From: Bacteroidota bacterium
GTDB taxonomy: Bacteria; Bacteroidota; Bacteroidia; Bacteroidales; VadinHA17
Assembly: GCA_022561875.1 (NCBI GenBank)
Contig: JADFQJ010000010.1
Coordinates: 3,235 to 67,234 of the forward strand
Length of the DNA: 64,000 bases
Direction of reading: 5' to 3'
In this document: piece by piece, positions 1 to 64,000 of the stretch
Position numbering within the stretch: position 1 is the stretch's first letter
Layout of the letters: each line of letters starts with the position of its first letter
Notes under the pieces: generated by a model
The model's input: the letters and a program-made list of their open reading frames with translations, nothing else
Databases searched by the model: none
Told to the model about the DNA's origin: nothing
Program-made: the position numbers and the translations under genes

Positions 1-2545
<2,545 letters not shown>

Positions 2546-2601
2546 TTTCGCGCCGGTTATTTTTAATTTCTTTCAGCATGTTTTTAAAATATTTAAGGTC
2601 T

Positions 2602-2709
2602 TAAGGTGATTATAGCATTGGGGGTCCACCTCTTACCATTCCGAACAGAGAAGTTAAGCCCAATAGCGCCGATGGTACTACGAAAGTGGGAGAGTAGGTC
2701 GTCGCCGAC
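2602..2709 (+). rRNA. rrf: 5S rRNA
   Basis: Contains CCATTCCGAACAGAGAAGTTAAGCCC and GGGAGAGTAGGTCGTCGCC. The terminal helix pairs GGTGAT (2605-2610) with GTCGCC (2701-2706). It lies about 60 nt after the 23S end. Ends are accurate to about 3 nt. Confidence 0.9.
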
Positions 2710-2715
2710 TTTTTT

Positions 2716-2744
2716 AAAAACCCCGGTTTTGCCGGGGTTTTTTG
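2716..2744 (+). terminator. Rho-independent terminator of the rRNA operon
   Basis: AAAAA-CCCCGG-TTTTG-CCGGGG-TTTTTTG: a GC stem followed by a T-run immediately after 5S. Confidence 0.8.
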
Positions 2745-2804
2745 TTTCTTGCCCTGTAGTAATCTCAGTATAGATTATCCCTTTTTTATCTATCTTTGTT
2801 TTTA

Positions 2805-4733
2805 ATGAAAAAAATTCTCTTCAGCTTCTGGATTCTTTCACTCGTGACAATAACCAATGCCTCACAGTTATTACCGGATACGCTTCCGAAAAGAATTTAT
2901 GCATGGCAGCTGGATGATGATTTTTACCAGATATCCCCTATTGATCTGGATACAACATTGAAGAAATTCCAGGTGTATAAACCTGATTACAAATTGTATC
3001 CTCTGCATTCTAATATGGGAAATCTCGCCCTGGCATCATTGCCTGATTGCTTTATCGATAGAAATTATAAGGATAAGGTATTCTTTATCAGGTATTACCT
3101 TCCGTTTCTTCACTATCCTGATAATCAAACTTATATAAATACAAAAAAGCCATTTACCGAATTGAAGTATACAACCGGTGGACAAAAAAAAGTACTTGAA
3201 CAATCCCTGAGGGTCTTACATACCCAAAACATAAATGATAAATTCAATGCGGGTATTGATTTTAAGCTTTTTGGAAGTGAAGGACAATATGCTAACCAGA
3301 AATCATCAATCAAGGCGTTAGCTACATTTACAAGCTATACTTCAAATAGATATACGCTGCATGCAAATTTTAATCTTAACAACATATTTGTTGATGAAAA
3401 TGGTGGAATGGTGAATGATGAAGATCTTGGGAATATGGAAACACTGGATATTCCTGTAAACCTTGGTACACTCAATTCTGCCGTATCATCTGTTAAAAAC
3501 AAGACATTTATGTTATCGCATGGTATTACATTAGAGGGTGGAAAGAGGGATACTTCCGGAACAACTGATTCAGCCGGTGTGAAAATTGAAAAACCAACAG
3601 GACTCGGATTACGTGGTAAGTTGTCGCATGTGTTGTTTTTTCAGAATGATGCAAAAATATATAAAGATAAAAGTCCTCAGTCAGGTTTCTACAGGGATAT
3701 TTATTCCGATTCAACCATTACATTCGATTCTTTGTATGCCAGAACATTTACCAATATATTGAGGTTCGATTTCCAGAGTGATCCCGGAAAGAAATTTAGG
3801 TTTGGCGGAGGAGTAGCAGCGACAATCGAAATGGATAAATATAGCAACCTGCTGCCCGGGGATACTATATACCATGATGATGATTATTCGAATAAAAGCT
3901 TGTCAGGTTACCTTTTTAATGACCTGGGAGAGAAATTTAACTGGAAAGTGAAAACCAGGAATTACTATTCCGGATACAAGGCAGGAGATTTTTTACTTGA
4001 CGGATCAATCAATAAGTCGTTCTCTGCAAAAAAAGGAGTATCCACACTTATCCTCGCAGGTAAATTCGAAACCAGGAGACCTGCATACTGGCTAAACTAC
4101 TATCATTCAAATAATTTTGTCTGGGAGAATGATTTTGGTGATGTTATCGAAACAAGGATATCAGCAAAATATTCACATCCGGGCAGATATCTTAACGCTT
4201 CTTTTAATTATGCGCTTATAGATCGTTACCTCTATTTTGATACCCTGGCTCATCCTGCCCAAATAAATGGATTGGCTTCGATCCTTTCGTTGTACCTCAC
4301 TAAAGATTTCCACCTGGGGAAATTTCATTTCCTTAACAAAGTGCTTTTTCAGCAAACTGATCACCAGAGAGAGATCTCTTTACCAGCAATCAGTATCTAC
4401 AACTCAATATATTTCGAACATGATTTCTATTTCAAACTAACCCAGGGGCATCTGCTTGTTCAATTGGGATTTGATGTTTACTACAACACCCCTTATAATG
4501 CCATGGCTTATATGCCTGCAACAGGACAGTTCTATATTCAGGATGAAAAGGAACTGGGTAACTATCCATACCTGGATGCTTTCCTGAATTTCAAGCTGAA
4601 ACGTACACGCTTCTTTTTTATGTTCGATCACGTAAACTCGGGCTTTACAGGGGACAATTATTTCTCTGTACTCCATTACCCGCTAAACCAGCGAACTTTT
4701 AAGTTCGGTCTTTCCTGGACTTTCTATGATTAG
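2805..4733 (+). CDS. Outer-membrane beta-barrel protein, putative porin family (Bacteroidota type)
   Basis: The track ORF begins at TTG 2796. The first ATG, at 2805, gives the signal peptide MKKILFSFWILSLVTITNA. The protein is aromatic-rich with an alternating strand pattern and ends FKFGLSWTFYD, as OM barrels do. The family assignment is from memory of Porin_10-like proteins. Confidence 0.7.
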   Translation: MKKILFSFWILSLVTITNASQLLPDTLPKRIYAWQLDDDFYQISPIDLDTTLKKFQVYKPDYKLYPLHSNMGNLALASLPDCFIDRNYKDKVFFIRYYLPFLHYPDNQTYINTKKPFTELKYTTGGQKKVLEQSLRVLHTQNINDKFNAGIDFKLFGSEGQYANQKSSIKALATFTSYTSNRYTLHANFNLNNIFVDENGGMVNDEDLGNMETLDIPVNLGTLNSAVSSVKNKTFMLSHGITLEGGKRDTSGTTDSAGVKIEKPTGLGLRGKLSHVLFFQNDAKIYKDKSPQSGFYRDIYSDSTITFDSLYARTFTNILRFDFQSDPGKKFRFGGGVAATIEMDKYSNLLPGDTIYHDDDYSNKSLSGYLFNDLGEKFNWKVKTRNYYSGYKAGDFLLDGSINKSFSAKKGVSTLILAGKFETRRPAYWLNYYHSNNFVWENDFGDVIETRISAKYSHPGRYLNASFNYALIDRYLYFDTLAHPAQINGLASILSLYLTKDFHLGKFHFLNKVLFQQTDHQREISLPAISIYNSIYFEHDFYFKLTQGHLLVQLGFDVYYNTPYNAMAYMPATGQFYIQDEKELGNYPYLDAFLNFKLKRTRFFFMFDHVNSGFTGDNYFSVLHYPLNQRTFKFGLSWTFYD

Positions 4734-4806
4734 ATTAATTAGATGTATCGGAATTTCAAAATTTAACACATTTGCCACCTGGCATCTGACATGAACCCGG
4801 TTAATA

Positions 4807-6192
4807 CTATTTCCTGAATTTCTTTACAAAATCTTCAACTTCCGGCACTCCTCCCTGGTAAACAAGGTAACCGTTGTATGGTTCCCGTTCGGTTATTTCA
4901 TCGTTGACAGGTGACAACATGATTTTTTTAACTTCAACCGGATCTTCAGTTTGACCCAGGGCCCAACCCAGTTTAATAAATGTTACTTCAGGAAGCATAT
5001 TTCCTGCCGGCACTACCCCTTTTGCCATCATATCGCGTCCGGTATCATAGACAAACATATGCACATAACCCCAGATGGTTTGCAGGGTCATATATATCGA
5101 AACACCTTTTTTCGCAGCCCTTTCAAGGGCGGGATAAATCTCTTTATTCACATGTCCCAGGCCTGTACCAACAATCACAACTCCCTTGTAGCCCATATCT
5201 ATCAGCGAATCAAGAATTTCCGCTTTCATATCCGGGTAATAATAAAGCATTGTAACCTTTTCGCTAAAGTAAGGAAGGATATTTACTTTCCTGTCTTTTC
5301 GCCGTGGATTATAGTTCTCCTTAATAAGTTTTATCTCATCCCTTTTTACTGTTGCAACAGGAATATCACCTATCGTTCGGAATGTGGAACGATATGAGCT
5401 GTGCATTTTCCTGACCCTGGTACCCCGGTGAAGGAAACCATATTCATCTGAAGTGGGCCCGAACATGCAGACTAAAGTTTCAGCGATATCGCCATGACCA
5501 GCTGCATACACAGCATGCATAAGGTTAAGGGCTGCATCTGAGGAAGGGCGGTCGGAAGAGCGTTGAGACCCTGTCAATATAATAGGTATGGGCTGATTCT
5601 GTATCATGAAAGATAGTGCTGCAGCGGTATGGTGAAGGGTATCGGTTCCGTGACTAATGATAATCCCGTCAATACCATTCCTGATCTCTTTTCCTATAGC
5701 TTTTGCCAGTGTAATGTATTGCGCAGGACCCATGTTTTCGCTAAAAATCGCAAAAAGTTTTTCGGTTGTAAGGTTACAGATATCAGCAAGTTCAGGTACT
5801 GCTCCATATAGCTCACCCGGCGAAAAGGCGGGAATAACGGCGCCTGTTCTATAGTCGAGACGGGAAGCAATTGTCCCGCCGGTGCCAAACAGCTTCACAT
5901 TGGGCAGATGGTCGGAATAAGGAAATTCTTTTTCAGGTATCTTGTAGTTGGCCTTTTGATAACCGGTCTCTTTCATGTTATTGATCGTGTCAATATCAAT
6001 TCCTATATTGTACCCGGTAGGGATCTTAAGCACAATATGCCTGTCATCATCATTTTCGGAGCGTGGTAAAACAGTTCCTGTAAATTTACCGCGAGTGGTA
6101 TCGATAAGCGTCTGCCCCCATACTCTGACATTGAACTTTCTCAGCACCCCGAGTGCAGCGCCTTTATATCCCTGGAAAATATCTTCAGCCAT
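4807..6192 (-). CDS. gatD: Glu-tRNA(Gln) amidotransferase subunit D (archaeal GatDE type; asparaginase-like glutaminase)
   Basis: 461 aa. A GatD-specific N-terminal domain of about 98 aa (HIVLKIPTGYNIGIDID) precedes an asparaginase fold. The catalytic motifs are FGTGGTIASRLDYRTGAV and IISHGTDTLHHTAAALSF. The gene lies directly downstream of gatE. Confidence 0.85.
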   Translation of the reverse strand: MAEDIFQGYKGAALGVLRKFNVRVWGQTLIDTTRGKFTGTVLPRSENDDDRHIVLKIPTGYNIGIDIDTINNMKETGYQKANYKIPEKEFPYSDHLPNVKLFGTGGTIASRLDYRTGAVIPAFSPGELYGAVPELADICNLTTEKLFAIFSENMGPAQYITLAKAIGKEIRNGIDGIIISHGTDTLHHTAAALSFMIQNQPIPIILTGSQRSSDRPSSDAALNLMHAVYAAGHGDIAETLVCMFGPTSDEYGFLHRGTRVRKMHSSYRSTFRTIGDIPVATVKRDEIKLIKENYNPRRKDRKVNILPYFSEKVTMLYYYPDMKAEILDSLIDMGYKGVVIVGTGLGHVNKEIYPALERAAKKGVSIYMTLQTIWGYVHMFVYDTGRDMMAKGVVPAGNMLPEVTFIKLGWALGQTEDPVEVKKIMLSPVNDEITEREPYNGYLVYQGGVPEVEDFVKKFRK

Positions 6193-6272
6193 AGTTTGTT
6201 GTTTTATGTTTCTTTTCCTTACTCATTTCTCCATTCTCCATTCTACATTTTCTCTAATTGTTACGAGTTTCG

Positions 6273-6358
6273 AGCTTGCCACGTGAAATGCGACGTTTAC
6301 CCTTTGAAATTTGAGGTACGAAAATATTTCACCAGGGAAGGAGCATATTTCACTGTGG
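6273..6358. repeat. Dispersed nested-hairpin repeat, copy A (86 bp); copy B is inverted at 55081-55200
   Basis: The 54 bp at 6305-6358 are identical to the reverse complement of 55081-55134. 6273-6295 matches the reverse complement of 55178-55200 at 22 of 23 positions. The element holds four GTGAAAT/ATTTCAC boxes. CCACGTGAAAT (6279-6289) can pair with ATTTCACTGTGG (6347-6358). Confidence 0.9.
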
Positions 6359-6365
6359 TTACGAG

Positions 6366-8405
6366 TTACGGGTTATGTACAATTTTTTCTATCTCTTTCT
6401 TTAGGTTTTTCATTTCAACATTCCCGGCTGCTTGTCTGTATACCTGGCCCATTAACCAATTTATTGTGTTTTTATCATTACCGGAGATTCGTATTTCTTT
6501 GAATTTTTCATAAAGGAAATCAACAGGTGCAAGCAGTTCATTCATTGACTTTTTTCTGAAATTGATGCTGATCAGCACTGAACTGAATTCCATATCCGGG
6601 TGTTCATAAATAACAGGAAGCATTCTTTTGGCGATGGAAGGCTGAAGTTTTTCGTTGTGAATAAATTTGAACAAACCGTATATTTTATTGTAGCTGAAAT
6701 TTTTATGTTGTGGCATCTTTCCTTCAATATTCTTAAATGTATGCCCCCAAAAGACCCCCAGAAATTTAGGCTCAAAGCCGAATTTCCCACTGATCTGCTC
6801 GATCATCGGCGCAAGATTCTTGCTTAACAGGTAATGGTAAGTATCTTCCGGGATGCCCCACGATTTCATTTGCCTGAACCTTTCGGCAACTGTTTGCGGG
6901 ATGTTTTTCCTGAGGGTTTCAATATAATCTGTTTTAAGAGGAATAGGGGCTGAATCAGTATCAGGGTACATGCGGTTAGCACCAGGGAGCACTCTTTTAA
7001 ATATAGTTGTGCCGTCCGGGAATGATTTTCTTGTTTCATTGGGTACCCCGTCAAATGCCATCTGACATCGTTCCTCAATCGTTTCAAGAGCAGTGGGGAT
7101 ATCCTCTTTTGGACCCCAGAACACAATCTGGGCATCATCTTCTTTCGGCTCAAGAATTCCGCAGATCTTTTCAAGATCTTTTTTATTAATATGATCTTCA
7201 AGCATTTCGGTGTGGATCATATTAGGCTTTTCAATACAGGCGATCACCTTCAGCCTGGTGGTTATTTCGTCTGCAAATATCTTCCCCGGCTGTGTAAAAT
7301 GAGAAAGAATACCTTTAAAATAAGGAAGGTTGACAGCGTAAATTTCGAAATTTTCGTTGTATGCTTTTTGTATATGTTCATTCTCCAGTCCCAGGTCACG
7401 AGGATCGATCTTACTTGATCTTATACTCCGGTTTTTTCCGTTTGCAACTCTCTCTTTGAGAAGTTTCCGGATATGCAGAAGGGCAAATTGCCGGAATGCC
7501 TCATTATGAGAAAGCTCAGGTATCCACTTATTGTGTGAAACGCCTTTTATTTCAACCCTGCTTCCTCCACGGCAGCTAACATTGACATCTTCACGTCCCG
7601 CTCCTATTCCTATCCGTACTTTGCCGGTGCTGCGGTTTAAAAACCTGATATATTCCGCGGCTTCCCTTAGCTCATCAGGAGTTTCCATATCAGGATATGT
7701 GACGGTTTCGATCAAAGGCATTCCCAGCCTGTCTGTCTTAAAAATGCGGGTATGCCTGATATCCGAAACCTCCCGGCAGGAATCCTCCTCGATACTTAGC
7801 TGGATCAGTCTGACTTTCTTATTTTTCAGTTGAATTTCACCTTCAACCCCCAGTATTGCTGTTCGCTGGAATCCGGTTGGGATACTTCCGTCGAGATATT
7901 GTTTTCGTGTGATATGAACCTCTCCAACAATATTCAGGCCTGACAGCAGCGATATCTCAAGAGCAATCTCAAGCGCTTCCTTATTAATCAGGAACGGAGG
8001 AGTGTCATCTATATCATAAGTACAGGCTGTCTGATTCTTGATCCGGTATATGATCTGCTTCCGGGTTTTATATTCCATCAGGGCTGTACCATCATATTCT
8101 CCAAGTTCGCTGAGGGTGGGCCGCATATGGCGGATGATCTCTGCATTATATTCATCATGATCATTGTATATGCCTGCAGGACAGTGGCAAAACAATTTCT
8201 TTTTTGTTTTTAGCTGTTGATGAACTTCCAAACCCGACTTAAAACCTATTCTCTTATAATCGGCCGGAGTTGCTTTTTTACGAGTCACATAGCCAATCTC
8301 CGACCGGGTTTTTTCGTAGTTCTTTTTAGGACTGAATCTTTTTTTCACCTGTGGAACAGTTGATAAATATATGAAAAAAATACGAATTAGAGACCTGATA
8401 ATCAA
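6366..8405 (-). CDS. gatE: Glu-tRNA(Gln) amidotransferase subunit E (archaeal GatDE type)
   Basis: 679-aa ORF with GatB/E core motifs: DYKRIGFKSGLEVHQQL..KLFCHC, DGSIPTGFQRT, LSIEEDSCRE, DRLGMPLIETVT, GAGREDVNVS and RVEIKGV. An inserted domain and a long C-terminal tail make it far longer than GatB (about 480 aa). The first 40 or so codons look non-native, and an in-frame GTG at 8288 is an alternative start. Confidence 0.85.
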   Translation of the reverse strand: MIIRSLIRIFFIYLSTVPQVKKRFSPKKNYEKTRSEIGYVTRKKATPADYKRIGFKSGLEVHQQLKTKKKLFCHCPAGIYNDHDEYNAEIIRHMRPTLSELGEYDGTALMEYKTRKQIIYRIKNQTACTYDIDDTPPFLINKEALEIALEISLLSGLNIVGEVHITRKQYLDGSIPTGFQRTAILGVEGEIQLKNKKVRLIQLSIEEDSCREVSDIRHTRIFKTDRLGMPLIETVTYPDMETPDELREAAEYIRFLNRSTGKVRIGIGAGREDVNVSCRGGSRVEIKGVSHNKWIPELSHNEAFRQFALLHIRKLLKERVANGKNRSIRSSKIDPRDLGLENEHIQKAYNENFEIYAVNLPYFKGILSHFTQPGKIFADEITTRLKVIACIEKPNMIHTEMLEDHINKKDLEKICGILEPKEDDAQIVFWGPKEDIPTALETIEERCQMAFDGVPNETRKSFPDGTTIFKRVLPGANRMYPDTDSAPIPLKTDYIETLRKNIPQTVAERFRQMKSWGIPEDTYHYLLSKNLAPMIEQISGKFGFEPKFLGVFWGHTFKNIEGKMPQHKNFSYNKIYGLFKFIHNEKLQPSIAKRMLPVIYEHPDMEFSSVLISINFRKKSMNELLAPVDFLYEKFKEIRISGNDKNTINWLMGQVYRQAAGNVEMKNLKKEIEKIVHNP

Positions 8406-8441
8406 CTATATGTGACTCAAACTTTAATTCCTGTAATTCCC

Positions 8442-8449
8442 CAAAATTA
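8442..8449 (-). promoter_or_regulatory. Bacteroidota -7 promoter box (TAATTTTG) for gatE
   Basis: The reverse complement of CAAAATTA matches the TAnnTTTG consensus. It lies 37 nt upstream of ATG 8405. Confidence 0.4.
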
Positions 8450-8776
8450 AACTTGTTTTACGGGATAACAAAGAAAGCTTGTGAAAAACATATCGGGAGA
8501 TGTTAAAACGGTGATTCAGTGTTGCGGGTTACGAGTTACGTGTTTCGGGTTAAGAATTTGGAAGTATCTAAAGACGCAACTTTAACCGGATTTGCTTCAC
8601 TTCGTAATGATCCGGAATTTCTTATAACTTATAACTTTTAAATTATTAAAAATGGTGATGAGGTGATGAGGTAATGGAGAAGAAGTAAGAAGTTAAAAGG
8701 TGAGACGGATAATGGATAAATGTTGTTTGGGTCTGCGTCTGGATTAAGACTGGGATAACTGGCTGTTGACGATTCG

Positions 8777-9088
8777 TTATAAGTCAATTTGTAATCCCGT
8801 TTTTTTAATTTGATTTACTATTGAGCTGTTTATTTTAAAATCGTCTTTATTAAAAACATGAGGTTCGATTAATGTTTCTTCACCCGTTCGTATTACCATT
8901 AACTGTACTTCAACATCAAATGTTTTTGAGTTGTCAGATAAGACAATAGCAATATCAATATCGCTATTTTCTTGATAGTTACCCTTAGCATAAGAACCAA
9001 ATAACCAGGCTTCTGAAAAGTTGATTTTTTGATCCTTAATCTTCATTAAGTATGATTTGCTTATTTTTATAGCTGTTTCTTTATCCAT
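8777..9088 (-). CDS. Minimal nucleotidyltransferase (MNT-type, antitoxin-like partner of HEPN)
   Basis: 103 aa. FGSYAKGNYQENSDIDIAIV matches the GS-X(9-11)-DXD pol-beta-type NTase motif. The gene overlaps the upstream HEPN gene by 22 nt. Confidence 0.8.
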   Translation of the reverse strand: MDKETAIKISKSYLMKIKDQKINFSEAWLFGSYAKGNYQENSDIDIAIVLSDNSKTFDVEVQLMVIRTGEETLIEPHVFNKDDFKINSSIVNQIKKTGLQIDL

Positions 9089-9465
9089 TTCCTTATTTCT
9101 TTAATTTTTTCCAGCCATTCTGTAGTGAATTTTTCCGTACATAGTTTGTAAAAACTCTGTTTATAGTCGTCATACCTGACATTTATATTGAATCTGGTAA
9201 TTGAATCTAAGATAACTTTCTTTTCTTTATCCGGTTCAATTCCTGCCTGTTCAATGATTCTCCTTAAGTCGTGTATTAAAGGCGGATATTCACCTTTTTC
9301 AAATACGTATTTGGCTTTGAGTATTTTTCCGATTACCAGGTGTCCTATAAACAATGACCAATGGTAGTTTTTTGTATTATAAAGGTCAATCATTGTTTTA
9401 TAATCTTTATCAGAACTGTCAATCCAGTATTTTATTAGTTTTTCCCTGTTAATATTTTTAGTCAT
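9067..9465 (-). CDS. HEPN domain protein
   Basis: 132 aa with an all-helical pattern. The LIHDLRRI and NVRYDDY helices resemble PF05168-type HEPN proteins. It is translationally coupled to the NTase gene. Confidence 0.7.
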   Translation of the reverse strand: MTKNINREKLIKYWIDSSDKDYKTMIDLYNTKNYHWSLFIGHLVIGKILKAKYVFEKGEYPPLIHDLRRIIEQAGIEPDKEKKVILDSITRFNINVRYDDYKQSFYKLCTEKFTTEWLEKIKEIRKWIKKQL

Positions 9466-9498
9466 TTTTTATTCAGATGAAAATTTCCAATGCCATTA

Positions 9499-9506
9499 CA
9501 AACCTA
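9499..9506 (-). promoter_or_regulatory. Bacteroidota -7 promoter box (TAGGTTTG) for the HEPN-NTase pair
   Basis: The reverse complement of CAAACCTA fits TAnnTTTG. It lies 34 nt upstream of ATG 9465. Confidence 0.4.
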
Positions 9507-9626
9507 ATTAAATTTTTTATTTATTAAAATGTTACAATAATTTGCCTCTCGCCAGAGGGCGATACATGAATTTGGACAGGGATATGGAAGGCAAACATTT
9601 GAAATGATTAGTTTTTTTAGTGAATC

Positions 9627-10871
9627 TTAATCAAACCGTATTGCTTTAACAGGAGTGATTTTAGTAACCAGGTGGGATGGAATAATAAGCATCAGGAATG
9701 TGAGGAGAAGGGTTCCGGTATTCAGCAATAAAATGTAGGAAATTTCAAGATTTATTGGTACAGTCGCCAGGTAATAAGAAGCTTCATCCAACTTAACAAA
9801 ACCGGTTTTTTGTTGGATTAATGCAAGACCGATTCCAATCAGGTTCCCCCACAATAATCCTTTGGAAATCAGGAAAGCAGACTGGTAGAGAAAAATTTTC
9901 CTGATACTCAGATTATTACTCCCAATTGCTTTAAGGATACCGATCATATTGGTGCGTTCAAGGATAAGGATAAGCAGACTGGAAACCATATTAAAGCCTG
10001 TCACCAGCAACATCAGCGTCAGGATAATCCATACATTTGTGTCCTGTAAATTAAGCCAGTCGAATATTTGAGGATATTTCTGAACAATATTCGTGGTTAT
10101 CAGACGGGCGCCTTCCTCATCAAGGTTTACTCCCACCGTTCTCATTACTTCATATGTCATATAATCGAGGTCGTTGAAATTTTCGATACTAATTTCAAAC
10201 CCGCTTACCTGGTCATCATTCCAATCGTTAAGTTTCCGGATGTGGCCGATATCGGCCAGCACGAATATCTCATCGAATTCTTCCAGACTGGTGTTATAAA
10301 TCCCGGATATAGTAAATTTCCTCATTCGCGGCGGATCCTGGATAAAATACATGATAAAGGAATCGCCGGTTTTAAGCTTCAGAAGATCGGCAATATATTT
10401 TGATATCATAACTTTGTTAGTCCTGGCTGAATCAGTTACCTGGAATATTTCTCCTTCTGTCAGGTTACTCCTGAAAAAGGTCCAATCAAAATCGCTTCCA
10501 ATCCCCTTTAATACAACTCCTTGTATCTCTTCCTCTGTTTTAATAATCCCTGCTTTTGTTGCGAAAACCTGGATGTTTTTTATCCCTGGTTTGTTTTTCA
10601 GAATGTCGTAAAATTCCTGTTTGCCGGAAACAGGAACCGTTTCATATGAAATATTGCTGTCGTAGTTCAGTATCTGGATATGAGACCCGAAACCAATGAT
10701 TTTCCCTCTGATCTCGTTCTTAAAGCCTGTAACAATTGCAGTAGACACGATCATTACGGCAAGCCCAAGAGCAATCCCCAGGATGGCAATAAAAATGATC
10801 GGCCGTGATATACGGTTATCACCTTTTTGGTCGGAAACCAGTCTTCTTGCTATGAATAATTCGGTGTTCAC
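9627..10871 (-). CDS. LolC/LolE-family (FtsX-like) ABC transporter permease
   Basis: 414 aa. It begins MNTELFIARRL with an N-terminal TM (IIFIAILGIALGLAVMIVS), followed by a large periplasmic loop and three C-terminal TMs. It ends TPVKAIRFD. Confidence 0.8.
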   Translation of the reverse strand: MNTELFIARRLVSDQKGDNRISRPIIFIAILGIALGLAVMIVSTAIVTGFKNEIRGKIIGFGSHIQILNYDSNISYETVPVSGKQEFYDILKNKPGIKNIQVFATKAGIIKTEEEIQGVVLKGIGSDFDWTFFRSNLTEGEIFQVTDSARTNKVMISKYIADLLKLKTGDSFIMYFIQDPPRMRKFTISGIYNTSLEEFDEIFVLADIGHIRKLNDWNDDQVSGFEISIENFNDLDYMTYEVMRTVGVNLDEEGARLITTNIVQKYPQIFDWLNLQDTNVWIILTLMLLVTGFNMVSSLLILILERTNMIGILKAIGSNNLSIRKIFLYQSAFLISKGLLWGNLIGIGLALIQQKTGFVKLDEASYYLATVPINLEISYILLLNTGTLLLTFLMLIIPSHLVTKITPVKAIRFD

Positions 10872-11244
10872 TTTGATAATTTGGTAAGCAAAGGTACTAA
10901 AAAGTCAGCAGTCAACAGTCAACAGTCGACAGTCAGCATTTACTCTTGCAATGAGATATTTATCATGTTAGTAAGAAATTTCCTAAAGACGAACTTTACT
11001 TTTTGACCACTCAGATAAGAGAATACTCAAGATATGTTTGTTCAAATCCTTATTCACATGATTCAAAATCCTGAAAAGTATAAATAGCACAGTCTTTAGA
11101 TTGCCGACTGAAGATTGCCGACTTAAAGATGCAAAGTATAATGAGATTAGCTATTTTTGGCATTTAAAACTTAAGACACTGAATAGTTACCTTATCATTA
11201 GTGATTATGTATATTTATTCTTTTTTTATTGTAAAATATTTTCG

Positions 11245-12435
11245 ATGAAAAATAGAAACGATATTATTATAAGAGTATTTGCAGTAATGCTTTTTGTTAT
11301 TATGTGGCAGGGTATTTTAACAGGTCAGGTTATTACAGGTGCTGCCCGTACAGGGGAATATCTTCCTTTGCTCAGTGGGAAAAAAGTTGCTGTTGTAGCC
11401 AATCACACATCAATGATTTGGGAAACACACTTGGTAGATAGTCTTTTATCCCTTGGAGTTGATATTAAGAAAATTTTTAGTCCGGAGCATGGATTTGGTG
11501 GTACTGCTGATGCCGGTGAACATCTTGAAGACTACCTGGATAAACAAACAGGATTGCCTGTTATTTCATTGTATGGCAGTCACAGGAAACCTGTTGATAA
11601 GGATATGGAAGGGTTGGATGTTGTGCTGTTTGACATCCAGGATATCGGAGTAAGGTTTTACACTTATATTTCTACCATGCATTATGTGATGGAAGCCTGT
11701 GCTGAAAACAAGGTGGATTTCATAGTGCTTGACAGACCCAATCCTAATGGATTTTATGTGGATGGCCCGGCGCTTGATACTGCCTGGCGATCGTTTGTTG
11801 GTATGCATCCGGTGCCGGTGGTTCATGGAATGACGGTTGCCGAATATGCACGGATGATTAATGGCGAAGGATGGCTGAAAGACAGCTTAACCTGCAACCT
11901 GAAATATGTGAAATGTGAAAATTACACACATAAAACTTATTATGAATTGCCGGTAAAACCTTCGCCCAATCTTCCTGACCTCCGGTCTGTGTATCTTTAT
12001 CCCTCATTATGTTTTTTTGAAGGGACCTGTATGAGTGTCGGACGAGGGACCGATTTACCTTTTCAGATCTTCGGGCATCCTGATTATCCTGACACCGGTT
12101 CCTCTTTTACACCCCGTAGTATTGAAGGGGCAGCTACCAATCCGAAGTACATTGGAGAAATCTGTAATGGTGTGGACCTTTCACATATCCCGTTCGAATT
12201 CGTGCGCGATAACCGCCGGTTGGTGCTCGATTGGCTCATAGATGCATACAATAGCATGGAGAATAAGGAAGACTTCTTTAACGCATACTTCGATAAGCTT
12301 GCAGGCAGCAGTGATTTACGGGAACAAGTCATCGCCGGGAAGAATAAGTGGGTTATTCGTGCATCCTGGAAAAAAGATATTGAAGCCTTCAAGATTATCA
12401 GGAAAAAGTACCTGCTTTATAAGGATTTTGAATAG
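11245..12435 (+). CDS. DUF1343 family protein (NamZ-like exo-beta-N-acetylmuramidase)
   Basis: The track start at 11101 reads through the repeat-filled spacer. ATG 11245 gives the signal/anchor MKNRNDIIIRVFAVMLFVIMW. Family hallmarks are VVANHTS, ISLYGSHRKP, DVVLFDIQDIGVRFYTYISTM and VLDRPNP. Confidence 0.8.
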   Translation: MKNRNDIIIRVFAVMLFVIMWQGILTGQVITGAARTGEYLPLLSGKKVAVVANHTSMIWETHLVDSLLSLGVDIKKIFSPEHGFGGTADAGEHLEDYLDKQTGLPVISLYGSHRKPVDKDMEGLDVVLFDIQDIGVRFYTYISTMHYVMEACAENKVDFIVLDRPNPNGFYVDGPALDTAWRSFVGMHPVPVVHGMTVAEYARMINGEGWLKDSLTCNLKYVKCENYTHKTYYELPVKPSPNLPDLRSVYLYPSLCFFEGTCMSVGRGTDLPFQIFGHPDYPDTGSSFTPRSIEGAATNPKYIGEICNGVDLSHIPFEFVRDNRRLVLDWLIDAYNSMENKEDFFNAYFDKLAGSSDLREQVIAGKNKWVIRASWKKDIEAFKIIRKKYLLYKDFE

Positions 12436-12494
12436 TTCAACGATCCTATCAGATTGGTGATTAGTATATGTTAGAACGAATCAGGAGGTTTGTT

Positions 12495-13694
12495 TTATAG
12501 TGTCCTTCCCGGGTAAACCTTCAGCGCCTCTTCCAGAGCTTTCATGGCCATTACAAGGTCATCCTTTTTCAGAACGTAAGCAATACGAACCTCTTGCCTG
12601 CCTAAGCCGGGGGTGGCATAAAAGCCGGAAGCCGGGGCAAGCATTACAGTGGAGTTATTGTATTCAAAATCACTGAGAAGCCATTGTGCAAATTTATCGG
12701 CGTCATCCACAGGAAGGTGAGTAATGGTATAGAAAGCGCCTCCAGGCATGGGACATTTTACTCCTTCCATTTTGTTTAATGCTTCAACCATGAAGTTGCG
12801 GCGTTCAATGTATTCGTTATAAACTTCCTCAAAATATTCGTCGGGTGTGTCAAGGGCTGCTTCACCAACGATCTGCCCTAACGCGGGAGGACAGAGCCGT
12901 GCCTGTGCAAACTTGATAGCCGAATCCATAATCTCCTTGTTTTTGGTTACCATAGCGCCAATCCTAACTCCGCAGGAACTGTAGCGCTTGGAAATCGAAT
13001 CAATCATTACTACATTTTGCTCAATTCCATCGAGATGCATAGCCGAAAAATGTTCATTTCCATCGTAGCAGAATTCACGGTAAACTTCATCTGAAAATAG
13101 ATACAGATCATGTTTCTTTACAATATCCCTTAGTTTTTCCAGTTCATTGAGAGAGTAAAAATAGCCTGTAGGATTGTTGGGATTACAGATGATGATCCCC
13201 TTTGTTTTAGGAGTTATTTTCTTTTCAAATTCCTTCATAGGAGGAAGCGCAAACCCGTTTTCAATAGTGGAGGTTACAGGTTTTACCTTGATCCCTGCGG
13301 CAATTGCAAATCCGTTGTAATTAGCATAAAACGGTTCTGATATAATAATTTCGTCTCCCGGGTCAAAGCAAACCATCATAGCAAATGCAATAGCTTCCGA
13401 GCCACCGGTTGTGATCATTAATTCATTGTGGTCCACATTGATACCAATGTTCCGATAATATTTAGCCAGCTTTATGCGGTAAGATTCATTTCCGGCAGAA
13501 TGACTGTATTCTATAATTGTGAGATCCATATTCCGCACTGCATCGAGTGCTACTTTGGGAGTAGGAATATCAGGCTGTCCAATGTTTAGATGATAAACCT
13601 TTCGTCCTTTTCGTTTGGCTTCTTCAGCATAGGGTGTAAGCTTTCTGATAGGTGAGGCAGGCATTAATTTTCCTTTTTCTGAAATAGCTGGCAT
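12495..13694 (-). CDS. PLP-dependent aminotransferase, class I/II (aspartate/aromatic type)
   Basis: 399 aa. Motifs are HLNIGQPD, IICNPNNPTG, and SISKRYSSCGVRIG carrying the PLP lysine. Confidence 0.85.
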   Translation of the reverse strand: MPAISEKGKLMPASPIRKLTPYAEEAKRKGRKVYHLNIGQPDIPTPKVALDAVRNMDLTIIEYSHSAGNESYRIKLAKYYRNIGINVDHNELMITTGGSEAIAFAMMVCFDPGDEIIISEPFYANYNGFAIAAGIKVKPVTSTIENGFALPPMKEFEKKITPKTKGIIICNPNNPTGYFYSLNELEKLRDIVKKHDLYLFSDEVYREFCYDGNEHFSAMHLDGIEQNVVMIDSISKRYSSCGVRIGAMVTKNKEIMDSAIKFAQARLCPPALGQIVGEAALDTPDEYFEEVYNEYIERRNFMVEALNKMEGVKCPMPGGAFYTITHLPVDDADKFAQWLLSDFEYNNSTVMLAPASGFYATPGLGRQEVRIAYVLKKDDLVMAMKALEEALKVYPGRTL

Positions 13695-13846
13695 TGTGAT
13701 GTCTTTTAATATTAATAAACCGGTTTTGTAAAATGATACTGTAAATTTAACTGGAATATTTCAATATTACTATGTTATACAATATTTCACGGTTGCTCAT
13801 AATATAATCGATGGAGGATAAGGGACTGAAAAGCGGATAAAATTTA

Positions 13847-13854
13847 TATTTTTG
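13847..13854 (+). promoter_or_regulatory. Candidate -7 box (TATTTTTG) upstream of valS
   Basis: Fits TAnnTTTG and is the only such box in the 295-bp spacer. It lies 136 nt upstream of ATG 13990, so the implied leader is long. Confidence 0.3.
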
Positions 13855-13989
13855 CATCAAGAAAGGGAAGAAGGGAATGGAGGGATTAAAGGGAATAGAT
13901 GGAATAGAGAAAAAAAATAGTTTATCCAGCACCCAGCACCCAGTAACCAGTAGCATTTAGCATATAACTTTATAACTTTTTACTTATTT

Positions 13990-16620
13990 ATGAATATTCC
14001 TTCAAAATACAACCCGGCATCAACAGAGGCAAAATGGTATCAATACTGGATGGAAAACGGCTTTTTTCATTCTGAGCCTGACGAAAGAGAACCTTACACA
14101 ATAGTAATACCACCTCCGAATGTTACAGGAGTTTTGCATATGGGGCATATGCTTAACAATACTATTCAGGATATATTAATCCGGCGTGCAAGGATGCTGG
14201 GTAAAAATGCTTTATGGGTGCCTGGAACTGATCATGCATCTATTGCTACGGAAGCAAGGGTTGTGGCAAAGTTAAGAGAAAAAGGGATAAAGAAATCAGA
14301 TCTTTCACGGGATAAATTCCTGGAACATGTCTGGGAATGGCGTAATGAACATGGGGGTATTATTTTGGAGCAATTGAAAAAGCTGGGAGCTTCGTGCGAC
14401 TGGAACCGTACCAAATTCACTATGGATGATGATATGTATGAAAGTGTTATCGATGTTTTTATCGATCTGTTCAGGAAAGGATTTATTTATCGTGGGAAAA
14501 GAATGGTTAACTGGGATCCCCAGGCGAAGACTGCCATTTCTGATGAGGAGGTGATATATAAGGAAGTTGACTCGAAATTGTATTATTTCAAGTACAGGAT
14601 CGATGGAGAAGATAAATGGCTTACCATTGCCACAACACGGCCGGAAACGATACTTGGCGATACGGCAGTTTGTATTCATCCCGGCGATAAACGATATAAA
14701 GATCTGCATGGAAAGAAGATACTTATACCTTTAGTAAACCGTTCTGTTCCAATAATCACAGATGAATATGTTGATCCTGAGTTTGGTACAGGTGCTCTGA
14801 AGATCACCCCTGCACATGATGAGAATGATTATGCAATTGGAATGAAACACGGACTTGAAACTATTGATATTTTTAATGATGACGGGACACTGAATGAAAA
14901 TGCGCAACTTTTTATTGGTGAAGATCGCTTTAAGGTTAGAGACAAGATAACGAAGAAACTGGATGATGAAGGTCATCTTGTTAAGGTTGAGGATTATGTG
15001 AATAAAGTGGGATATTCTGAGAGGACCGATGTACCGATCGAATCCAGACTTTCATTACAATGGTTCCTGAGGATGAAGGAGCTGGCGCAGCCGGCACTGG
15101 AACATGTGATGAATGACGATGTTAAGATATATCCCGGGAAATTCAAAAACACCTATCGGTACTGGATGGAAAATGTGAGGGACTGGTGCATATCAAGGCA
15201 GCTATGGTGGGGTCAACGAATACCCGCTTACTATATTACAGGTGAGGATACTTTTGTGGTTGCAAAAACCCGTGAAGAGGCGCTGGTTATGGCAATGGAA
15301 AAAACCGGCAACACCGGTTTGAAAGATAGTGATCTGAAACAGGATGAAGATGTATTGGATACCTGGTTCTCATCATGGTTATGGCCCATTTCGGTTTTTG
15401 ACGGTATCAGGAATCCGGATAATAAAGATATCAGGTATTATTATCCGACGAACGATCTGGTTACTGCGCCGGAGATACTGTTTTTCTGGGTTGCCAGGAT
15501 GATAATTGCCGGGTATGAATATTTGGATGAGAAGCCCTTCCACAATGTTTACCTTACAGGCATAGTGCGTGATAAGATGGGCAGGAAGATGTCAAAGTCG
15601 CTGGGTAACTCGCCCGATCCGTTGGAACTGATAAAGAAATATGGCGCCGACGGTGTCAGGGTTGGAATGCTTCTTTGTTCACCAGCCGGGGGTGACCTGC
15701 TGTTTGAGGAGAGCCTGCCAGTGCAGGGGAGGAATTTCTGTAACAAAATATGGAATGCATTCAGGCTTGTAAAAAATTGGAAGATTAGTAAGGATCTGGA
15801 GCAACCTGAAGCATCGGCTAAAGCTATCCAGTGGTTTGATGGAAAACTGAATGAAGCTTTGCAAACTTTGGAAAGACAATTTAAACAGTACCGTTTATCT
15901 GAAGCATTGATGACAGTTTATAAACTTTTCTGGGATGAATTTGCCTCATGGTACCTGGAGATAATCAAACCTTCTTACAAACAACCGATTGATAGTAAAA
16001 CGTTTGAAGCTACAACTGGTTTCTTTGAAAAACTATTAAAGATACTGCACCCTTTTATTCCGTTTATTACCGAGGAGATATGGCAATTTATCAGGGACAG
16101 GAAAGATGGAGAAAGCATAATGGTATCAAAAATGCCCGGGGCATCATCATACGACAAGTCGCTTGTTAGCAGGTTTGAAAAAACCAAAGAGACTGTTAGT
16201 GCAGTGAGAACAATCAGGAAGGAAAAGAATATTCCTGTTAAAGACCCCCTGACTCTGCTGGTTCGGGAAAATGAAAAAAAATATGATAACCGTTTTGGTA
16301 TGGTGCTGAAAAAGCTGACTAACCTGTCAGACATTCAATTTGTTGACGAAAAGCCCAAAGGTGTGGCCTCTTTTATAGTAAAAACAACAGAATATTTTAT
16401 TCCACTGGGAGACAAAGTGAATGTAGAAGAAGAGCTTGAAAAACTCAGGAAGGAACTTGATTATTCAAAAGGCTTCCTGGATACGGTTATGAAAAAACTC
16501 AACAACGCCCATTTTATTCGGAATGCGCCGGAGAAGGTGGTAAATATGGAAAAGACCAAGAAAGCGGACGCTGAATTGAAGATCAAAACACTGAAGAAGA
16601 GGATTGCAGAATTAAAATAA
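13990..16620 (+). CDS. valS: Valine--tRNA ligase
   Basis: 876 aa. Class-I motifs are VLHMGHMLN (HIGH) and [10 protein letters not shown] (KMSKS). It has a C-terminal coiled coil. Confidence 0.97.
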
Positions 16621-16824
16621 TATTGTTAAGAAAGAAACAGAGATTGTGCTCAATCCTAATGAACTTGTACGGTTTATCAAAAAAAACACGGAAGCGGTTT
16701 ACATATTCATATGATGCTTGAAAAGGCTGATGAGCTTTATGTGGGCGTGAATATATTTGAGAAGAAGAACTCCATAAATTGATATTAAAATATATTCATT
16801 GCATGTAGGAGTTTATAGACAAAC

Positions 16825-17466
16825 TTAGGGTGCCAGGCGATGGATCTGCCAGCGCATATTTTTCTTCTCGTACAAAATACGGTCATTCAAACGGTTTTCG
16901 CGGCCCTGCCAAAATTCTATTCTTCCTGGTTTAAGAATATAGCCGCCCCAATCAAGCGGTCGGGGTATTTCTTTGCCGGCAAATTGCTTTTTTTGTTCTT
17001 CATAAAGATTTTCAAGGTATTCACGGTTGGGTATTTTCCGGCTTTGCAACATAATCCAGGCGCCTAATTTTCTCCCTTTTGTTCTGGTACTGAAATAATT
17101 ATCTGATGTTTTGCTATCCACTTTTTTAATATATCCTTCAATTCGCACTTGTCTTTCCACTTCAGGCCAATAGAAACTCAGCGCCCCATAGTGATTGAGC
17201 AATATCTGCTTTCCCTTCCAGCTTTTATAGCTTGAATAAAAGATAAATCCTTCATCATTAAGCTCTCGTAACAACACAATCCTGGATGACAGTTTACCAT
17301 CAGGAGTTGCAGTTGCCAATGTCATGGCAGTTGGCTCCATAACTTGACTACTGATGGCTTCATCCAGCCATTTTCCGAATTGTACAATCGGATTAGGATT
17401 GATATCTTTTTTTCGAAGTTTACCTAATTTGTACTCTTGTATACCGGATTCAAACTCTTTTATCAT
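16825..17466 (-). CDS. pdxH: Pyridoxamine 5'-phosphate oxidase
   Basis: 213 aa. It shows the FMN-binding split-barrel pattern and the C-terminal IEFWQGRENRLNDRILY...HRLAP. Confidence 0.9.
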   Translation of the reverse strand: MIKEFESGIQEYKLGKLRKKDINPNPIVQFGKWLDEAISSQVMEPTAMTLATATPDGKLSSRIVLLRELNDEGFIFYSSYKSWKGKQILLNHYGALSFYWPEVERQVRIEGYIKKVDSKTSDNYFSTRTKGRKLGAWIMLQSRKIPNREYLENLYEEQKKQFAGKEIPRPLDWGGYILKPGRIEFWQGRENRLNDRILYEKKNMRWQIHRLAP

Positions 17467-17513
17467 GAATTTAGATTTGAACGTGAAAATCCACCATTAA
17501 TTATTTTCAATTT

Positions 17514-18365
17514 TCAAATTTTACTAAAAGCTTTAAGGCTCATATCCAAACTATGTATCTGGTGGGTTAAGGCACCAACTGAAATAAAATCCACTCCACA
17601 TTCGGCGTAATCCAGGACAGTTTCGAGTGTAATTCCCCCGGACGATTCCGTTTCAAATTTCCCATTGATCAGTTCAACAGCTTTACGGGTATCATTTAAG
17701 GTAAAGTTATCAAGCATTATCCTGTTTATTTCACCGGTTTTAAGTATTTCCCTGATCTCATCCAGGTTCCGGGCTTCAATTTCAATACTGAGATCTTTCC
17801 CGACACTTTTCAGGTATGCGTGTGTTGAATTAATGGCTTCCCTGATCCCTCCGGCAAAATCGATATGGTTATCTTTAAGCATGATCATATCGTAGAGGCC
17901 CATTCTGTGGTTCTCACCGCCTCCGGTTTTTACAGCAGCTTTTTCAAAAACCCGGAGGCCGGGAGTTGTCTTCCGTGTGTCAAGAATTCTGGTTTTTAAT
18001 CCTTCCAGTTTCCTTACATATTTATTTGTTGTAGTGGCTATCCCGCTCATCCGTTGCATGAAGTTTAAAACAAGTCTCTCGGATTGAAGTATAGAAAGGA
18101 CCTTTCCGGAAACAACAAACGCAACGTCTCCGTTTTTTACTTTTGCACCATCTTTCAATAACAGTTCCAGTTCAAGCTCCGGGTCGATCTGGTGAAATAC
18201 CATTTGTGCCACGTTAATCCCGGCAACAATCCCATGGTCTTTTATTAACAGACGTGCTTGTCCATTTACATTATCAGGGATACATGAAAGGGAGGTGTGG
18301 TCGCCATCGCCTGCATCTTCGGTAATAGCTAATTTTATTAGTTCACTCAGGTTTCTTGAGTTCAT
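17514..18365 (-). CDS. nadC: Nicotinate-nucleotide pyrophosphorylase (carboxylating)
   Basis: 283 aa. Motifs are ILDTRKTTPGLR, GGGENHR and IMLKDNH. Confidence 0.92.
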   Translation of the reverse strand: MNSRNLSELIKLAITEDAGDGDHTSLSCIPDNVNGQARLLIKDHGIVAGINVAQMVFHQIDPELELELLLKDGAKVKNGDVAFVVSGKVLSILQSERLVLNFMQRMSGIATTTNKYVRKLEGLKTRILDTRKTTPGLRVFEKAAVKTGGGENHRMGLYDMIMLKDNHIDFAGGIREAINSTHAYLKSVGKDLSIEIEARNLDEIREILKTGEINRIMLDNFTLNDTRKAVELINGKFETESSGGITLETVLDYAECGVDFISVGALTHQIHSLDMSLKAFSKI

Positions 18366-18762
18366 GTTCCTTTTCTATTCTGAGTTGGTGGATCAACAGG
18401 TTTCCTTCTTTGGTTTTTAAAAGGAAATAAACCCGGAAGGTTACATTATCTGTCGAAAGTTCAGCAATGGCATACTTAGCATCTTTTTTCCCTCCATGGT
18501 GAAGAATGATAAACTTATTCGGGAGATAGTTTTTAAAAAAATCCTTCAATATTCTTTCAGCCTGGGTTTTACTATAAAGATCTTCATGCTGAAGGACTAC
18601 AAGTTCGATATTCGAATTGAAGTATTTTGCCAATTCATGCGAATTGCCTGCCTTGAAGGCAAGCGAAATCCCTTCGGGGATACCCTGAGGGCTCGAATGG
18701 GTTAAAATAACAGGACCGGCAAGTAAAATTAACAATATTAATATTTTGCGAAATCCGATCAT
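18343..18762 (-). CDS. DUF4783 domain protein
   Basis: The internal ATG at 18762 gives the signal peptide MIGFRKILILLILLAGPVIL. The body (FKAGNSHELAKYF...YSKTQAERILKDFF...YAIAELST) matches the DUF4783 pattern, which is commonly found beside nadC in Bacteroidota. It overlaps nadC by 23 nt. Confidence 0.7.
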   Translation of the reverse strand: MIGFRKILILLILLAGPVILTHSSPQGIPEGISLAFKAGNSHELAKYFNSNIELVVLQHEDLYSKTQAERILKDFFKNYLPNKFIILHHGGKKDAKYAIAELSTDNVTFRVYFLLKTKEGNLLIHQLRIEKEHELKKPE

Positions 18763-18925
18763 TTTGATTAATCTTAAAATGTATTTGATCTGATGCAAAA
18801 AATGCACCATTCAGTTTTCTGCAAGTTAGTAAAATTCGGACAAAGTTATAAATGTTATTCGATCAATGAAAATAATGTTGCTGCAAGCAGGCAATACCAG
18901 ACAGGATTTCGTTGAGCAAAAAGGA

Positions 18926-18998
18926 TTAATTAACTCAAGTTGCTAGTTGCTCGTTACTAGTTACTGGTTAATATACTATAATTCAATTGTTTATAAAA
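18926..18998. repeat. Dispersed 66/73-bp repeat, copy 1 (five heptads)
   Basis: Aligns with 49877-49942 in the same orientation, with 3 mismatches and one 7-bp indel (TAGTTAC). The core is a tandem array: AGTTGCT AGTTGCT CGTTACT AGTTACT GGTTAAT. Confidence 0.9.
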
Positions 18999-19077
18999 AA
19001 TGTAATAATTGTTCACATAATTATTATTTTTAAAATGTGTTCAAGAACTTGCTAACGCTCGGTTGTAATTATTATAT

Positions 19078-19085
19078 TAATTTTG
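19078..19085 (+). promoter_or_regulatory. -7 box (TAATTTTG) for the histidine kinase gene
   Basis: Fits TAnnTTTG and lies 51 nt upstream of ATG 19136. Confidence 0.35.
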
Positions 19086-19135
19086 ACTTTTAATACGAGA
19101 AAAATTATTAAAATGATATAACACGGTATAGATCA

Positions 19136-22100
19136 ATGAATAATTTCAATATAATGTTACAAAAATACAGATCAGCTGCTCTATATCTTCTAATTGGAGT
19201 AATGCTTTTTGCCGGAGGACAATGGACGGAAAACTATCTTATCCGGGAAGGATATAATAATTTCAGGATCAAAAGGTTTGAAAAGGTCCTTAATAAGAAA
19301 GAAAGATATCTGGATAAAGTTCTTGACCAGGTTGCTAATGATAAGAATATGGGTGTGGAGATATTTAATAAGGAAGAAATGGTCAGGTTAAACCGAAAAA
19401 ACATAGCTATACTGGTATATCACGATGACAAATTAGTTTTCTGGTCAGACAATTCTTTCAGAATCCCGAAAAAAAGCGAAGAACTGGATCAACCGGTGGT
19501 TTTTCTTCAAAATGGCTGGTATTTTGTAAAATCTGTTAAAGCAGCCAACAAAACAGTGACTGGTTTGATATTGTTAAAGAATAAGTATAATTATGAAAAC
19601 CGGTTTTTAAGAAATAAATTCCCGGATGAATATCATTTGCCACTATGTTATATGATATCGAAAACCGATCCGGGTGGCGGATGGCCTGTACATGCTTTAA
19701 GTGGCAATACACTTATTTACTTGACCAAAGATAACGGAGATACTTGTTACGGACAGGCGATATACTATATCTCTTTAATTTATTTTTTGGCAATATTGGC
19801 CATATTACTGTTTTTAAGAAAGTTTCAGCAAAATTTTCAAGGTATTAAGGCAAAAAAATGGGGTCTTTTTATTCTGTTGTTGTTATTAGTAGGGGGATAT
19901 TTGCTGTTTGTAAAGGTACAATTCAAATCAATCTGTTTCTCTCTTGATCTGTTTTCCCCATATTACTATTCTCTTTCAGAATACATTCCTTCTCTTGGTG
20001 ACTTTTTCCTCCTGTCTCTTTTCATTTTTTTCTTTTCTTACAATTTTTCTAAAGATTTCCAGCTTTCACTAAAATTAACAAATAAAAAATTCACCACAAG
20101 GTTAATTACCTGCTGGGGATGGTTACTATTTGTATCTGTTGTTTTTGTTATCATATATTTACTTTTCAGGAATCTTATCATAAACTCAAGTGTCATCCTG
20201 GATCTGAACAGGGTGCAGGATTTAACTTTTAATAGTTTCATTGGATTTATTTCAATAGGATTACTGGTAATATCTTTTGTTTTACTTGTACAGAAAGTAA
20301 TTTATTCTGTTAAAGACATACTCTCTACCTATTGGTTAATAACCGGAGTATTGGTCTCTTTGGTTGTTTTTCTTGTTATTGCTTTTTTACCGGAATACAG
20401 GTTTGATTTAATGCCGGCCGGATTTTACCTGATTATAGGTTTGACAGGAATCCTCGCTTTGCACCTCGGATTTACACGTTTGAATTACCTGGTGATTGTG
20501 ATCTTTATTATGGCGGTTTTTTCAACTGTTTTATTAATTAGAACGAATCACAATGAAGAAATGGAAAACCGGAAAGTGTTTGCAGTAGATTTAGCAACTG
20601 AGAGAGATCTGGTAGCTGAATTATTCTTCGAAGAATTGAACATGGAAATACAAGATGATCAGCAAATTATTGAAATAATGACAAAGGGAGCATTTTTTCC
20701 CGAGGATGAGGATAAAATTTATATCCTCTTGAAGGATAAATATTTTAAGGGTTTCTGGGAAAAATATGATCTTTCTACTGTCATTTGCAGTGAAAATTCC
20801 GGCTTGATAGTCAATGATCAACTTAAAGATAATTGTTTCGAATTTTTCAATGAGTTGCTAAAAAATGATAGTTATCCTATAAGAGAAACAAATTTTATGT
20901 ATCTGGAATCAACTACCGGCAGAATACGATATTTTGGGACATTCTATTTTACCAGCGAACAAGACAGTAAGCAAAATGGACTGTTTGTTGAGTTAAATTC
21001 TAAGATCCGTTATGCCCAGCAAGGTTATCCGGAACTATTGTTAGATGAAAGTTCAGGTAGAGATATTAAAATAAAAAACTATTCTTCTGCTAAATATTAT
21101 AAGGGCAAGTTAATTAGTCAGAGTGGAGAATTTCAATATAGTCTGGCCTTTTCTGAGGATCCGGAGGGATATGAATTCGAATTCACATTCTTTGGTGGAT
21201 ATGAACATCTGGTTTATCGTATTGATCCACAGAATATTATAATTATTGGAAAGCCAAAGATAACGTTTGTCGATTATCTTACCACCTTTTCATACCTGTT
21301 TGTTTTCTTTTTTATTTTGCTCAACCTTACCAGGATGATAATACATTTACCTGGCATAACCGGTTCGCTGCATTTTGATTTTAAGAACAAGATACAATGG
21401 TCCTTGCTCCTGATCCTGATTATCTCACTATTGTCAATAGGTGGTGGTGCAATTTATTTAAGTATACGACAATATGAAAATGAACATTTTGACAACCTTA
21501 GTGAGAAAATGCAGTCAGTATATGTTGAACTGGAGCACAAATTGAGCTTTGAAAATTCCCTGGCTTCAGGGTGGAGTTCTGATCAGTATCCTGCTTTGAA
21601 CGATCTGTTAAGGAAATTTTCGAATGTATTTTATTCCGATATTAATTTATATGACCCTGAAGGAGATCTGCTGGCTACTTCGCGCCCGGAAATATTTAAT
21701 GAAGGTCTTATTGGTGAGAAAATGAATATGGAAGCCTATAACCGGTTAAAGGTAAACAAAATGGCTGAATTTGTTCATAACGAAGCAATTGGTGATCTTC
21801 GTTTTATGTCAGGTTATATACCTTTTACAAACTATGAGAATAAATTACTGGCTTATTTAAACCTGCCCTATTTTTCACGTGAAAACGTTCATACCGGTGA
21901 AATTTCAAACCTGGTGGTTGGGATTGTTAATTTTTCAGTGGTTCTTATCCTGCTTATAATGGGACTTGCAGTTTTTATCTCAACCAGGATAACCAACCCT
22001 CTTAGGATGATACAAAAGGAGTTCAGTAAAATTGAGCTGGGGAAGGAAACAAAACCTATTCATTACGAAAGTAATGATGAGATTGGCAGTCTTGTTAGAG

Positions 22101-22879
22101 AGTATAACCGTATGGTTAAAGAGCTGGCAAGAAGTGTTGAAATGTTGGCGAAATCCGAAAGAGAATCTGCATGGAGAGAAATGGCAAAACAAATTGCTCA
22201 TGAGATAAAAAATCCTTTGACACCTATGAAGTTAAGTATTCAGCAACTTCAACGTGCATGGGATGATAAAGCTCCCCGCTGGGATGAATACTTGAAAAAG
22301 TTTTCGGATAACCTGATTGAACAAATTGAACATTTATCATCCATTGCTTCGGAATTTTCCAATTTTGCAGAAATACCTAAAACAAAAAGGGAAGCGGTAA
22401 ATGTGGTAACTAAGATCATAAAATCAGTTGAATTATTTTCAAATGAGGAAAACATTGATTTTAAGATAGATTTAAACAGTAAGGATAAGGTGTTTATTTA
22501 TTTTGATAAGGAAAAAATGGTTCAGGTGTTCTCAAATCTGATCAACAATGCTATCCAGTCCATTCCAGATGAAAGAAGAGGTATGATCAAAATAAACCTT
22601 GATATTATTGATAAAAAAGTAATTGTTAAGATTGCTGATAACGGTTCCGGAATTCCTAAAAATATTGGAGATAAGCTTTTTGAACCCAATTTCACAACGA
22701 AAACCGGTGGAATGGGCTTGGGATTGGCGATCGTAAAAAACATTATGGAAGATGCAGGCGGCAGGGTCTGGTATGAAACGGAAGTTGGGAAAGGCAGTAC
22801 TTTCATAATTGAGATGCCTTTATTTGTACCTGGAGAAAATGCACCTGCTCCGGACCGGACTAAAAATATAAAAGCCTGA
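19136..22879 (+). CDS. Sensor histidine kinase with a very large polytopic N-terminal region
   Basis: 1247 aa. The H-box is AHEIKNPLTPMKLSIQQLQ, the N-box is NLINNAIQS, and the G-boxes are DNGSGIP and GGMGLGLAIVKNIME. Two clusters of hydrophobic helices lie upstream (about aa 210-470 and 700-930). Confidence 0.9.
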   Translation: MNNFNIMLQKYRSAALYLLIGVMLFAGGQWTENYLIREGYNNFRIKRFEKVLNKKERYLDKVLDQVANDKNMGVEIFNKEEMVRLNRKNIAILVYHDDKLVFWSDNSFRIPKKSEELDQPVVFLQNGWYFVKSVKAANKTVTGLILLKNKYNYENRFLRNKFPDEYHLPLCYMISKTDPGGGWPVHALSGNTLIYLTKDNGDTCYGQAIYYISLIYFLAILAILLFLRKFQQNFQGIKAKKWGLFILLLLLVGGYLLFVKVQFKSICFSLDLFSPYYYSLSEYIPSLGDFFLLSLFIFFFSYNFSKDFQLSLKLTNKKFTTRLITCWGWLLFVSVVFVIIYLLFRNLIINSSVILDLNRVQDLTFNSFIGFISIGLLVISFVLLVQKVIYSVKDILSTYWLITGVLVSLVVFLVIAFLPEYRFDLMPAGFYLIIGLTGILALHLGFTRLNYLVIVIFIMAVFSTVLLIRTNHNEEMENRKVFAVDLATERDLVAELFFEELNMEIQDDQQIIEIMTKGAFFPEDEDKIYILLKDKYFKGFWEKYDLSTVICSENSGLIVNDQLKDNCFEFFNELLKNDSYPIRETNFMYLESTTGRIRYFGTFYFTSEQDSKQNGLFVELNSKIRYAQQGYPELLLDESSGRDIKIKNYSSAKYYKGKLISQSGEFQYSLAFSEDPEGYEFEFTFFGGYEHLVYRIDPQNIIIIGKPKITFVDYLTTFSYLFVFFFILLNLTRMIIHLPGITGSLHFDFKNKIQWSLLLILIISLLSIGGGAIYLSIRQYENEHFDNLSEKMQSVYVELEHKLSFENSLASGWSSDQYPALNDLLRKFSNVFYSDINLYDPEGDLLATSRPEIFNEGLIGEKMNMEAYNRLKVNKMAEFVHNEAIGDLRFMSGYIPFTNYENKLLAYLNLPYFSRENVHTGEISNLVVGIVNFSVVLILLIMGLAVFISTRITNPLRMIQKEFSKIELGKETKPIHYESNDEIGSLVREYNRMVKELARSVEMLAKSERESAWREMAKQIAHEIKNPLTPMKLSIQQLQRAWDDKAPRWDEYLKKFSDNLIEQIEHLSSIASEFSNFAEIPKTKREAVNVVTKIIKSVELFSNEENIDFKIDLNSKDKVFIYFDKEKMVQVFSNLINNAIQSIPDERRGMIKINLDIIDKKVIVKIADNGSGIPKNIGDKLFEPNFTTKTGGMGLGLAIVKNIMEDAGGRVWYETEVGKGSTFIIEMPLFVPGENAPAPDRTKNIKA

Positions 22880-23101
22880 TACCTGATACTTATACCTTGA
22901 TACTAAAAAAGAACATATAAAACTCATTGTTCTTAATGAGAACGCTGCCGGGAATGACTGTTCTGCTGAACACGACCTTTTATATTAACCTTTTTCACGG
23001 TTTTATCGTATATAGATTGTTATACCATTATGTTATAGTTATTATAGTTAAGGTATATTCAAAACTTTTTTTATAAGAAAAGGAAATAAGTAAGATTTAT
23101 T

Positions 23102-23109
23102 TATATTTG
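23102..23109 (+). promoter_or_regulatory. -7 box (TATATTTG) for the T9SS cargo operon
   Basis: Fits TAnnTTTG and lies 37 nt upstream of ATG 23146. Confidence 0.45.
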
Positions 23110-23145
23110 TTACTGCATCATACATAGGTTTTTTTAGACTGTTAA

Positions 23146-26100
23146 ATGGTTAAGAATAAACTCAAACAAGCTGTAATTTTCTGCTGCATTTTCTCCTTTT
23201 CGTTCCTGTTTTCCATTAACGGAAAAGCACAAACCTCCATTTCCGGTATAATTAACAGCTATATTGATGTTACAACCCTGATTGATGCTGATGAGCTTAC
23301 AGTTAGTGATGCTTCAGCCTTCAGTGCCGGTGATACAATTTTACTGATACAGATGAAAGGTGTTGCGATTCAAGTTGTTAGTAATTTTGGATCAAGACAA
23401 AACATCTATTCGGCAGGTAAATATGAAATAATAATAATTTCTTCTGTAAGCGGGAACGATATCACTTTTGCCAGTGATATGACTAATTCATATGATGCGG
23501 ATGGTCATATGCAGATGATCAGAGTTCCCGGGTATGATAATGCCATGGTTACCGGCAATGTTACCTGTCCTGCCTGGGATACAGCTGCAGGTACAGGGGG
23601 AGTAGTAGTGATGATCGTAGGGAACAAGCTGACACTGGAAGCAGATATAGATGTAACCGGTAAAGGATTTTCAGGAGCTCAACCTTATACCACCTCAGAT
23701 GTTTTATGTACAACGAATACAGACTTCTTTTTTCCGGCCGGTTCGGACAGTGCCGGTTTTAAAGGCGAAGGTGCAGCAAGTTATGCCGTGGATAATACCA
23801 ATCCGCTGAATGGGGATTATGCCAAGGGAAGAGGCGCTTATTTCAATGGTGGTGGAGGTGGTAACGGTAAATATTCCGGCGGCGGGGGAGGAGCTAATGG
23901 AGGTACCGGTGGTTTAGGTGGAAAACAACTGGAAACTTGTGCAATTGTATTAGGGATTGGTGGTAAGGGTGGAAAATCTATTCCTAATGAAATAGGAGAT
24001 TTTGATACCAGAAATATTATCTTTATGGGAGGTGCTGGAGGTGCTTCTACCCAGCTTGCCAATGGAGATGGAACTGCCGGTGGTAACGGTGGTGGTATTA
24101 TTATTATTTTGGCAGATACTATTATTGGAAACGGACATTATATTAAAGCAAACGGTCAGACAGTTGTTGATACTACAAATGGCACAGGAGGCGCAGGAGG
24201 AGGAGGAGCCGGAGGAACAATATTGCTTGATGTAAAGAGTTATAAAGGATTGACACTTAATGTTCATGCTTCAGGCGGTGGTGGCGGTCGAACAGGAGCT
24301 GCCTCAGATAGTTGTACCGGCCCCGGCGGTGGCGGTGGCGGTGGAATAGTCTGGTATTCACAGGTTGTATTACCGACGGAAATTAATTTGGAGTTCAAGA
24401 AAGGTTTAGCTGGAAGCGGAAGCGGAAATTGTTCTCTCTTTGGTCAGTCAGACGGAAATCCCGGTACTACTGTTGCTGATTTGAAAATACCTCTTACCGG
24501 ATTTCTGTTTAATTCAATATTTTCAATCAGGTCAGAGGCTCTGAAAGACACCCTTTGTGAGGGAGATATTCTTCCTAAACTTCTGGGAACTGATCCACGT
24601 GGCGGGATACCACCATATGAATACCGATGGGAAAGCAGTACCGACAACCTGACCTGGAATATTGACCGGGACTTTGGGGTTGGCGGAAAAGATTATAATC
24701 CTCTCTCGGTAATGATTGATACTACCTATTACCGGCGTACAGTGAAAGATAATTCAGCACCTCCGATTGTTGATATCAGCAAAACAATTACGATAATAGT
24801 CCAACCCAAAATTGAACAGAACTCCCTGAACTTTGACACAATTATCTGCCTGAACCAGATACCAAATACAATTATTCCTGAGTTCTCTTCACCAATTGGC
24901 GGCGATGGCATATATTCATATTTATGGGAACAGAGTACTGACGGAACAAATTTTATTGATGCCCCAAATGTGAATAATACGGAGACATATCAACCCCCCG
25001 TCCTTTCAACAGCTCAAATCTATTATTACCGGCGAACTGTTTATTCAGGAAAATGTTCACATACAAGTGATACTGTAACAATAACTGTTTTATCCTCGAT
25101 ATCAAATAATGCTATTACTGCCGATCAAACAATTTGCGAGGGGAATGTTTTTCTTCCACTCGATGGTGCTGCTCCGGCAGACGGAGATGGAATATATACT
25201 TACCAGTGGATCGAGAGCGCCGATGGAAATACCTGGAGCAATGCATACAGCCCCGGGACGGATAAAGATTATTCACCGGATACTACTTCCGCTAAATTTC
25301 CGGGTACTCTCTTTTTTGAACGTGTTGTATATTCCGGTTTTAATGATTGTTGTGTAGATACAAGTAACCAGGTTACATTGATTGACTGGCCCAAAGTTGA
25401 AAATAACTTTATCATTACTGATCAGGTGATATGTGAAGATGACGATCCGGTAGCTGTTTCAGGTCTGACCCCGGCAGGTGGTAATGGTGCCTATACTTAC
25501 CAGTGGCAGGAAAGGATTGGCGCTGCCGTATGGAGCAACATTGGTACGGATGCTCGCGATTATGATCCGGCAGCTCTGACCGATACGACATTTTACCGGA
25601 GAGTGGTTGATTCTGATGTATGTACCGATACCAGTAATATTGATACAATTCCTGTTCACCCATACATAATAAACAATATTATTCAAACTTTGGGAGATCG
25701 GATGGACACTACTATTTGCGAGGGAGCATTGCCAAATTCTCTCACGGGTGCGCTGCCGGGCGGTGGTATAGGTACTTATTCTTATCTTTGGAACGAGAGT
25801 ACAGATGGTTCTTCGTGGTCGGCAGCAGGTGGCACTAATAATAATTCAGATTATGCTCCGGCGAACCTGGCCGGTACTACATTTTATAAGCGGGAAGTAT
25901 CATCCGGAGTTTGTTCCGATTTAAGTGCGGTACTTGACATCAATGTCTTACCTGCCCTGGGAAATAATTCCATATCAGCCGGTCAAACTATCTGTTACAA
26001 CACAATACCCGCCCGTATTGACGGGGTTTTGCCAACAGGAGGAAATGGTACCTATACTTATCAGTGGGAAGAAAGTACGGATAATATAGCCTGGAACCCG

Positions 26101-27279
26101 GCATCCGGCACGAATGACGGATTAAATTACCAGCCCGGAGCGCTTACATCACAGAAGTTCTACCGGCGGGTGATTTTTTCCGGTGCTGTTGATTGTTGCA
26201 GTGACACATCCAATGTGGTTTCAGTAAGCATTGATCCCCTGCCGACAGGAATACTTACAAACCTTACTGATACAATCTGCAAAGGCTCTAATGTTGTTCT
26301 TATAGTTGATCTGACAGGAGCATCACCGTGGGATCTGACTTATTCTGACGGAACTACGAATTTCAATGAAAATGGAATCTCAACCGCATCACATAGCTTT
26401 AATGTTAGTCCACTGTCCAGCTCTGATTTTACATTGGTCTTACTCACGGATGCTAACGGATGTTCTGATACAAGCCTGACCGGAACCGCTGATATTACGG
26501 TATATGAAATACCTGTCGCTAATGCCGGTGCGGATGATGAAACTTGCGAATTAGTTTATATACTTGATGCTAACCCGTCTGTTGGCTCAGGATTGTGGAC
26601 TTATGCGGGAGTTCCGGTGTTGAGCGCCACCGGTAATACAGATGCTCAGAATCAGGTTACTTTGTCAGATTACGGCAAATATACTTTTACCTGGACTGAA
26701 AGTAACTGGAATTGCATTGATTCCGATGATGTTGAAGTGACATTCTGGGAATCATCTACCCCTGCCGAGGCAGGAGAAGATCAATTGTTAAGCTCTTATG
26801 CTAAAGAAACCCTTCTTGAGGGGAATGTACCCCTGGCAGGTACGGGAGAATGGACTAAATTGCCAGGTGAAAGTGAAAGTATTATTGAAGATCCATCCGA
26901 TCCAAATACCCGTGTAAGTAATATGATTACAGGAGAATATGAGTTTGTCTGGACAATAATCAATGGGGTTTGCCCTGAAGAGAGTGATGTAGTTAAGATT
27001 ACTGTAAATAGGCTTTTTATTCCCTCAGGGTTTTCTCCTAATGGGGATGAAATAAATGATTTTTTTGAGATAAGGGGAATAAAAGATGTTCCCAACTTGT
27101 TAATTATACTCAACAGTGGTGGTAACGAGGTGTACAGGCAAAAGAATTACCAGAATGATTGGGATGGGACCTACAAATCAGGAGAGGATTTACCTGAAGA
27201 TACATATTATTATATTTTCTATATTTACGATCCTGATAATCCAAGAGAGGAAAGCGGGTTTGTTGTTATTAAAAGATAA
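23146..27279 (+). CDS. Large cell-surface protein with a T9SS type-B (gliding-motility-associated) C-terminal sorting domain
   Basis: 1377 aa with a signal peptide. It has Gly-rich blocks (GGGGGNGKYSGGGGGANGGTGGLGGK and others) and six 92-99-aa repeats. The C-terminus, FIPSGFSPNGDEINDFFEIRG...NDWDGTYKSGEDLPEDTYYYIFYI...GFVVIKR, matches the TIGR04131-type CTD. Confidence 0.88.
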   Translation: MVKNKLKQAVIFCCIFSFSFLFSINGKAQTSISGIINSYIDVTTLIDADELTVSDASAFSAGDTILLIQMKGVAIQVVSNFGSRQNIYSAGKYEIIIISSVSGNDITFASDMTNSYDADGHMQMIRVPGYDNAMVTGNVTCPAWDTAAGTGGVVVMIVGNKLTLEADIDVTGKGFSGAQPYTTSDVLCTTNTDFFFPAGSDSAGFKGEGAASYAVDNTNPLNGDYAKGRGAYFNGGGGGNGKYSGGGGGANGGTGGLGGKQLETCAIVLGIGGKGGKSIPNEIGDFDTRNIIFMGGAGGASTQLANGDGTAGGNGGGIIIILADTIIGNGHYIKANGQTVVDTTNGTGGAGGGGAGGTILLDVKSYKGLTLNVHASGGGGGRTGAASDSCTGPGGGGGGGIVWYSQVVLPTEINLEFKKGLAGSGSGNCSLFGQSDGNPGTTVADLKIPLTGFLFNSIFSIRSEALKDTLCEGDILPKLLGTDPRGGIPPYEYRWESSTDNLTWNIDRDFGVGGKDYNPLSVMIDTTYYRRTVKDNSAPPIVDISKTITIIVQPKIEQNSLNFDTIICLNQIPNTIIPEFSSPIGGDGIYSYLWEQSTDGTNFIDAPNVNNTETYQPPVLSTAQIYYYRRTVYSGKCSHTSDTVTITVLSSISNNAITADQTICEGNVFLPLDGAAPADGDGIYTYQWIESADGNTWSNAYSPGTDKDYSPDTTSAKFPGTLFFERVVYSGFNDCCVDTSNQVTLIDWPKVENNFIITDQVICEDDDPVAVSGLTPAGGNGAYTYQWQERIGAAVWSNIGTDARDYDPAALTDTTFYRRVVDSDVCTDTSNIDTIPVHPYIINNIIQTLGDRMDTTICEGALPNSLTGALPGGGIGTYSYLWNESTDGSSWSAAGGTNNNSDYAPANLAGTTFYKREVSSGVCSDLSAVLDINVLPALGNNSISAGQTICYNTIPARIDGVLPTGGNGTYTYQWEESTDNIAWNPASGTNDGLNYQPGALTSQKFYRRVIFSGAVDCCSDTSNVVSVSIDPLPTGILTNLTDTICKGSNVVLIVDLTGASPWDLTYSDGTTNFNENGISTASHSFNVSPLSSSDFTLVLLTDANGCSDTSLTGTADITVYEIPVANAGADDETCELVYILDANPSVGSGLWTYAGVPVLSATGNTDAQNQVTLSDYGKYTFTWTESNWNCIDSDDVEVTFWESSTPAEAGEDQLLSSYAKETLLEGNVPLAGTGEWTKLPGESESIIEDPSDPNTRVSNMITGEYEFVWTIINGVCPEESDVVKITVNRLFIPSGFSPNGDEINDFFEIRGIKDVPNLLIILNSGGNEVYRQKNYQNDWDGTYKSGEDLPEDTYYYIFYIYDPDNPREESGFVVIKR

Positions 27280-28197
27280 ATGAAATATCTGGCAGCTATA
27301 TTGTTTTTCTTATTAACTTCTGTGAGTTCTTTCTCACAGTTCTATCCCATTTACTCGCAATACATGATGAACGGAATGGTGTTGAATCCAGGTTATACAG
27401 GCAGCCGGGGAACTTTTGCCCTTTCTTCATCTTACCGGAAGCAATGGGTAGGTATAGAAGGAGCCCCTGAAATAACCACCTTCAGTGCACATGCACCTTT
27501 GAAAAATGACAAGGTTGCACTTGGTTTGCTGGTTTTTAACGAAAGCATTGGCGTAAAAAATACAATAGGTGTTTTTGCTAACTATGCCTATCATATTCAT
27601 GCCGGGACCGGTCGGTTATCATTCGGGTTAAAAGGAGGAGTACATATTATAAATGCAGATTTCAGTAGTATCCGGACAGTGGAAGAAGACCCTGTTTTTA
27701 CCAGCGGCTTATCAAGCTATACTTTACCTAATTTTGGGGTCGGTTTTTATTATTATACTGACAAGGCGTTTTTCGGAGCATCAGTACCACGATTGCTAAG
27801 TTACAGAGAAAGAAGTTCAAGGAACAGCTATGAGATTTACCACGACATAAAACAATATAATTTCCTCATTACCACAGGTGTGATGATACAGTTTAGCAAG
27901 GAATTCATGTTTAAACCTTCGTTCCTGATAAAGTATAGCCAGGTATCCCCATTACAGGTTGATCTGAACGGGAATTTTATTATTAAGGATTTCCTGTGGC
28001 TGGGTGGATCATGGAGGATTGATGATAACACACTTGTTGTTATCATTGAGGTACAGGTTAATAACCAGTTTAAGATAGGTTATTCGTATGATTATAATAC
28101 AGGATATCTGAATACATTTAACAATGGAACACATGAAATTGTTGTAAGATATGAATTTGGATATAAAGTGAATGCTAACAATCCGAGGTACTTTTAG
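27280..28197 (+). CDS. PorP/SprF-family type IX secretion system membrane protein
   Basis: 305 aa. The ATG directly abuts the upstream TAA. A signal peptide is followed by QFYPIYSQYMMNGMVLNPGYTG, the family-typical opening. It shows a beta-barrel strand pattern. Confidence 0.85.
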   Translation: MKYLAAILFFLLTSVSSFSQFYPIYSQYMMNGMVLNPGYTGSRGTFALSSSYRKQWVGIEGAPEITTFSAHAPLKNDKVALGLLVFNESIGVKNTIGVFANYAYHIHAGTGRLSFGLKGGVHIINADFSSIRTVEEDPVFTSGLSSYTLPNFGVGFYYYTDKAFFGASVPRLLSYRERSSRNSYEIYHDIKQYNFLITTGVMIQFSKEFMFKPSFLIKYSQVSPLQVDLNGNFIIKDFLWLGGSWRIDDNTLVVIIEVQVNNQFKIGYSYDYNTGYLNTFNNGTHEIVVRYEFGYKVNANNPRYF

Positions 28198-28201
28198 GGA
28201 G

Positions 28202-29635
28202 ATGAATAGTTTTTTTAAACTTGTTATAGGATTAGTTTTTATCGTTGGGCTTGCCATGCCGGTCCAATCACAGGATAATTATAAAATCGAGGTGCTTCCT
28301 TTTAATTCCGGAATTTTTGATGATTTTGCCCCGGTAATCTTTAAGAATGGGATCATGTTTTGTTCTAACCGTAAGAATAAAATATTGTCTGATTATACTA
28401 CAACAGATGATGAGCGGCTGCTTGACATCTATTGGGTTGAACAAAAAGACAATTTAAAATGGGGCAGACCGAGATTGATGTCCGATGATATTTCTACTAT
28501 TTTTCACGAAGGTCCTGCATGTTTGAATAAAGAAGAGAATATCATTTTTTTTACGCGAAACTATACAATAGACAGGAAAAACAGAAAGGACAGGAACCAG
28601 AATAACTTTGGGATTTTTACTGCAAGACGTATAGGGGAGAGGTGGTCTGATATCAAGCCATTTAAGTATAATGATCCTGACTATAATATAGCTCATCCTA
28701 CCCTTAGCAGAGACGGTAATCAATTATTTTTTGCATCAGACATGCCCGGTGGTAATGGCAAGTCAGATATTTATTTTTCTACAAAAGAAAACGGAGATTG
28801 GATTACTCCTGTGAACCTTGGACCGAAAATGAACAGTGATAGTTCTGAAATTTATCCTTTTATACATGAGAGTGGAAGGCTCTATTTTGCATCTGCCCGC
28901 AAATCCTCATTGGGTGGTTTGGATATTTATTATTCACAGTTTGTTGACGGCGAATGGATAGAACCCATTCAATTGCCTTCACCTTTCAATTCTCCATCGG
29001 ATGATTTTGCATATATTGCTGACGGTTTATTTGAGACCGGTTTTTTCTCATCCAACAGGGGCCGGACAGATGATGTTTTTAGATTTATTTCAATGATTCC
29101 CAGGTATGCCGATTGTCAGCAGATAGAGGAGATTAGTTATTGCTATGAAATTACTGAAGAAGGAGCGGCAAGACTCGATACATTACCATTTATCTATGAA
29201 TGGGATTTGGGAGATGGTACAAAGAAACTGGGAATAAGGGTTGAGCATTGTTATGAAAATCCCGGAGTTTATATGGTACAGTTGAATGTTATTGATTCAC
29301 TTACAATGGAAGTGAAATATAATGAAGCAGCATATCCGATTCAAGTTGATAAAGTTGAACAAGTGATGTTTAATGCAGTGGATACATGCCACGTAGGTGA
29401 CAAGGTTGAATTTGACGGATCGGAAACCAGCTTCAGCAATTTTGAAATAGCCGATTATCGATGGAATTTTGATGACGGGAATGTCGGTATATCTTCCAAA
29501 GTCAGCAACCTGTTTCTCGCCCCCGGTATATATAATGTTCAGCTTATGGTAAAAAGCAAGCCGGATCAAGATGGACAAACAAAAACAAGATGTGGAAGTA
29601 AAAATATTGTAGTTCTTGAAAAAACATCCCTGTAA
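28202..29635 (+). CDS. Secreted protein with TolB-like PD40 repeats and two PKD domains
   Basis: ATG 28202 gives the signal peptide MNSFFKLVIGLVFIVGLAMPVQS. PD40-like repeats include HPTLSRDGNQLFFASD...GKSDIYFS and YPFIHESGRLYFAS...GGLDIYYS. PKD motifs are YEWDLGDGT and YRWNFDDGN. There is no OmpA domain. Confidence 0.75.
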   Translation: MNSFFKLVIGLVFIVGLAMPVQSQDNYKIEVLPFNSGIFDDFAPVIFKNGIMFCSNRKNKILSDYTTTDDERLLDIYWVEQKDNLKWGRPRLMSDDISTIFHEGPACLNKEENIIFFTRNYTIDRKNRKDRNQNNFGIFTARRIGERWSDIKPFKYNDPDYNIAHPTLSRDGNQLFFASDMPGGNGKSDIYFSTKENGDWITPVNLGPKMNSDSSEIYPFIHESGRLYFASARKSSLGGLDIYYSQFVDGEWIEPIQLPSPFNSPSDDFAYIADGLFETGFFSSNRGRTDDVFRFISMIPRYADCQQIEEISYCYEITEEGAARLDTLPFIYEWDLGDGTKKLGIRVEHCYENPGVYMVQLNVIDSLTMEVKYNEAAYPIQVDKVEQVMFNAVDTCHVGDKVEFDGSETSFSNFEIADYRWNFDDGNVGISSKVSNLFLAPGIYNVQLMVKSKPDQDGQTKTRCGSKNIVVLEKTSL

Positions 29636-29706
29636 GCCGGGGAATGCTGACAGAAGTTGGAGAAAATAAACTATTACACGTTTTTAACTTATAGATATAT
29701 TTTATA

Positions 29707-29714
29707 TATTTTTG
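29707..29714 (+). promoter_or_regulatory. -7 box (TATTTTTG) upstream of ORF 29790
   Basis: Fits TAnnTTTG and lies 76 nt upstream of ATG 29790. Confidence 0.3.
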
Positions 29715-29789
29715 TTATTTGATTTAAGCTACTTGAAAGTTTTGGCATTATTTTCGTAGTTAACAGAATGTAATTATTAAAGGTTAATA

Positions 29790-30770
29790 ATGAAGAGAGT
29801 TTTATTAATATTAGTTTTTTTGGGATTATTGGTGCCGGATTTTTACGGACAACCTGTCCCGGCACGAGATGAGAACATACCGTATCTTATGACATTTGGA
29901 GGTGGAGGTAAAAGAGAGACTTCGTGGGGGGATGATGATTTCAGCCAGACATTCTTTTTTGTAATACCTGAAGAGTTTACCGATCCGGTATATATTCGTG
30001 TGTTTGATCCGGATATTGGAGGGGAAATAGATGAAATAAACGGTTATTGGGATACGGAGATAGAATACTCAATTTATGGGGGAAAAGGGGCTTACTCCGA
30101 CCCTGATGCACGGGAAACCCAACCTACAGGTAATTACAGGAGTGGTACTTTGCTTGCTGCAAAAACGTTCGGAGAAGATGCGTACTTTGATAATAACTGG
30201 TATACTTTTGGTCCTTTTAATCCCTCCGAAGGAGAATATACGGAAAAATACCAGGGACATATCTTTAAGATCATAACCGAAGGAAAAGGGGGTGACGACG
30301 GGAACCTGTACAGGTATTTTCTCAGTACATCTTTCGATGAAAATATTGATGTTGAAGGGGCTAACGCATTTACCTATGAATACTCATTCAGGATGTGGAA
30401 TACGGTCGATAACATATCACATATATATCCTTTTATTGATGAAGAGTGTATATCTGTAAAGCAGGAGAATTTTGACTGGGATAACGATGGAGTGATCAGG
30501 GTTGTTTCGGTTGCCAGGAAAGGTCAACTGGTAAAAGTATCGGGAGAAGATGAATTTGTGGAAAGCGAGTTCAATATCTTCGAAGAAGAAGTCGGGAAAT
30601 CACTTGATTTTCAATTTATTAAGCAAAGAACCCCTTTCGTTGTTATAAATAATAATGTTGTAATATCGGTCCGGAACCAATATGGTGAACTTATGCCTTT
30701 CTTTACTATCCCAATTGGCGGTGTTCCAAAGTATAAGTACAATATTAAAGTACGTAAAATTGGTCAATAG
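29790..30770 (+). CDS. Hypothetical secreted protein
   Basis: 326 aa with the signal peptide MKRVLLILVFLGLLVPDFYG. I recognise no motif. It is acidic and rich in Gly, Asp and Tyr. It ends 18 nt before the next gene. Confidence 0.7.
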   Translation: MKRVLLILVFLGLLVPDFYGQPVPARDENIPYLMTFGGGGKRETSWGDDDFSQTFFFVIPEEFTDPVYIRVFDPDIGGEIDEINGYWDTEIEYSIYGGKGAYSDPDARETQPTGNYRSGTLLAAKTFGEDAYFDNNWYTFGPFNPSEGEYTEKYQGHIFKIITEGKGGDDGNLYRYFLSTSFDENIDVEGANAFTYEYSFRMWNTVDNISHIYPFIDEECISVKQENFDWDNDGVIRVVSVARKGQLVKVSGEDEFVESEFNIFEEEVGKSLDFQFIKQRTPFVVINNNVVISVRNQYGELMPFFTIPIGGVPKYKYNIKVRKIGQ

Positions 30771-30788
30771 GTCCAGGACAGACTCAAA

Positions 30789-33700
30789 ATGAATAATCCT
30801 TCAAATTTATTTTCAAAACTACTTTTTGCCTGTCTGCTCATATCGTTTTCAGGCAGAGCTGTTTCACAGACGTACAGATTTAATAAGTATGGGGTTGAAG
30901 AAGGAATTTGCGATCGCTTTATTTATACAATAAACCAGGACAACAACGGTTATCTATGGATCGGAACCGGTGTCGGGATATGCCGGTTTGATGGATTTGA
31001 ATTCCGTGGAGACCTTCTGGTTGACAGTCTTGCAGGGAGTTCTATTGTATCAAGTTACAAAGACCGGCAAGGGAATCTCTGGTTTGGTCATGATGATGGG
31101 AGTCTTACTGTTTATGATGGCTCGAATTTTATTCCTGTTAATATCGAGGATGGTCAGAAAAGCAAGATAAACGATATAATTGAAGCAGATGATGGGATAT
31201 TATTTATTGCAACCCAAAATAAAGGTCTTTTGCGGATTGATGCTTCTGATCAGTTTCAAATAAAGCGACTAAATATTGAAGACAAACTGGTTTATTCACT
31301 TGAGCAGTTAAGTGAAGATCTTTTCCTTATTGGTACACATAACGGATTAAAACTTTATCGTTTGCACAGAGATAATAACTCCCTTTCTTTATCTTCAACT
31401 GTTAACATAATCCCTTCAACAAAAATTCAATCGATTATAAAAAGCCGGGATAATACAAAAATATGGGTAGCAACGGAAGACCAGGGTTTATACAGTATCA
31501 TACTGAATGAAAAGGATCCCGTATCTTTCTCTGTAACAAAAACGAATGCTTCTTTTGGCCTTGACGAACTTAACATTCAATCACTTTATGAAGATATGGA
31601 AGGTAACTTATGGATAAGTACTTACAGGGATGGCTTGATAAAGCTGGTTTATTCTTACAAACAAAACACTTTTATTAATAAACAGATCTACAATACGTTG
31701 AATGGGATGATTGGCGATGATATAAAAAATGTTTTTCAGGACAAGGAGGGAAATATCTGGATTGGCACCTATGGAAACGGTATGGCCAGAATGGTGAATG
31801 AAGCGTTTGCCTTTTACGAATTTGACAGAAGAAAATATGGGACAAATATAATTGCTATAGATCAGTTTCAGGGATCGTATTGGCTTGGCACCGATAATGG
31901 CCTGTTAAAAACAGATGGTGGCAGGGTAGAAGAATTTTTCCCTTCTTCAAAGTACTTTAGTAATGATAAGATCACAACCTTGTTTGTTGATGATGAAGGT
32001 GATACATGGATCGGGACCAGAAATAATGGTGTGTACCTGAGGAATAACAGAACCGGAAACATACACCGGATCTTTTACTCGGGAAATGATCTTGAGAATT
32101 CGATTAATTATATTACGGGATCAGGTGACAAAACCTGGATAGCGACAGATTATGGTGTTTTCAGTTTTTCAGGACGAATACAAAAGAAGCACTTTACAAC
32201 CGGACAGGGACTGCCTCACAATTCCATAAATCATATCTTTCTGACCGAAGAAGGAAATGCATGGATTTCAACAATTAGCAGGCAGCTATTCTTTATATCA
32301 AGTGAGGGACAAATAAGACATGGCAGGGAGATAGGTGGTTACGGGAAAAATGAGTTTACATCGATTATACTTGATCATAATAATAATTTTTGGGCTGCAA
32401 CCTACGGAAATGGTGTTTATTATTTTGCACGTGATTCAATATTTAATTTCAGATCTGAAAACGGACTTAAATCAAATTATTGCTATAGTATTCTTTGTGA
32501 TGATAATAATAATATTTGGGTAGGTCACCGGCAGGGATTTAGTAAAATATCTACGGATAGTCTGGGTATTTTTACATATGGCCGGGAACTTGGGATAATG
32601 GCTGATTGTAATTATAATTCCATTCTCAATGATCCTTCCGGAGCAGTACTGATTGGTACTAATAACGGATTAATAAAATATAATCCTGAAAACGACCGTA
32701 AGAGCCTAAGTACGCCTGTAAACAACATTTTCTCAGTAAGGTTTGATGACAGGGAAGTTGACTGGAAGGAAGAAATTGTACTACCTTACGGTAAATACAG
32801 ACTTCGTATTGATTTCATAGGGATAAGTTTCAGAAATCCGGAAAAGGTAACATACCAGCATAAATTAGATGATTATGATACTTACTGGACTGAAAATACC
32901 ACACTTTCATTTGTATCCTATCCAAGAGTTGAAAACGGGAACTATACATTTTACCTCCGGTCATTTGATTCAGAAGGTCAAACTTCTGAAACACCCTTGT
33001 CTTTTCATTTTGTAATTAATAAACCTTTCTGGCAAATGTGGTGGTTTATTCTTTCCGTAGTTGTATTCGTAGTGGTGACAATGATCTCTATTGTTAAGAT
33101 CCGGGAGCGTAATCAAAAAAGACTTCAAGCCTTTCTTCAGAAAAGCCTTGATGAACGTACCAGGGAAGTAGTTGAGCAGAAGGACGAAATTGAAGAGAAA
33201 AACAGGGAGATTACAGATAGTATTAATTACGCTCAACGGATACAAACCAGTATATTACCCTCAGTAAAGTTATTAGATGACAATTTATCAGGATGGTTTA
33301 TGTTCTACAAGCCACGGGATATAGTAAGTGGTGATTTTTACTGGTTCGATAAGATTGATGATGACAGGATAATTATTGTATGTGCGGATTCCACAGGTCA
33401 TGGTGTACCGGGGGCATTTATGTCGTTAATCGGGTCAACACTGATCAAAGATATTGTTTACCGGGATGGGGTGGATTCTCCATCGCAGATCATGCGCTTG
33501 CTTGACAAAGAAATTACTTATACTCTTACCCAGAATGTGGATACTGAAGGATCACAAGATGGTATGGATATGGTCGTTTGCGAAATCAACCTGAAAACAA
33601 ATTATATACGTTTTTCATCTGCCATGCGCCCTGTAATTCTTTATATGAAAGGAGAACAATACTATATCAGGGGAAACAGAAGCTCAATAGGTGGTGAGAT

Positions 33701-33962
33701 TATTGAGGAAAAATCTTTTGATGATCAGGAGTTTCAACTATCAAAAGGAGATATCATATATATGTTCTCGGATGGATATCCTGATCAATTTGGCGGACCA
33801 CTTGGCAAGAAATTTAAAATGGTAAGACTAAAGAATATGCTGGATAGTATTAATAAAAAGCCTATGAATGAGCAGTATGAGTATATTAAGAATAACTTTG
33901 AACTATGGAAAGCTGACATGTGGCAAGTTGATGATGTACTGTTCATGGGAATCCAGATATGA
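30789..33962 (+). CDS. Transmembrane sensor: periplasmic two-component-regulator propeller repeats plus Y_Y_Y domain, one TM, and a cytoplasmic PP2C/SpoIIE phosphatase
   Basis: 1057 aa with a signal peptide. It carries many repeats of the type D..G.LWIGT..GL. The Y_Y_Y region is YQHKLDDYDTYWT...NGNYTFYLRSFD, and the TM is WWFILSVVVFVVVTMISIV. After a coiled coil come the SpoIIE motifs SGDFYWF, CADSTGHGVPGAFMS, DGMDMVVC and MFSDGYPDQFGG. Confidence 0.85.
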   Translation: MNNPSNLFSKLLFACLLISFSGRAVSQTYRFNKYGVEEGICDRFIYTINQDNNGYLWIGTGVGICRFDGFEFRGDLLVDSLAGSSIVSSYKDRQGNLWFGHDDGSLTVYDGSNFIPVNIEDGQKSKINDIIEADDGILFIATQNKGLLRIDASDQFQIKRLNIEDKLVYSLEQLSEDLFLIGTHNGLKLYRLHRDNNSLSLSSTVNIIPSTKIQSIIKSRDNTKIWVATEDQGLYSIILNEKDPVSFSVTKTNASFGLDELNIQSLYEDMEGNLWISTYRDGLIKLVYSYKQNTFINKQIYNTLNGMIGDDIKNVFQDKEGNIWIGTYGNGMARMVNEAFAFYEFDRRKYGTNIIAIDQFQGSYWLGTDNGLLKTDGGRVEEFFPSSKYFSNDKITTLFVDDEGDTWIGTRNNGVYLRNNRTGNIHRIFYSGNDLENSINYITGSGDKTWIATDYGVFSFSGRIQKKHFTTGQGLPHNSINHIFLTEEGNAWISTISRQLFFISSEGQIRHGREIGGYGKNEFTSIILDHNNNFWAATYGNGVYYFARDSIFNFRSENGLKSNYCYSILCDDNNNIWVGHRQGFSKISTDSLGIFTYGRELGIMADCNYNSILNDPSGAVLIGTNNGLIKYNPENDRKSLSTPVNNIFSVRFDDREVDWKEEIVLPYGKYRLRIDFIGISFRNPEKVTYQHKLDDYDTYWTENTTLSFVSYPRVENGNYTFYLRSFDSEGQTSETPLSFHFVINKPFWQMWWFILSVVVFVVVTMISIVKIRERNQKRLQAFLQKSLDERTREVVEQKDEIEEKNREITDSINYAQRIQTSILPSVKLLDDNLSGWFMFYKPRDIVSGDFYWFDKIDDDRIIIVCADSTGHGVPGAFMSLIGSTLIKDIVYRDGVDSPSQIMRLLDKEITYTLTQNVDTEGSQDGMDMVVCEINLKTNYIRFSSAMRPVILYMKGEQYYIRGNRSSIGGEIIEEKSFDDQEFQLSKGDIIYMFSDGYPDQFGGPLGKKFKMVRLKNMLDSINKKPMNEQYEYIKNNFELWKADMWQVDDVLFMGIQI

Positions 33963-34085
33963 TCATTCCAATCATCCGATCTCCTCTGTACTGACAATTA
34001 GATTAACCAGTGCATAAACTGTAAGTCCTGAAACAGTATTTACCCCAGGTTTCCTGACAATGTTTTATAATCTCTTCGGGATAAG

Positions 34086-34595
34086 TTATTGAAACATAGC
34101 GATTTCCGGGGTAGTTTCAACATTGCTTTTATGCATGGCACGGTCAAATAAAAAAAAGCTGTATTTAATAGTGTCATATTCAAACAGAAGGTAAATAAAA
34201 TCGACCTTGATCTCTCCTGTAAGCGACTTGTTCTGGCCTTCTCGTTCAATATAAGGGATCCTGTAATTCAGGGGAGTTTCAAGATCGTCACCGGATACTT
34301 CTGTGAATTCACCATCGGTTTTGTAATACATGGTAAAAAAAAGGTTGAAATTGGTAGAATCAGCCGAAAGACTATCTGGTTGTGTGAGTCCGATATCCCC
34401 GTCACCATCTTTAAAATCAAAAGTCAATTCACCTATTTTTCCTGGATTACCCAGTGCATCAATTGTGTCTTTAAGTATAAAGCTTTTGAAAGAAATGGAT
34501 GGGATCTCTGATAGTGATTCGATCTTCTGACAAGACAAACCGCTCAATAACACAATGGTTGTAATGATTAGTATTTTAGTAAAAGAATTCATCAT
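34086..34595 (-). CDS. Hypothetical lipoprotein
   Basis: 169 aa. The signal peptide MMNSFTKILIITTIVLLSGLSC has a lipobox-like Cys. It is the last gene of the rlu-era-der string. Confidence 0.65.
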   Translation of the reverse strand: MMNSFTKILIITTIVLLSGLSCQKIESLSEIPSISFKSFILKDTIDALGNPGKIGELTFDFKDGDGDIGLTQPDSLSADSTNFNLFFTMYYKTDGEFTEVSGDDLETPLNYRIPYIEREGQNKSLTGEIKVDFIYLLFEYDTIKYSFFLFDRAMHKSNVETTPEIAMFQ

Positions 34596-34613
34596 TACAA
34601 ATTTACAAAAAAA

Positions 34614-35918
34614 TTATTTATTCCTGAAAAATATTTGAATGGGAACTCCTGTGAAGTCAAAGTTTTCCCTGATACGGTTTTCAAGATATCTGCTGTATGG
34701 CGTCCTGATCAACTTCGGGAAATTACAAAAGAATGCAAATGAAGGAGCATGAGTTGGAAGCTGAGTGACATATTTTATTTTAATCGCTCTTCCTCTGACA
34801 GCAGGTGGGGAATAGTTATCGATGGCTTTCAGAAGAACTTTATTTAACCGGGAAGTTGAGATTTTTTGTTTTCGTTTTTTGTATACCTCCAGTGCTTTTT
34901 CCAGAACCTTGTATATTCTTTGCCTGTTAATGGCAGAAATGAATAGAATTGGAATGTCATTGAAAGGTTCGAGTTTTTGTTTAATCGCTTTTTCGAACTT
35001 TTTTGCCGAATTACTGTCCTTTTTAATCAGATCCCATTTATTAACCAGGATGACCAGTCCCTTATGGTTTTTTTCGGCCAGGCTTACAATATTATGATCC
35101 TGGGCTTCAAGACCGCGGGTAGCATCAATCATTATCAGGCAAACATCAGAGCTTTCAATTGCTCTGATCGCCCGCAGGACAGAATAAAATTCCAGGTTCT
35201 CCGACACTTTGCTTTTTTTTCGTAATCCTGCAGTGTCGACCAGATAAAAGTCGTGGTTATATTTTCGATAACGAATATATATTGAATCACGGGTTGTGCC
35301 GGGTTCTGGTGTAACAATATTCCTCTCTTCACCAATCAAAGAGTTTATAAGTGATGATTTACCAACATTTGGCCTGCCTACAATTGCAAACTTCGGCAGA
35401 TCATTCTCCGGTTTGTCTTCTTTTAAAGTAAAGTTTTCTATCAGGGTATCCAGAAGCTCACCTGTTCCTGAACCATTTATTGATGAGATGGGGAATAGTC
35501 CTCCCATTCCAAGTTTGTAAAATTCATTGGCTTCATATCGTCTTTGATTGTTGTCTGCCTTGTTTACTACCAGAATTACTTTTTTCCCGGACTTGCGCAG
35601 CAGGCTTGCTATTGCATCATCCAAATCAGTAATCCCGCTGGTTACATCCACCATAAAAATGATTATATCTGATTCTTCAATAGCAAAAAAAACCTGTTTT
35701 TTGATCTCTCTTTCAAAAATATCCTCTGAGCTTACAACATATCCTCCTGTATCAATTACATGAAAGCCCACACCATTCCACTCAGATTTACCATAATGCC
35801 GGTCACGTGTCACACCGCTTACTTTATCGACAATAGCCTGTTTATTTCCGAGTAACCTGTTGAAAAGAGTCGATTTCCCAACATTAGGTCTTCCTACTAT
35901 GGCGACAATATTATTCAT
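34614..35918 (-). CDS. der: Ribosome biogenesis GTPase Der (EngA)
   Basis: Two tandem G domains are present. The first has [16 protein letters not shown] and NKAD. The second has [16 protein letters not shown] and NKWD. A KH-like C-terminus follows. Confidence 0.95.
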
Positions 35919-35965
35919 TTTCTTATATTTATGAAAAAGCAGGTATTCTAAATAATTTCTTCGGG

Positions 35966-36841
35966 TTAATAACCGAATTGCTTTAACTTACCGGGAGTAT
36001 CTCTCCAATCCTTACTAACTTTGACAAATAATTCCAAATATACCTTTTTCCCGAGGAAAGATTCTATCTCTTTTCTGGACTCAATTCCAACCATTTTAAG
36101 AGCCTGTCCTTTATGTCCGATAATAATACCCTTCTGACTGTTGCGAAGAACATTGATCACAGAACGTATTTTTATAATATTTTCTTCTTCTTTATAACTT
36201 TCTACCTGCACTTCAATTGAGTACGGGATTTCTTCCCTGTATTTATCAAAGATACTGCCACGAATGATCTCGGATACAAAAAATCTCTCCGTCCGGTCTG
36301 TAAGCTGATCTTTGGGATAATAGGGAGGATTCTCAGGAAGATAGTGCAGGATACGCTTAAGTAATTGATCCAGATTAAAACTTTCTTTTGCAGATAAAGG
36401 AATAATTTTAGCATCCGGCAGCAAGTTCTTCCATATTGCAACCAGTGCTTCAAGCTTTTCCTGGTTTGTAAGGTCGATTTTATTGATAAGTAGCAAAATC
36501 GGGACATCCGTATTGCTGATTTTATTTAGGTACTGTAAATTCTTGCCCGGTTTTTCAACTACATCAGTAACATAAAGAATAACATCAGCATCAGTTATAG
36601 CAGTTTTAACCGACCTCATCATAGTTTTCTGCATTTCATAATGAGGGTTTAGAATACCAGGTGTATCAGAATAGATGAGCTGATACTCTTTGGTGTTTAC
36701 AATGCCCAGTATTCTGTGTCTTGTTGTCTGGGCCTTCGAGGTAATTACTGACAGTCTTTCACCAACAAGGGCATTCATAATGGTTGATTTGCCCACATTG
36801 GGATTTCCCAGGATATTTACAAAACCTGCTTTGTGTGCCAT
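35966..36841 (-). CDS. era: GTPase Era
   Basis: 291 aa. Motifs are [13 protein letters not shown] and NKID, with a C-terminal KH domain. Confidence 0.95.
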
Positions 36842-36899
36842 GTTATATTTATTTATTTACAGGAAGCTGTCGCTTTAATTTAGCGTTATAATCCGGTTC

Positions 36900-37706
36900 T
36901 TATTTGTAAGACCCCACTTTTAGAATGGCTATTTCCTTTTGTGACAAAAATCTCCACTTGCCACGAGAAAGCCCCTTTTTGGTAAGTCCGGCAAAAAATA
37001 CCCGGTCAAGCTTTTCAACATTGTAACCAAGTTGCTCGAATATTCTTCTTACAATCCGGTTTCTTCCTGAATGGATCTCAAGTCCGACTTGTTTTTTATC
37101 TTCAGGTTTAGGATATGCAACAGCATCAACATTGAATAAACCATCATCGAGAATAAGTCCTTCAACCATTTTCTCCATGTCATTCCTGGTTAAATCTTTG
37201 TCGAGAAATGCATGATAGATCTTCTTTTTGTTATACCGCGGATGGGTCAGAATTTTAGTCAGTTCGCCATCATTGGTGAGCAGTAATACGCCTGTTGTAT
37301 TTCTATCGAGTCTTCCCACCGGATACACCCGTTCAGAACATGCCTTCCGTATTAGATCATAAACTGTTTTTCTGTTTTTATTGTCCTCCATTGTAGTAAT
37401 GTAATCCCTGGGTTTGTTAAGGAGAATATACACTTTATTCTCTTTACGCAGTACTTTTTCCTGGCATTTAACAACATCACCCCGAACTACTTTAACACCC
37501 ATTTCAGTAACAGTTTTTCCATTTACTGAAATTTTCCCTGCCTTTATTAATTCATCCGCATCACGGCGTGAACATAATCCGGTGTGGGCAATATATTTAT
37601 TTAACCTTACACCTGTCTCTTCCCCGGTGTGGCTCCTGTTTTCTTTTTGCCTCACGTAAGGTCGTTTTTGACCGCCCTTCCCCGTATCATATCTGGATTT
37701 TTTCAT
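36900..37706 (-). CDS. rRNA pseudouridine synthase (RsuA/RluB family) with an S4 domain
   Basis: The track ORF runs to 37997 and would overlap glmM. The internal ATG at 37706 (MKKSRYDTGKGG...) is preceded by a -7 box. The S4 domain is RLNKYIAHTGLCSRRDADELIKAGKISVNG, and the catalytic motif is PVGRLDRNTTGVLLLTNDG. Confidence 0.85.
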   Translation of the reverse strand: MKKSRYDTGKGGQKRPYVRQKENRSHTGEETGVRLNKYIAHTGLCSRRDADELIKAGKISVNGKTVTEMGVKVVRGDVVKCQEKVLRKENKVYILLNKPRDYITTMEDNKNRKTVYDLIRKACSERVYPVGRLDRNTTGVLLLTNDGELTKILTHPRYNKKKIYHAFLDKDLTRNDMEKMVEGLILDDGLFNVDAVAYPKPEDKKQVGLEIHSGRNRIVRRIFEQLGYNVEKLDRVFFAGLTKKGLSRGKWRFLSQKEIAILKVGSYK

Positions 37707-37736
37707 TAAGTTGTTGCCTGGTATCTGTTTTTTGTG

Positions 37737-37744
37737 CAAAGATA
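37737..37744 (-). promoter_or_regulatory. -7 box (TATCTTTG) for the pseudouridine synthase-era-der string
   Basis: The reverse complement of CAAAGATA fits TAnnTTTG. It lies 31 nt upstream of ATG 37706. Confidence 0.45.
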
Positions 37745-37745
37745 G

Positions 37746-37753
37746 TACTTTTG
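37746..37753 (+). promoter_or_regulatory. -7 box (TACTTTTG) for glmM, back-to-back with the divergent box
   Basis: Fits TAnnTTTG and lies 99 nt upstream of ATG 37852. Only 1 nt separates it from the minus-strand box. Confidence 0.35.
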
Positions 37754-37851
37754 CAGAAACTAATTGTTTATTGAAAGTGTTCTGGTTATTAAGAAACAAA
37801 TAACAAACAGGTACTAGAATCCGGTCTATTTCACATTTAAAAAATGGTAAA

Positions 37852-39228
37852 ATGACATTGATAAAATCCATTTCAGGAATTCGTGGAACAATTGGGGGAA
37901 AATCCGGTGAGGGATTAAGTCCATTGGATATTGTAAAGTTTACTGCTGCTTTCGGTACCTGGATTACTGAGGGGTCTGATAAACAAAGAATCAGCATGGT
38001 TGTGGGCAGGGATGCCAGGATATCGGGCGAGATGGTAAATCATTTGGTTAACGGAACCTTGATTGCACTTGGTATTGATGTGGTAAATATTGGAATGGCA
38101 ACCACTCCGACTGTTGAATTGGCGGTTCAGGCAGAAAATGCAGATGGAGGTATTATCCTTACCGCCAGCCATAACCCGGGACAATGGAATGCGCTGAAGC
38201 TATTAAATAATGAGGGTGAGTTTATTACTGCCGGGGATGGGGTTGAAGTTATGGAGCTTGCAGATAAAGAAAAATTTGAATTTTCTCAGGCAGATCAGTT
38301 AGGAAAAATCACGACAAATAATTTTACCGACTTTCATATTGACAAAGTTCTGAAACTTGAGCTAGTGGATACGAAATCGATAAGGAATGCCGGACTAAAA
38401 ATCGTTGTGGATTGTGTAAACTCTGTTGGAGGCATAGTGATACCTGAGTTATTAAAAGCGTTGGGTGTAAAAGAAGTTGTTGAATTGTATTGCTCACCAA
38501 CAGGTATTTTCCCTCATTATCCTGAGCCGGCGCCGGAAAACCTGACTGCAATTTCTGAGAAAGTAAACAACACAGGCAGTGACCTCGGATTTGCAGTTGA
38601 CCCTGATGTTGACCGTCTTGCTATTATTGATGAGAATGGCATGATGTTTGGCGAAGAATATACACTGGTGGCCGTTGCTGATTATATTCTTAATCATAAA
38701 AAAGGGAATACTGTTTCAAACCTTTCTTCCAGCATGGCTCTGAAAGATATAACAGAACAATACGGAGGTGAGTATTTTGCTTCAGCTGTTGGTGAGGTCA
38801 ATGTTGTTAAGGTAATGAAAGAACAAAATGCCGTTATAGGAGGGGAGGGGAACGGGGGAGTGATATATCCTGATTTACATTATGGCAGAGATGCTTTGGT
38901 GGGTATAGGCTTGTTCTTATCACATCTTGCGAAGTCGGGGAAATCATGTTCTTCCCTGAAGGCTCTCTATCCTGATTATCATATATTAAAAAGAAAGATA
39001 CAACTAACGCCTGAAATAAATATTGATAAGCTATTTGAAGACCTGGGCTCTGATTATAAGGAATTTCCCATGAACTTTGTTGACGGAGTTCGAATTGACT
39101 TTCCCAACGGATGGGTTCATCTGAGAAAATCTAATACCGAACCAATTATCAGGATAATTGCCGAAGGTAAAACAGTTGAGGATGCCCGGAAGTTATCAGA
39201 TATACTGATGAACCGGATCGATATATAA
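37852..39228 (+). CDS. glmM: Phosphoglucosamine mutase (alpha-D-phosphohexomutase family)
   Basis: 458 aa. The phosphoserine loop is TASHNPGQWNALK, the metal loop is GFAVDPDVDRL, and the sugar loop is GGEGNGG. Confidence 0.85.
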   Translation: MTLIKSISGIRGTIGGKSGEGLSPLDIVKFTAAFGTWITEGSDKQRISMVVGRDARISGEMVNHLVNGTLIALGIDVVNIGMATTPTVELAVQAENADGGIILTASHNPGQWNALKLLNNEGEFITAGDGVEVMELADKEKFEFSQADQLGKITTNNFTDFHIDKVLKLELVDTKSIRNAGLKIVVDCVNSVGGIVIPELLKALGVKEVVELYCSPTGIFPHYPEPAPENLTAISEKVNNTGSDLGFAVDPDVDRLAIIDENGMMFGEEYTLVAVADYILNHKKGNTVSNLSSSMALKDITEQYGGEYFASAVGEVNVVKVMKEQNAVIGGEGNGGVIYPDLHYGRDALVGIGLFLSHLAKSGKSCSSLKALYPDYHILKRKIQLTPEINIDKLFEDLGSDYKEFPMNFVDGVRIDFPNGWVHLRKSNTEPIIRIIAEGKTVEDARKLSDILMNRIDI

Positions 39229-39390
39229 TTATTATTTTCTTTTTGGGAATAATATGTGTTTTTCAATTGTCAGATATATTTTAGGGTTGTTAAAAATTGT
39301 TAAATAATAAGAAACTTAATGAATCGTTCTTATATTTCGTGGGTTTGATTTTGAATTTCATTATTCACAGTTCATAATTTATTCATACAA

Positions 39391-40800
39391 ATGAAAAAAC
39401 TTATTTTTATTTCTATTGGAATATTAGCAGTTCTGATCATTTCAATTATAATCTTTAATAAGGTAACAGGCGGTGAAAGTTCTGAATACCTAAAGGTGGA
39501 AGTGAAACGTGGTAAGTTTGAGATATTGGTTACAACTACAGGAGAACTGCAGGCTGAAAATTCTGAAGATATTATGGCGCCGCAAAAACTCAGAACCAGT
39601 CGTCATCTGCGATTCGGACAGATCAAGATCCAGGACCTGATCCCGGAAGGAACTGTTGTAAAAAAAGGAGAATATGTGGCAACACTCGACCGGTCAGATG
39701 CTCTGAACAAGCTTAAAGATATTGAGGATGAGTTGGAAAAAATGAAATCATCTTATACCAGAACCAAGCTTGACACTACAATTCAACTCCGGAATCTTCG
39801 TAATGAAATAATTAACCTTGAATTTGCCGTAGAAGAAAAAGAAATAATACTTGAGCAATCAAAATTTGAACCGCCGGCAACTATCCGGCAGGCAAAGATC
39901 GATCTCGACAAAGCTCAACGGGCTTTCGTGCAGGCTACGAAAAACTATACACTCAAAGTACAGCAAGCCGAAGCTGACATGCGCGAAGCAGAGATAAATC
40001 TTTCAAAAGAGCAGAGAAGCAAGGATGAAATGCAGGGCATAATTGATAAGTTTGTGATTCATGCCCCATCACCGGGAATGGTGATCTATAAAAAAGAATG
40101 GGGAGGCAAAAAAAGAGAAGTAGGTTCAATGATAAGCCCCTGGGATCTTACCGTGGCAACCCTGCCCGATCTTTCTTCCATGATATCCAAAACATATGTT
40201 AACGAAATAGATATCAGTAAAATTAAAACCGGCCAGAATGTCAGGATAGGAGTAGATGCTTTTCCCGAAAGGGAATACACCGGCATAATAACAGATGTTG
40301 CGAATATCGGTGAACAATTACCTAATACTGATGCCAAAGTATTCGAGGTTACTATTCAGATCAATGAATCTGACCCAATTCTAAGACCATCCATGACAAC
40401 CAGTAACATGATAATTACCGCCACCTTTGAAGATACATTGTTTGTCCCGCTCGAGACTATCCAGTCAGATGACAGTATTCCTTTTATTTATACAACCAAA
40501 GGCGTTAAACAAATTGTGGTTCTTGGTCCCTCAAATGAGAATGAGGTGATCATTGAGCATGGCCTTAAGGAAGGTAATGAGATTTACCTTAATATTCCTG
40601 ATGATAAAGATAATTTTAAGCTTCGGGGAGAGGATCTTGTTGAGATAATTGAAAAGAAAAAAGAACAGAAAAGGCAGGAGGAAAAAGCCCGGAAGGCTGA
40701 GAATGAAAAGCAATTGAAGATGAATGACAGGAAGAGGCAGTTTGAGGAATTCGGAAGAAGAATGTCAAAAGAACAGATAGAGAAAAAAGAAGTTAAATAA
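39391..40800 (+). CDS. Efflux transporter periplasmic adaptor (HlyD/MacA family)
   Basis: 469 aa. It has an N-terminal anchor, a long coiled-coil segment, a beta-barrel region and a Lys/Glu-rich tail. It is followed by permease and TolC-like genes. Confidence 0.8.
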   Translation: MKKLIFISIGILAVLIISIIIFNKVTGGESSEYLKVEVKRGKFEILVTTTGELQAENSEDIMAPQKLRTSRHLRFGQIKIQDLIPEGTVVKKGEYVATLDRSDALNKLKDIEDELEKMKSSYTRTKLDTTIQLRNLRNEIINLEFAVEEKEIILEQSKFEPPATIRQAKIDLDKAQRAFVQATKNYTLKVQQAEADMREAEINLSKEQRSKDEMQGIIDKFVIHAPSPGMVIYKKEWGGKKREVGSMISPWDLTVATLPDLSSMISKTYVNEIDISKIKTGQNVRIGVDAFPEREYTGIITDVANIGEQLPNTDAKVFEVTIQINESDPILRPSMTTSNMIITATFEDTLFVPLETIQSDDSIPFIYTTKGVKQIVVLGPSNENEVIIEHGLKEGNEIYLNIPDDKDNFKLRGEDLVEIIEKKKEQKRQEEKARKAENEKQLKMNDRKRQFEEFGRRMSKEQIEKKEVK

Positions 40801-40845
40801 GCGGAAAGGAGGCGGTTCGATTTTGATAAAAACAAACATAAACTG

Positions 40846-42201
40846 ATGAAAAGATACTTTCATGATATAGTCATTGCCCTGGAATCAATCCTTGCCAACA
40901 AACTGAAATCTGTTCTGACTGCACTTGGTATTATATTCGGTGTGGCTGCTGTTATAAGTATGCTTGCAATTGGAAACGGGGCACAACAGGAGATACTTGA
41001 ACAGATAAAAATGGTGGGGGTAAATAATATTGTTATTAATCCTATTGTGCAGGACGAAAGCAGTAATGAAAACGGTAATGGAAAACAACAGCAGTCAAAG
41101 TTTTCAAGAGGATTGTCCCTTCTTGATGCAAAAGCCATAGAGAAAATTGTGCCTTCTGTTAAAATGATCAGCCCGGAGATCGTTCTTAATTCCTATGTGA
41201 TGCAAAAGGGAAGAAGATCGCCTGCAAAACTGATGGGTGTCTCAAACGATTATTTTGAACTTTTTAATCTGGAACTGGCCTCAGGTACTTTCTTTAATGA
41301 TTATCATGAAGAACATGGTATACAAGTGTGTGTTATCGGGGCGAACATTAAATCAAAATTTTTCAGCGATGAAACCCCTGTAAATAAGTATATTAAGTTC
41401 GGTAATATATGGTTAAAAGTGATTGGAGTGCTGGAGAGAGGAATTTTTAGCCTGACAGCATATGAAAACACAGGTATAAATGTTTATAATGATAATATTT
41501 ATATCCCGGTAAAAACAATGCTTTTGAGATATCAAAACAGAGCCCTTGTAAATTCAAAAATGTTCGTAGGATCAAGGCCAATCATGATGAGAAGATACGG
41601 TTTTATGTCGATAAGAAGCAGTAACCCGAGTACAAACACATATTCTAATTATAATCAACTGGATAAGATCATTGTCCAGGTTGAAGAAACCGAACAATTG
41701 AAGTCAACTACCGAAGTGCTTGGTCGCATGATCCTCAGACGACATTCGGAAGTTAAGGATTTTGAAATAATTGTTCCGGAGCTTTTATTGAAACAGCAGC
41801 AGAGAACTAAAGATGTTTTTAACATAGTTCTCGGCGCCATAGCAAGTATATCCCTGGTAGTGGGAGGAATAGGTATTATGAATATTATGTTTGCCTCGGT
41901 GATGGAGAGGATCAAGGAAATAGGCACACGGATGGCCATTGGGGCGAAAAAAATGGATATTACCGTTCAGTTCCTGTCTGAGGCTATTATGATTAGTATT
42001 ACAGGAGGTGTTATTGGAATAGTGTTTGGGGTTGTGCTTGCTAAACTTATCAATCAATTTGCTGATATTCTGACCATTATTTCGCCATTTTCAATTATTG
42101 TTGCTTTCGGTGTGTCAGTAGCTGTTGGTGTGATATTTGGATATGCACCGGCAAAAAGAGCCGCTGAGAAAGATCCGATTGAATCATTACGTTACGAATA
42201 A
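40846..42201 (+). CDS. ABC transporter permease (MacB-like periplasmic domain plus FtsX domain), no ATPase domain
   Basis: 451 aa. The first TM is LTALGIIFGVAAVISMLAIG, followed by a periplasmic domain of about 270 aa and three C-terminal TMs. It ends AAEKDPIESLRYE. Confidence 0.85.
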   Translation: MKRYFHDIVIALESILANKLKSVLTALGIIFGVAAVISMLAIGNGAQQEILEQIKMVGVNNIVINPIVQDESSNENGNGKQQQSKFSRGLSLLDAKAIEKIVPSVKMISPEIVLNSYVMQKGRRSPAKLMGVSNDYFELFNLELASGTFFNDYHEEHGIQVCVIGANIKSKFFSDETPVNKYIKFGNIWLKVIGVLERGIFSLTAYENTGINVYNDNIYIPVKTMLLRYQNRALVNSKMFVGSRPIMMRRYGFMSIRSSNPSTNTYSNYNQLDKIIVQVEETEQLKSTTEVLGRMILRRHSEVKDFEIIVPELLLKQQQRTKDVFNIVLGAIASISLVVGGIGIMNIMFASVMERIKEIGTRMAIGAKKMDITVQFLSEAIMISITGGVIGIVFGVVLAKLINQFADILTIISPFSIIVAFGVSVAVGVIFGYAPAKRAAEKDPIESLRYE

Positions 42202-42213
42202 AGTCATACAAAC

Positions 42214-43692
42214 ATGAGTAAAAAAATAGTTTTATTCTTATTTATCTTAACATGTTTTTTACCTCTGTTTCCACAAGAGGTTAAAATGCTGACGCTAAAC
42301 GAGATACTGAAACTGGCCAGGAGCCAGTCCCCGGATGCAATAATGGCTAAGCACAGTTTTCGTGCGAAATACTGGGAATTTCGAACATATGTTGCAAAAT
42401 ACCGTCCTTCACTTACTCTTTCAGGGACATTGCCTAATTATAGTCGCCTTTTTGAGAAAGAATTCGATTTTAGTACCGGTCAGGAACAATATGTTGAAAA
42501 GAATACCAATAGTTCAACTTTGAGCTTTTCATTATCGCAAAATATTGGACTAACCGGGGGAAGTATTTTTATGCAATCCGGTTTAACGCGGTTCGATGTT
42601 TTAGGAGATGATGGTAGGACACAATATATCTCAACACCTGTGAGCATAGGGCTCATACAGCCTATTTCAGGGTATAATAGTTTTAAATGGGAGAAAAAGA
42701 TTGAACCTTTGAAATATGAAGAGGCAAAGAAAGATTATCTCAACGATATTGAAGATGTACATTTGAAAGGTGTAAACCTGTTTTTTAATCTGGTTCTGGC
42801 ACAACAAAACCTTGAAATATCGGAGGTTAATTATTCAAACTCTGATACCTTGTTCAGAATAGCACAGGGAAGATATATGATAGGAACCATAGCGGAAGAT
42901 GAACTGCTGCAGATGGAACTTCGTTTTCTTAATTCCGGGAATGACCTTCGTAAAGCAGGTATCGATTTGCAGATAAGAGAATTTCAAATGCGTTCATTTC
43001 TTGGATTTAATGATAACATAAAAATAGCACTGGTAATCCCGGATGAAATATACGATCTTGAAGTTGATGTGCAAAAGGCTATTAACCAAGCCAATGAAAA
43101 CAATCCCGAACTTCTGTCACTGGAAAGGCAGCTTCTTGAAGCTGCAATGAGTGTTGCTGAAGCAAAATCTGAAAAAGGACTCAATGCCGATCTTTTTGCC
43201 ACGTATGGATTAACACAGAGATCCGAAGATTTTTCTGATGCTTATGTTAATCCCTTGTCACAGCAACGGGTACGCATAGGTATTGAACTACCCATTGTTG
43301 ACTGGGGGCTTGGCAAAGGCAGGTACATGATGGCAAAATCAAACCAGGAAGTAGTTAGAGTAACCGTTATGCAGGCCAGGGTGGATTTTGAGCAAAACAT
43401 TTTTCTTAATGTTGCTCAGTTTAACTTGCAGGACGACCAGCTTTATTCCGCAGCCAAAGCAGATACTATTGCCCGGAAACGCTATGAGGTTACAAAGCAA
43501 CGGTTCCTCATAGGAAAAATTGATGTTCTTGATCTGAATGTTGCTGATACGGAAAAAGATGTTGCGAAAAGGGAATATCTTTCCGTATTGCGTAACTACT
43601 GGACATATTTTTACACCATCAGACGTCTCACCCTGTATAATTTTGAAGATGATCTTCCACTGTCAGCCGACTTTGCAAACCTGGTTGATTAA
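42214..43692 (+). CDS. TolC-family outer membrane efflux protein
   Basis: 492 aa with a signal peptide. It contains two tandem OEP-type helical/beta repeats and is the third gene of the efflux triad. Confidence 0.8.
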   Translation: MSKKIVLFLFILTCFLPLFPQEVKMLTLNEILKLARSQSPDAIMAKHSFRAKYWEFRTYVAKYRPSLTLSGTLPNYSRLFEKEFDFSTGQEQYVEKNTNSSTLSFSLSQNIGLTGGSIFMQSGLTRFDVLGDDGRTQYISTPVSIGLIQPISGYNSFKWEKKIEPLKYEEAKKDYLNDIEDVHLKGVNLFFNLVLAQQNLEISEVNYSNSDTLFRIAQGRYMIGTIAEDELLQMELRFLNSGNDLRKAGIDLQIREFQMRSFLGFNDNIKIALVIPDEIYDLEVDVQKAINQANENNPELLSLERQLLEAAMSVAEAKSEKGLNADLFATYGLTQRSEDFSDAYVNPLSQQRVRIGIELPIVDWGLGKGRYMMAKSNQEVVRVTVMQARVDFEQNIFLNVAQFNLQDDQLYSAAKADTIARKRYEVTKQRFLIGKIDVLDLNVADTEKDVAKREYLSVLRNYWTYFYTIRRLTLYNFEDDLPLSADFANLVD

Positions 43693-43919
43693 TAACAAGT
43701 ATTAGCCTCAACCTTAACCTTCTTAATTACTTTGCGAAGCTATGTTCTAAGGTTAGACCGGTCTTATTGTTTATATTCTTTCATATCTGGTCGAAATTTT
43801 TAAAACTCTTGTGTTTTGAGAGAAACAGGTTGTAAAACATTTTGTAGTAAGGACATTTATGATTATATTGTGATTATGATATTGTCCTGAAATTTCAACC
43901 CATAAAATCTATAATAATT

Positions 43920-44855
43920 ATGAAAATAACTGTAATAGGCGCAGGAAATGTTGGCGCCACTTGTGCTGATGTAATGGCTCGTAAAGAGCTGGCAAACGAA
44001 ATTGTTCTTGTTGATATTATTGAGGGTATTGCTGAAGGGAAAGCTCTTGATATGTGGCAAACAGCCCCGGTTGATGGAACCGATACACGGGTTATTGGTG
44101 TAACTGATGATTATTCAAAAACAAAGGATTCTGAAATTATTGTGATCACTTCAGGAGTTCCCAGGAAACCGGGAATGTCAAGAGACGATCTGATCGGGAC
44201 AAATGCAAAAATTGTTAAAAGTGTCACTGAACAGGCTATTAAGTATTCACCCGATGCTATTATTATTGTAGTAGCTAATCCGCTGGATGTTATGACATAT
44301 ACTGCCAGTTTGGTTTCAAAGAAAGACCGGATGAAAGTGTTCGGTATGGCAGGTATCCTCGATACATCCAGGTTTAAAGCTTTTATTGCTGCCGAATTGA
44401 ATGTCTCAACACGGGATATACAGACATTATTGCTTGGCGGACACGGCGATACAATGGTGCCGTTGCCCGGTTATACAACTGTTAGTGGAATTCCTCTCAC
44501 TCAGTTTCTTAATAAAGAGAAGATTGAAGCAATTGTACAAAGAACCCGTGGTGGTGGTGGAGAGATTGTTAAACTTCAGGGAACTTCAGCATGGTATGCA
44601 CCGGCAGCAGCTGTTGCACAGATGGTTGAATCAATAGTTCGTGATCAACACAGAATCGTTCCTGTTTGTGTTGAATTGAATGGCGAATACGGGATGAAAG
44701 ATGTTTTCCTTGGAGTACCGGTTAAGCTTGGGAAAGAAGGTATTAAAGAAATAATCGAGATTGATCTTAACAAGGAAGAAATGGAACTGTTGACAGCATC
44801 TTCTGACGCAGTTAAAAATGTTATGGGAATTTTGGATAACATGAACCTGTTCTAA
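43920..44855 (+). CDS. mdh: Malate dehydrogenase (LDH-like MDH)
   Basis: 311 aa. Motifs are VIGAGNVG, SGVPRKPGMSRDDL and LLGGHGDTMVP. Confidence 0.93.
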   Translation: MKITVIGAGNVGATCADVMARKELANEIVLVDIIEGIAEGKALDMWQTAPVDGTDTRVIGVTDDYSKTKDSEIIVITSGVPRKPGMSRDDLIGTNAKIVKSVTEQAIKYSPDAIIIVVANPLDVMTYTASLVSKKDRMKVFGMAGILDTSRFKAFIAAELNVSTRDIQTLLLGGHGDTMVPLPGYTTVSGIPLTQFLNKEKIEAIVQRTRGGGGEIVKLQGTSAWYAPAAAVAQMVESIVRDQHRIVPVCVELNGEYGMKDVFLGVPVKLGKEGIKEIIEIDLNKEEMELLTASSDAVKNVMGILDNMNLF

Positions 44856-44886
44856 TAGATTTGAATTTGTTAAAATTTTAATGAAT

Positions 44887-44919
44887 AAAAAAAATGCCCC
44901 GGCCAGGGCATTTTTTTTA
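44887..44919 (+). terminator. Rho-independent terminator after mdh
   Basis: AAAAAAAATGCCC-CGGCCA-GGGCATTTTTTTT: an A-run, a stem and a T-run, so it is potentially bidirectional. Confidence 0.75.
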
Positions 44920-44920
44920 T

Positions 44921-44928
44921 TATCTTTG
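44921..44928 (+). promoter_or_regulatory. -7 box (TATCTTTG) for secDF
   Basis: Fits TAnnTTTG and lies 55 nt upstream of ATG 44983. Confidence 0.4.
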
Positions 44929-44982
44929 CGCAACTTTTACAAAGTGAAAAATTAATGCAAAACAGGAATAAAAACAATTGAT

Positions 44983-47900
44983 ATGCGTAACAGAGGAGCA
45001 ATTTTACTATTTGCCACTGCGTTAACATTAGTTACAATTTACCAGCTTTCTTTTACGGTAAGAAGCTATTTTGTAAAACAGGAAGCTATAGAATATGCCC
45101 GTGGTGATCTTGGAAAAGAAATTGAATACCTTGATTCGATAGCAGGACTGACTAAGGACGAATGGAGTTTTCTTGGGAATACCTTTAAAGAGGTACAGGA
45201 GAAAGAATTAAACCTGGGTCTGGACCTGAAAGGAGGAATGAGCGTTATCCTTGAGGTTTCTGTGATTGATGTTGTTAAAGCCTTATCTCAATATAGTAAA
45301 GATTCAACTTTTACCAGTGCCTTGCAACTTGCCCGGAATTATCAGAAAAACAGCCAGGAGGATTTCATAACTCTTTTTGGAAGGGCTTTTGAGGAGGTGG
45401 ATCCGAATGCCAGATTAGCTGCAATATTTGGAACGCTTGAATTAAAGGAGAAAATTGATTTTAACTCAACTAATAAGGAAGTCCTGAAAGTTCTGAAGGG
45501 TGAAATTCAGGTAGCTATTGATAACTCGTTCAATATACTGAGAAGCAGAATTGACCGGTTTGGAGTTGCCCAGCCAAATATAACCAAGCTTGAAACACAG
45601 GGAAGGATAATGATTGAATTGCCGGGTGTTAAGAATCCCGAAAGAGTTCGTAAACTGCTCCAGAGTACAGCACAATTGGAATTTTGGGAAACTTATGAAA
45701 ACTCTGAAGTTTATCCTTATCTGGTAGAAGCAAATAATATCCTTAAAGAAATTCAGAAGACCGTTAAGCCGGAAAAAGATGCCGGAAAAACTGAGGAATA
45801 TAGGGTTGATATTGAACCTGATCCCAAAACCGTAAAGGGTACTACTGCTGAAGAATCCCTGCTTGATATGATTGAAGCTAATACATTGGCTGAGACCGGA
45901 GAGCTCCAGGATATTGAACAGTTCAATATGCAGAATCCGTTATTTGCAGTGCTTTATCCGCATATCATTAACGGGCAACTTGTTCCGGGGAGCGTTATCG
46001 GGTATGCTCATTACAGGGATTCAGCCAAAGTGAATGAATTTCTCAGTATGAAGCAGATACGATCCGGCTTCCCAAGGGATTTGAAATTTTTCTGGTCTGT
46101 GGAGCCTTATAAATATGATGAAACACAATCTCTCTATGAACTTCATGGGATAAAGGTTACCACACGTGATGGAAAAGCCCCTCTGAATGGTGATGTAATT
46201 ACTTCGGCAAGAACATCGCAAAGTCAATACTCGGCAAACGTAGAGGTTAATATGTCAATGAATGCCGAAGGTGCAAAAATATGGGCAAGAATGACACGTG
46301 AGAATATTGATCGCTGCCTGGCGATTGTACTGGATGGTTATGTTCGTTCAGCCCCCAGAGTGTCAAATGAAATTAAAGGCGGAAGTTCCGAAATTACCGG
46401 CGACTTCACTATTGAAGAAGCTGAAGACCTGGCAAATATCCTGAAATCAGGTAAATTGCCGGCTCCTGCAAATATTATCCAGGAAGCAATAATCGGACCT
46501 TCCCTCGGTAAGGAAGCTATTAATTCAGGAATGAATTCTTTCCTCATCGCTTTTGTTGTGGTGTTGTTGTACATGGTTTTTTATTATAGCCGCAGAGCAG
46601 GATTGGTTGCTGATATTGCCCTGGTTATTAACATGTTCTTCCTTCTTGGGGTGCTGGCTTCACTCGGAGCTGTTCTCACTTTGCCGGGTATTGCAGGTAT
46701 CATTCTTACTATTGGTATATCTGTTGATGCCAATGTGTTGATATTTGAAAGAATAAGGGAAGAATTAAGAGCAGGCAAAGGTATTAAACTGGCTATTGCC
46801 GATGGTTACAAGAATGCATATTCAGCTATTATTGATGCAAACGTAACAACATTATTAACCGGGATAATACTCTATCTGTTTGGTACAGGACCCATCAAAG
46901 GTTTTGCCACTACCCTGGTGATTGGTATTCTGACATCACTGTTTTCAGCAATATTTATTACACGCCTGATTTTTCTCAAGGTGCTTTCAAGGAACAACCG
47001 GCTTACATTCTCTACAAAAATTTCTGAAGGAGCTTTTAAAAATACAAAGATTGATTTCCTCGGGATGCGTAAAGTATTCTATGTAATATCAGGAGTGCTC
47101 ATTATAATTGGAATTGTCTCTCTTTTTACCCGTGGATTAAATTCAGGTGTTGACTTTACAGGTGGTCGTTCCTATGTTGTAGAATTGAAACAGGAAGCCA
47201 ATATCGAGGAAATAAAAAACAATCTTGCCAAAAGTTTTGGCGAACCGCCCGGAGTTAAAATCTTCGGAAATGATCACCAGGTGAAAATAACTACCCAGTT
47301 TATGGTTGAAGATAAAAATGCGGGAGGTGAAGTAGAAGCAAAGTTATACGAAGGCTTAAAACCGATTATTGGAGATGATGTATCTTTGGATGAGTTCCTG
47401 TCTGATTACCGGCAGAGTTCACAAACAGTAGGACCAACCATTGCTGACGATATCAAGGTTCAGGCTGTTTGGGCAATCTTGCTTTCCCTTGTATTTATTT
47501 TCCTCTATATCCTTTTACGATTCAGGAACTGGCAATATGGTTTTGGAGCATTAGTAGCCCTTGTACATGATGCCCTCATTATTCTGGGGATCTTTTCCAT
47601 ATTTTACGGAGTGCTGCCTTTTTCGCTGGAAATCGACCAGGCTTTCATTGCAGCTATTCTTACTGTAGTGGGTTATTCTATTAACGATACCGTGGTTGTA
47701 TTTGACAGGATAAGGGAGTACATGGATATTTACCGTAAACGTGAGAGAGCAGAGATAATAAACAGAGCTTTGAACAGTACACTGAGCCGTACATTCAGTA
47801 CTTCGCTCAGTACCTTTGCAGTGCTGCTGACCGTTTTTATTTTCGGTGGTGAGGTAATCCGTGGTTTTGCATTTGCTCTTTTGATGGGTGTTGTAGTTGG

Positions 47901-47997
47901 TACTTATTCTTCACTGTTCATTGCAACCCCTATTGTATTTGATACCATTAGAAAAGCAGGCACTATCAGGGTTCTTAGGGGAAAGAAACATGCATAA
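44983..47997 (+). CDS. secDF: Protein translocase subunit SecDF (fused)
   Basis: 1004 aa. An N-terminal TM and a large periplasmic domain are followed by two 6-TM blocks. Motifs include LDLKGG, ILTIGISVDANVLIFERIRE and VGYSINDTVVVFDRIRE. Confidence 0.93.
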   Translation: MRNRGAILLFATALTLVTIYQLSFTVRSYFVKQEAIEYARGDLGKEIEYLDSIAGLTKDEWSFLGNTFKEVQEKELNLGLDLKGGMSVILEVSVIDVVKALSQYSKDSTFTSALQLARNYQKNSQEDFITLFGRAFEEVDPNARLAAIFGTLELKEKIDFNSTNKEVLKVLKGEIQVAIDNSFNILRSRIDRFGVAQPNITKLETQGRIMIELPGVKNPERVRKLLQSTAQLEFWETYENSEVYPYLVEANNILKEIQKTVKPEKDAGKTEEYRVDIEPDPKTVKGTTAEESLLDMIEANTLAETGELQDIEQFNMQNPLFAVLYPHIINGQLVPGSVIGYAHYRDSAKVNEFLSMKQIRSGFPRDLKFFWSVEPYKYDETQSLYELHGIKVTTRDGKAPLNGDVITSARTSQSQYSANVEVNMSMNAEGAKIWARMTRENIDRCLAIVLDGYVRSAPRVSNEIKGGSSEITGDFTIEEAEDLANILKSGKLPAPANIIQEAIIGPSLGKEAINSGMNSFLIAFVVVLLYMVFYYSRRAGLVADIALVINMFFLLGVLASLGAVLTLPGIAGIILTIGISVDANVLIFERIREELRAGKGIKLAIADGYKNAYSAIIDANVTTLLTGIILYLFGTGPIKGFATTLVIGILTSLFSAIFITRLIFLKVLSRNNRLTFSTKISEGAFKNTKIDFLGMRKVFYVISGVLIIIGIVSLFTRGLNSGVDFTGGRSYVVELKQEANIEEIKNNLAKSFGEPPGVKIFGNDHQVKITTQFMVEDKNAGGEVEAKLYEGLKPIIGDDVSLDEFLSDYRQSSQTVGPTIADDIKVQAVWAILLSLVFIFLYILLRFRNWQYGFGALVALVHDALIILGIFSIFYGVLPFSLEIDQAFIAAILTVVGYSINDTVVVFDRIREYMDIYRKRERAEIINRALNSTLSRTFSTSLSTFAVLLTVFIFGGEVIRGFAFALLMGVVVGTYSSLFIATPIVFDTIRKAGTIRVLRGKKHA

Positions 47998-48105
47998 AAA
48001 ACTTAAAAACCCTGATAAATATACCGGTTTTTCTTTTTTTTATTCAACTTTGTTAATTTAGCATTTAAGTTTTCAGAATTCGGTGTTGTTCGAAATAATT
48101 AATAA

Positions 48106-48333
48106 ATGAACCATTTACTATTCATTAGCGGACAGGAGATATTCATCGTTATGATCGTCGTTCTTTTACTCTTTGGCGCCAATAAAATTCCTGAAATTGC
48201 CAAAGGATTGGGAAAAGGAATGCGTGAATTCAGGAAAGCAACGGATGATATCAAGAAGGAAATTTCCAATCAGACCAAGGAAATCACAGATGATGTTAAA
48301 AAAATAAAAGACGACCTGACGAAAGAAAATTAA
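48106..48333 (+). CDS. tatA: Twin-arginine translocase TatA/TatE family subunit
   Basis: 75 aa. A TM is followed by an amphipathic helix: [32 protein letters not shown]. Confidence 0.85.
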
Positions 48334-48437
48334 TCCTGATCCCCGGCCAGGAAATTTCCTTTTTATTTCTAACATCTTTGAAACTCTTACATGAATGCGT
48401 TATTGCCTTTGTTTTAGCATAACAAATTTCAAATAGA

Positions 48438-49088
48438 ATGATCGTTGCTGATAAAATAACGAAATCTTTTGGTGATCTGCAGGTTCTGAAAGGTATCAAT
48501 ATGAAGGTCGGTAAGGGCGAAATTGTATCAATAGTAGGTGCGAGTGGTGCAGGTAAAACAACATTTCTTCAGATTCTTGGCACACTCGACCGGCCCGATT
48601 CCGGTCTTGTGAAATTTGATGGTGTTGATGTAAATTCAATGAAAGAAAAACAGCTTTCACGATTCCGGAATATAAATATCGGTTTTGTTTTCCAGTTTCA
48701 TCATCTTCTGCCCGAATTCAACGCATTAGAGAATGTCTGCATTCCTGCTTTTATTGCCCGTATATCGAAATCTGAGGCGGTAAGAAAAGCAAAAGAGCTG
48801 TTGGCTTTTCTGGGTCTTGAAGACCGCCTCGATCACAAACCCTCTGAATTAAGCGGTGGTGAACTGCAACGGATTGCTGTAGCCAGGGCTCTGATAAATA
48901 ACCCTGCTGTTTTACTTGCCGACGAACCTTCCGGAAATCTCGATTCAAAAAACAAGCAGGAATTGCATGAACTTTTCAGGCGTCTCAGAGATAAGTTCAA
49001 CCAAACTATTGTTATTGTTACTCATGATGAAAATCTGGCAGATATAGCTGACAGGAAGTTGGTTATGAAAGATGGTTTGATCGTGTAG
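48438..49088 (+). CDS. ABC transporter ATP-binding protein (LolD/MacB-ATPase-like)
   Basis: 216 aa. Walker A is GASGAGKTT, the signature is LSGGELQR, and Walker B is [11 protein letters not shown]. Confidence 0.9.
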
Positions 49089-49101
49089 AATATATTTACC
49101 C

Positions 49102-49869
49102 GTGGAAATAAAATTTATCAGGGAATTTCTTGAAGAGAAATATTATTTATATAACCGGCCGGAATTCATTGAAACTGACCCTGTTCATATCCCTCATAAT
49201 TATACGAACAAAAATGATATAGAGATATCAGCTTTTCTGGTTGCAACTATCTCCTGGGGACAACGTTCCACAATAATCCGGAACGGACTCGAACTGATGC
49301 ATCTGATGAAAGATTCTCCCTACGATTTCATTATTAATTTTGGAAAGAATGATCTTGAAATGTTTGACAATTTCAGGCACCGGACATTCCAGCCTGAGGA
49401 TTGTAAATTTTTTCTTCTCTCTTTGCAAAATATTTATAAAAACCATGATGGTTTGCAGAACCTGTTTGAAGATCCTGTAATAAAAGGAGGGTCGGTTAAG
49501 GATTCGCTTATTAATTTCCGGAAGGTTTTCTTTGAGATTCCTCACCCGGTACGCACCCGGAAACATATTTCCTCTGTAGAAAAAGGAGCTTCTGCAAAAA
49601 GGTTAAATATGTTCCTGCGATGGATGGTTAGACCCGATAGATCAGGAATCGATTTTGGAATATGGAAAGGTATACTCCCGAAAGACCTTTTTCTTCCGCT
49701 CGATGTACATACCGGAAATGTGTCACGAAAATTAGGTATTCTGACGAGAAAACAAAATGACTGGAAAAGTGTTGAGGAAGTTACCAGTTCATTGAGAAAG
49801 ATTGACCCGGCTGATCCGGTTAAGTACGATTATGCCCTTTTTGGCCTGGGGATATATGAAAAATTCTGA
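49102..49869 (+). CDS. TIGR02757 (DUF2400) family protein
   Basis: 255 aa with a GTG start. The pattern YNRPEFIETDPVHIPH...DIEISAFLVATISWGQR matches this family from memory. Confidence 0.7.
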   Translation: MEIKFIREFLEEKYYLYNRPEFIETDPVHIPHNYTNKNDIEISAFLVATISWGQRSTIIRNGLELMHLMKDSPYDFIINFGKNDLEMFDNFRHRTFQPEDCKFFLLSLQNIYKNHDGLQNLFEDPVIKGGSVKDSLINFRKVFFEIPHPVRTRKHISSVEKGASAKRLNMFLRWMVRPDRSGIDFGIWKGILPKDLFLPLDVHTGNVSRKLGILTRKQNDWKSVEEVTSSLRKIDPADPVKYDYALFGLGIYEKF

Positions 49870-49876
49870 CTTTATG

Positions 49877-49942
49877 TTAATTAACTCAAGTCGCTGGTTG
49901 CTCGTTACTGGTTAATATATTATAATTCAATTGTTTATAAAA
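49877..49942. repeat. Dispersed 66/73-bp repeat, copy 2 (four heptads)
   Basis: See 18926-18998. This copy lies between convergent gene ends, whereas copy 1 lies between divergent gene starts. Confidence 0.9.
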
Positions 49943-49958
49943 TCATTGTATGTTTAAT

Positions 49959-51299
49959 TCAAAGATTAATCATTTCACTCTCGGGAAGATCATATTCTTC
50001 AACCATTTTAATCCCTGTTTTTTCAAGTTCGTCAAGTACAGAGTTATATATCTCGGAAAGTACCGGCCTGTATACTCCTTTAACATTTATCCTGCCATTC
50101 AGGATCATTTTAACGGCTATTGCTGCAGGTAATGCAACTGTTCTGGCAACAGATGTGTCGGTTTTCGGGGAGCCGTAATCCAGCAACCTCGACTTTATAA
50201 CTTCTTTTTTCCCATCAGGATACGAAGCCAGAAACAGATGCATCAATACAACCATGTCACGCTCGTTTTCTCCCAGAGACATTTTTTCCAGCATCAGGTC
50301 AGACACTACTTCAAATGGCGAATCTTCGGTTCTTCCAATAGTTTTATCATTAAACAGGCCCAGCCACTCCATGGCTTTTAAAGCATGTGCATTGATGTCG
50401 ATACCAAGGAATCCGGCTGCTTTCTGCTTAAGATCATCCGCTCCATCTTCACCAATAAGCATGGCGGTCATTTCTCCATATGTCTTTCCTTCAAGGTTAA
50501 CCTTATCATAGGAGATCAGGTTCATTCTCTTCATTGCATCCAGTGTTTCACACCACCCTTTGTGCCTGAATGTACCCCTGAACATTGTCTTTGCTTCATG
50601 GATTTTGTAGATATCGATATAATCAATGGAATTCCTGTTGGGATATACCTCCAGTTTACCGACATCGGGAAAATCAACCATGAAAGTGTCTTTGAACAGG
50701 TTCTCGGATGAAACATAGGTTTCCTTTCCATGTTTCATATACCTTCCATCATTATTGCTGGCCATAATTACACCTTTCGGACTCCAGGAAAATTTGTACA
50801 TGAATGGATTATCTGCTGTTTCAAGCGAGGGAAGAGCCCCGCAAAGTGAATAGAACTCTTCCACATTGCCGCCTTTATCATGAATGTAATCGATTATCCT
50901 CATCGCAGACATATGATCAATTCCCGGATCTAAACCTATCTCATTTAGTATTATTATCCCGGCTGTTTTGGCCTCGTCATGAAGAGCTTTCATTTCGGGT
51001 TTTACATAAGAAGTTGTGACCATTTCCTTGCCATGCCTGATACATTTTTTTGCAACATTCAAGTGATGTGCATAAGGCAATAAGCTTACAGCACAATCAT
51101 GTTCGGCAATTAATCTGTCAAGAGTTTCATCATCATCAACAGTCCAGGCAATGGCTTTTCCATTTGAAAAACCTTTGATCATCTTATCCGCCTTGGATCT
51201 CGTACGTGTAGCGACCGTTACATGGAAATTTTCCTTTAAAAGGTATTGTACGATAGGTTTGGCTACCATACCAGCACCTAAAATCAGTACTTTTTTCAT
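49959..51299 (-). CDS. Saccharopine dehydrogenase family oxidoreductase
   Basis: 446 aa. The Rossmann motif VLILGAGMVAKP is at the N-terminus. Length and pattern are typical of saccharopine dehydrogenase/reductase proteins. Confidence 0.75.
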   Translation of the reverse strand: MKKVLILGAGMVAKPIVQYLLKENFHVTVATRTRSKADKMIKGFSNGKAIAWTVDDDETLDRLIAEHDCAVSLLPYAHHLNVAKKCIRHGKEMVTTSYVKPEMKALHDEAKTAGIIILNEIGLDPGIDHMSAMRIIDYIHDKGGNVEEFYSLCGALPSLETADNPFMYKFSWSPKGVIMASNNDGRYMKHGKETYVSSENLFKDTFMVDFPDVGKLEVYPNRNSIDYIDIYKIHEAKTMFRGTFRHKGWCETLDAMKRMNLISYDKVNLEGKTYGEMTAMLIGEDGADDLKQKAAGFLGIDINAHALKAMEWLGLFNDKTIGRTEDSPFEVVSDLMLEKMSLGENERDMVVLMHLFLASYPDGKKEVIKSRLLDYGSPKTDTSVARTVALPAAIAVKMILNGRINVKGVYRPVLSEIYNSVLDELEKTGIKMVEEYDLPESEMINL

Positions 51300-51479
51300 A
51301 TTTGTTAAAGGTTTGAAGGTTATTAATGAAGTACCAAGGTAAAGTTTTTTTTATGAAGAAAAATGCTTTATGCCGGCCGGCAATAATTTATATAACATAC
51401 TGTCGGAACAAAGCAAGTTGTTTTTGAAGATTTTTCGGGATTTTACCGTGTCCTGTACAATGATTCACGTATCGTTTTT

Positions 51480-51487
51480 TAAATTTG
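51480..51487 (+). promoter_or_regulatory. -7 box (TAAATTTG) for mutS
   Basis: Fits TAnnTTTG and lies 28 nt upstream of the GTG start at 51515. Confidence 0.45.
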
Positions 51488-51514
51488 TAGAATCTTAACT
51501 GATAAAATCAGATA

Positions 51515-54130
51515 GTGGGAGATTCTGCTAAATATGCTGAAACCCCCCTGATGAAGCAATACAACAGGCTGAAGAATAAACATCCTGATGCCATATTGCT
51601 TTTCAGGGTAGGGGACTTTTACGAAACCTTTGGGAGTGATGCTATTAAAACTTCTGAGATTCTTGGCATCACTCTGACTAAAAGAGCAAGTGGAGCTGCA
51701 TCTTTTGTTGAGCTGGCAGGTTTTCCGTATCATGCACTCGATACTTATTTGCCAAAGCTTGTGAGAGCAGGCCAGAGAGTTGCTGTGTGCGACCAGCTTG
51801 AAGACCCGAAGAAAACGAAAAAAATTGTAAAGCGCGGGGTTACCGAATTGGTTACACCCGGAGTTTCGATGAACGATAATGTGCTTGAACATAAGGAAAA
51901 TAATTTTCTTGCAAGCGTCTTTATTGATAATAATATTTGCGGGGTGGCTTTTCTGGATATTTCAACAGGGGAATTCCTGACAGCCGAAGGGGGTTTTGAA
52001 TATGTTGATCAATTACTTTCCAGTTTCAGTCCTAAAGAGGTTTTGCTTGAAAGACGAAAGCAGGATCTGTTCAAAGAAAAATTCGGTAGTAAATATTATA
52101 CTTACCCTCTTGACGACTGGATTTTTACTGAAGATTCCGCTGTAGACCGGCTTCTGAAACATTTCAAGACATCATCACTAAAAGGGTTTGGTGTTCAGTC
52201 TCTTAGATATGGAATTGTGGCTGCCGGATCTATCATGCACTACCTTGATATAACCGAACACCATCATATTTCCCATATTACATCGGTTTCCCGTATTGAA
52301 GGTGAGAAGTATGTCTGGCTTGATAAGTTTACCATAAGGAATCTTGAACTTTTCTATTCTTTGAACGAAGGAGCAAAAACCCTTGTCGATGTGGTGGATG
52401 AGACTATTTCTCCGATGGGGGCGAGAATGCTTAAAAGATGGATTGCAATGCCTTTGAAAGATATTTCACCTATTGTTGAAAGGCAGGATATCGTTCAGTA
52501 TTTCGTTGAAAATCCTGAGTTTGAAGAACACATTGCTGACCAGATCAAGCAAATTGGCGACCTGGAAAGGATCATCTCCAAAGTAGCAGTGAACCGGATC
52601 AATCCGCGTGAAGTAGTTCAACTGAAACGGGCGCTGAAAGCAATTGAACCCATACAACAGGCATGCAGGAAGAGTGGCAATAAAGCACTGAAGAAAATTG
52701 CCGGACGGCTCAATCCGTGTAAGAATGTCAGTAAACGAATTGAGAAAGAAATTGCCCTTGACCCGCCGGTACAAGTTAGCAAAGGCGGTGTAATGCAGAA
52801 AGGTGTTTCAAAAGAGCTGGATGAACTGCGTGATATTCTTCATTCAGGTAAGGACTTCCTCGTGCGGTTGCAGGAAAAAGAGAGTAAAAGCACAGGAATC
52901 TCATCACTCAAGGTTGGTTTTAATAATATATTTGGTTATTATCTCGAAGTAACAAATACGCATAAAGATAAAGTACCGGAAGAATGGATCAGAAAACAAA
53001 CACTGGTTAATGCAGAAAGATATATAACTGAGGAACTTAAGGTGTATGAAGCTAAAATCCTGGGAGCTGAAGAGAAAATAATGGCGCTGGAGACAGGGTT
53101 GTATAATGATCTGGTACATAGCTTGATAAAATACATACCTGATATTCAGACAGATGCATCGGTGATTGCCCGTTTAGATGTACTTTTGTCCTTTGCACAG
53201 GTAGCTAAAATGAATGACTATGTAAGGCCCGTGTTGGATGACTCTGAAGTGATCGATATTAAGCAGGGCAGGCATCCGGTTATTGAGCAGCAGCTTCCTC
53301 TTGGTGAGAAATATGTGCCGAACGATGTGTATATGGATACTGACGACCAGCAGATCATTATTCTCACCGGACCGAATATGTCCGGAAAATCTGCCCTTTT
53401 AAGGCAAACAGCCCTGATTGTTTTGCTTGCCCAGATGGGTGGTTTTGTTCCTGCAGTGTCAGCCAGGATTGGTCTGGTAGATAAAATTTTTACAAGGGTT
53501 GGCGCTTCTGACAATATCTCGCTTGGTGAATCTACCTTTATGGTTGAGATGAATGAAGTTGCCAGTATACTTAATAATCTTTCATCCAGAAGCCTGGTCC
53601 TGCTGGACGAAATAGGAAGGGGGACCAGTACCTATGATGGTATTTCCATTGCATGGGCGATGGTGGAATATATCCACGAACAGCCCAAAGCAAAAGCAAA
53701 AACCTTGTTTGCCACTCATTACCACGAATTGAACGAGATGGAATCTTCTTTTTCACGTGTAAGGAACTTCAATGTTTCAATTAAAGAGTTGGATGATAAA
53801 GTTATTTTTATCAGGAAACTGAAAAGAGGTGGCAGCGAGCATAGTTTTGGGATACATGTTGCCCGTATGGCGGGAATGCCAAAAAGTGTTGTAAGCAGGG
53901 CAAATGAAATATTAAAGGAGCTTGAACAATCACATATTAAGAACAGTTTGACAAAACCGGTTGCAGATCTGGCCGGGAACAGGGAAGGTTTTCAGCTTAG
54001 CTTTTACCAGCTCGATGATCCTGTATTAAAACAGATACGGGATGAGATCGCCGGTCTGGATGTGGATAATCTTACACCTGTTGAGGCATTGAATAAACTG
54101 AACGAAATTAAGAAATATCTGAAAAAATAA
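51515..54130 (+). CDS. mutS: DNA mismatch repair protein MutS
   Basis: 871 aa. The GTG start is required to include the conserved N-terminus TPLMKQY...GDFYE. Walker A is GPNMSGKS, and [12 protein letters not shown] is present. Confidence 0.95.
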
Positions 54131-54192
54131 GTACCCTGAAACAGTTGCAATTTATGGGATAATTTATTTTTTGTATTCGCTGAAAATATACT

Positions 54193-54200
54193 ACTTTTGC
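54193..54200 (+). promoter_or_regulatory. -7 box (TACTTTTG) for tRNA-Gly
   Basis: Fits TAnnTTTG and lies 18 nt upstream of the tRNA 5' end. Confidence 0.5.
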
Positions 54201-54217
54201 ACGCACATAATGATAAG

Positions 54218-54288
54218 CGGAAGTAGCTCAGCGGTAGAGCACAACCTTGCCAAGGTTGGGGTCGCGGGTTCGAACCCCGTTTTCCGCT
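54218..54288 (+). tRNA. tRNA-Gly (anticodon GCC)
   Basis: A cloverleaf can be read by eye. The acceptor pairs GCGGAAG with TTTCCGC. The D-arm is TAGCTCAGCGGTAGAGCA. The anticodon loop TTGCCAA carries GCC at 54249-54251. The T-arm is GCGGGTTCGAACCCCGT. Confidence 0.93.
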
Positions 54289-54292
54289 CAAC

Positions 54293-54325
54293 AAAAAAAA
54301 GCCGCCACCAGGAGGCTTTTTTTTT
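54293..54325 (+). terminator. Hairpin terminator after tRNA-Gly
   Basis: AAAAAAAA-GCCGCC-ACCA-GGAGGC-TTTTTTTTT. Confidence 0.6.
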
Positions 54326-54339
54326 GTTGAAAAATGTAC

Positions 54340-54347
54340 TAATTTTG
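54340..54347 (+). promoter_or_regulatory. -7 box (TAATTTTG) for tRNA-Leu
   Basis: Fits TAnnTTTG and lies 12 nt upstream of the tRNA 5' end. Confidence 0.5.
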
Positions 54348-54358
54348 CGAAGTTCTTT

Positions 54359-54444
54359 GCCCAGGTGGTGGAATTGGTAGACACGTTGGACTTAAAATCC
54401 AATGGCCATAAACGGTCGTGGGGGTTCAAGTCCCCCTCTGGGTA
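54359..54444 (+). tRNA. tRNA-Leu (anticodon TAA), class II with a long variable arm
   Basis: The sequence is GCCCAGGTGGTGGAATTGGTAGACAC...CTTAAAA (anticodon TAA)...variable arm GGCCATAAACGGTCG...T-arm GGGGGTTCAAGTCCCCC. It is 86 nt long. Confidence 0.92.
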
Positions 54445-54457
54445 CACTATTAAAAAG

Positions 54458-54491
54458 AAACCCCTTGTAGAATAAGGACTACAGGGGGTTT
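54458..54491 (+). terminator. Hairpin terminator after tRNA-Leu
   Basis: AAACCCCTTGTAG-AATAAGGA-CTACAGGGGGTTT (12-13-bp stem with one G-U pair), followed by AAATTTT. Confidence 0.7.
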
Positions 54492-54656
54492 AAATTTTGT
54501 GGGGGACGGATTAGGGGACAAATACATAATAAATCCGTAAACCTAATACACAGACATTATCGATCTGAACCGGTCCATCCATCCGGTCAGTAAAAGTTTT
54601 GTCCGGAATCTCTTCCTGCTCTCCCGTATGTGAAGTCCTGTCTTTTAACTTTATGA

Positions 54657-54969
54657 CCATCTTTTCGAAACTGCTGCAAATGTACCTTCCTGAAGAACAC
54701 TGCCTATCCCATTATGAAGGAAGCAGCTGAGTTTTACCTTAACTTTCTTGTTGAGGATCCAAAAAGCGACTTGTTGGTTTCCGGTCCTTCCATTTCACCT
54801 GAGAATTCATTTATCACTCCAAACGGCGAAAGGGCAAGTTTGTGTATGGGACCGTCAATGGATCACCAGATAATACAGGATCATCTCCTCTCAACAGCTA
54901 AAGCATCGGAACTGCTTAATGCCGGTGTGACATTCAGACATGAAATGCTGATTCAATCGCTCAGGTTAA
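54657..54969 (+). pseudogene. Remnant of a glycoside hydrolase family 95 (alpha-L-fucosidase-type) gene, about 100 of about 800 codons
   Basis: The translation FLKNTAYPIMKEAAEFYLNFLVEDP...LVSGPSISPENSF...GPSMDHQII...ASELL matches the conserved GH95 central region (AYP.MK.AAEF..., PS.SPEN). There is an in-frame stop at 54654, no N-terminal or C-terminal domains, and homology is lost after about 54969. Confidence 0.7.
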
Positions 54970-55080
54970 TTTGCATGAGAAACAGATTTTCTGAAAAAAT
55001 AGCGAATATTATTTTGCGAATTTTGTATTTTAGATGTTTGTTAATAAAATACATAATTGACAGGTGATTGATACTTTTAA

Positions 55081-55200
55081 CCACAGTGAAATATGCTCCT
55101 TCCCTGGTGAAATATTTTCGTACCTCAAATTTCACCCTGATACAGTCATTCTTCCTTACAGGGCAGGCAGGGACAAGCGTCGCATTTCACGTGGCAGGCT
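55081..55200. repeat. Dispersed nested-hairpin repeat, copy B (120 bp, inverted relative to copy A)
   Basis: See 6273-6358. This copy carries a 43-bp central segment (55135-55177) where copy A has 9 bp. The inner stem GGTGAAAT/ATTTCACC is 8 bp here. Confidence 0.9.
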
Positions 55201-55234
55201 TATAACTTTTTACTTTTAAACTATACTGATACAT

Positions 55235-56569
55235 ATGAGCAAGAAACTCTATCTCTACACTTTTGTTGCCGCTCTTGGCGGTTTCCTGTTTGGCTTTGAC
55301 ACTGCTGTTATTAACGGGGCTATGCCCTTTTTTACACAACATTTTGATCTCAGTGATGCTATGAAGGGCTGGGCAGTCAGTTCGGCTCTTATTGGTTGTG
55401 TCGTGGGAGCCATTGCAATCGGCCGTCCGGGAGATGTTTTCGGACGACGACTGATGCTGAAACTGATGGCGCTGTTTTTCCTGATCTCTGCTATTGGTAC
55501 CGGATTATCTTTCGATATTACCGTGTTTGTGATTTTCCGTTTTATCGGTGGTTTAGCTATCGGAGGCGCTTCCGTATTGTCACCGGCATATATTTCAGAA
55601 ATTGCCCCTCCTGCTTACAGGGGAAGATTAACCCTCTCATTTCAACTGGCTATTGTAATTGGTATCCTGGTGGCTTTCTTTTCCGATTGGCTGTTGCTTA
55701 ATACCGGGGAGAACAACTGGCGATGGATGTTTTTGAGTGAATGTATTCCTGCAGTGGCTTATTTTTCTCTGCTCTTTTTTGTTGCTAAAAGTCCCCGGTG
55801 GCTTGTTAAAAACGGAGAATCTGAAGCTGCAAGGGAAGTTATCCGGGAGGTGAATCCCGATGCGGATATTGATAAGTTGCTTGAGGAGATAAAACTATCA
55901 CTTAAACAGGAGATCACAGTAAAGAAAGTAGGTATTATTCAGAAAAAATATATGCCCCTGGTGCTTATCGCGCTTGCAATTGGATTTTTCAACCAGTTCA
56001 CAGGGATAAACGTGATAATGTACTATGCTACAGATATTTTCAGGTCTGCAGGATTTTCAACCGATTCGGCTATCGGACAAACAGTGATAATCGGTCTGAC
56101 CAACCTGGTCTTTACACTCATCGCTATGCAGGTAATCGATCGTCTTGGACGAAAATTCATGTTGTTGGTTGGCTCTTTAGGAATGACCGTTTTCCTGGGA
56201 CTTTTCTCCTGGGCTTATATAAGCGGTGGGGTTCATAATTATATCCTGCTGATAAGTCTGATCGGCTTCATTGCATTTTTTGCCTCTTCGCAGGGAGCGG
56301 TTATCTGGGTCTTGCTTGCTGAAATGTTTCCTAATAAGGTAAGAGCCAGAGGGATAGCCATTGGTTCGTTTTCTCATTGGTTTTTTAACGGTGTAACCTC
56401 TTTTCTTTTCCCGGTGGTTGCTGCATGGTTCAGTAGCGGGAAAGGAATTGGTTATATTTTCGGGTTTTATGCTCTGGTCACTTTTCTGAGTTTTTTCTAC
56501 TTTAAGAAGTACCTTTTCGAAACAAAAGGAAAGTCGCTTGAAGAACTTGAAAAGATGGTTCTTAAATAA
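55235..56569 (+). CDS. Sugar porter family MFS transporter
   Basis: 444 aa with 12 TMs. Motifs are GRPGDVFGRR, AKSPRWL (PESPRWL-like) and FETKGKSLEELE (PETKG-like). Confidence 0.88.
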   Translation: MSKKLYLYTFVAALGGFLFGFDTAVINGAMPFFTQHFDLSDAMKGWAVSSALIGCVVGAIAIGRPGDVFGRRLMLKLMALFFLISAIGTGLSFDITVFVIFRFIGGLAIGGASVLSPAYISEIAPPAYRGRLTLSFQLAIVIGILVAFFSDWLLLNTGENNWRWMFLSECIPAVAYFSLLFFVAKSPRWLVKNGESEAAREVIREVNPDADIDKLLEEIKLSLKQEITVKKVGIIQKKYMPLVLIALAIGFFNQFTGINVIMYYATDIFRSAGFSTDSAIGQTVIIGLTNLVFTLIAMQVIDRLGRKFMLLVGSLGMTVFLGLFSWAYISGGVHNYILLISLIGFIAFFASSQGAVIWVLLAEMFPNKVRARGIAIGSFSHWFFNGVTSFLFPVVAAWFSSGKGIGYIFGFYALVTFLSFFYFKKYLFETKGKSLEELEKMVLK

Positions 56570-56640
56570 TTCTGAAGAGATTATTATGGTTTATCCGGAA
56601 AGTGAATAGGTGTCAGATGGAATAATGGAAAAATGGAATA

Positions 56641-56868
56641 GTGGAAGAAAGGAAAAAGATAAATAGGGATTTTAAACAATTGAGTGTTTGGCAGGATGCT
56701 ATTTCATTATATGTTTTATCTTCAAAGATGTTGTCTGGTTTCTCATTTGAATTTTTAGAAATAAGTCTTGGATCATGCGGGGATTTTCATTCATCATATT
56801 ACAGTTTCTTTAAAGCTGATCAAATTTCAAAAGATGAATTTGAGTCGTTGGATAAGTTACATTATTAA
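56641..56868 (+). pseudogene. Truncated four-helix-bundle protein (23S rRNA intervening-sequence protein family, TIGR02436-like)
   Basis: FKQLSVWQDAISLYVLSSKM matches the family N-terminus (F..L.VWQ.A..L). The sequence then jumps straight to FEFLEISLGSCGDF (family EF..FL.IA.GS), so about 40 central codons and the last 20 or so are missing. The apparent N-terminus MEERKK is read from an 8-mer array. Confidence 0.5.
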
Positions 56869-57052
56869 ATATTAAGAATATGAGCGAATTATTACATAAA
56901 GAATTATCAAACAAGATTATAAAACATTTACAAATGATAGGAAAAAAATAGAACACGGATAACACAGATGCAACAGATGACCACTAATCAGTGAGAATTA
57001 GTTCAATCCGTGTCATTCGTGTTCCATTAACCGGTAGTAAAAACTAATTATT

Positions 57053-58012
57053 ATGGTAACAACAAGAAGAAATTTTCTGACAAGCCTGGCATTAGCAGGA
57101 GCAGGTTTTTCAACATTATCAGCAAAAACTGTATTAGCGGACGGAAAAAAATCCAAAAAGAATCTTCCCTCCGGGAAACGAAATCCTGTTGGTGTATCAA
57201 CCTATTCATTCTGGCAGTTTAACGGACCCAGGGGAGATGTACCAATTGAAAAGTGTATTGACCAGGCAGCCCGGATGGGTTTCGATGGCGTTGAGATACT
57301 GCTTGTACAAATGACCTCGGAAGATAATGCTTACCTTCAGAAATTAAAGCGCCGGGCTTTTCATAACGGACTCGACCTGATGGGGTTTTCAACACACCAG
57401 GGTTTTTTGTCTCCCGACAGGGAGTACCGTGACGAGAACATAAAAAAAACAATTCACCAGATTGAACTTGCCTATAAACTTGGTATTCCAACTATGCGTC
57501 TGAATACAGGAAGATGGGGTACGATAAAGTCGTTTGATCTGTTAATGGAAAAAAAGGGAATTGAACCACGGCTGGAAGGATACTCGGATGATGATGGTTT
57601 CAGATGGGTGATCGATTCAATTGAGAAATGTATTCCGAAAGCAAAAGAATGCGGGGTTGTTTTGGGACTGGAGAATCACTGGGGATTGGGAAGAACAGCA
57701 GAAGGTGTTCTCCGGATAGTGAAGGAAATTGATTCCCCATGGCTCCGGGTAACGGCTGATACAGGTAATTTCCTGGAGGATCAGTATACCCAGTTTGATC
57801 AGATTGCCCCATATGCTGTGCTTGTTCAGGCAAAGACATATTTTGGAGGAGGGAAATGGTACACCCTGGATATTGATTATAAAAAAATTGCAGAGATACT
57901 GAGAAAACATAATTACAGGGGGTACATCTCACTGGAGTTCGAAGGAGAGGAATCACCTGAAATTGCTATTCCCGGAAGTCTGGAATTATTGAGGAGTTGC
58001 TTCTCTGGTTGA
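57053..58012 (+). CDS. Sugar phosphate isomerase/epimerase (xylose-isomerase-like TIM barrel) with a Tat signal peptide
   Basis: 319 aa. The Tat motif is MVTTRRNFLTSLALAGAGFSTLSA. TIM-barrel motifs are GFDGVEIL, LGLENHW and ISLEFEG. Confidence 0.85.
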   Translation: MVTTRRNFLTSLALAGAGFSTLSAKTVLADGKKSKKNLPSGKRNPVGVSTYSFWQFNGPRGDVPIEKCIDQAARMGFDGVEILLVQMTSEDNAYLQKLKRRAFHNGLDLMGFSTHQGFLSPDREYRDENIKKTIHQIELAYKLGIPTMRLNTGRWGTIKSFDLLMEKKGIEPRLEGYSDDDGFRWVIDSIEKCIPKAKECGVVLGLENHWGLGRTAEGVLRIVKEIDSPWLRVTADTGNFLEDQYTQFDQIAPYAVLVQAKTYFGGGKWYTLDIDYKKIAEILRKHNYRGYISLEFEGEESPEIAIPGSLELLRSCFSG

Positions 58013-58075
58013 TATTGAAAACAGATAATCAAAGAACGTACTGACTGTTTTTTTACTAATTCAATAAAGAATGTT

Positions 58076-59305
58076 ATGAGTGAACAAATTGATAATTCAA
58101 AATACAGAAAATCAAAGCTGAAAGAGCTGATCTTAAAACTTCATAAAGGAGAATCGCAGGAAAGTGTTAAACAGGAGCTTCTGAAAAGTCTGAGCAGTAT
58201 TCCTTACGGAGAAGTAGTTGAAGTTGAACAGGAACTTATTGAAGAAGGGCTTCCCGAGGAGGAAATTCTGAAACTTTGTGATGCGCATTCCGCAGTGTTA
58301 CATGGAAGTATCGATCTGTCTGCATCCCGGCAGATACCACCGGGTCATCCTGTTGATATTATGATACAGGAAAACAAAGAATTGCTTAAAACTACTGAGC
58401 TGGCTTCTAAGCTTATTAATTCCTTTCAGGGTATAGAGGAAAATGAACTGGATCAGAAGATACTTGAATTAACAGGTTTGTTTAACAATTTAATGGATGT
58501 TGACAAACATTATCAACGTAAAGAGTATCTTATATTTCCTTATCTGGAACAAAAAGGAGTTACAGGTCCACCCAAAGTAATGTGGGGCAAACATGATGAG
58601 ATAAGAGAGCTGCTGAAAGGAAGTATAGAGATACTTAAAACCCCGGGTATATCAAAAGATGAAGTTATTGCTTCCGCAGAAATGGTATTGACCCTGGCGC
58701 TAAAAGGTGTTTCAGAAATGGTCATTAAAGAGGAAGAGATCTTATTCCCAATGGCTTTGGATATGTTGTCTGATGTTGACTGGTGGGAAATACAAAAACA
58801 ATCGATGGAAATTGGCTATTGTCTGTACGATCCCCAAACAGATTGGAAACCGGAAGGAATTAAAGAAGAAAGTATTGATGAAAGCCAGAAGCATGGTGAT
58901 AGCATTCATTTGCCTTCAGGCAGTTTTACTGCTGAAGAGATTTCGATTATTCTAAATACAATGCCTGTTGATATAACTTTTGTCGATAAAAATGATAAGG
59001 TGAAATATTTTTCTCAAAGCAGGGAGCGGATTTTCCAAAGAAACAGAGCTATAATAAATCGTGATGTCCGGCATTGTCATCCACCGGCAAGTGTCCATAT
59101 TGTGGATAAAATCCTTGATGATTTTAAAAAAGGCAAACAAGACCGGGCGCCTTTCTGGATAAACATGGGCGGGCGGTTAATTCATATAGAATATTTCGCA
59201 TTACGCAATGATAAAGGTGAATACATTGGCACTCTTGAAGTTTCGCAGGATCTGACTGAATACCGGAAGCTGGAAGGAGAGCGAAGAATATTATCATATA
59301 AATAA
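58076..59305 (+). CDS. DUF438 domain protein (hemerythrin-like plus PAS-like)
   Basis: 409 aa. The helical N-terminal half is hemerythrin/HHE-like (HYQRKEYLIFPYLE). The C-terminal half has DITFVDKNDKVKYFS...INRDVRHCHPP, typical of DUF438. Confidence 0.7.
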   Translation: MSEQIDNSKYRKSKLKELILKLHKGESQESVKQELLKSLSSIPYGEVVEVEQELIEEGLPEEEILKLCDAHSAVLHGSIDLSASRQIPPGHPVDIMIQENKELLKTTELASKLINSFQGIEENELDQKILELTGLFNNLMDVDKHYQRKEYLIFPYLEQKGVTGPPKVMWGKHDEIRELLKGSIEILKTPGISKDEVIASAEMVLTLALKGVSEMVIKEEEILFPMALDMLSDVDWWEIQKQSMEIGYCLYDPQTDWKPEGIKEESIDESQKHGDSIHLPSGSFTAEEISIILNTMPVDITFVDKNDKVKYFSQSRERIFQRNRAIINRDVRHCHPPASVHIVDKILDDFKKGKQDRAPFWINMGGRLIHIEYFALRNDKGEYIGTLEVSQDLTEYRKLEGERRILSYK

Positions 59306-59311
59306 ACCGAT

Positions 59312-59836
59312 ATGGATGCAAATGATAAACTTATTATAACTCCAAAAACAAAAATTTTTCATCTGATTGAAACATATCCTGAGTTGGAGGATATATTAAT
59401 TGAATATGCACCTGCTTTTAAAAAGCTGAAAAACCCTGTGCTGAGAAAAACAGTTGGCAGAATAGCAACAATACAACAAGCAGCAGCTATTGGAAATGTA
59501 AAGGTTGAAGATCTGATTAACCGGCTAAGGCAGGAAGTTGGACAGGATTTGTTTACAGCCGGTACGGAATACAATTACATTACCAAAAAACCGGATTGGT
59601 ATATTCCGGAAAAGGTGAAAACGGTTTTTGATATCAGAGAAATGCTGGAGAAGGGTGAGCGACCTGTTGATCAGGCTGTTACTGATTTGCAGAAACTGAA
59701 GAAAGATGAAATATATAAACTGCTTGCTCCTTTTTTGCCTGCACCGTTAATAGACAAAGCATCGAGTCTGAATATCGATCATTGGGTAGATAAGGCAGGT
59801 GATGAAGAATTTATAATATACTTTATTCGAAGCTAA
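59312..59836 (+). CDS. DUF1858 domain protein
   Basis: 174 aa. The N-terminus, ITPKTKIFHLIETYPELEDILIEY...TIQQAAAIGNVKVEDLINRL, fits the DUF1858 pattern. It starts 6 nt after the DUF438 gene. Confidence 0.65.
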   Translation: MDANDKLIITPKTKIFHLIETYPELEDILIEYAPAFKKLKNPVLRKTVGRIATIQQAAAIGNVKVEDLINRLRQEVGQDLFTAGTEYNYITKKPDWYIPEKVKTVFDIREMLEKGERPVDQAVTDLQKLKKDEIYKLLAPFLPAPLIDKASSLNIDHWVDKAGDEEFIIYFIRS

Positions 59837-59998
59837 AGGTTGAAAAAGTTCATAAGGCAATTGCCAAAGTTGGTCATGATATCGATATCTTACCCCCATT
59901 TTCCATAAGCTAAATATTTTTTCAAAATCATTTATCCCCTTCCATATTTATGAAAAAAACTTAATATTTGTTCAATGTTTTATTACTAAAAAATTTAA

Positions 59999-60006
59999 TA
60001 GCTTTG
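59999..60006 (+). promoter_or_regulatory. -7 box (TAGCTTTG) for pckA
   Basis: Fits TAnnTTTG and lies 38 nt upstream of ATG 60044. Confidence 0.45.
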
Positions 60007-60043
60007 AATGTATAAAAGAAAACAAATTTAACTTAGTTGAGTT

Positions 60044-61669
60044 ATGGAAGATTTGAATCATGGACAAAGAGAGAGCAGGGCAATTGAAGGTCAGTACAGT
60101 CTTGAATATCTCAATCTGCAGAACCTAAATACTATTTACTGGAATTTAACCACATCCGGGTTATATGAGGAGATTATCCGCCGCAGGGAAGGGATGTTAA
60201 CCCATTTGGGGCCGGTGCTGGTTCGTACAGGCGCTTATACTGGCCGGTCTCCAAATGATAAGTTTATCGTTAAAGAACCAACCACGGAAGATAAAATATG
60301 GTGGGGTTCCGTTAACCGTCCTTTTTATGAAGAGAAATTCGCTAACATTTGGCATCGTCTGCAGGCTTATTTGCAAGGCAGCGATGTATTTGTTCAGGAT
60401 TGTTACATAGGTGCTGATGAGAAATACCGCATTCCGTTGCGCGTTATTACGGAATATGCCTGGCATTCCCTGTTTGCCAGAAATATGTTTATCAGAATTA
60501 CAGACCCGGACGAACTTAAGAATCATATCCCGGCATATACAATTATTGACCTGCCCAAGTTTCATGCAGTTCCCGAACTTGACGGGACAAATTCCGAAGC
60601 CTTTATTTTACTTAATCTGGCTCAGAAGCTCGTTCTGATCGGTGGAACCAGCTACGGCGGAGAAATAAAAAAGTCAGCTTTTACGCTGATTAACTTTCTG
60701 CTTCCGGAGAAGGATGTTTTGCCAATGCACTGCAGTGCCAATGTCAGCAAAGAGGGAGATACAGCCCTGTTTTTCGGACTTTCCGGCACAGGTAAAACCA
60801 CACTTTCCGCTGATCCCGGGAGGGCGCTTATCGGGGATGATGAGCACGGCTGGAGCAAGGACGGTATATTTAATTTTGAAGGCGGTTGTTATGCGAAAGT
60901 CATTCGCCTTTCGAAGGAAGCCGAACCGGCTATTTATGCCACCACCCGCCGCTTCGGAACTATACTTGAAAACGTTTCTATTGATTCCTATTCGCGCAAG
61001 CCGGACCTGGACGATTCTTCATTAACAGAAAACACGAGGGCTTCATATCCTATCACACATTTGGATAATATTATCCCTGAAGGGAAAGGTGTGCATCCCA
61101 AAAATGTTATTTTCCTTACTGCCGATGCTTTCGGTGTGTTACCACCCATCTCAAAATTAACATCCGAACAGGCTATGTACCACTTTCTGCTTGGTTATAC
61201 CGCAAAAGTTGCCGGAACCGAGAGGGGTATCACTGAACCGCAGGCTACATTCAGCACTTGTTTCGGAGCGCCGTTTATGCCTCAGCACCCCAGCGTTTAT
61301 GCCAAATTATTGGGTGATAAGCTTCAAAAGCACAATGTGACCACCTGGTTAGTGAATACAGGTTGGACAGGCGGCCCATACGGAGTCGGTAACCGGATGC
61401 GTATTCAACATACCCGGGCATTGTTGAACAGTGCTTTGGAAGGGAAACTTGATGATGTTGAATTTGAAACCGACCCTGTCTTTGGACTAAATATTCCCAT
61501 ATCCTGTCCGGGTGTGCCATCAGAGATACTGAATCCCGGAAATACCTGGAAAGATAAAGCGGATTATGATGAAAAGGCAAAAGAACTGGCCGGAATGTTC
61601 AAAGAGAATTTCAAACAATACAAAGATTTCGTTTCATCTGAAGTTGACAAAGCCGGACCATCGGTATAG
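60044..61669 (+). CDS. pckA: Phosphoenolpyruvate carboxykinase (ATP)
   Basis: 541 aa. Motifs are YTGRSPNDKF, FFGLSGTGKTTLS and IGDDEHGW. Confidence 0.95.
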   Translation: MEDLNHGQRESRAIEGQYSLEYLNLQNLNTIYWNLTTSGLYEEIIRRREGMLTHLGPVLVRTGAYTGRSPNDKFIVKEPTTEDKIWWGSVNRPFYEEKFANIWHRLQAYLQGSDVFVQDCYIGADEKYRIPLRVITEYAWHSLFARNMFIRITDPDELKNHIPAYTIIDLPKFHAVPELDGTNSEAFILLNLAQKLVLIGGTSYGGEIKKSAFTLINFLLPEKDVLPMHCSANVSKEGDTALFFGLSGTGKTTLSADPGRALIGDDEHGWSKDGIFNFEGGCYAKVIRLSKEAEPAIYATTRRFGTILENVSIDSYSRKPDLDDSSLTENTRASYPITHLDNIIPEGKGVHPKNVIFLTADAFGVLPPISKLTSEQAMYHFLLGYTAKVAGTERGITEPQATFSTCFGAPFMPQHPSVYAKLLGDKLQKHNVTTWLVNTGWTGGPYGVGNRMRIQHTRALLNSALEGKLDDVEFETDPVFGLNIPISCPGVPSEILNPGNTWKDKADYDEKAKELAGMFKENFKQYKDFVSSEVDKAGPSV

Positions 61670-61891
61670 TAAATGATAAGATAATCTTTTTCTTTTCGAA
61701 ATCCCGGTTTACTTTCCTGATTCAATCTCTGAAAGAACTTTTAGCTTGAAACTTTCACTGTACTTCTTAATTGTCCTGTTGTCTTTTAACATTTTTAATA
61801 AGTATAGTGTAGACATTTTTCAGGACGGGTCAACATCTTACTCCTTACTAACTACTTCTTACTATTTACTTTTCTTTTGTGGTGTCATAAT

Positions 61892-62524
61892 TTATTTTAC
61901 CGGTCCCCAGTCTATTAATTTATCATTCATAAAGATCAGGTAGGTTGATGGGTAAAACCATTCTTCCTTAACCTGTCCGGGGTTTATAAAACGTTTAATT
62001 TTATCGGGACGACCCCAACTGTCTTCAACCATATGAGTGGTCATGTTACGCCATATCTTATGATCAAATATTTTCTGAGCTGTTTCCCAACCATATGTGT
62101 AACGTAAATAATCTAATTTGCTGGAAAATATGGTGGCAGTGTCTTGTTGATTCAAAACCTCAGGTGGTTTTTTAAAAAAACTCTGATCAGGGTTGATTTT
62201 AGAATTTTTCACAAACCCCTGGATAACATCGGTTTTAATGTAGTAATATTCATCCATAACATCCACAATAAAAATCCTTGTATCTGCAGGAATAATTGTC
62301 ATTACCGAGCTTAAGTTTCCCATATCGGAATATAGCCTGCATGCTGAAGATGTAACTGCGTTACTTTTAAAAGAAGTATCCGTAACTTCGGTCTGGTTAT
62401 TGAGTTCAGTTGAATTCTGTTCAAGCTGATCGAGTTTTCTCTCGAGTTCATCAAATTGTTGCGCGCTTAACGTGACAATAAATAAAAACCCGGGTATGAT
62501 GGTAAAAAGAATATTTCGGGACAT
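61892..62524 (-). CDS. Hypothetical secreted protein
   Basis: 210 aa. An N-terminal signal/anchor (ILFTIIPGFLFIVTLSA) is followed by a short coiled coil. I recognise no motif. Confidence 0.6.
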   Translation of the reverse strand: MSRNILFTIIPGFLFIVTLSAQQFDELERKLDQLEQNSTELNNQTEVTDTSFKSNAVTSSACRLYSDMGNLSSVMTIIPADTRIFIVDVMDEYYYIKTDVIQGFVKNSKINPDQSFFKKPPEVLNQQDTATIFSSKLDYLRYTYGWETAQKIFDHKIWRNMTTHMVEDSWGRPDKIKRFINPGQVKEEWFYPSTYLIFMNDKLIDWGPVK

Positions 62525-62898
62525 ATTTGTATTTTATTAAATTAATGCCATTCTTCAATGAATCAAAAACTATACCACACGAAATTAAATCATGATTGAA
62601 GAGCAGGTATTGCTTTGATTTTTTCAATAGTCCCCGGCAATATGTATCGGAATTTACTCACTTCGTTCATGAGATCGGGGCTGTCTCAAAAGAGGGTAAT
62701 TGTTACGATTCTTCTCTTTGCGGTTCTTTGTGTCTCCTTTGTGTTCTTTTGTGTAACAGTCATTTATACTTCGCATTTTTAAACCGGCAATCTGAAGACT
62801 GAGCTATTGTGGTCTGCCGACTATTAACTAATTATTTATGAAACCTGAAAATTAAAGTTTTTTTTGTATTTTTACTTAAAACAGTTAAGATTGTTACC

Positions 62899-63126
62899 AT
62901 GGAAGATAAAATGAAAAAATTCGAAGTCAGTGAGAACCTTCAGAAGTCGGTTATGAATATTATGTTTGTGATGCAGGAGAATTACAGTAAATATCCGGAA
63001 TATAAAACAATAATGATGAACCTGACTACTGTTTCGAAAGAATTAAACCTTATAAGGATAAAGGAGATAACCGGCGAACTTGAAGCATCTCAAGGCAAAA
63101 TAAAAAATGGAGCCGGAATGGATTAG
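62899..63126 (+). CDS. Hypothetical small protein
   Basis: This 75-aa ORF is the only one of its size in the gap. It has helical-looking composition and no recognisable motif. Confidence 0.35.
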   Translation: MEDKMKKFEVSENLQKSVMNIMFVMQENYSKYPEYKTIMMNLTTVSKELNLIRIKEITGELEASQGKIKNGAGMD

Positions 63127-63151
63127 TTAACACCGGTGGACTTTTACCTTT

Positions 63152-63334
63152 TTAAACCTCTTTTTTTTTCAACAGCATCAAACCATCTCTGACCGGGAGG
63201 ATTACGTTCTCAATCCGGATATCGTTGTGTACGAGTTCATTGAACTCCATGATCCCTTTCGTGAAGGGGTCATTTTTATATTATGCTGAATATCTTGTAA
63301 AAGTGCCTATTTCCATTTTTTTGTTATTTATCAT
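63152..63334 (-). pseudogene. Collapsed class-I SAM-dependent O-methyltransferase (PF01596-like) remnant
   Basis: The minus-strand frame reads MINNKKMEIGTFTRYSA*YKNDPFTKGIMEFNELVHNDIRIENVILPVRDGLMLLKKKEV*. MEIGTFTRYSA corresponds to SAM motif I (LEIGTFTGYSA). The tail is the family C-terminus (FN.L...D.R.E.V.LP.RDGL). About 130 codons between them are missing, and an in-frame TAA sits at the junction. Confidence 0.65.
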
Positions 63335-63343
63335 TGTAACTAA

Positions 63344-64000
63344 TTACCTGTAAACGAGCATTGAAAGTTGATCATTATCCAGGATTTCATTGGCAACCTC
63401 GATCAACCCTGAAGCAGTTATTGTTTCAATTTTCCGGTTAATTTCTTCAGGGCTTTCAACCTTTCCGTAAACCAGAAAGCTTTTACCGATGGCAAGCATC
63501 AGATTTTCGTTGATCTCTGATGACCGCATTAGCTGGCCCGTGAGTTGTCTTTTAGCCCGTGCCAATTGGATCTGGCCAAGTTTTTTGGTTTTCAATTTGT
63601 CAAATTCTTTATATGTCAGATTGATACTTTTATCCAGGTTCTTCCTGTCCGTCCCAAAATATATACTAAGCACACCGGTATCAAAGTATGGGGAATAATT
63701 GGATTCAATGTTATAGGCATATCCGTTTTTTTCCCTGAGTGAAAGGTTTAGCCTGGAATTCAATCCCTGTCCTCCTAAAATATTATTAAGCAGATGCAGA
63801 TCGGTGCGACGTTTATCATTCAGATCATATGCCCTGTTACCGATTATGCAATGTGATTGATAAGTATCTTTATTAATTACTTTTATTTCAGGATGGTATG
63901 ATCCGGCTTTTTTTCTTTGCCAGGTTCTATAAGTGGGAGGCACATTATTAAAATATTTTTCAAAATATTTCATTAGCCGTGAAAAAGATAAATTTCCAAC
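63344..64000 (-). CDS. M16 (pitrilysin/insulinase) family peptidase, C-terminal part; the N-terminus lies beyond the window
   Basis: The frame stays open to position 64000. LNNILGGQGLNSRLNLSLREKNGYAYNIES is typical of M16 C-terminal domains. Confidence 0.85.
   Translation of the reverse strand, partial: VGNLSFSRLMKYFEKYFNNVPPTYRTWQRKKAGSYHPEIKVINKDTYQSHCIIGNRAYDLNDKRRTDLHLLNNILGGQGLNSRLNLSLREKNGYAYNIESNYSPYFDTGVLSIYFGTDRKNLDKSINLTYKEFDKLKTKKLGQIQLARAKRQLTGQLMRSSEINENLMLAIGKSFLVYGKVESPEEINRKIETITASGLIEVANEILDNDQLSMLVYR

Follow-up and report, generated by a model that had tools for sequence, protein, structure and literature searches.

A pair of adjacent genes on the minus strand of a 64 kb stretch of Bacteroidales DNA (the window) probably encodes a working tRNA-dependent amidotransferase of the GatDE type that has long been resident in the chromosome of this lineage. 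The gatE gene occupies positions 6366–8348 (660 aa; GTG start at 8348–8346, stop at 6368–6366) and gatD positions 4807–6192 (461 aa), with a 173 bp intergenic spacer at 6193–6365. The open reading frames that a preliminary description had reported at 4807–6192 and 6366–8405 are present, and their translations contain all the motifs it had listed for GatE (GLEVHQQL..KLFCHC, DGSIPTGFQRT, LSIEEDS, DRLGMPLIE, and GREDVNVS) and for GatD (TGGTIAS and HGTDT). Its assignment of the host to the Bacteroidota is borne out by T9SS proteins (PorP/PorE and a T9SS sorting domain), Porin_10, and a fused SecDF.

Identity and architecture of the two subunits

In NCBIfam profile searches, GatD scored 487 bits against NF003217 (cut-off 310) and 485 bits against TIGR02153 (cut-off 324), both GatD equivalogs, whereas the asparaginase subfamily model TIGR00519 gave 371 bits. 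GatE scored 475 bits against NF003107 (cut-off 456) and 421 bits against TIGR00134 (cut-off 319.55), and the equivalog alignment reaches its C-terminus. Against the GatB models, GatE obtained 54–133.5 bits, the best value facing a cut-off of 338. The Pfam architecture of GatD consists of GatD_N, Asparaginase, and Asparaginase_C, with the asparaginase domain beginning at residue 98. Both proteins align over their full length with crystallized archaeal GatDE: GatD with 2d6f_A (381 bits) and 1zq1_A (376 bits), and GatE with 2d6f_C (298 bits) and 1zq1_C (277 bits). The archaeal GatE chains are also the best structural matches of the AF2 model of GatE (E-values of 6e-30 to 3e-27, with no GatB doing better than 4e-15), a model in which 117 residues have a pLDDT below 50. 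Profiles, PDB alignments, and structure search agree that the pair is a true GatD and GatE, as had been proposed, and not a GatB with an ordinary asparaginase.

The enzymes of Methanothermobacter thermautotrophicus (2D6F) and Pyrococcus abyssi (1ZQ1) comprise the same two subunits with the same domain sets and identical catalytic residues, although they share only ~30–39% identity with the window pair and the window host is bacterial. Bacterial GatCAB carries out the same ATP-dependent transamidation of mischarged tRNA, and GatB resembles GatE in its cradle catalytic domain and YqeY-like tail. The two systems differ in the amidase partner, an asparaginase-fold GatD in one and an amidase-signature GatA in the other; in addition, GatDE lacks GatC, and GatE carries an AspRS-like insertion domain. 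Type I L-asparaginase (AnsA) and GatD have in common the complete asparaginase fold and the catalytic Thr/Thr/Asp/Lys residues, but GatD adds the GatD_N domain and a C-terminal tail and is in every case encoded next to gatE.

The AspRS-like (GAD) insertion domain of GatE lies at approximately residues 305–433 (7050–7436). Its sequence can be aligned to the equivalent region of 2d6f_C and 1zq1_C, and in the AF2 model it forms a separate alpha/beta unit, with sub-threshold matches to AspRS folds; the close homologues P0033 and P0047 have a precomputed Pfam match to PF02938. The YqeY-like tail domain, at approximately residues 554–658 (6375–6689), is all-helical in the model (pLDDT 82–95) and scores 24.3 bits against Pfam GatB_Yqey, slightly under the gathering score of 27. 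Neither the Pfam GAD nor the YqeY model gave a significant match to the window GatE itself.

As read from the alignments, the catalytic residues are intact, every one tested being kept. GatE residues H43, K149, E187, E188, E214, R252, N256, and D465 show no variation among the 17 Bacteroidota-type, 32 middle-tier, and 85 archaeal-type sequences compared. T107, T183, D184, and K262 of GatD, which align with T101, T177, D178, and K254 of the M. thermautotrophicus subunit, are invariant in 69 bacterial GatD sequences.

Start of gatE, terminal extensions, and expression signals

Comparison of sequences places the start of gatE at the GTG at 8348, and not at the TTG at 8405, from which the mechanical open reading frame runs, or at the GTG at 8288. 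The start is defined by 120 homologues that begin with MKK(R)F.PxKNY, and a GTG or ATG is kept at this position in the eight related loci L001–L008, with in-frame stops upstream. The leader equivalent to 8349–8405 is broken by in-frame stops in L001–L005, which marks this segment as a non-coding 5' leader. A majority of the listed GatE homologues start at the equivalent of 8348, and the few longer N-termini resemble extensions made by ORF callers. The GTG at 8288, which the preliminary description had pointed to, does lie in frame, but comparison with the homologues shows that it is not the start. Likewise, the description of about 40 odd codons before the GatE core was overstated, as these correspond to 19 non-coding codons and a conserved extension of 28 residues.

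This extension (initiator plus 28 residues, KKRFSPKKNYEKTRSEIGYVTRKKATPA; 8262–8348) immediately precedes DYKRIGFK. It is basic, with 10 K/R and 2 D/E, and is conserved throughout the Bacteroidota-type clade. A helix is predicted at residues 7–18 (pLDDT 79–95). The extension has no counterpart in the crystallized archaeal GatE proteins, whose alignment starts at query residue 30. The median number of residues before GLExH is 38 in Bacteroidota-type, 24.5 in middle-tier, and 12 in archaeal-type sequences. GatD ends in a conserved tail (PYNGYLVYQGGVPEVEDFVKKFRK; 4807–4881 including the stop codon) that runs ~17–24 residues beyond the C-termini of both crystallized GatD proteins. This tail is near-invariant within the clade and recognizable in the middle-tier loci L081 and L083–L085; it is absent at the typical archaeal locus L087.

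Upstream of gatE, the minus strand carries the −7 box noted previously, TAATTTTG, at 8449–8442, preceded at a distance of 19 nt by a TTTG (8472–8469). Together they form a candidate Bacteroidota-type promoter (8442–8472) that matches a consensus form of Bacteroides promoters. In the five closest relatives, L001–L005, the box is preserved together with its flanks (AACAAGTTTAATTTTG), and in L005 it lies only 22 nt from the gatE GTG. To judge from the sequence, this candidate promoter most likely drives both gatE and gatD as one transcript, and translation of gatE would begin at the GTG at 8348. No terminator-like site was found on the minus strand of the gatE–gatD spacer.

The spacer had been described as a repeat-only segment of 173 bp. 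The length is correct, but the repeats amount to one 7-nt tandem array of 3.3 copies at 6227–6249, detected with TRF, and two weak two-copy direct repeats. In L001–L005 the spacer measures 85–334 bp and is rich in short repeats, whereas in distant relatives it is 13–20 bp; its last ~20 nt (GAAACATAAAACAACAAAC) are conserved in most close relatives. Short tandem repeats are present in many intergenic regions of the window, and repeats like those of the spacer are typical of intergenic DNA throughout the genome in this lineage.

Distribution and inheritance in bacteria

GatDE is widely distributed in bacteria and is not rare there: public data place it in far more than a hundred bacterial species, and close relatives of the window pair occur in at least 134 species-level genomes. 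The window species is absent from the GTDB representatives, where the best match is 88–92% identical. Orthologues from Bacteroidales and other bacteria, among them Ancylomarina subtilis, Perlabentimonas, and Salinivirgaceae, share 59–90% (GatE) and 68–92% (GatD) identity with the window proteins. GatE relatives are already annotated as GatE in NCBI and IMG, in both MAGs and isolates, where the annotated bacterial pairs have the same operon and extensions and often the same neighbourhood. Thus, the novelty suggested by the preliminary description holds in one respect only: the genes are common and annotated in this lineage, while our literature search found no paper describing a bacterial GatDE.

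The window GatDE falls within a superclade (bootstrap 100/100) in which almost every member that can be identified is bacterial, and bacterial genes surround three of the middle-tier members. The superclade is distinguished from typical archaeal GatDE, as at L087 where gatD precedes gatE, by the gatE-then-gatD order and the conserved GatD tail. The Bacteroidota-type subclade is further marked by the basic, predicted helical N-terminal extension of GatE. Among named archaeal sequences, the GatE nearest to that of the window is P0279 from a Heimdallarchaeota (Asgard) member, at locus L086; the representative of its 90%-identity cluster, P0157, is 39% identical (409 bits), and 68 of 100 bootstraps place this GatE beside the superclade. 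The corresponding GatD, of 463 aa, resembles the window protein at its N-terminus and carries a related tail (REPFDGYLILQG). However, L086 differs in its divergent gene arrangement, its archaeal context, and the lack of a long N-terminal extension in GatE.

The genes are resident, vertically inherited, and under strong purifying selection. At ~70 of the 80 related loci, gatE is followed directly by gatD, although some genomes carry gatE without an adjacent gatD. GC content, GC3, and codon usage of gatDE are typical for the window. Across genome pairs, GatD shows 80–86%, GatE 66–72%, and ValRS 64% identity, so that both subunits are at least as conserved as ValRS, and the divergence of gatDE tracks that of the neighbouring genes. 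Given this native composition and parallel divergence, any inter-domain event would be ancient and long predate this genome. Searches for GatE on plasmids or phages returned a single haloarchaeal replicon.

An assembly chimera, archaeal contamination, or a misread GatB with an ordinary asparaginase would have in its favour only the prior expectation that GatDE is archaeal, and can practically be discounted. Many independent assemblies show the same junctions, in agreement with the earlier view of a resident pair rather than a chimeric join, and an identical GatD adjoins the same porin gene in assemblies from three separate sequencing runs. Bacterial genes stand on both sides of gatDE on one contig; moreover, GatD has its GatD_N domain, the GatB models reach at most 133.5 bits against cut-offs of 314.8 or more, and in the structure search GatE is ahead of GatB by 15 orders of magnitude. 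A recent inter-domain acquisition within an accessory island is highly improbable. It could appeal to the adjoining upstream pair of NTase (8777–9088) and HEPN (9067–9465) genes, which has a foreign composition (GC 0.28–0.30), and to a spacer that is unusually long compared with distant relatives; the preliminary description had taken both as marks of transfer. Yet the HEPN/NTase pair is found only in the window and is missing from all 80 related loci, and its absence there together with its composition identifies it as a separate insertion. The expanded spacer is confined to the window and its five closest relatives, and its repeats are of the kind seen elsewhere in the window; both features are later, lineage-specific additions. 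Recent acquisition is further refuted by the native composition of gatDE, by its neighbour-tracking divergence, and by the lolE–gatE–gatD…Porin_10 synteny, which is maintained down to a GatE identity of 66% in assemblies with different labels. In addition, the nearest archaeal sequence is only ~39% identical.

Proposed function and tRNA(Gln)

By homology with the archaeal enzyme, GatD would act as an asparaginase-fold amidase that frees ammonia from glutamine or asparagine by hydrolysis. GatE would bind mischarged Glu-tRNA(Gln), activate the glutamyl side chain with ATP, and use the ammonia from GatD to form Gln-tRNA(Gln). This scheme would require a GluRS able to charge tRNA(Gln) with glutamate. 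We infer the substrate Glu-tRNA(Gln), the requirement for a non-discriminating GluRS, and the part played by the two extensions. The 64 kb window and the 86 related loci searched contained no GlnRS, GatCAB, non-discriminating GluRS, or tRNA(Gln) gene.

Bacterial tRNA(Gln) normally has a U1:A72 pair, and that of the window host presumably does so too, unlike those of the hosts of archaeal GatDE. The archaeal enzyme is reported to recognize both the A1:U72 pair and the D-loop in tRNA(Gln) of archaea (PMC9499178). The specificity of the bacterial GatDE may therefore have shifted.

Replacement of GlnRS by GatDE, with the archaeal-type indirect pathway as the only source of Gln-tRNA(Gln), is conceivable but doubtful. 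Genome surveys show Bacteroidales to be without gatCAB, and the route to Gln-tRNA(Gln) has switched several times within the phylum: gatCAB without glnS is found in Cytophagia, glnS without gatCAB in Flavobacteriia, and both in some lineages. Conservation of GatD and GatE at or above the level of ValRS is what one would expect of an essential translation enzyme, but it is also compatible with a useful, non-essential role. The neighbourhoods of gatE are of a housekeeping kind, with an rRNA operon in the window and mraZ, rsmH, and mur genes in L083 and L042. However, GlnRS was present in every Bacteroidales genome of two surveys; the Bacteroidales sampled in 2014 would, by inference, also have a discriminating GluRS, and in an organism of this type the enzyme would be left without Glu-tRNA(Gln) as a substrate. 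It is unlikely, though less remote than an artefact or a recent transfer, that the superclade has kept the chemistry and acts on another substrate alongside GlnRS and AsnRS, such as Asp-tRNA(Asn), Asp-tRNA(Asn) together with Glu-tRNA(Gln) as in bacterial GatCAB, or a mischarged tRNA outside translation. The clade-specific GatD tail and basic GatE helix, the difference of the host tRNAs at the 1:72 pair, the GlnRS and AsnRS that Bacteroidales normally have, and the genomes with an unpaired gatE are consistent with such a change. Against it stand the unchanged catalytic and ATP/Mg-site residues and the retained tRNA-measuring tail domain of GatE; nor did any consistently linked gene hinting at another pathway emerge among the related loci examined.

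The literature treats GatDE as archaeal, as the preliminary description had noted, and reviews from 2021–2022 still call it archaea-only. Here, an enzyme to which reviews give that label is intact and long resident in a bacterium of the Bacteroidales.

Assignment of the adjacent genes to GatD and GatE

The preliminary description read two adjacent minus-strand ORFs as the subunits of GatDE, and profile searches bear this reading out. The upstream gene, gatE, was called mechanically from a TTG codon (6366–8405, 679 aa). Its product passes both NCBIfam equivalog models for GatE (475.4 bits against NF003107, cut-off 456; 421 bits against TIGR00134, cut-off 319.55). GatB models stay far below: the best reaches 133.5 bits against a cut-off of 338, all GatB cut-offs being at least 314.8, and the GatB partner genes gatA and gatC are absent from the window. 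The downstream gene, gatD (4807–6192, 461 aa), encodes a protein that passes both NCBIfam GatD equivalog models (487.3 bits against NF003217, cut-off 310; 485 bits against TIGR02153, cut-off 324) and scores lower against the type I asparaginase subfamily model. Ahead of its asparaginase fold lies the Pfam domain GatD_N (PF18195, 44.6, cut-off 25.7). All the GatE and GatD motifs quoted in that first description are found in the translations.

The sequences of the crystallised archaeal enzymes from Methanothermobacter thermautotrophicus (Mth; PDB 2D6F) and Pyrococcus abyssi (PDB 1ZQ1) align with the window GatD end to end with 381 and 376 bits, and with the window GatE with 298 and 277 bits. An AlphaFold2 model of the latter (pLDDT 75, pTM 0.68) has the GatE chains of these two structures as its top structural matches (E values of 6e-30 to 3e-27, target TM 0.63–0.68); the best GatB match (4e-15) ranks after them and is followed by weak matches to AspRS. 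These weak matches are consistent with the AspRS-like (GAD) insertion domain that is found in GatE and not in GatB. The corresponding region of the window GatE aligns with 2d6f_C and 1zq1_C and forms a separate domain at approximately residues 305–433 of the model. PF02938 is present on the homologous GatE proteins P0033 and P0047; on the window GatE itself, the Pfam GAD model has no significant match. A GatE is expected to have C-terminal helical and YqeY-like tail domains, which bind the tRNA D-loop. In the window protein, the equivalog alignment runs to the C-terminus and the tail is confidently predicted to be all-helical, but the Pfam GatB_Yqey model scores 24.3, short of its gathering score of 27.

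The active sites are conserved. Aligned with 2d6f_A, residues T107, T183, D184, and K262 of the window GatD correspond to T101, T177, D178, and K254 of Mth GatD, and none of the four varies among 69 full-length bacterial GatDs. The catalytic residues are assigned roles in line with structural papers, namely those of the asparaginase Thr/Thr/Asp/Lys set and of the conserved RK motif of GatE. In GatE, the computed positions of H43, E187, and E214 align with residues 15, 157, and 184 of 2d6f_C; the Mth residues H15, E157, and E184 are those we take to be metal/ATP-site residues of the cradle domain (Oshikane et al. 2006). A comparison of 134 GatE sequences shows no variation at H43, K149, E187, E188, E214, R252, N256, and D465; the set comprises 17 of a Bacteroidota-type clade, 32 of a middle tier of homologues, and 85 of archaeal type.

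Host genome and inheritance of gatDE

The window begins within a bacterial 23S–5S rRNA operon and encodes a Porin_10 protein, T9SS PorP/SprF, PorE-like proteins, T9SS-sorted cargo, a fused SecDF, LolD, a LolE-like permease, ValRS, and MutS, and on the strength of this operon and gene content the host is a member of the Bacteroidota. At 23146–29635 (plus strand) lies a T9SS cluster with a cargo protein of 1377 aa that is AgmC-like at its N-terminus and has a type B sorting domain at its C-terminus; PorP/SprF and a PorE/OmpA-like protein come after it. The window encodes one more enzyme with an archaeal label, a phosphoglucosamine mutase at 37852–39228 (plus strand), which scores 515 bits against TIGR03990, Arch_GlmM (cut-off 439), and only 206 bits against bacterial GlmM (cut-off 448). 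As called mechanically, its ORF shares about 146 nt with an rluF-like ORF, which makes a start further downstream likely.

The composition of the pair is that of its surroundings, with a GC content of 0.44 for gatD and 0.42 for gatE, a GC3 of 0.42, and mid-range codon-usage distances to the rest of the window (0.064 and 0.063, respectively). Of the genomes scanned, one for each GTDB species, 134 encode a close GatE relative; the best 80 of these 134 are 59–90% identical and mostly from Bacteroidales, and in about 70 of the 80 loci gatD directly follows gatE. The order lolE–gatE–gatD…Porin_10, often with NamZ, an aminotransferase, and ValRS, is kept in twelve related loci (L001–L008, L011, L021, L031, and L034), in which GatE identity falls as low as 66%. 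Across syntenic pairs, GatD is 80–92% and GatE 66–90% identical, and the neighbours have diverged to 56–91% (LolE), 71–91% (aminotransferase), and 64% (ValRS). In addition, three separate sequencing runs yielded assemblies in which the exact GatD protein of the window is encoded beside the same porin gene. Together, composition, synteny, divergence, and recurrence indicate that gatDE has been inherited vertically under strong constraint. A recent island or a chimeric contig does not fit with native codon usage, conserved synteny, and recurrence in independent runs; the pair is thus resident rather than a chimeric join, as originally proposed.

No GatE was found on plasmids or phages apart from one haloarchaeal replicon of 987 kb (CP031304.1, Natrinema thermotolerans). 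This sole match in the plasmid collection (707003–707959) covers 49% of the query (residues 30–354) with no annotated feature beneath it in the PLSDB table; on this haloarchaeal megaplasmid it could be either a fragment or a gene that the table does not list. Some loci, L016 among them, carry gatE with no gatD within 10 kb; they lie on two complete Bacteroidales chromosomes (L042, OY781965.2, and L045, OY764079.1) and a few MAG contigs. In L042, gatE is preceded by rsmH and followed by CNNM/CorC and SurA-like genes. The gatD of such genomes must be elsewhere or missing.

Start site, spacer, and inserted neighbours

Among the 120 closest GatE homologues, most N-termini read MKK(R)F.PxKNY, which puts the gatE start at the GTG that lies in frame at 8348, for a protein of 660 aa. 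The codon at this position is GTG in the five closest relatives (L001–L005) and ATG in L006–L008. Each of these eight loci has in-frame stops a few codons upstream, so the TTG-extended frame of the window is not conserved. A start at the GTG at 8288, pointed out earlier, would cut off residues conserved across the clade.

The candidate -7 box proposed upstream of gatE is in place: TAATTTTG is found at 8449–8442 (minus strand), with TTTG 19 nt upstream, and is kept in all five of the closest relatives. Between the box and the GTG, the window (8349–8441) and L001–L004 have about 70 nt more than L005, the leader length among close relatives ranging from about 15 to about 85 nt. A generic scan for sigma-70 promoters and terminators, which does not model Bacteroidota promoters, returned counts no higher than in shuffled sequence. 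The two genes lie on the same strand, 173 bp apart, and no terminator-like site was found between them on the minus strand; the simplest reading of this arrangement is that gatE and gatD would be co-transcribed.

Within the 173-bp spacer (6193–6365) there is a single short tandem array, along with two direct repeats, both weak. Many further intergenic regions of the window hold comparable arrays of 7–9 nt (examples, one of them from the spacer itself, are at 6227–6249, 8621–8676, 10903–10935, 13864–13909, 18938–18970, 56617–56654, and 61836–61871), and the intergenic arrays of the lineage have a period of 7–9 nt and 3–5 copies. They fill the gatE–gatD spacers of L001–L005, and have expanded a spacer of 13–20 bp, as seen in more distant relatives, to 85–334 bp. 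The spacer repeats are therefore a habit of intergenic DNA in this lineage and are uninformative on transfer. The 9-mer ACTCGTAAC occurs three times, at 6260–6268, 6358–6366, and 8528–8536 (minus strand), where 0.22 copies are expected by chance; all copies flank gatE and two extend to GTAACTCGTAAC. It is absent from L001–L005, and we dropped it as a candidate mobile-element signature.

Between lolE and gatE lies a minus-strand pair (8777–9465) formed by an NTase gene (8777–9088, 103 aa; PF18765/PF01909) and a HEPN gene (9067–9465, 132 aa; PF05168), which overlap by 22 nt in the arrangement of HEPN/MNT toxin–antitoxin systems. Both are composition outliers, with a GC content of 0.28–0.30 versus about 0.40 in their neighbours and codon-usage distances of 0.125–0.138. 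The pair is absent from all 80 related loci. It is an independent insertion between lolE and gatE, and it looks like a recently acquired HEPN/MNT module as judged from sequence. The accessory neighbours had been taken to fit inter-domain transfer of gatDE; with the HEPN/NTase pair a separate insertion and the repeats lineage-wide, this argument falls away.

GatDE diversity and a proposed route to Gln-tRNA(Gln)

A HMMER search, exhaustive over 1.84 billion cluster representatives, returned 605 clusters at E ≤ 1e-30. Several tiers can be told apart: a single cluster at 63% identity, representing the Bacteroidota-type clade; about 30 clusters at 42–54% (the middle tier); and the bulk at 29–38%, the same level as the crystallised archaeal enzymes. 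In a neighbour-joining tree, rooted at the midpoint with bipartition support and built without a GatB outgroup, the Bacteroidota-type clade and the middle tier form one group (the superclade) in 100 of 100 bootstraps, and all other sequences form the second. Those middle-tier members that carry a name are bacterial (‘candidate division CSSED10-310’ and, twice, ‘Deltaproteobacteria bacterium’). Four middle-tier loci were inspected; the order is gatE then gatD in all of them, and in three the neighbours are clearly bacterial. The neighbour genes of these three include Mur ligases, MraZ/RsmH, apolipoprotein N-acyltransferase, sigma-54 activators, HPr kinase/PTS, and an RND pump with its outer-membrane factor. 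The labels of some carriers read Neomarinimicrobiota, Aminicenantes, Lentisphaeria, or Chlorobiota; the flanks of carriers labelled Aminicenantes or Neomarinimicrobiota are bacterial, at a level that does not resolve the phylum.

In a typical archaeal locus (L087, with histone, deoxyhypusine synthase, and Sec61-beta genes), by contrast, gatD precedes gatE and GatD has 441 aa. The nearest named archaeal GatE, from a Heimdallarchaeota MAG, groups with the superclade in 68 of 100 bootstrap replicates, and the GatD of that MAG (463 aa) has a C-terminal tail related to that of the superclade. This tail, PYNGYLVYQGGVPEVExFVKKFRK, is nearly invariant in the Bacteroidota-type clade and recognisable throughout the superclade, whereas the crystallised archaeal GatDs end short of it. 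Bacteroidota-type GatE carries a 28-residue extension with ten K/R and two D/E residues, confidently predicted to be a helix. Our guess is that the extension and the GatD tail contact tRNA or a partner protein. The fourth of the middle-tier loci inspected, L084 (ENA ERZ24794647 NODE_384, 10001–13440), is surrounded by archease, DUF835, PAS, and 2-oxoacid:ferredoxin oxidoreductase genes, and because of these neighbours its host may be archaeal within an otherwise bacterial group, which could bear on the direction of GatDE transfer. The 48-residue N-terminus of its GatE is unrelated to that of the Bacteroidota.

By homology with the known enzymes, GatD would free ammonia from Gln or Asn, and GatE would use it with ATP to convert Glu-tRNA(Gln) to Gln-tRNA(Gln), a route that would require a GluRS mischarging tRNA(Gln). 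In all known archaea, GatDE is paired with a non-discriminating GluRS in a genome without GlnRS. The window GatDE is probably an active tRNA-dependent amidotransferase, as predicted from its sequence, and a shift to another substrate appears improbable.

No glnS, gltX, or gatB lies in the window or in 86 fetched loci, no tRNA-Gln lies in the window or near gatDE in those loci, and a tblastn search of the 86 loci (1.4 Mb) for GlnRS, with an approximate E. coli query, and for weak GatE paralogues gave no match. Two surveys report that classical Bacteroidales have GlnRS and AsnRS without GatCAB, and that changes between the direct and the indirect route occurred several times within the phylum (PMC3927822, PMC4206432); the GatDE-carrying lineages lie outside their sampling. 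That GatDE is the only route to Gln-tRNA(Gln) in this host is a tentative proposal. Equally speculative is the broader reading of the superclade as a third and so far unrecognised bacterial route, Asgard-related and with its own conserved appendages, which would be the only or the principal one in environmental Bacteroidales without GatCAB.

Reviews of 2021 and 2022 place GatDE in archaea only, and evolutionary arguments have been built on this distribution, among them the presence of GatDE in LUCA, its co-evolution with tRNA(Gln) in archaea, and the lack of GlnRS in archaea (PMC8007984, PMC9499178). Bacterial genome surveys score gatCAB and glnS only, and take a genome without gatCAB to have a defunct indirect pathway (PMC3927822, PMC4206432). 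Here the host of GatDE belongs to the Bacteroidota; the requirement of an archaeal host is a taxonomic and not a molecular statement, and is outdated by the data. By the preliminary description, the novelty would lapse if GatDE were already both common and described in the lineage. It is common and annotated: at NCBI and IMG the name GatE is already in use for proteins of Bacteroidales, Bacteroidia, Salinivirgaceae, Perlabentimonas, and the cultured Ancylomarina subtilis, and as a database entry the window pair is one more, ordinary orthologue. A description of bacterial GatDE was not found in the literature searched, which leaves a real gap between sequence data and literature.

A well-conserved GatDE is encoded by 134 bacterial species at the least, with more in other phyla, and this makes it unsafe for surveys to score gatCAB and glnS alone or to equate a lack of gatCAB with a defunct indirect pathway. 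At least one carrier, A. subtilis, is in culture, so that the handling of bacterial tRNA(Gln) and GluRS by an archaeal-type amidotransferase would be experimentally tractable. If the superclade is indeed a third route, absence of gatCAB would not mean absence of an indirect pathway, and GatDE would not be an archaeal signature; depending on the root, the superclade would go back either to an ancient transfer from archaea to bacteria, with later spread across bacterial phyla, or to a lineage that dates from the time when the domains split.

Follow-up and report, generated by a model that had tools for sequence, protein, structure and literature searches.

Degenerate heptamer arrays in intergenic DNA of an uncultured marine-sediment Bacteroidales bacterium: known STRR/long simple sequence repeats, probably slippage-driven, that host a small hairpin element

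Tandem heptamers in the spacers of bacteria have been known since 1990 and were noted on a genome-wide scale in 2007. Mazel and co-workers are said to have defined STRR3 as CAACAGT and STRR1 as CCCCAGT in 1990. The class, referred to as STRR or long simple sequence repeats (LSSR), is known from cyanobacteria, Xanthomonas, Beggiatoaceae and some Bacteroidetes (PMC4679880; PMC4692102), and three tandem heptanucleotides have been reported for Calothrix PCC 7601 (PMC4692102). Heptamers are the most abundant long simple sequence repeat class in many prokaryotes, and a slippage origin has been proposed for them, as relayed from Mrazek (2007) by PMC4679880 and PMC4692102; the preference for units of 7-8 nt has been suggested to reflect the polymerase footprint and the inefficient repair of loops of more than 3 nt (PMC4679880; PMC4692102; PMC4060949). 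TAACTGA and other heptamer repeats occur in Beggiatoaceae, cyanobacteria and five Bacteroidetes (PMC4679880), multi-word heptamer assemblages occupy spacers of Gramella, Aequorivita and Elizabethkingia (MacGregor 2015, PMC4679880), and similar assemblages are found in Xanthomonas and Nostoc, with no link to gene function found for the GGGAATC repeats of Xanthomonas (PMC4692102).

The window analyzed here, a stretch of 64 kb taken as a whole, contains intergenic arrays of short tandem words that an initial annotation had described without recognizing a known class. These arrays belong to the STRR/long simple sequence repeat class, heptamer type, which is already described (PMC4679880; PMC4692102): they have head-to-tail units dominated by 7 nt, are over-represented, are confined to intergenic DNA and vary in unit number. 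The first genes of the window are a bacterial 23S rRNA gene, of which the 3' part is included, and a 5S rRNA gene; proteins typical of Bacteroidota are encoded as well (NamZ, a Porin_10 porin and an FtsX/MacB permease). The DNA comes from an uncultured Bacteroidales bacterium of marine sediment. When species-representative genomes were scanned with the GatE-like protein, 144 relatives emerged, mostly uncultured Bacteroidales. Contigs of some relatives carry the labels Marinimicrobia or Aminicenantes. The closest relatives (L001-L005, 88-89% protein identity) are marine-sediment or cold-seep MAGs that keep the gene order from valS to the porin gene, and near-identical contigs (L081-L090, 99.0-99.97%) are present in ENA and Logan assemblies. 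Logan contigs end at arrays, three of them at 8526 and one (L097) at about 18993. Around 61892-62524 and 18343-18810 the contigs are too short to add indel data, stopping at repeats or close to them.

All arrays listed in the initial annotation are present where it places them and lie outside called genes, with contact to a stop codon only at 6358-6378 (13 nt) and 22875-22909 (5 nt), and Tandem Repeats Finder (TRF) recovers most of them (Table 1). At a TRF score of at least 30, arrays are detected at 8621-8646, 8654-8676, 6227-6249, 10903-10935, 13864-13909, 13926-13943, 18938-18970, 22875-22903, 56617-56654, 61836-61871 and 62726-62754, with reported periods of 7, 8, 9, 10 or 14. The array at 8521-8555 is too decayed for TRF and was found by a permissive periodicity detector, and 8680-8722, 56952-56987 and 62784-62825 have faint periodicity only.

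With a strict array detector (match +1, mismatch -2, score of at least 12), six arrays are found in 6.5 kb of spacer and two in 57.5 kb of coding sequence, equivalent to 0.9 and 0.03 arrays per kb, respectively, and the same spacers shuffled 200 times with dinucleotides preserved hold 0.05 arrays on average and at most one. The comparison with shuffled spacers, which the initial annotation had proposed as a check, also holds under permissive settings, where 15 spacer arrays (14 of them with a period of 7, 8, 9 or 14) stand against 2.3 in shuffles. Given this excess and the contrast between spacer and coding DNA, the arrays are far above chance and specific to non-coding DNA. Period 7, followed by 8, leads in the window (four and two arrays, respectively), in close relatives (10 and 5) and at 75 other Bacteroidales-type loci (34 and 22), and array density is 10-30 times higher outside long ORFs.

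Table 1. Coordinates of arrays, dispersed elements and a putative promoter box in the window.
Feature	Position	Strand	Remarks
TTCTCCA x3.3 heptamer array	6224..6258	.	gatD start 31 nt downstream; purine-rich on gatD sense strand
GTTACGA/GTTTCGA array split in phase by element B	6259..6378	.	halves ~6259-6274 and 6359-6378
Element B copy 1, 84 nt, nested hairpins, CCACAGTGAAAT...ATTTCACGTGGCAAG	6275..6358	-	no target duplication
Putative gatE -7 box TAATTTTG	8449 (5' end)	-	array 8521-8555 lies ~70 nt upstream
GTTGCGG GTTACGA GTTACGT GTTTCGG GTTAAGA degenerate heptamer array	8521..8555	.	sequence; period 7, score 14
CTTATAA x3.7 heptamer array	8621..8648	.	decays toward its end; TRF period 7, 84% matches
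GGTGATGA x2.9 octamer array (8654-8676), then weakly periodic purine-rich tail	8654..8722	.	TRF period 8, 93% matches
AGTCAAC x4.7 heptamer array	10903..10937	.	abuts putative ftsX -7 box; TRF; strain and relative comparison
GATTGCCGACTGAA 14-mer x2.5	11098..11136	.	directly upstream of putative namZ -7 box (11152)
AGGGAATAG x5.2 purine-rich array, period 9	13864..13910	.	downstream of putative valS -7 box (13847); ~8 nt missing in L083
CCAGCAC CCAGCAC CCAGTAA CCAGTAG heptamer array	13926..13953	.	missing from L001 orthologous spacer
ATAACTTT array	13961..13989	.	abuts valS ATG; 2 units in window, 5 in L001
Element A copy 1 (dispersed repeat)	18926..18998	+	between divergent promoters; 86% identical to 49877-49942
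CCTGATA array	22875..22909	.	begins at histidine kinase stop codon
Element A copy 2, 4 heptamer units (49889-49916)	49877..49942	+	convergent spacer
Element B copy 2, 118 nt, nested 33-nt hairpin insert	55081..55198	+	inside ACTTTTA/CTTATAA array
CTTATAA/ACTTTTT array	55199..55226	.	8 nt upstream of MFS transporter start; ATAACTTTTTACT in common with 13972-13984
ATGGAATA octamer array x4.8	56617..56656	.	MFS transporter stop codon 47 nt before
AACACGGAT x3, weak 9-mer array	56952..56987	.	
CTTACTA array, period 7/14	61837..61878	.	convergent spacer
CTTTGTGTTC x2.8, 10-mer array	62709..62756	.	

The arrays had been described as clustering beside small accessory genes or their remnants, which does not hold. 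Their neighbors are valS, gatD, gatE, ftsX, namZ, histidine kinase, PEPCK and MFS transporter genes; gatDE are genuine GatD- and GatE-like genes, syntenic and 88-92% identical in relatives, and thus no accessory remnant; and the HEPN/NTase pair is an insertion next to an array, present in some genomes and not in others, with three relatives that do not have the pair (L001-L003) still holding arrays in the same spacer. Spacers with arrays occur in tandem, divergent and convergent orientation. The Bacteroidetes -7 promoter consensus is TAnnTTTG, and boxes of this type served as the guide to promoters, so that all promoter placements are putative. Mapping against start and stop codons, another check that had been proposed, places several arrays within 0-80 nt of starts and reveals no single position: one array lies upstream of the gatE promoter, those at ftsX and namZ span the -33 zone, the one at 18.9 kb sits between two divergent promoters, the one downstream of the valS promoter is probably part of the valS 5' leader, and others follow stop codons (22875, 56617 and 61837) or fall in convergent spacers.

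Several unrelated kinds of repeat were considered and rejected. CRISPRs are composed of repeats of 24-48 nt with unique spacers of similar length, and the units here are contiguous and 7-10 nt long; the initial annotation, describing contiguous words of 7-9 nt, had correctly denied that they are CRISPRs, hairpin REPs or coding sequence. REP/BIME palindromes are rejected for the arrays on the region 8515-8725, which has no stable hairpin, no hairpin potential beyond that of shuffles (z = -0.54) and no significant inverted repeats (two weak ones); element B, described below, does fold as a hairpin. Neither the arrays nor element B match a family in Rfam. Encoded peptides are rejected likewise, with no ORF longer than 49 aa in the array spacer and no Pfam family matched by the ORFs called through the arrays. 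Phase-variation loci, in which a long perfect tract within an ORF or between the promoter elements of a surface or virulence gene switches expression by its unit number, do not fit arrays that are short, degenerate, outside ORFs and beside housekeeping genes, and in the ftsX and namZ arrays the sequence is identical per unit, so that loss of one unit leaves the promoter-proximal sequence unchanged. Iterons or DnaA-box clusters, with repeats of 9-22 nt beside a replication gene or at an origin, were dismissed because the arrays occupy more than 10 separate spacers, the Pfam scan of about 20 of the 43 ORFs revealed no replication gene, and cumulative GC skew climbs monotonically over most of the window.

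A central claim of the initial annotation was that a common lexicon of words recurs at unrelated loci. As a general statement about the window this is rejected: among consensus units from different spacers, 7 of 112 pairs match within one mismatch (any rotation, either strand), no more than the 8.8-11.5 pairs obtained with letter-shuffled or randomly sampled spacer words. Longer words are shared in excess, as seen for 11-14-mers generally and for 14-mers in particular (71 vs 1.1 in shuffles), and almost all of this excess comes from two dispersed repeats (6277-6361, the reverse complement of 55078-55196, and 18926-18998, which resembles 49877-49942) together with the AT-rich word ATAACTTTTTACT (13972 and 55202), which occurs in both of the arrays that adjoin the start codons of valS and the MFS transporter gene. 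Members of the purine-rich 'family' are alike in composition, with no common word. When 11 window words were compared with 148 arrays of other genomes, GTTACGA-type words were found within one mismatch in 12 arrays elsewhere, against 1.9 for permuted words (0/300), located in L045, L057, L065, L099, L108 and L111. The other ten words do not recur in these 148 foreign arrays, with a total of 28 vs 19.2 (p about 0.1). No common core motif emerges across the arrays of 80 loci, ACTG being weakly enriched (z = 2.1), and CG-containing tetramers rank highest in array units (z about 3.8), a value of borderline significance once multiple testing is allowed for. What survives of the lexicon is the recurrence of GTTACGA-type words in other genomes.

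Arrays gain and lose whole units between strains. Over 5.4 kb the near-identical strain L083 (99.0%) shows 37 substitutions relative to the window and two indel events, the only indels found, and both lie inside arrays with no element involved: an AGTCAGC unit (7 nt) is lost from the array at 10903-10937, and about 8 nt, shown as three adjacent gaps, are lost from the purine array at 13897-13908. Unit number also differs in orthologous spacers, as the initial annotation had suggested examining; the AAAGTTAT array close to valS counts 2 units in the window against 5 in L001. Over longer divergence arrays persist at the same spacer positions, and unit number and word drift. The array upstream of ftsX is built of GTTGACT in the window, GCCGACT/GCCAACT in L001 and GTGGACT/GCCGACT in L002, so that its position and the GACT of the register NNNGACT are invariant and the remaining three bases vary between genomes, homogenized within each. 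The gatE promoter/leader core (ATATGTTTTTCACCAGCTTTCTTTGTTATC...TAATTTTGGGG) aligns well among relatives, and directly upstream of it some array is found in 6 of 6 genomes compared, with the word CGTAACN in the window, CTCTTCG in L001, L003 and L005, and CCTCATCA in L002 and L004. An array of this last word also exists in the window, about 130 nt further out, at 8654-8722, and is the ortholog of those in the two relatives. The spacer between gatE and gatD ranges from 82 to 331 nt across relatives, with deletions bounded by direct repeats.

At 80 species-level loci array density shows strong over-dispersion (chi-square 172, 79 df), suggesting that it depends on the lineage, and arrays are altogether missing from many Bacteroidales in which the same genes are found. 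Of the two dispersed repeats in the window, element A carries an AGTTGCT/GTTACTG heptamer array (5 units at 18938-18972 in copy 1), and it has no match in the relatives.

The other, element B (84 nt, CCACAGTGAAATATGCTCCTTCCCTGGTGAAATATTTTCGTGCCTCAAATTTCACAGGGCAAGCGTCGCATTTCACGTGGCAAG), consists of nested hairpins on GTGAAAT/ATTTCAC, and its two window copies are identical over 57 nt (6275-6358 copy vs 55078-55134). A metagenome scan revealed 18 further loci; copies outside the window are those in L003 and L099-L116, and 20 copies were analyzed. At the site orthologous to 6275 the element is missing in L001 and present in L003, and thus varies between relatives; some copies have extra 33-nt hairpin inserts after TTTCAC, and some are in tandem, separated by 22-nt arrays. 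The flanks of the 20 non-identical copies join as one continuous in-phase array without duplication, as in the window (CCCGTAA CTCGTAA / CTCGAAA CTCGTAA, the slash marking the element) and in L116 (CTGAAAA CCGAGAA CTGAAAA / CCGAGAA CTGAAAA). The GTTACGA-type words at 6261-6281 and 6358-6378, taken at first as two loci, form one array, split by the 84-nt element. Junction continuity is 13.1, compared with 9.9 for mismatched left and right flanks (0/5000 permutations), arrays stand on both sides of 45% of copies against about 4% expected, and in 19 of 20 copies the last bases of the left flank are NNAC or NATC. Since the flanks are in phase and not duplicated, element B entered a pre-existing array, which supports a role of the arrays as landing pads for an element that does not create them. 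Insertion next to NNAC without duplication recalls the single-strand transposition by HUH enzymes known for IS200/IS605 and RAYT elements, by analogy only, as no transposase has been identified. A more tentative reading, in which a new family of tiny mobile hairpins targets the arrays specifically, we regard as possible, if somewhat less likely than not.

We consider it likely that the arrays are heptamer microsatellites of the STRR/LSSR kind, driven by slippage and for the most part neutral. Strand slippage in replication or repair would make and remodel them, loops of 7-8 nt would escape mismatch repair, and amplification of a mutated unit would produce a 'new word'; arrays would pass through a cycle of birth, expansion, contraction and decay, with homogenization inside each, and would survive where nothing constrains the sequence (before promoters, within 5' leaders, after stop codons), mostly as neutral filler and not as sequence-specific regulatory sites. 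Slippage fits because of the whole-unit indels, the degenerate copies and the homogenization within genomes, and because any non-coding position is tolerated and many relatives with the same genes are without arrays. Among the origins listed in the initial annotation, slippage is thus favored by the whole-unit changes between strains, and landing pads apply to a non-coding hairpin element and not to gene cassettes. Slippage by itself does not predict preferred words such as the recurring GTTACGA or the CG tetramers, and the presence of arrays beside the same promoter cores since the split at ~89% protein identity, like the invariant GACT in register in the ftsX array, could reflect constraint and not self-renewal. 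Stable positions, the GACT register and the GTTACGA recurrence leave a small probability for some regulatory or structural role.

Binding sites for sequence-specific regulators, either DNA-binding proteins at promoters or RNA-binding proteins in 5' leaders, would account for arrays that lie 0-80 nt from start codons or abut putative -7/-33 elements (ftsX, namZ, valS, gatD and the MFS transporter), for positions kept in relatives with GACT in register upstream of ftsX, and for GTTACGA-type words that recur across genomes, and the TAACTGA repeats of Beggiatoaceae have been suggested to act in translational regulation (PMC4679880). We nevertheless find this explanation unlikely: the word is wholly different at one orthologous position between relatives, the adjoining genes are unrelated housekeeping genes, arrays also follow stop codons and occupy convergent spacers, different spacers have consensus words in common no more often than chance predicts, arrays are missing from many Bacteroidales in which these genes occur, and the window has no TAACTGA repeats, (TAACTGA)2 being unmatched there with up to 2 mismatches. 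The same repeat-free genomes weigh against a physical role that does not depend on the word, such as promoter spacing or insulation, unstructured 5' leaders or local DNA bending, as do the four-fold variation in spacer length at one locus (gatE-gatD) and the inconsistent orientation. Such a role would suit the array found upstream of the gatE promoter core in every genome compared, the inability of non-self-complementary direct repeats to form hairpins (8515-8725 shows no structure) and the three of four purine-rich arrays that read purine-rich on the sense strand of the downstream gene; the Bacteroidetes phylum is without Shine-Dalgarno-led initiation. On balance we judge it quite improbable.

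Mobile elements might also have left the arrays behind, as piled-up target-site duplications or as excision scars of small transposable elements or gene cassettes, given that most of the 20 copies of element B are embedded in arrays, that element A is a dispersed repeat carrying one and that the HEPN/NTase pair was inserted beside one. Bacterial DDE transposons, however, rarely leave both copies of the duplication behind on excision; element B has no target duplication and its flanks pre-existed as one continuous in-phase array, most window arrays have no element nearby, and the changes between strains are clean single-unit indels with no element involved, all of which make this origin very improbable. 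Less probable still, in our view remote and far behind the specific targeting of arrays by hairpin elements, is that dedicated machinery moving from genome to genome, for example an HUH-type or polymerase-like enzyme tied to hairpin elements, builds or maintains the arrays. If true, it would explain the preference for 7-8 nt and the patchiness in Bacteroidales, cyanobacteria and Beggiatoaceae, as well as the cross-genome words (GTTACGA-type, and possibly CAACAGT as in cyanobacteria) and the in-phase element B.

With slippage as the preferred reading, the arrays resemble most closely the STRR of cyanobacteria (Calothrix, Nostoc and Anabaena), which are likewise intergenic 7-nt tandems with several words per spacer, degenerate copies and many loci per genome. 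They differ in belonging to another phylum, in being shorter (3-6 units) and more decayed, with octamers also common, and, relative to Nostoc, in the absence of G-rich, quadruplex-prone words of the GGGGAYT type. The window word AGTCAAC is a rotation of CAACAGT, the sequence reported for STRR3, and the ACCCAGT/CCAGCAC words resemble CCCCAGT, reported for STRR1. Similarly to the arrays here, long simple sequence repeats with units of 5-11 nt are reported to be most often heptamers, enriched in intergenic DNA, rare in coding sequence and patchy in phylogeny, with a slippage origin proposed (Mrazek et al. 2007; Huang and Mrazek 2014, PMC4060949). The surveys count near-perfect repeats, whereas most arrays here are degenerate and below such thresholds, and uncultured marine-sediment Bacteroidales fall outside their coverage.

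The repeats described by MacGregor (2015, PMC4679880) share with ours close relatives that have shorter, repeat-free spacers between the same neighbor genes and contigs that break inside repeats. The TAACTGA system itself (PMC4679880) is distinct from the window, which has no TAACTGA, no steady forward placement close to start codons, and many words in place of one dominant word. In Xanthomonas (Rehm et al. 2015, PMC4692102), the same genes flank GGGAATC repeats that vary in length and sequence, as here, although a single G-rich, quadruplex-capable word is involved there and the words in the window are diverse and mostly AT-rich. The present lineage offers a comparative series, with near-identical strains one unit apart, relatives at ~89% with word turnover and sisters without arrays, which could help settle how such repeats arise. 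In practical terms, assemblies break at arrays and gene callers put false small ORFs through them.

Element B, in turn, is comparable to REPIN/REP sequences and to the small dispersed repeats of cyanobacteria, which are also tiny non-coding hairpins dispersed in spacers, nested in one another and present or absent between relatives. In contrast to REPIN/REP, it has no associated transposase identified, and it inserts in phase in heptamer arrays without target duplication. Cyanobacterial small dispersed repeats, according to work attributed to Elhai and co-workers in 2008, may likewise insert in phase in heptamer arrays. The in-phase residence of an 84-nt hairpin element in heptamer arrays is a new addition to what has been described for the class, and the association of array and hairpin element ties together two kinds of bacterial spacer 'junk'.

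The GTGAAAT/ATTTCAC motifs proved to be building blocks of an 84-nt nested-hairpin dispersed element, here termed element B, which has no match in Rfam and is present in some relatives and absent from others. Additional 33-nt hairpins are inserted after TTTCAC in some copies, and some copies stand in tandem with 22-nt heptamer arrays between them. Within a second dispersed repeat, element A, lies a heptamer array that counts 5 units in one copy vs 4 in the other; no copy of element A was found in the fetched relatives.

Locations of the repeats, genes and contig ends
Feature	Location	Strand	Remarks
Element A (about 70 nt)	window 18926-18998; window 49877-49942		86% identity between the two copies
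Element B	window 6275-6358; window 55081-55198; L003 about 549-665; L099-L116 (18 loci from a metagenome scan)	(-); (+) (window copies)	
HEPN/nucleotidyltransferase gene pair	window 8777-9465	(-)	ftsX-gatE spacer
GatD- and GatE-like genes	window 4807-6192 and 6366-8348	(-)	
117-aa ORF	window 54714-55067	(+)	match to GH95 catalytic-domain model
Contig ends at repeats	window 8526 and about 18993		L083, L087, L088, L097
Longer, purer arrays	L045 9634-9926 and 1637-1786; L050 1-68 and 3686-3777; L054 21363-21459		

Much longer and purer arrays, reaching about 290 nt and with different heptamer words following one another, occur in some other Bacteroidales MAGs, among which contigs also end inside arrays. 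Four Logan contigs, independent of one another and from the window's own organism, stop within or beside arrays or element A, and such repeats therefore break short-read assemblies. At window 13747-13956, the gene caller placed a 69-aa ORF across the arrays. A contig labelled Rikenellaceae (L021) has (TAAACCC)n in its interior, at 19747-19814, which on the opposite strand reads as the plant-type telomere repeat TTTAGGG; the tract may be one more heptamer array, or the assembly may be chimeric.

In the ftsX-gatE spacer, the HEPN/nucleotidyltransferase pair is an insertion that some genomes have and others lack: it is present in the window and missing from three of the closest relatives (L001, L002, and L003). 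Conserved sequence downstream of the nucleotidyltransferase and a 2.3-kb spacer suggest that a fourth, L004, also carries the pair, which would there be placed between the ftsX stop codon on one side and a CCTCATCA array on the other. The 117-aa ORF has tRNA-Gly and tRNA-Leu upstream. Its match to the GH95 catalytic-domain model (408 positions) is confined to positions 196-273, and the ORF is probably a gene remnant.

GatD and GatE are usually seen as an archaeal Glu-tRNA(Gln) amidotransferase. The window, which comes from a bacterial genome, carries GatD- and GatE-like genes, and these are syntenic and widespread, with 144 loci among uncultured Bacteroidales in addition to contigs labelled Marinimicrobia, Aminicenantes, and Lentisphaeria.

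No transposase was identified for element B, which resembles a mobile element of the REPIN or MITE type.
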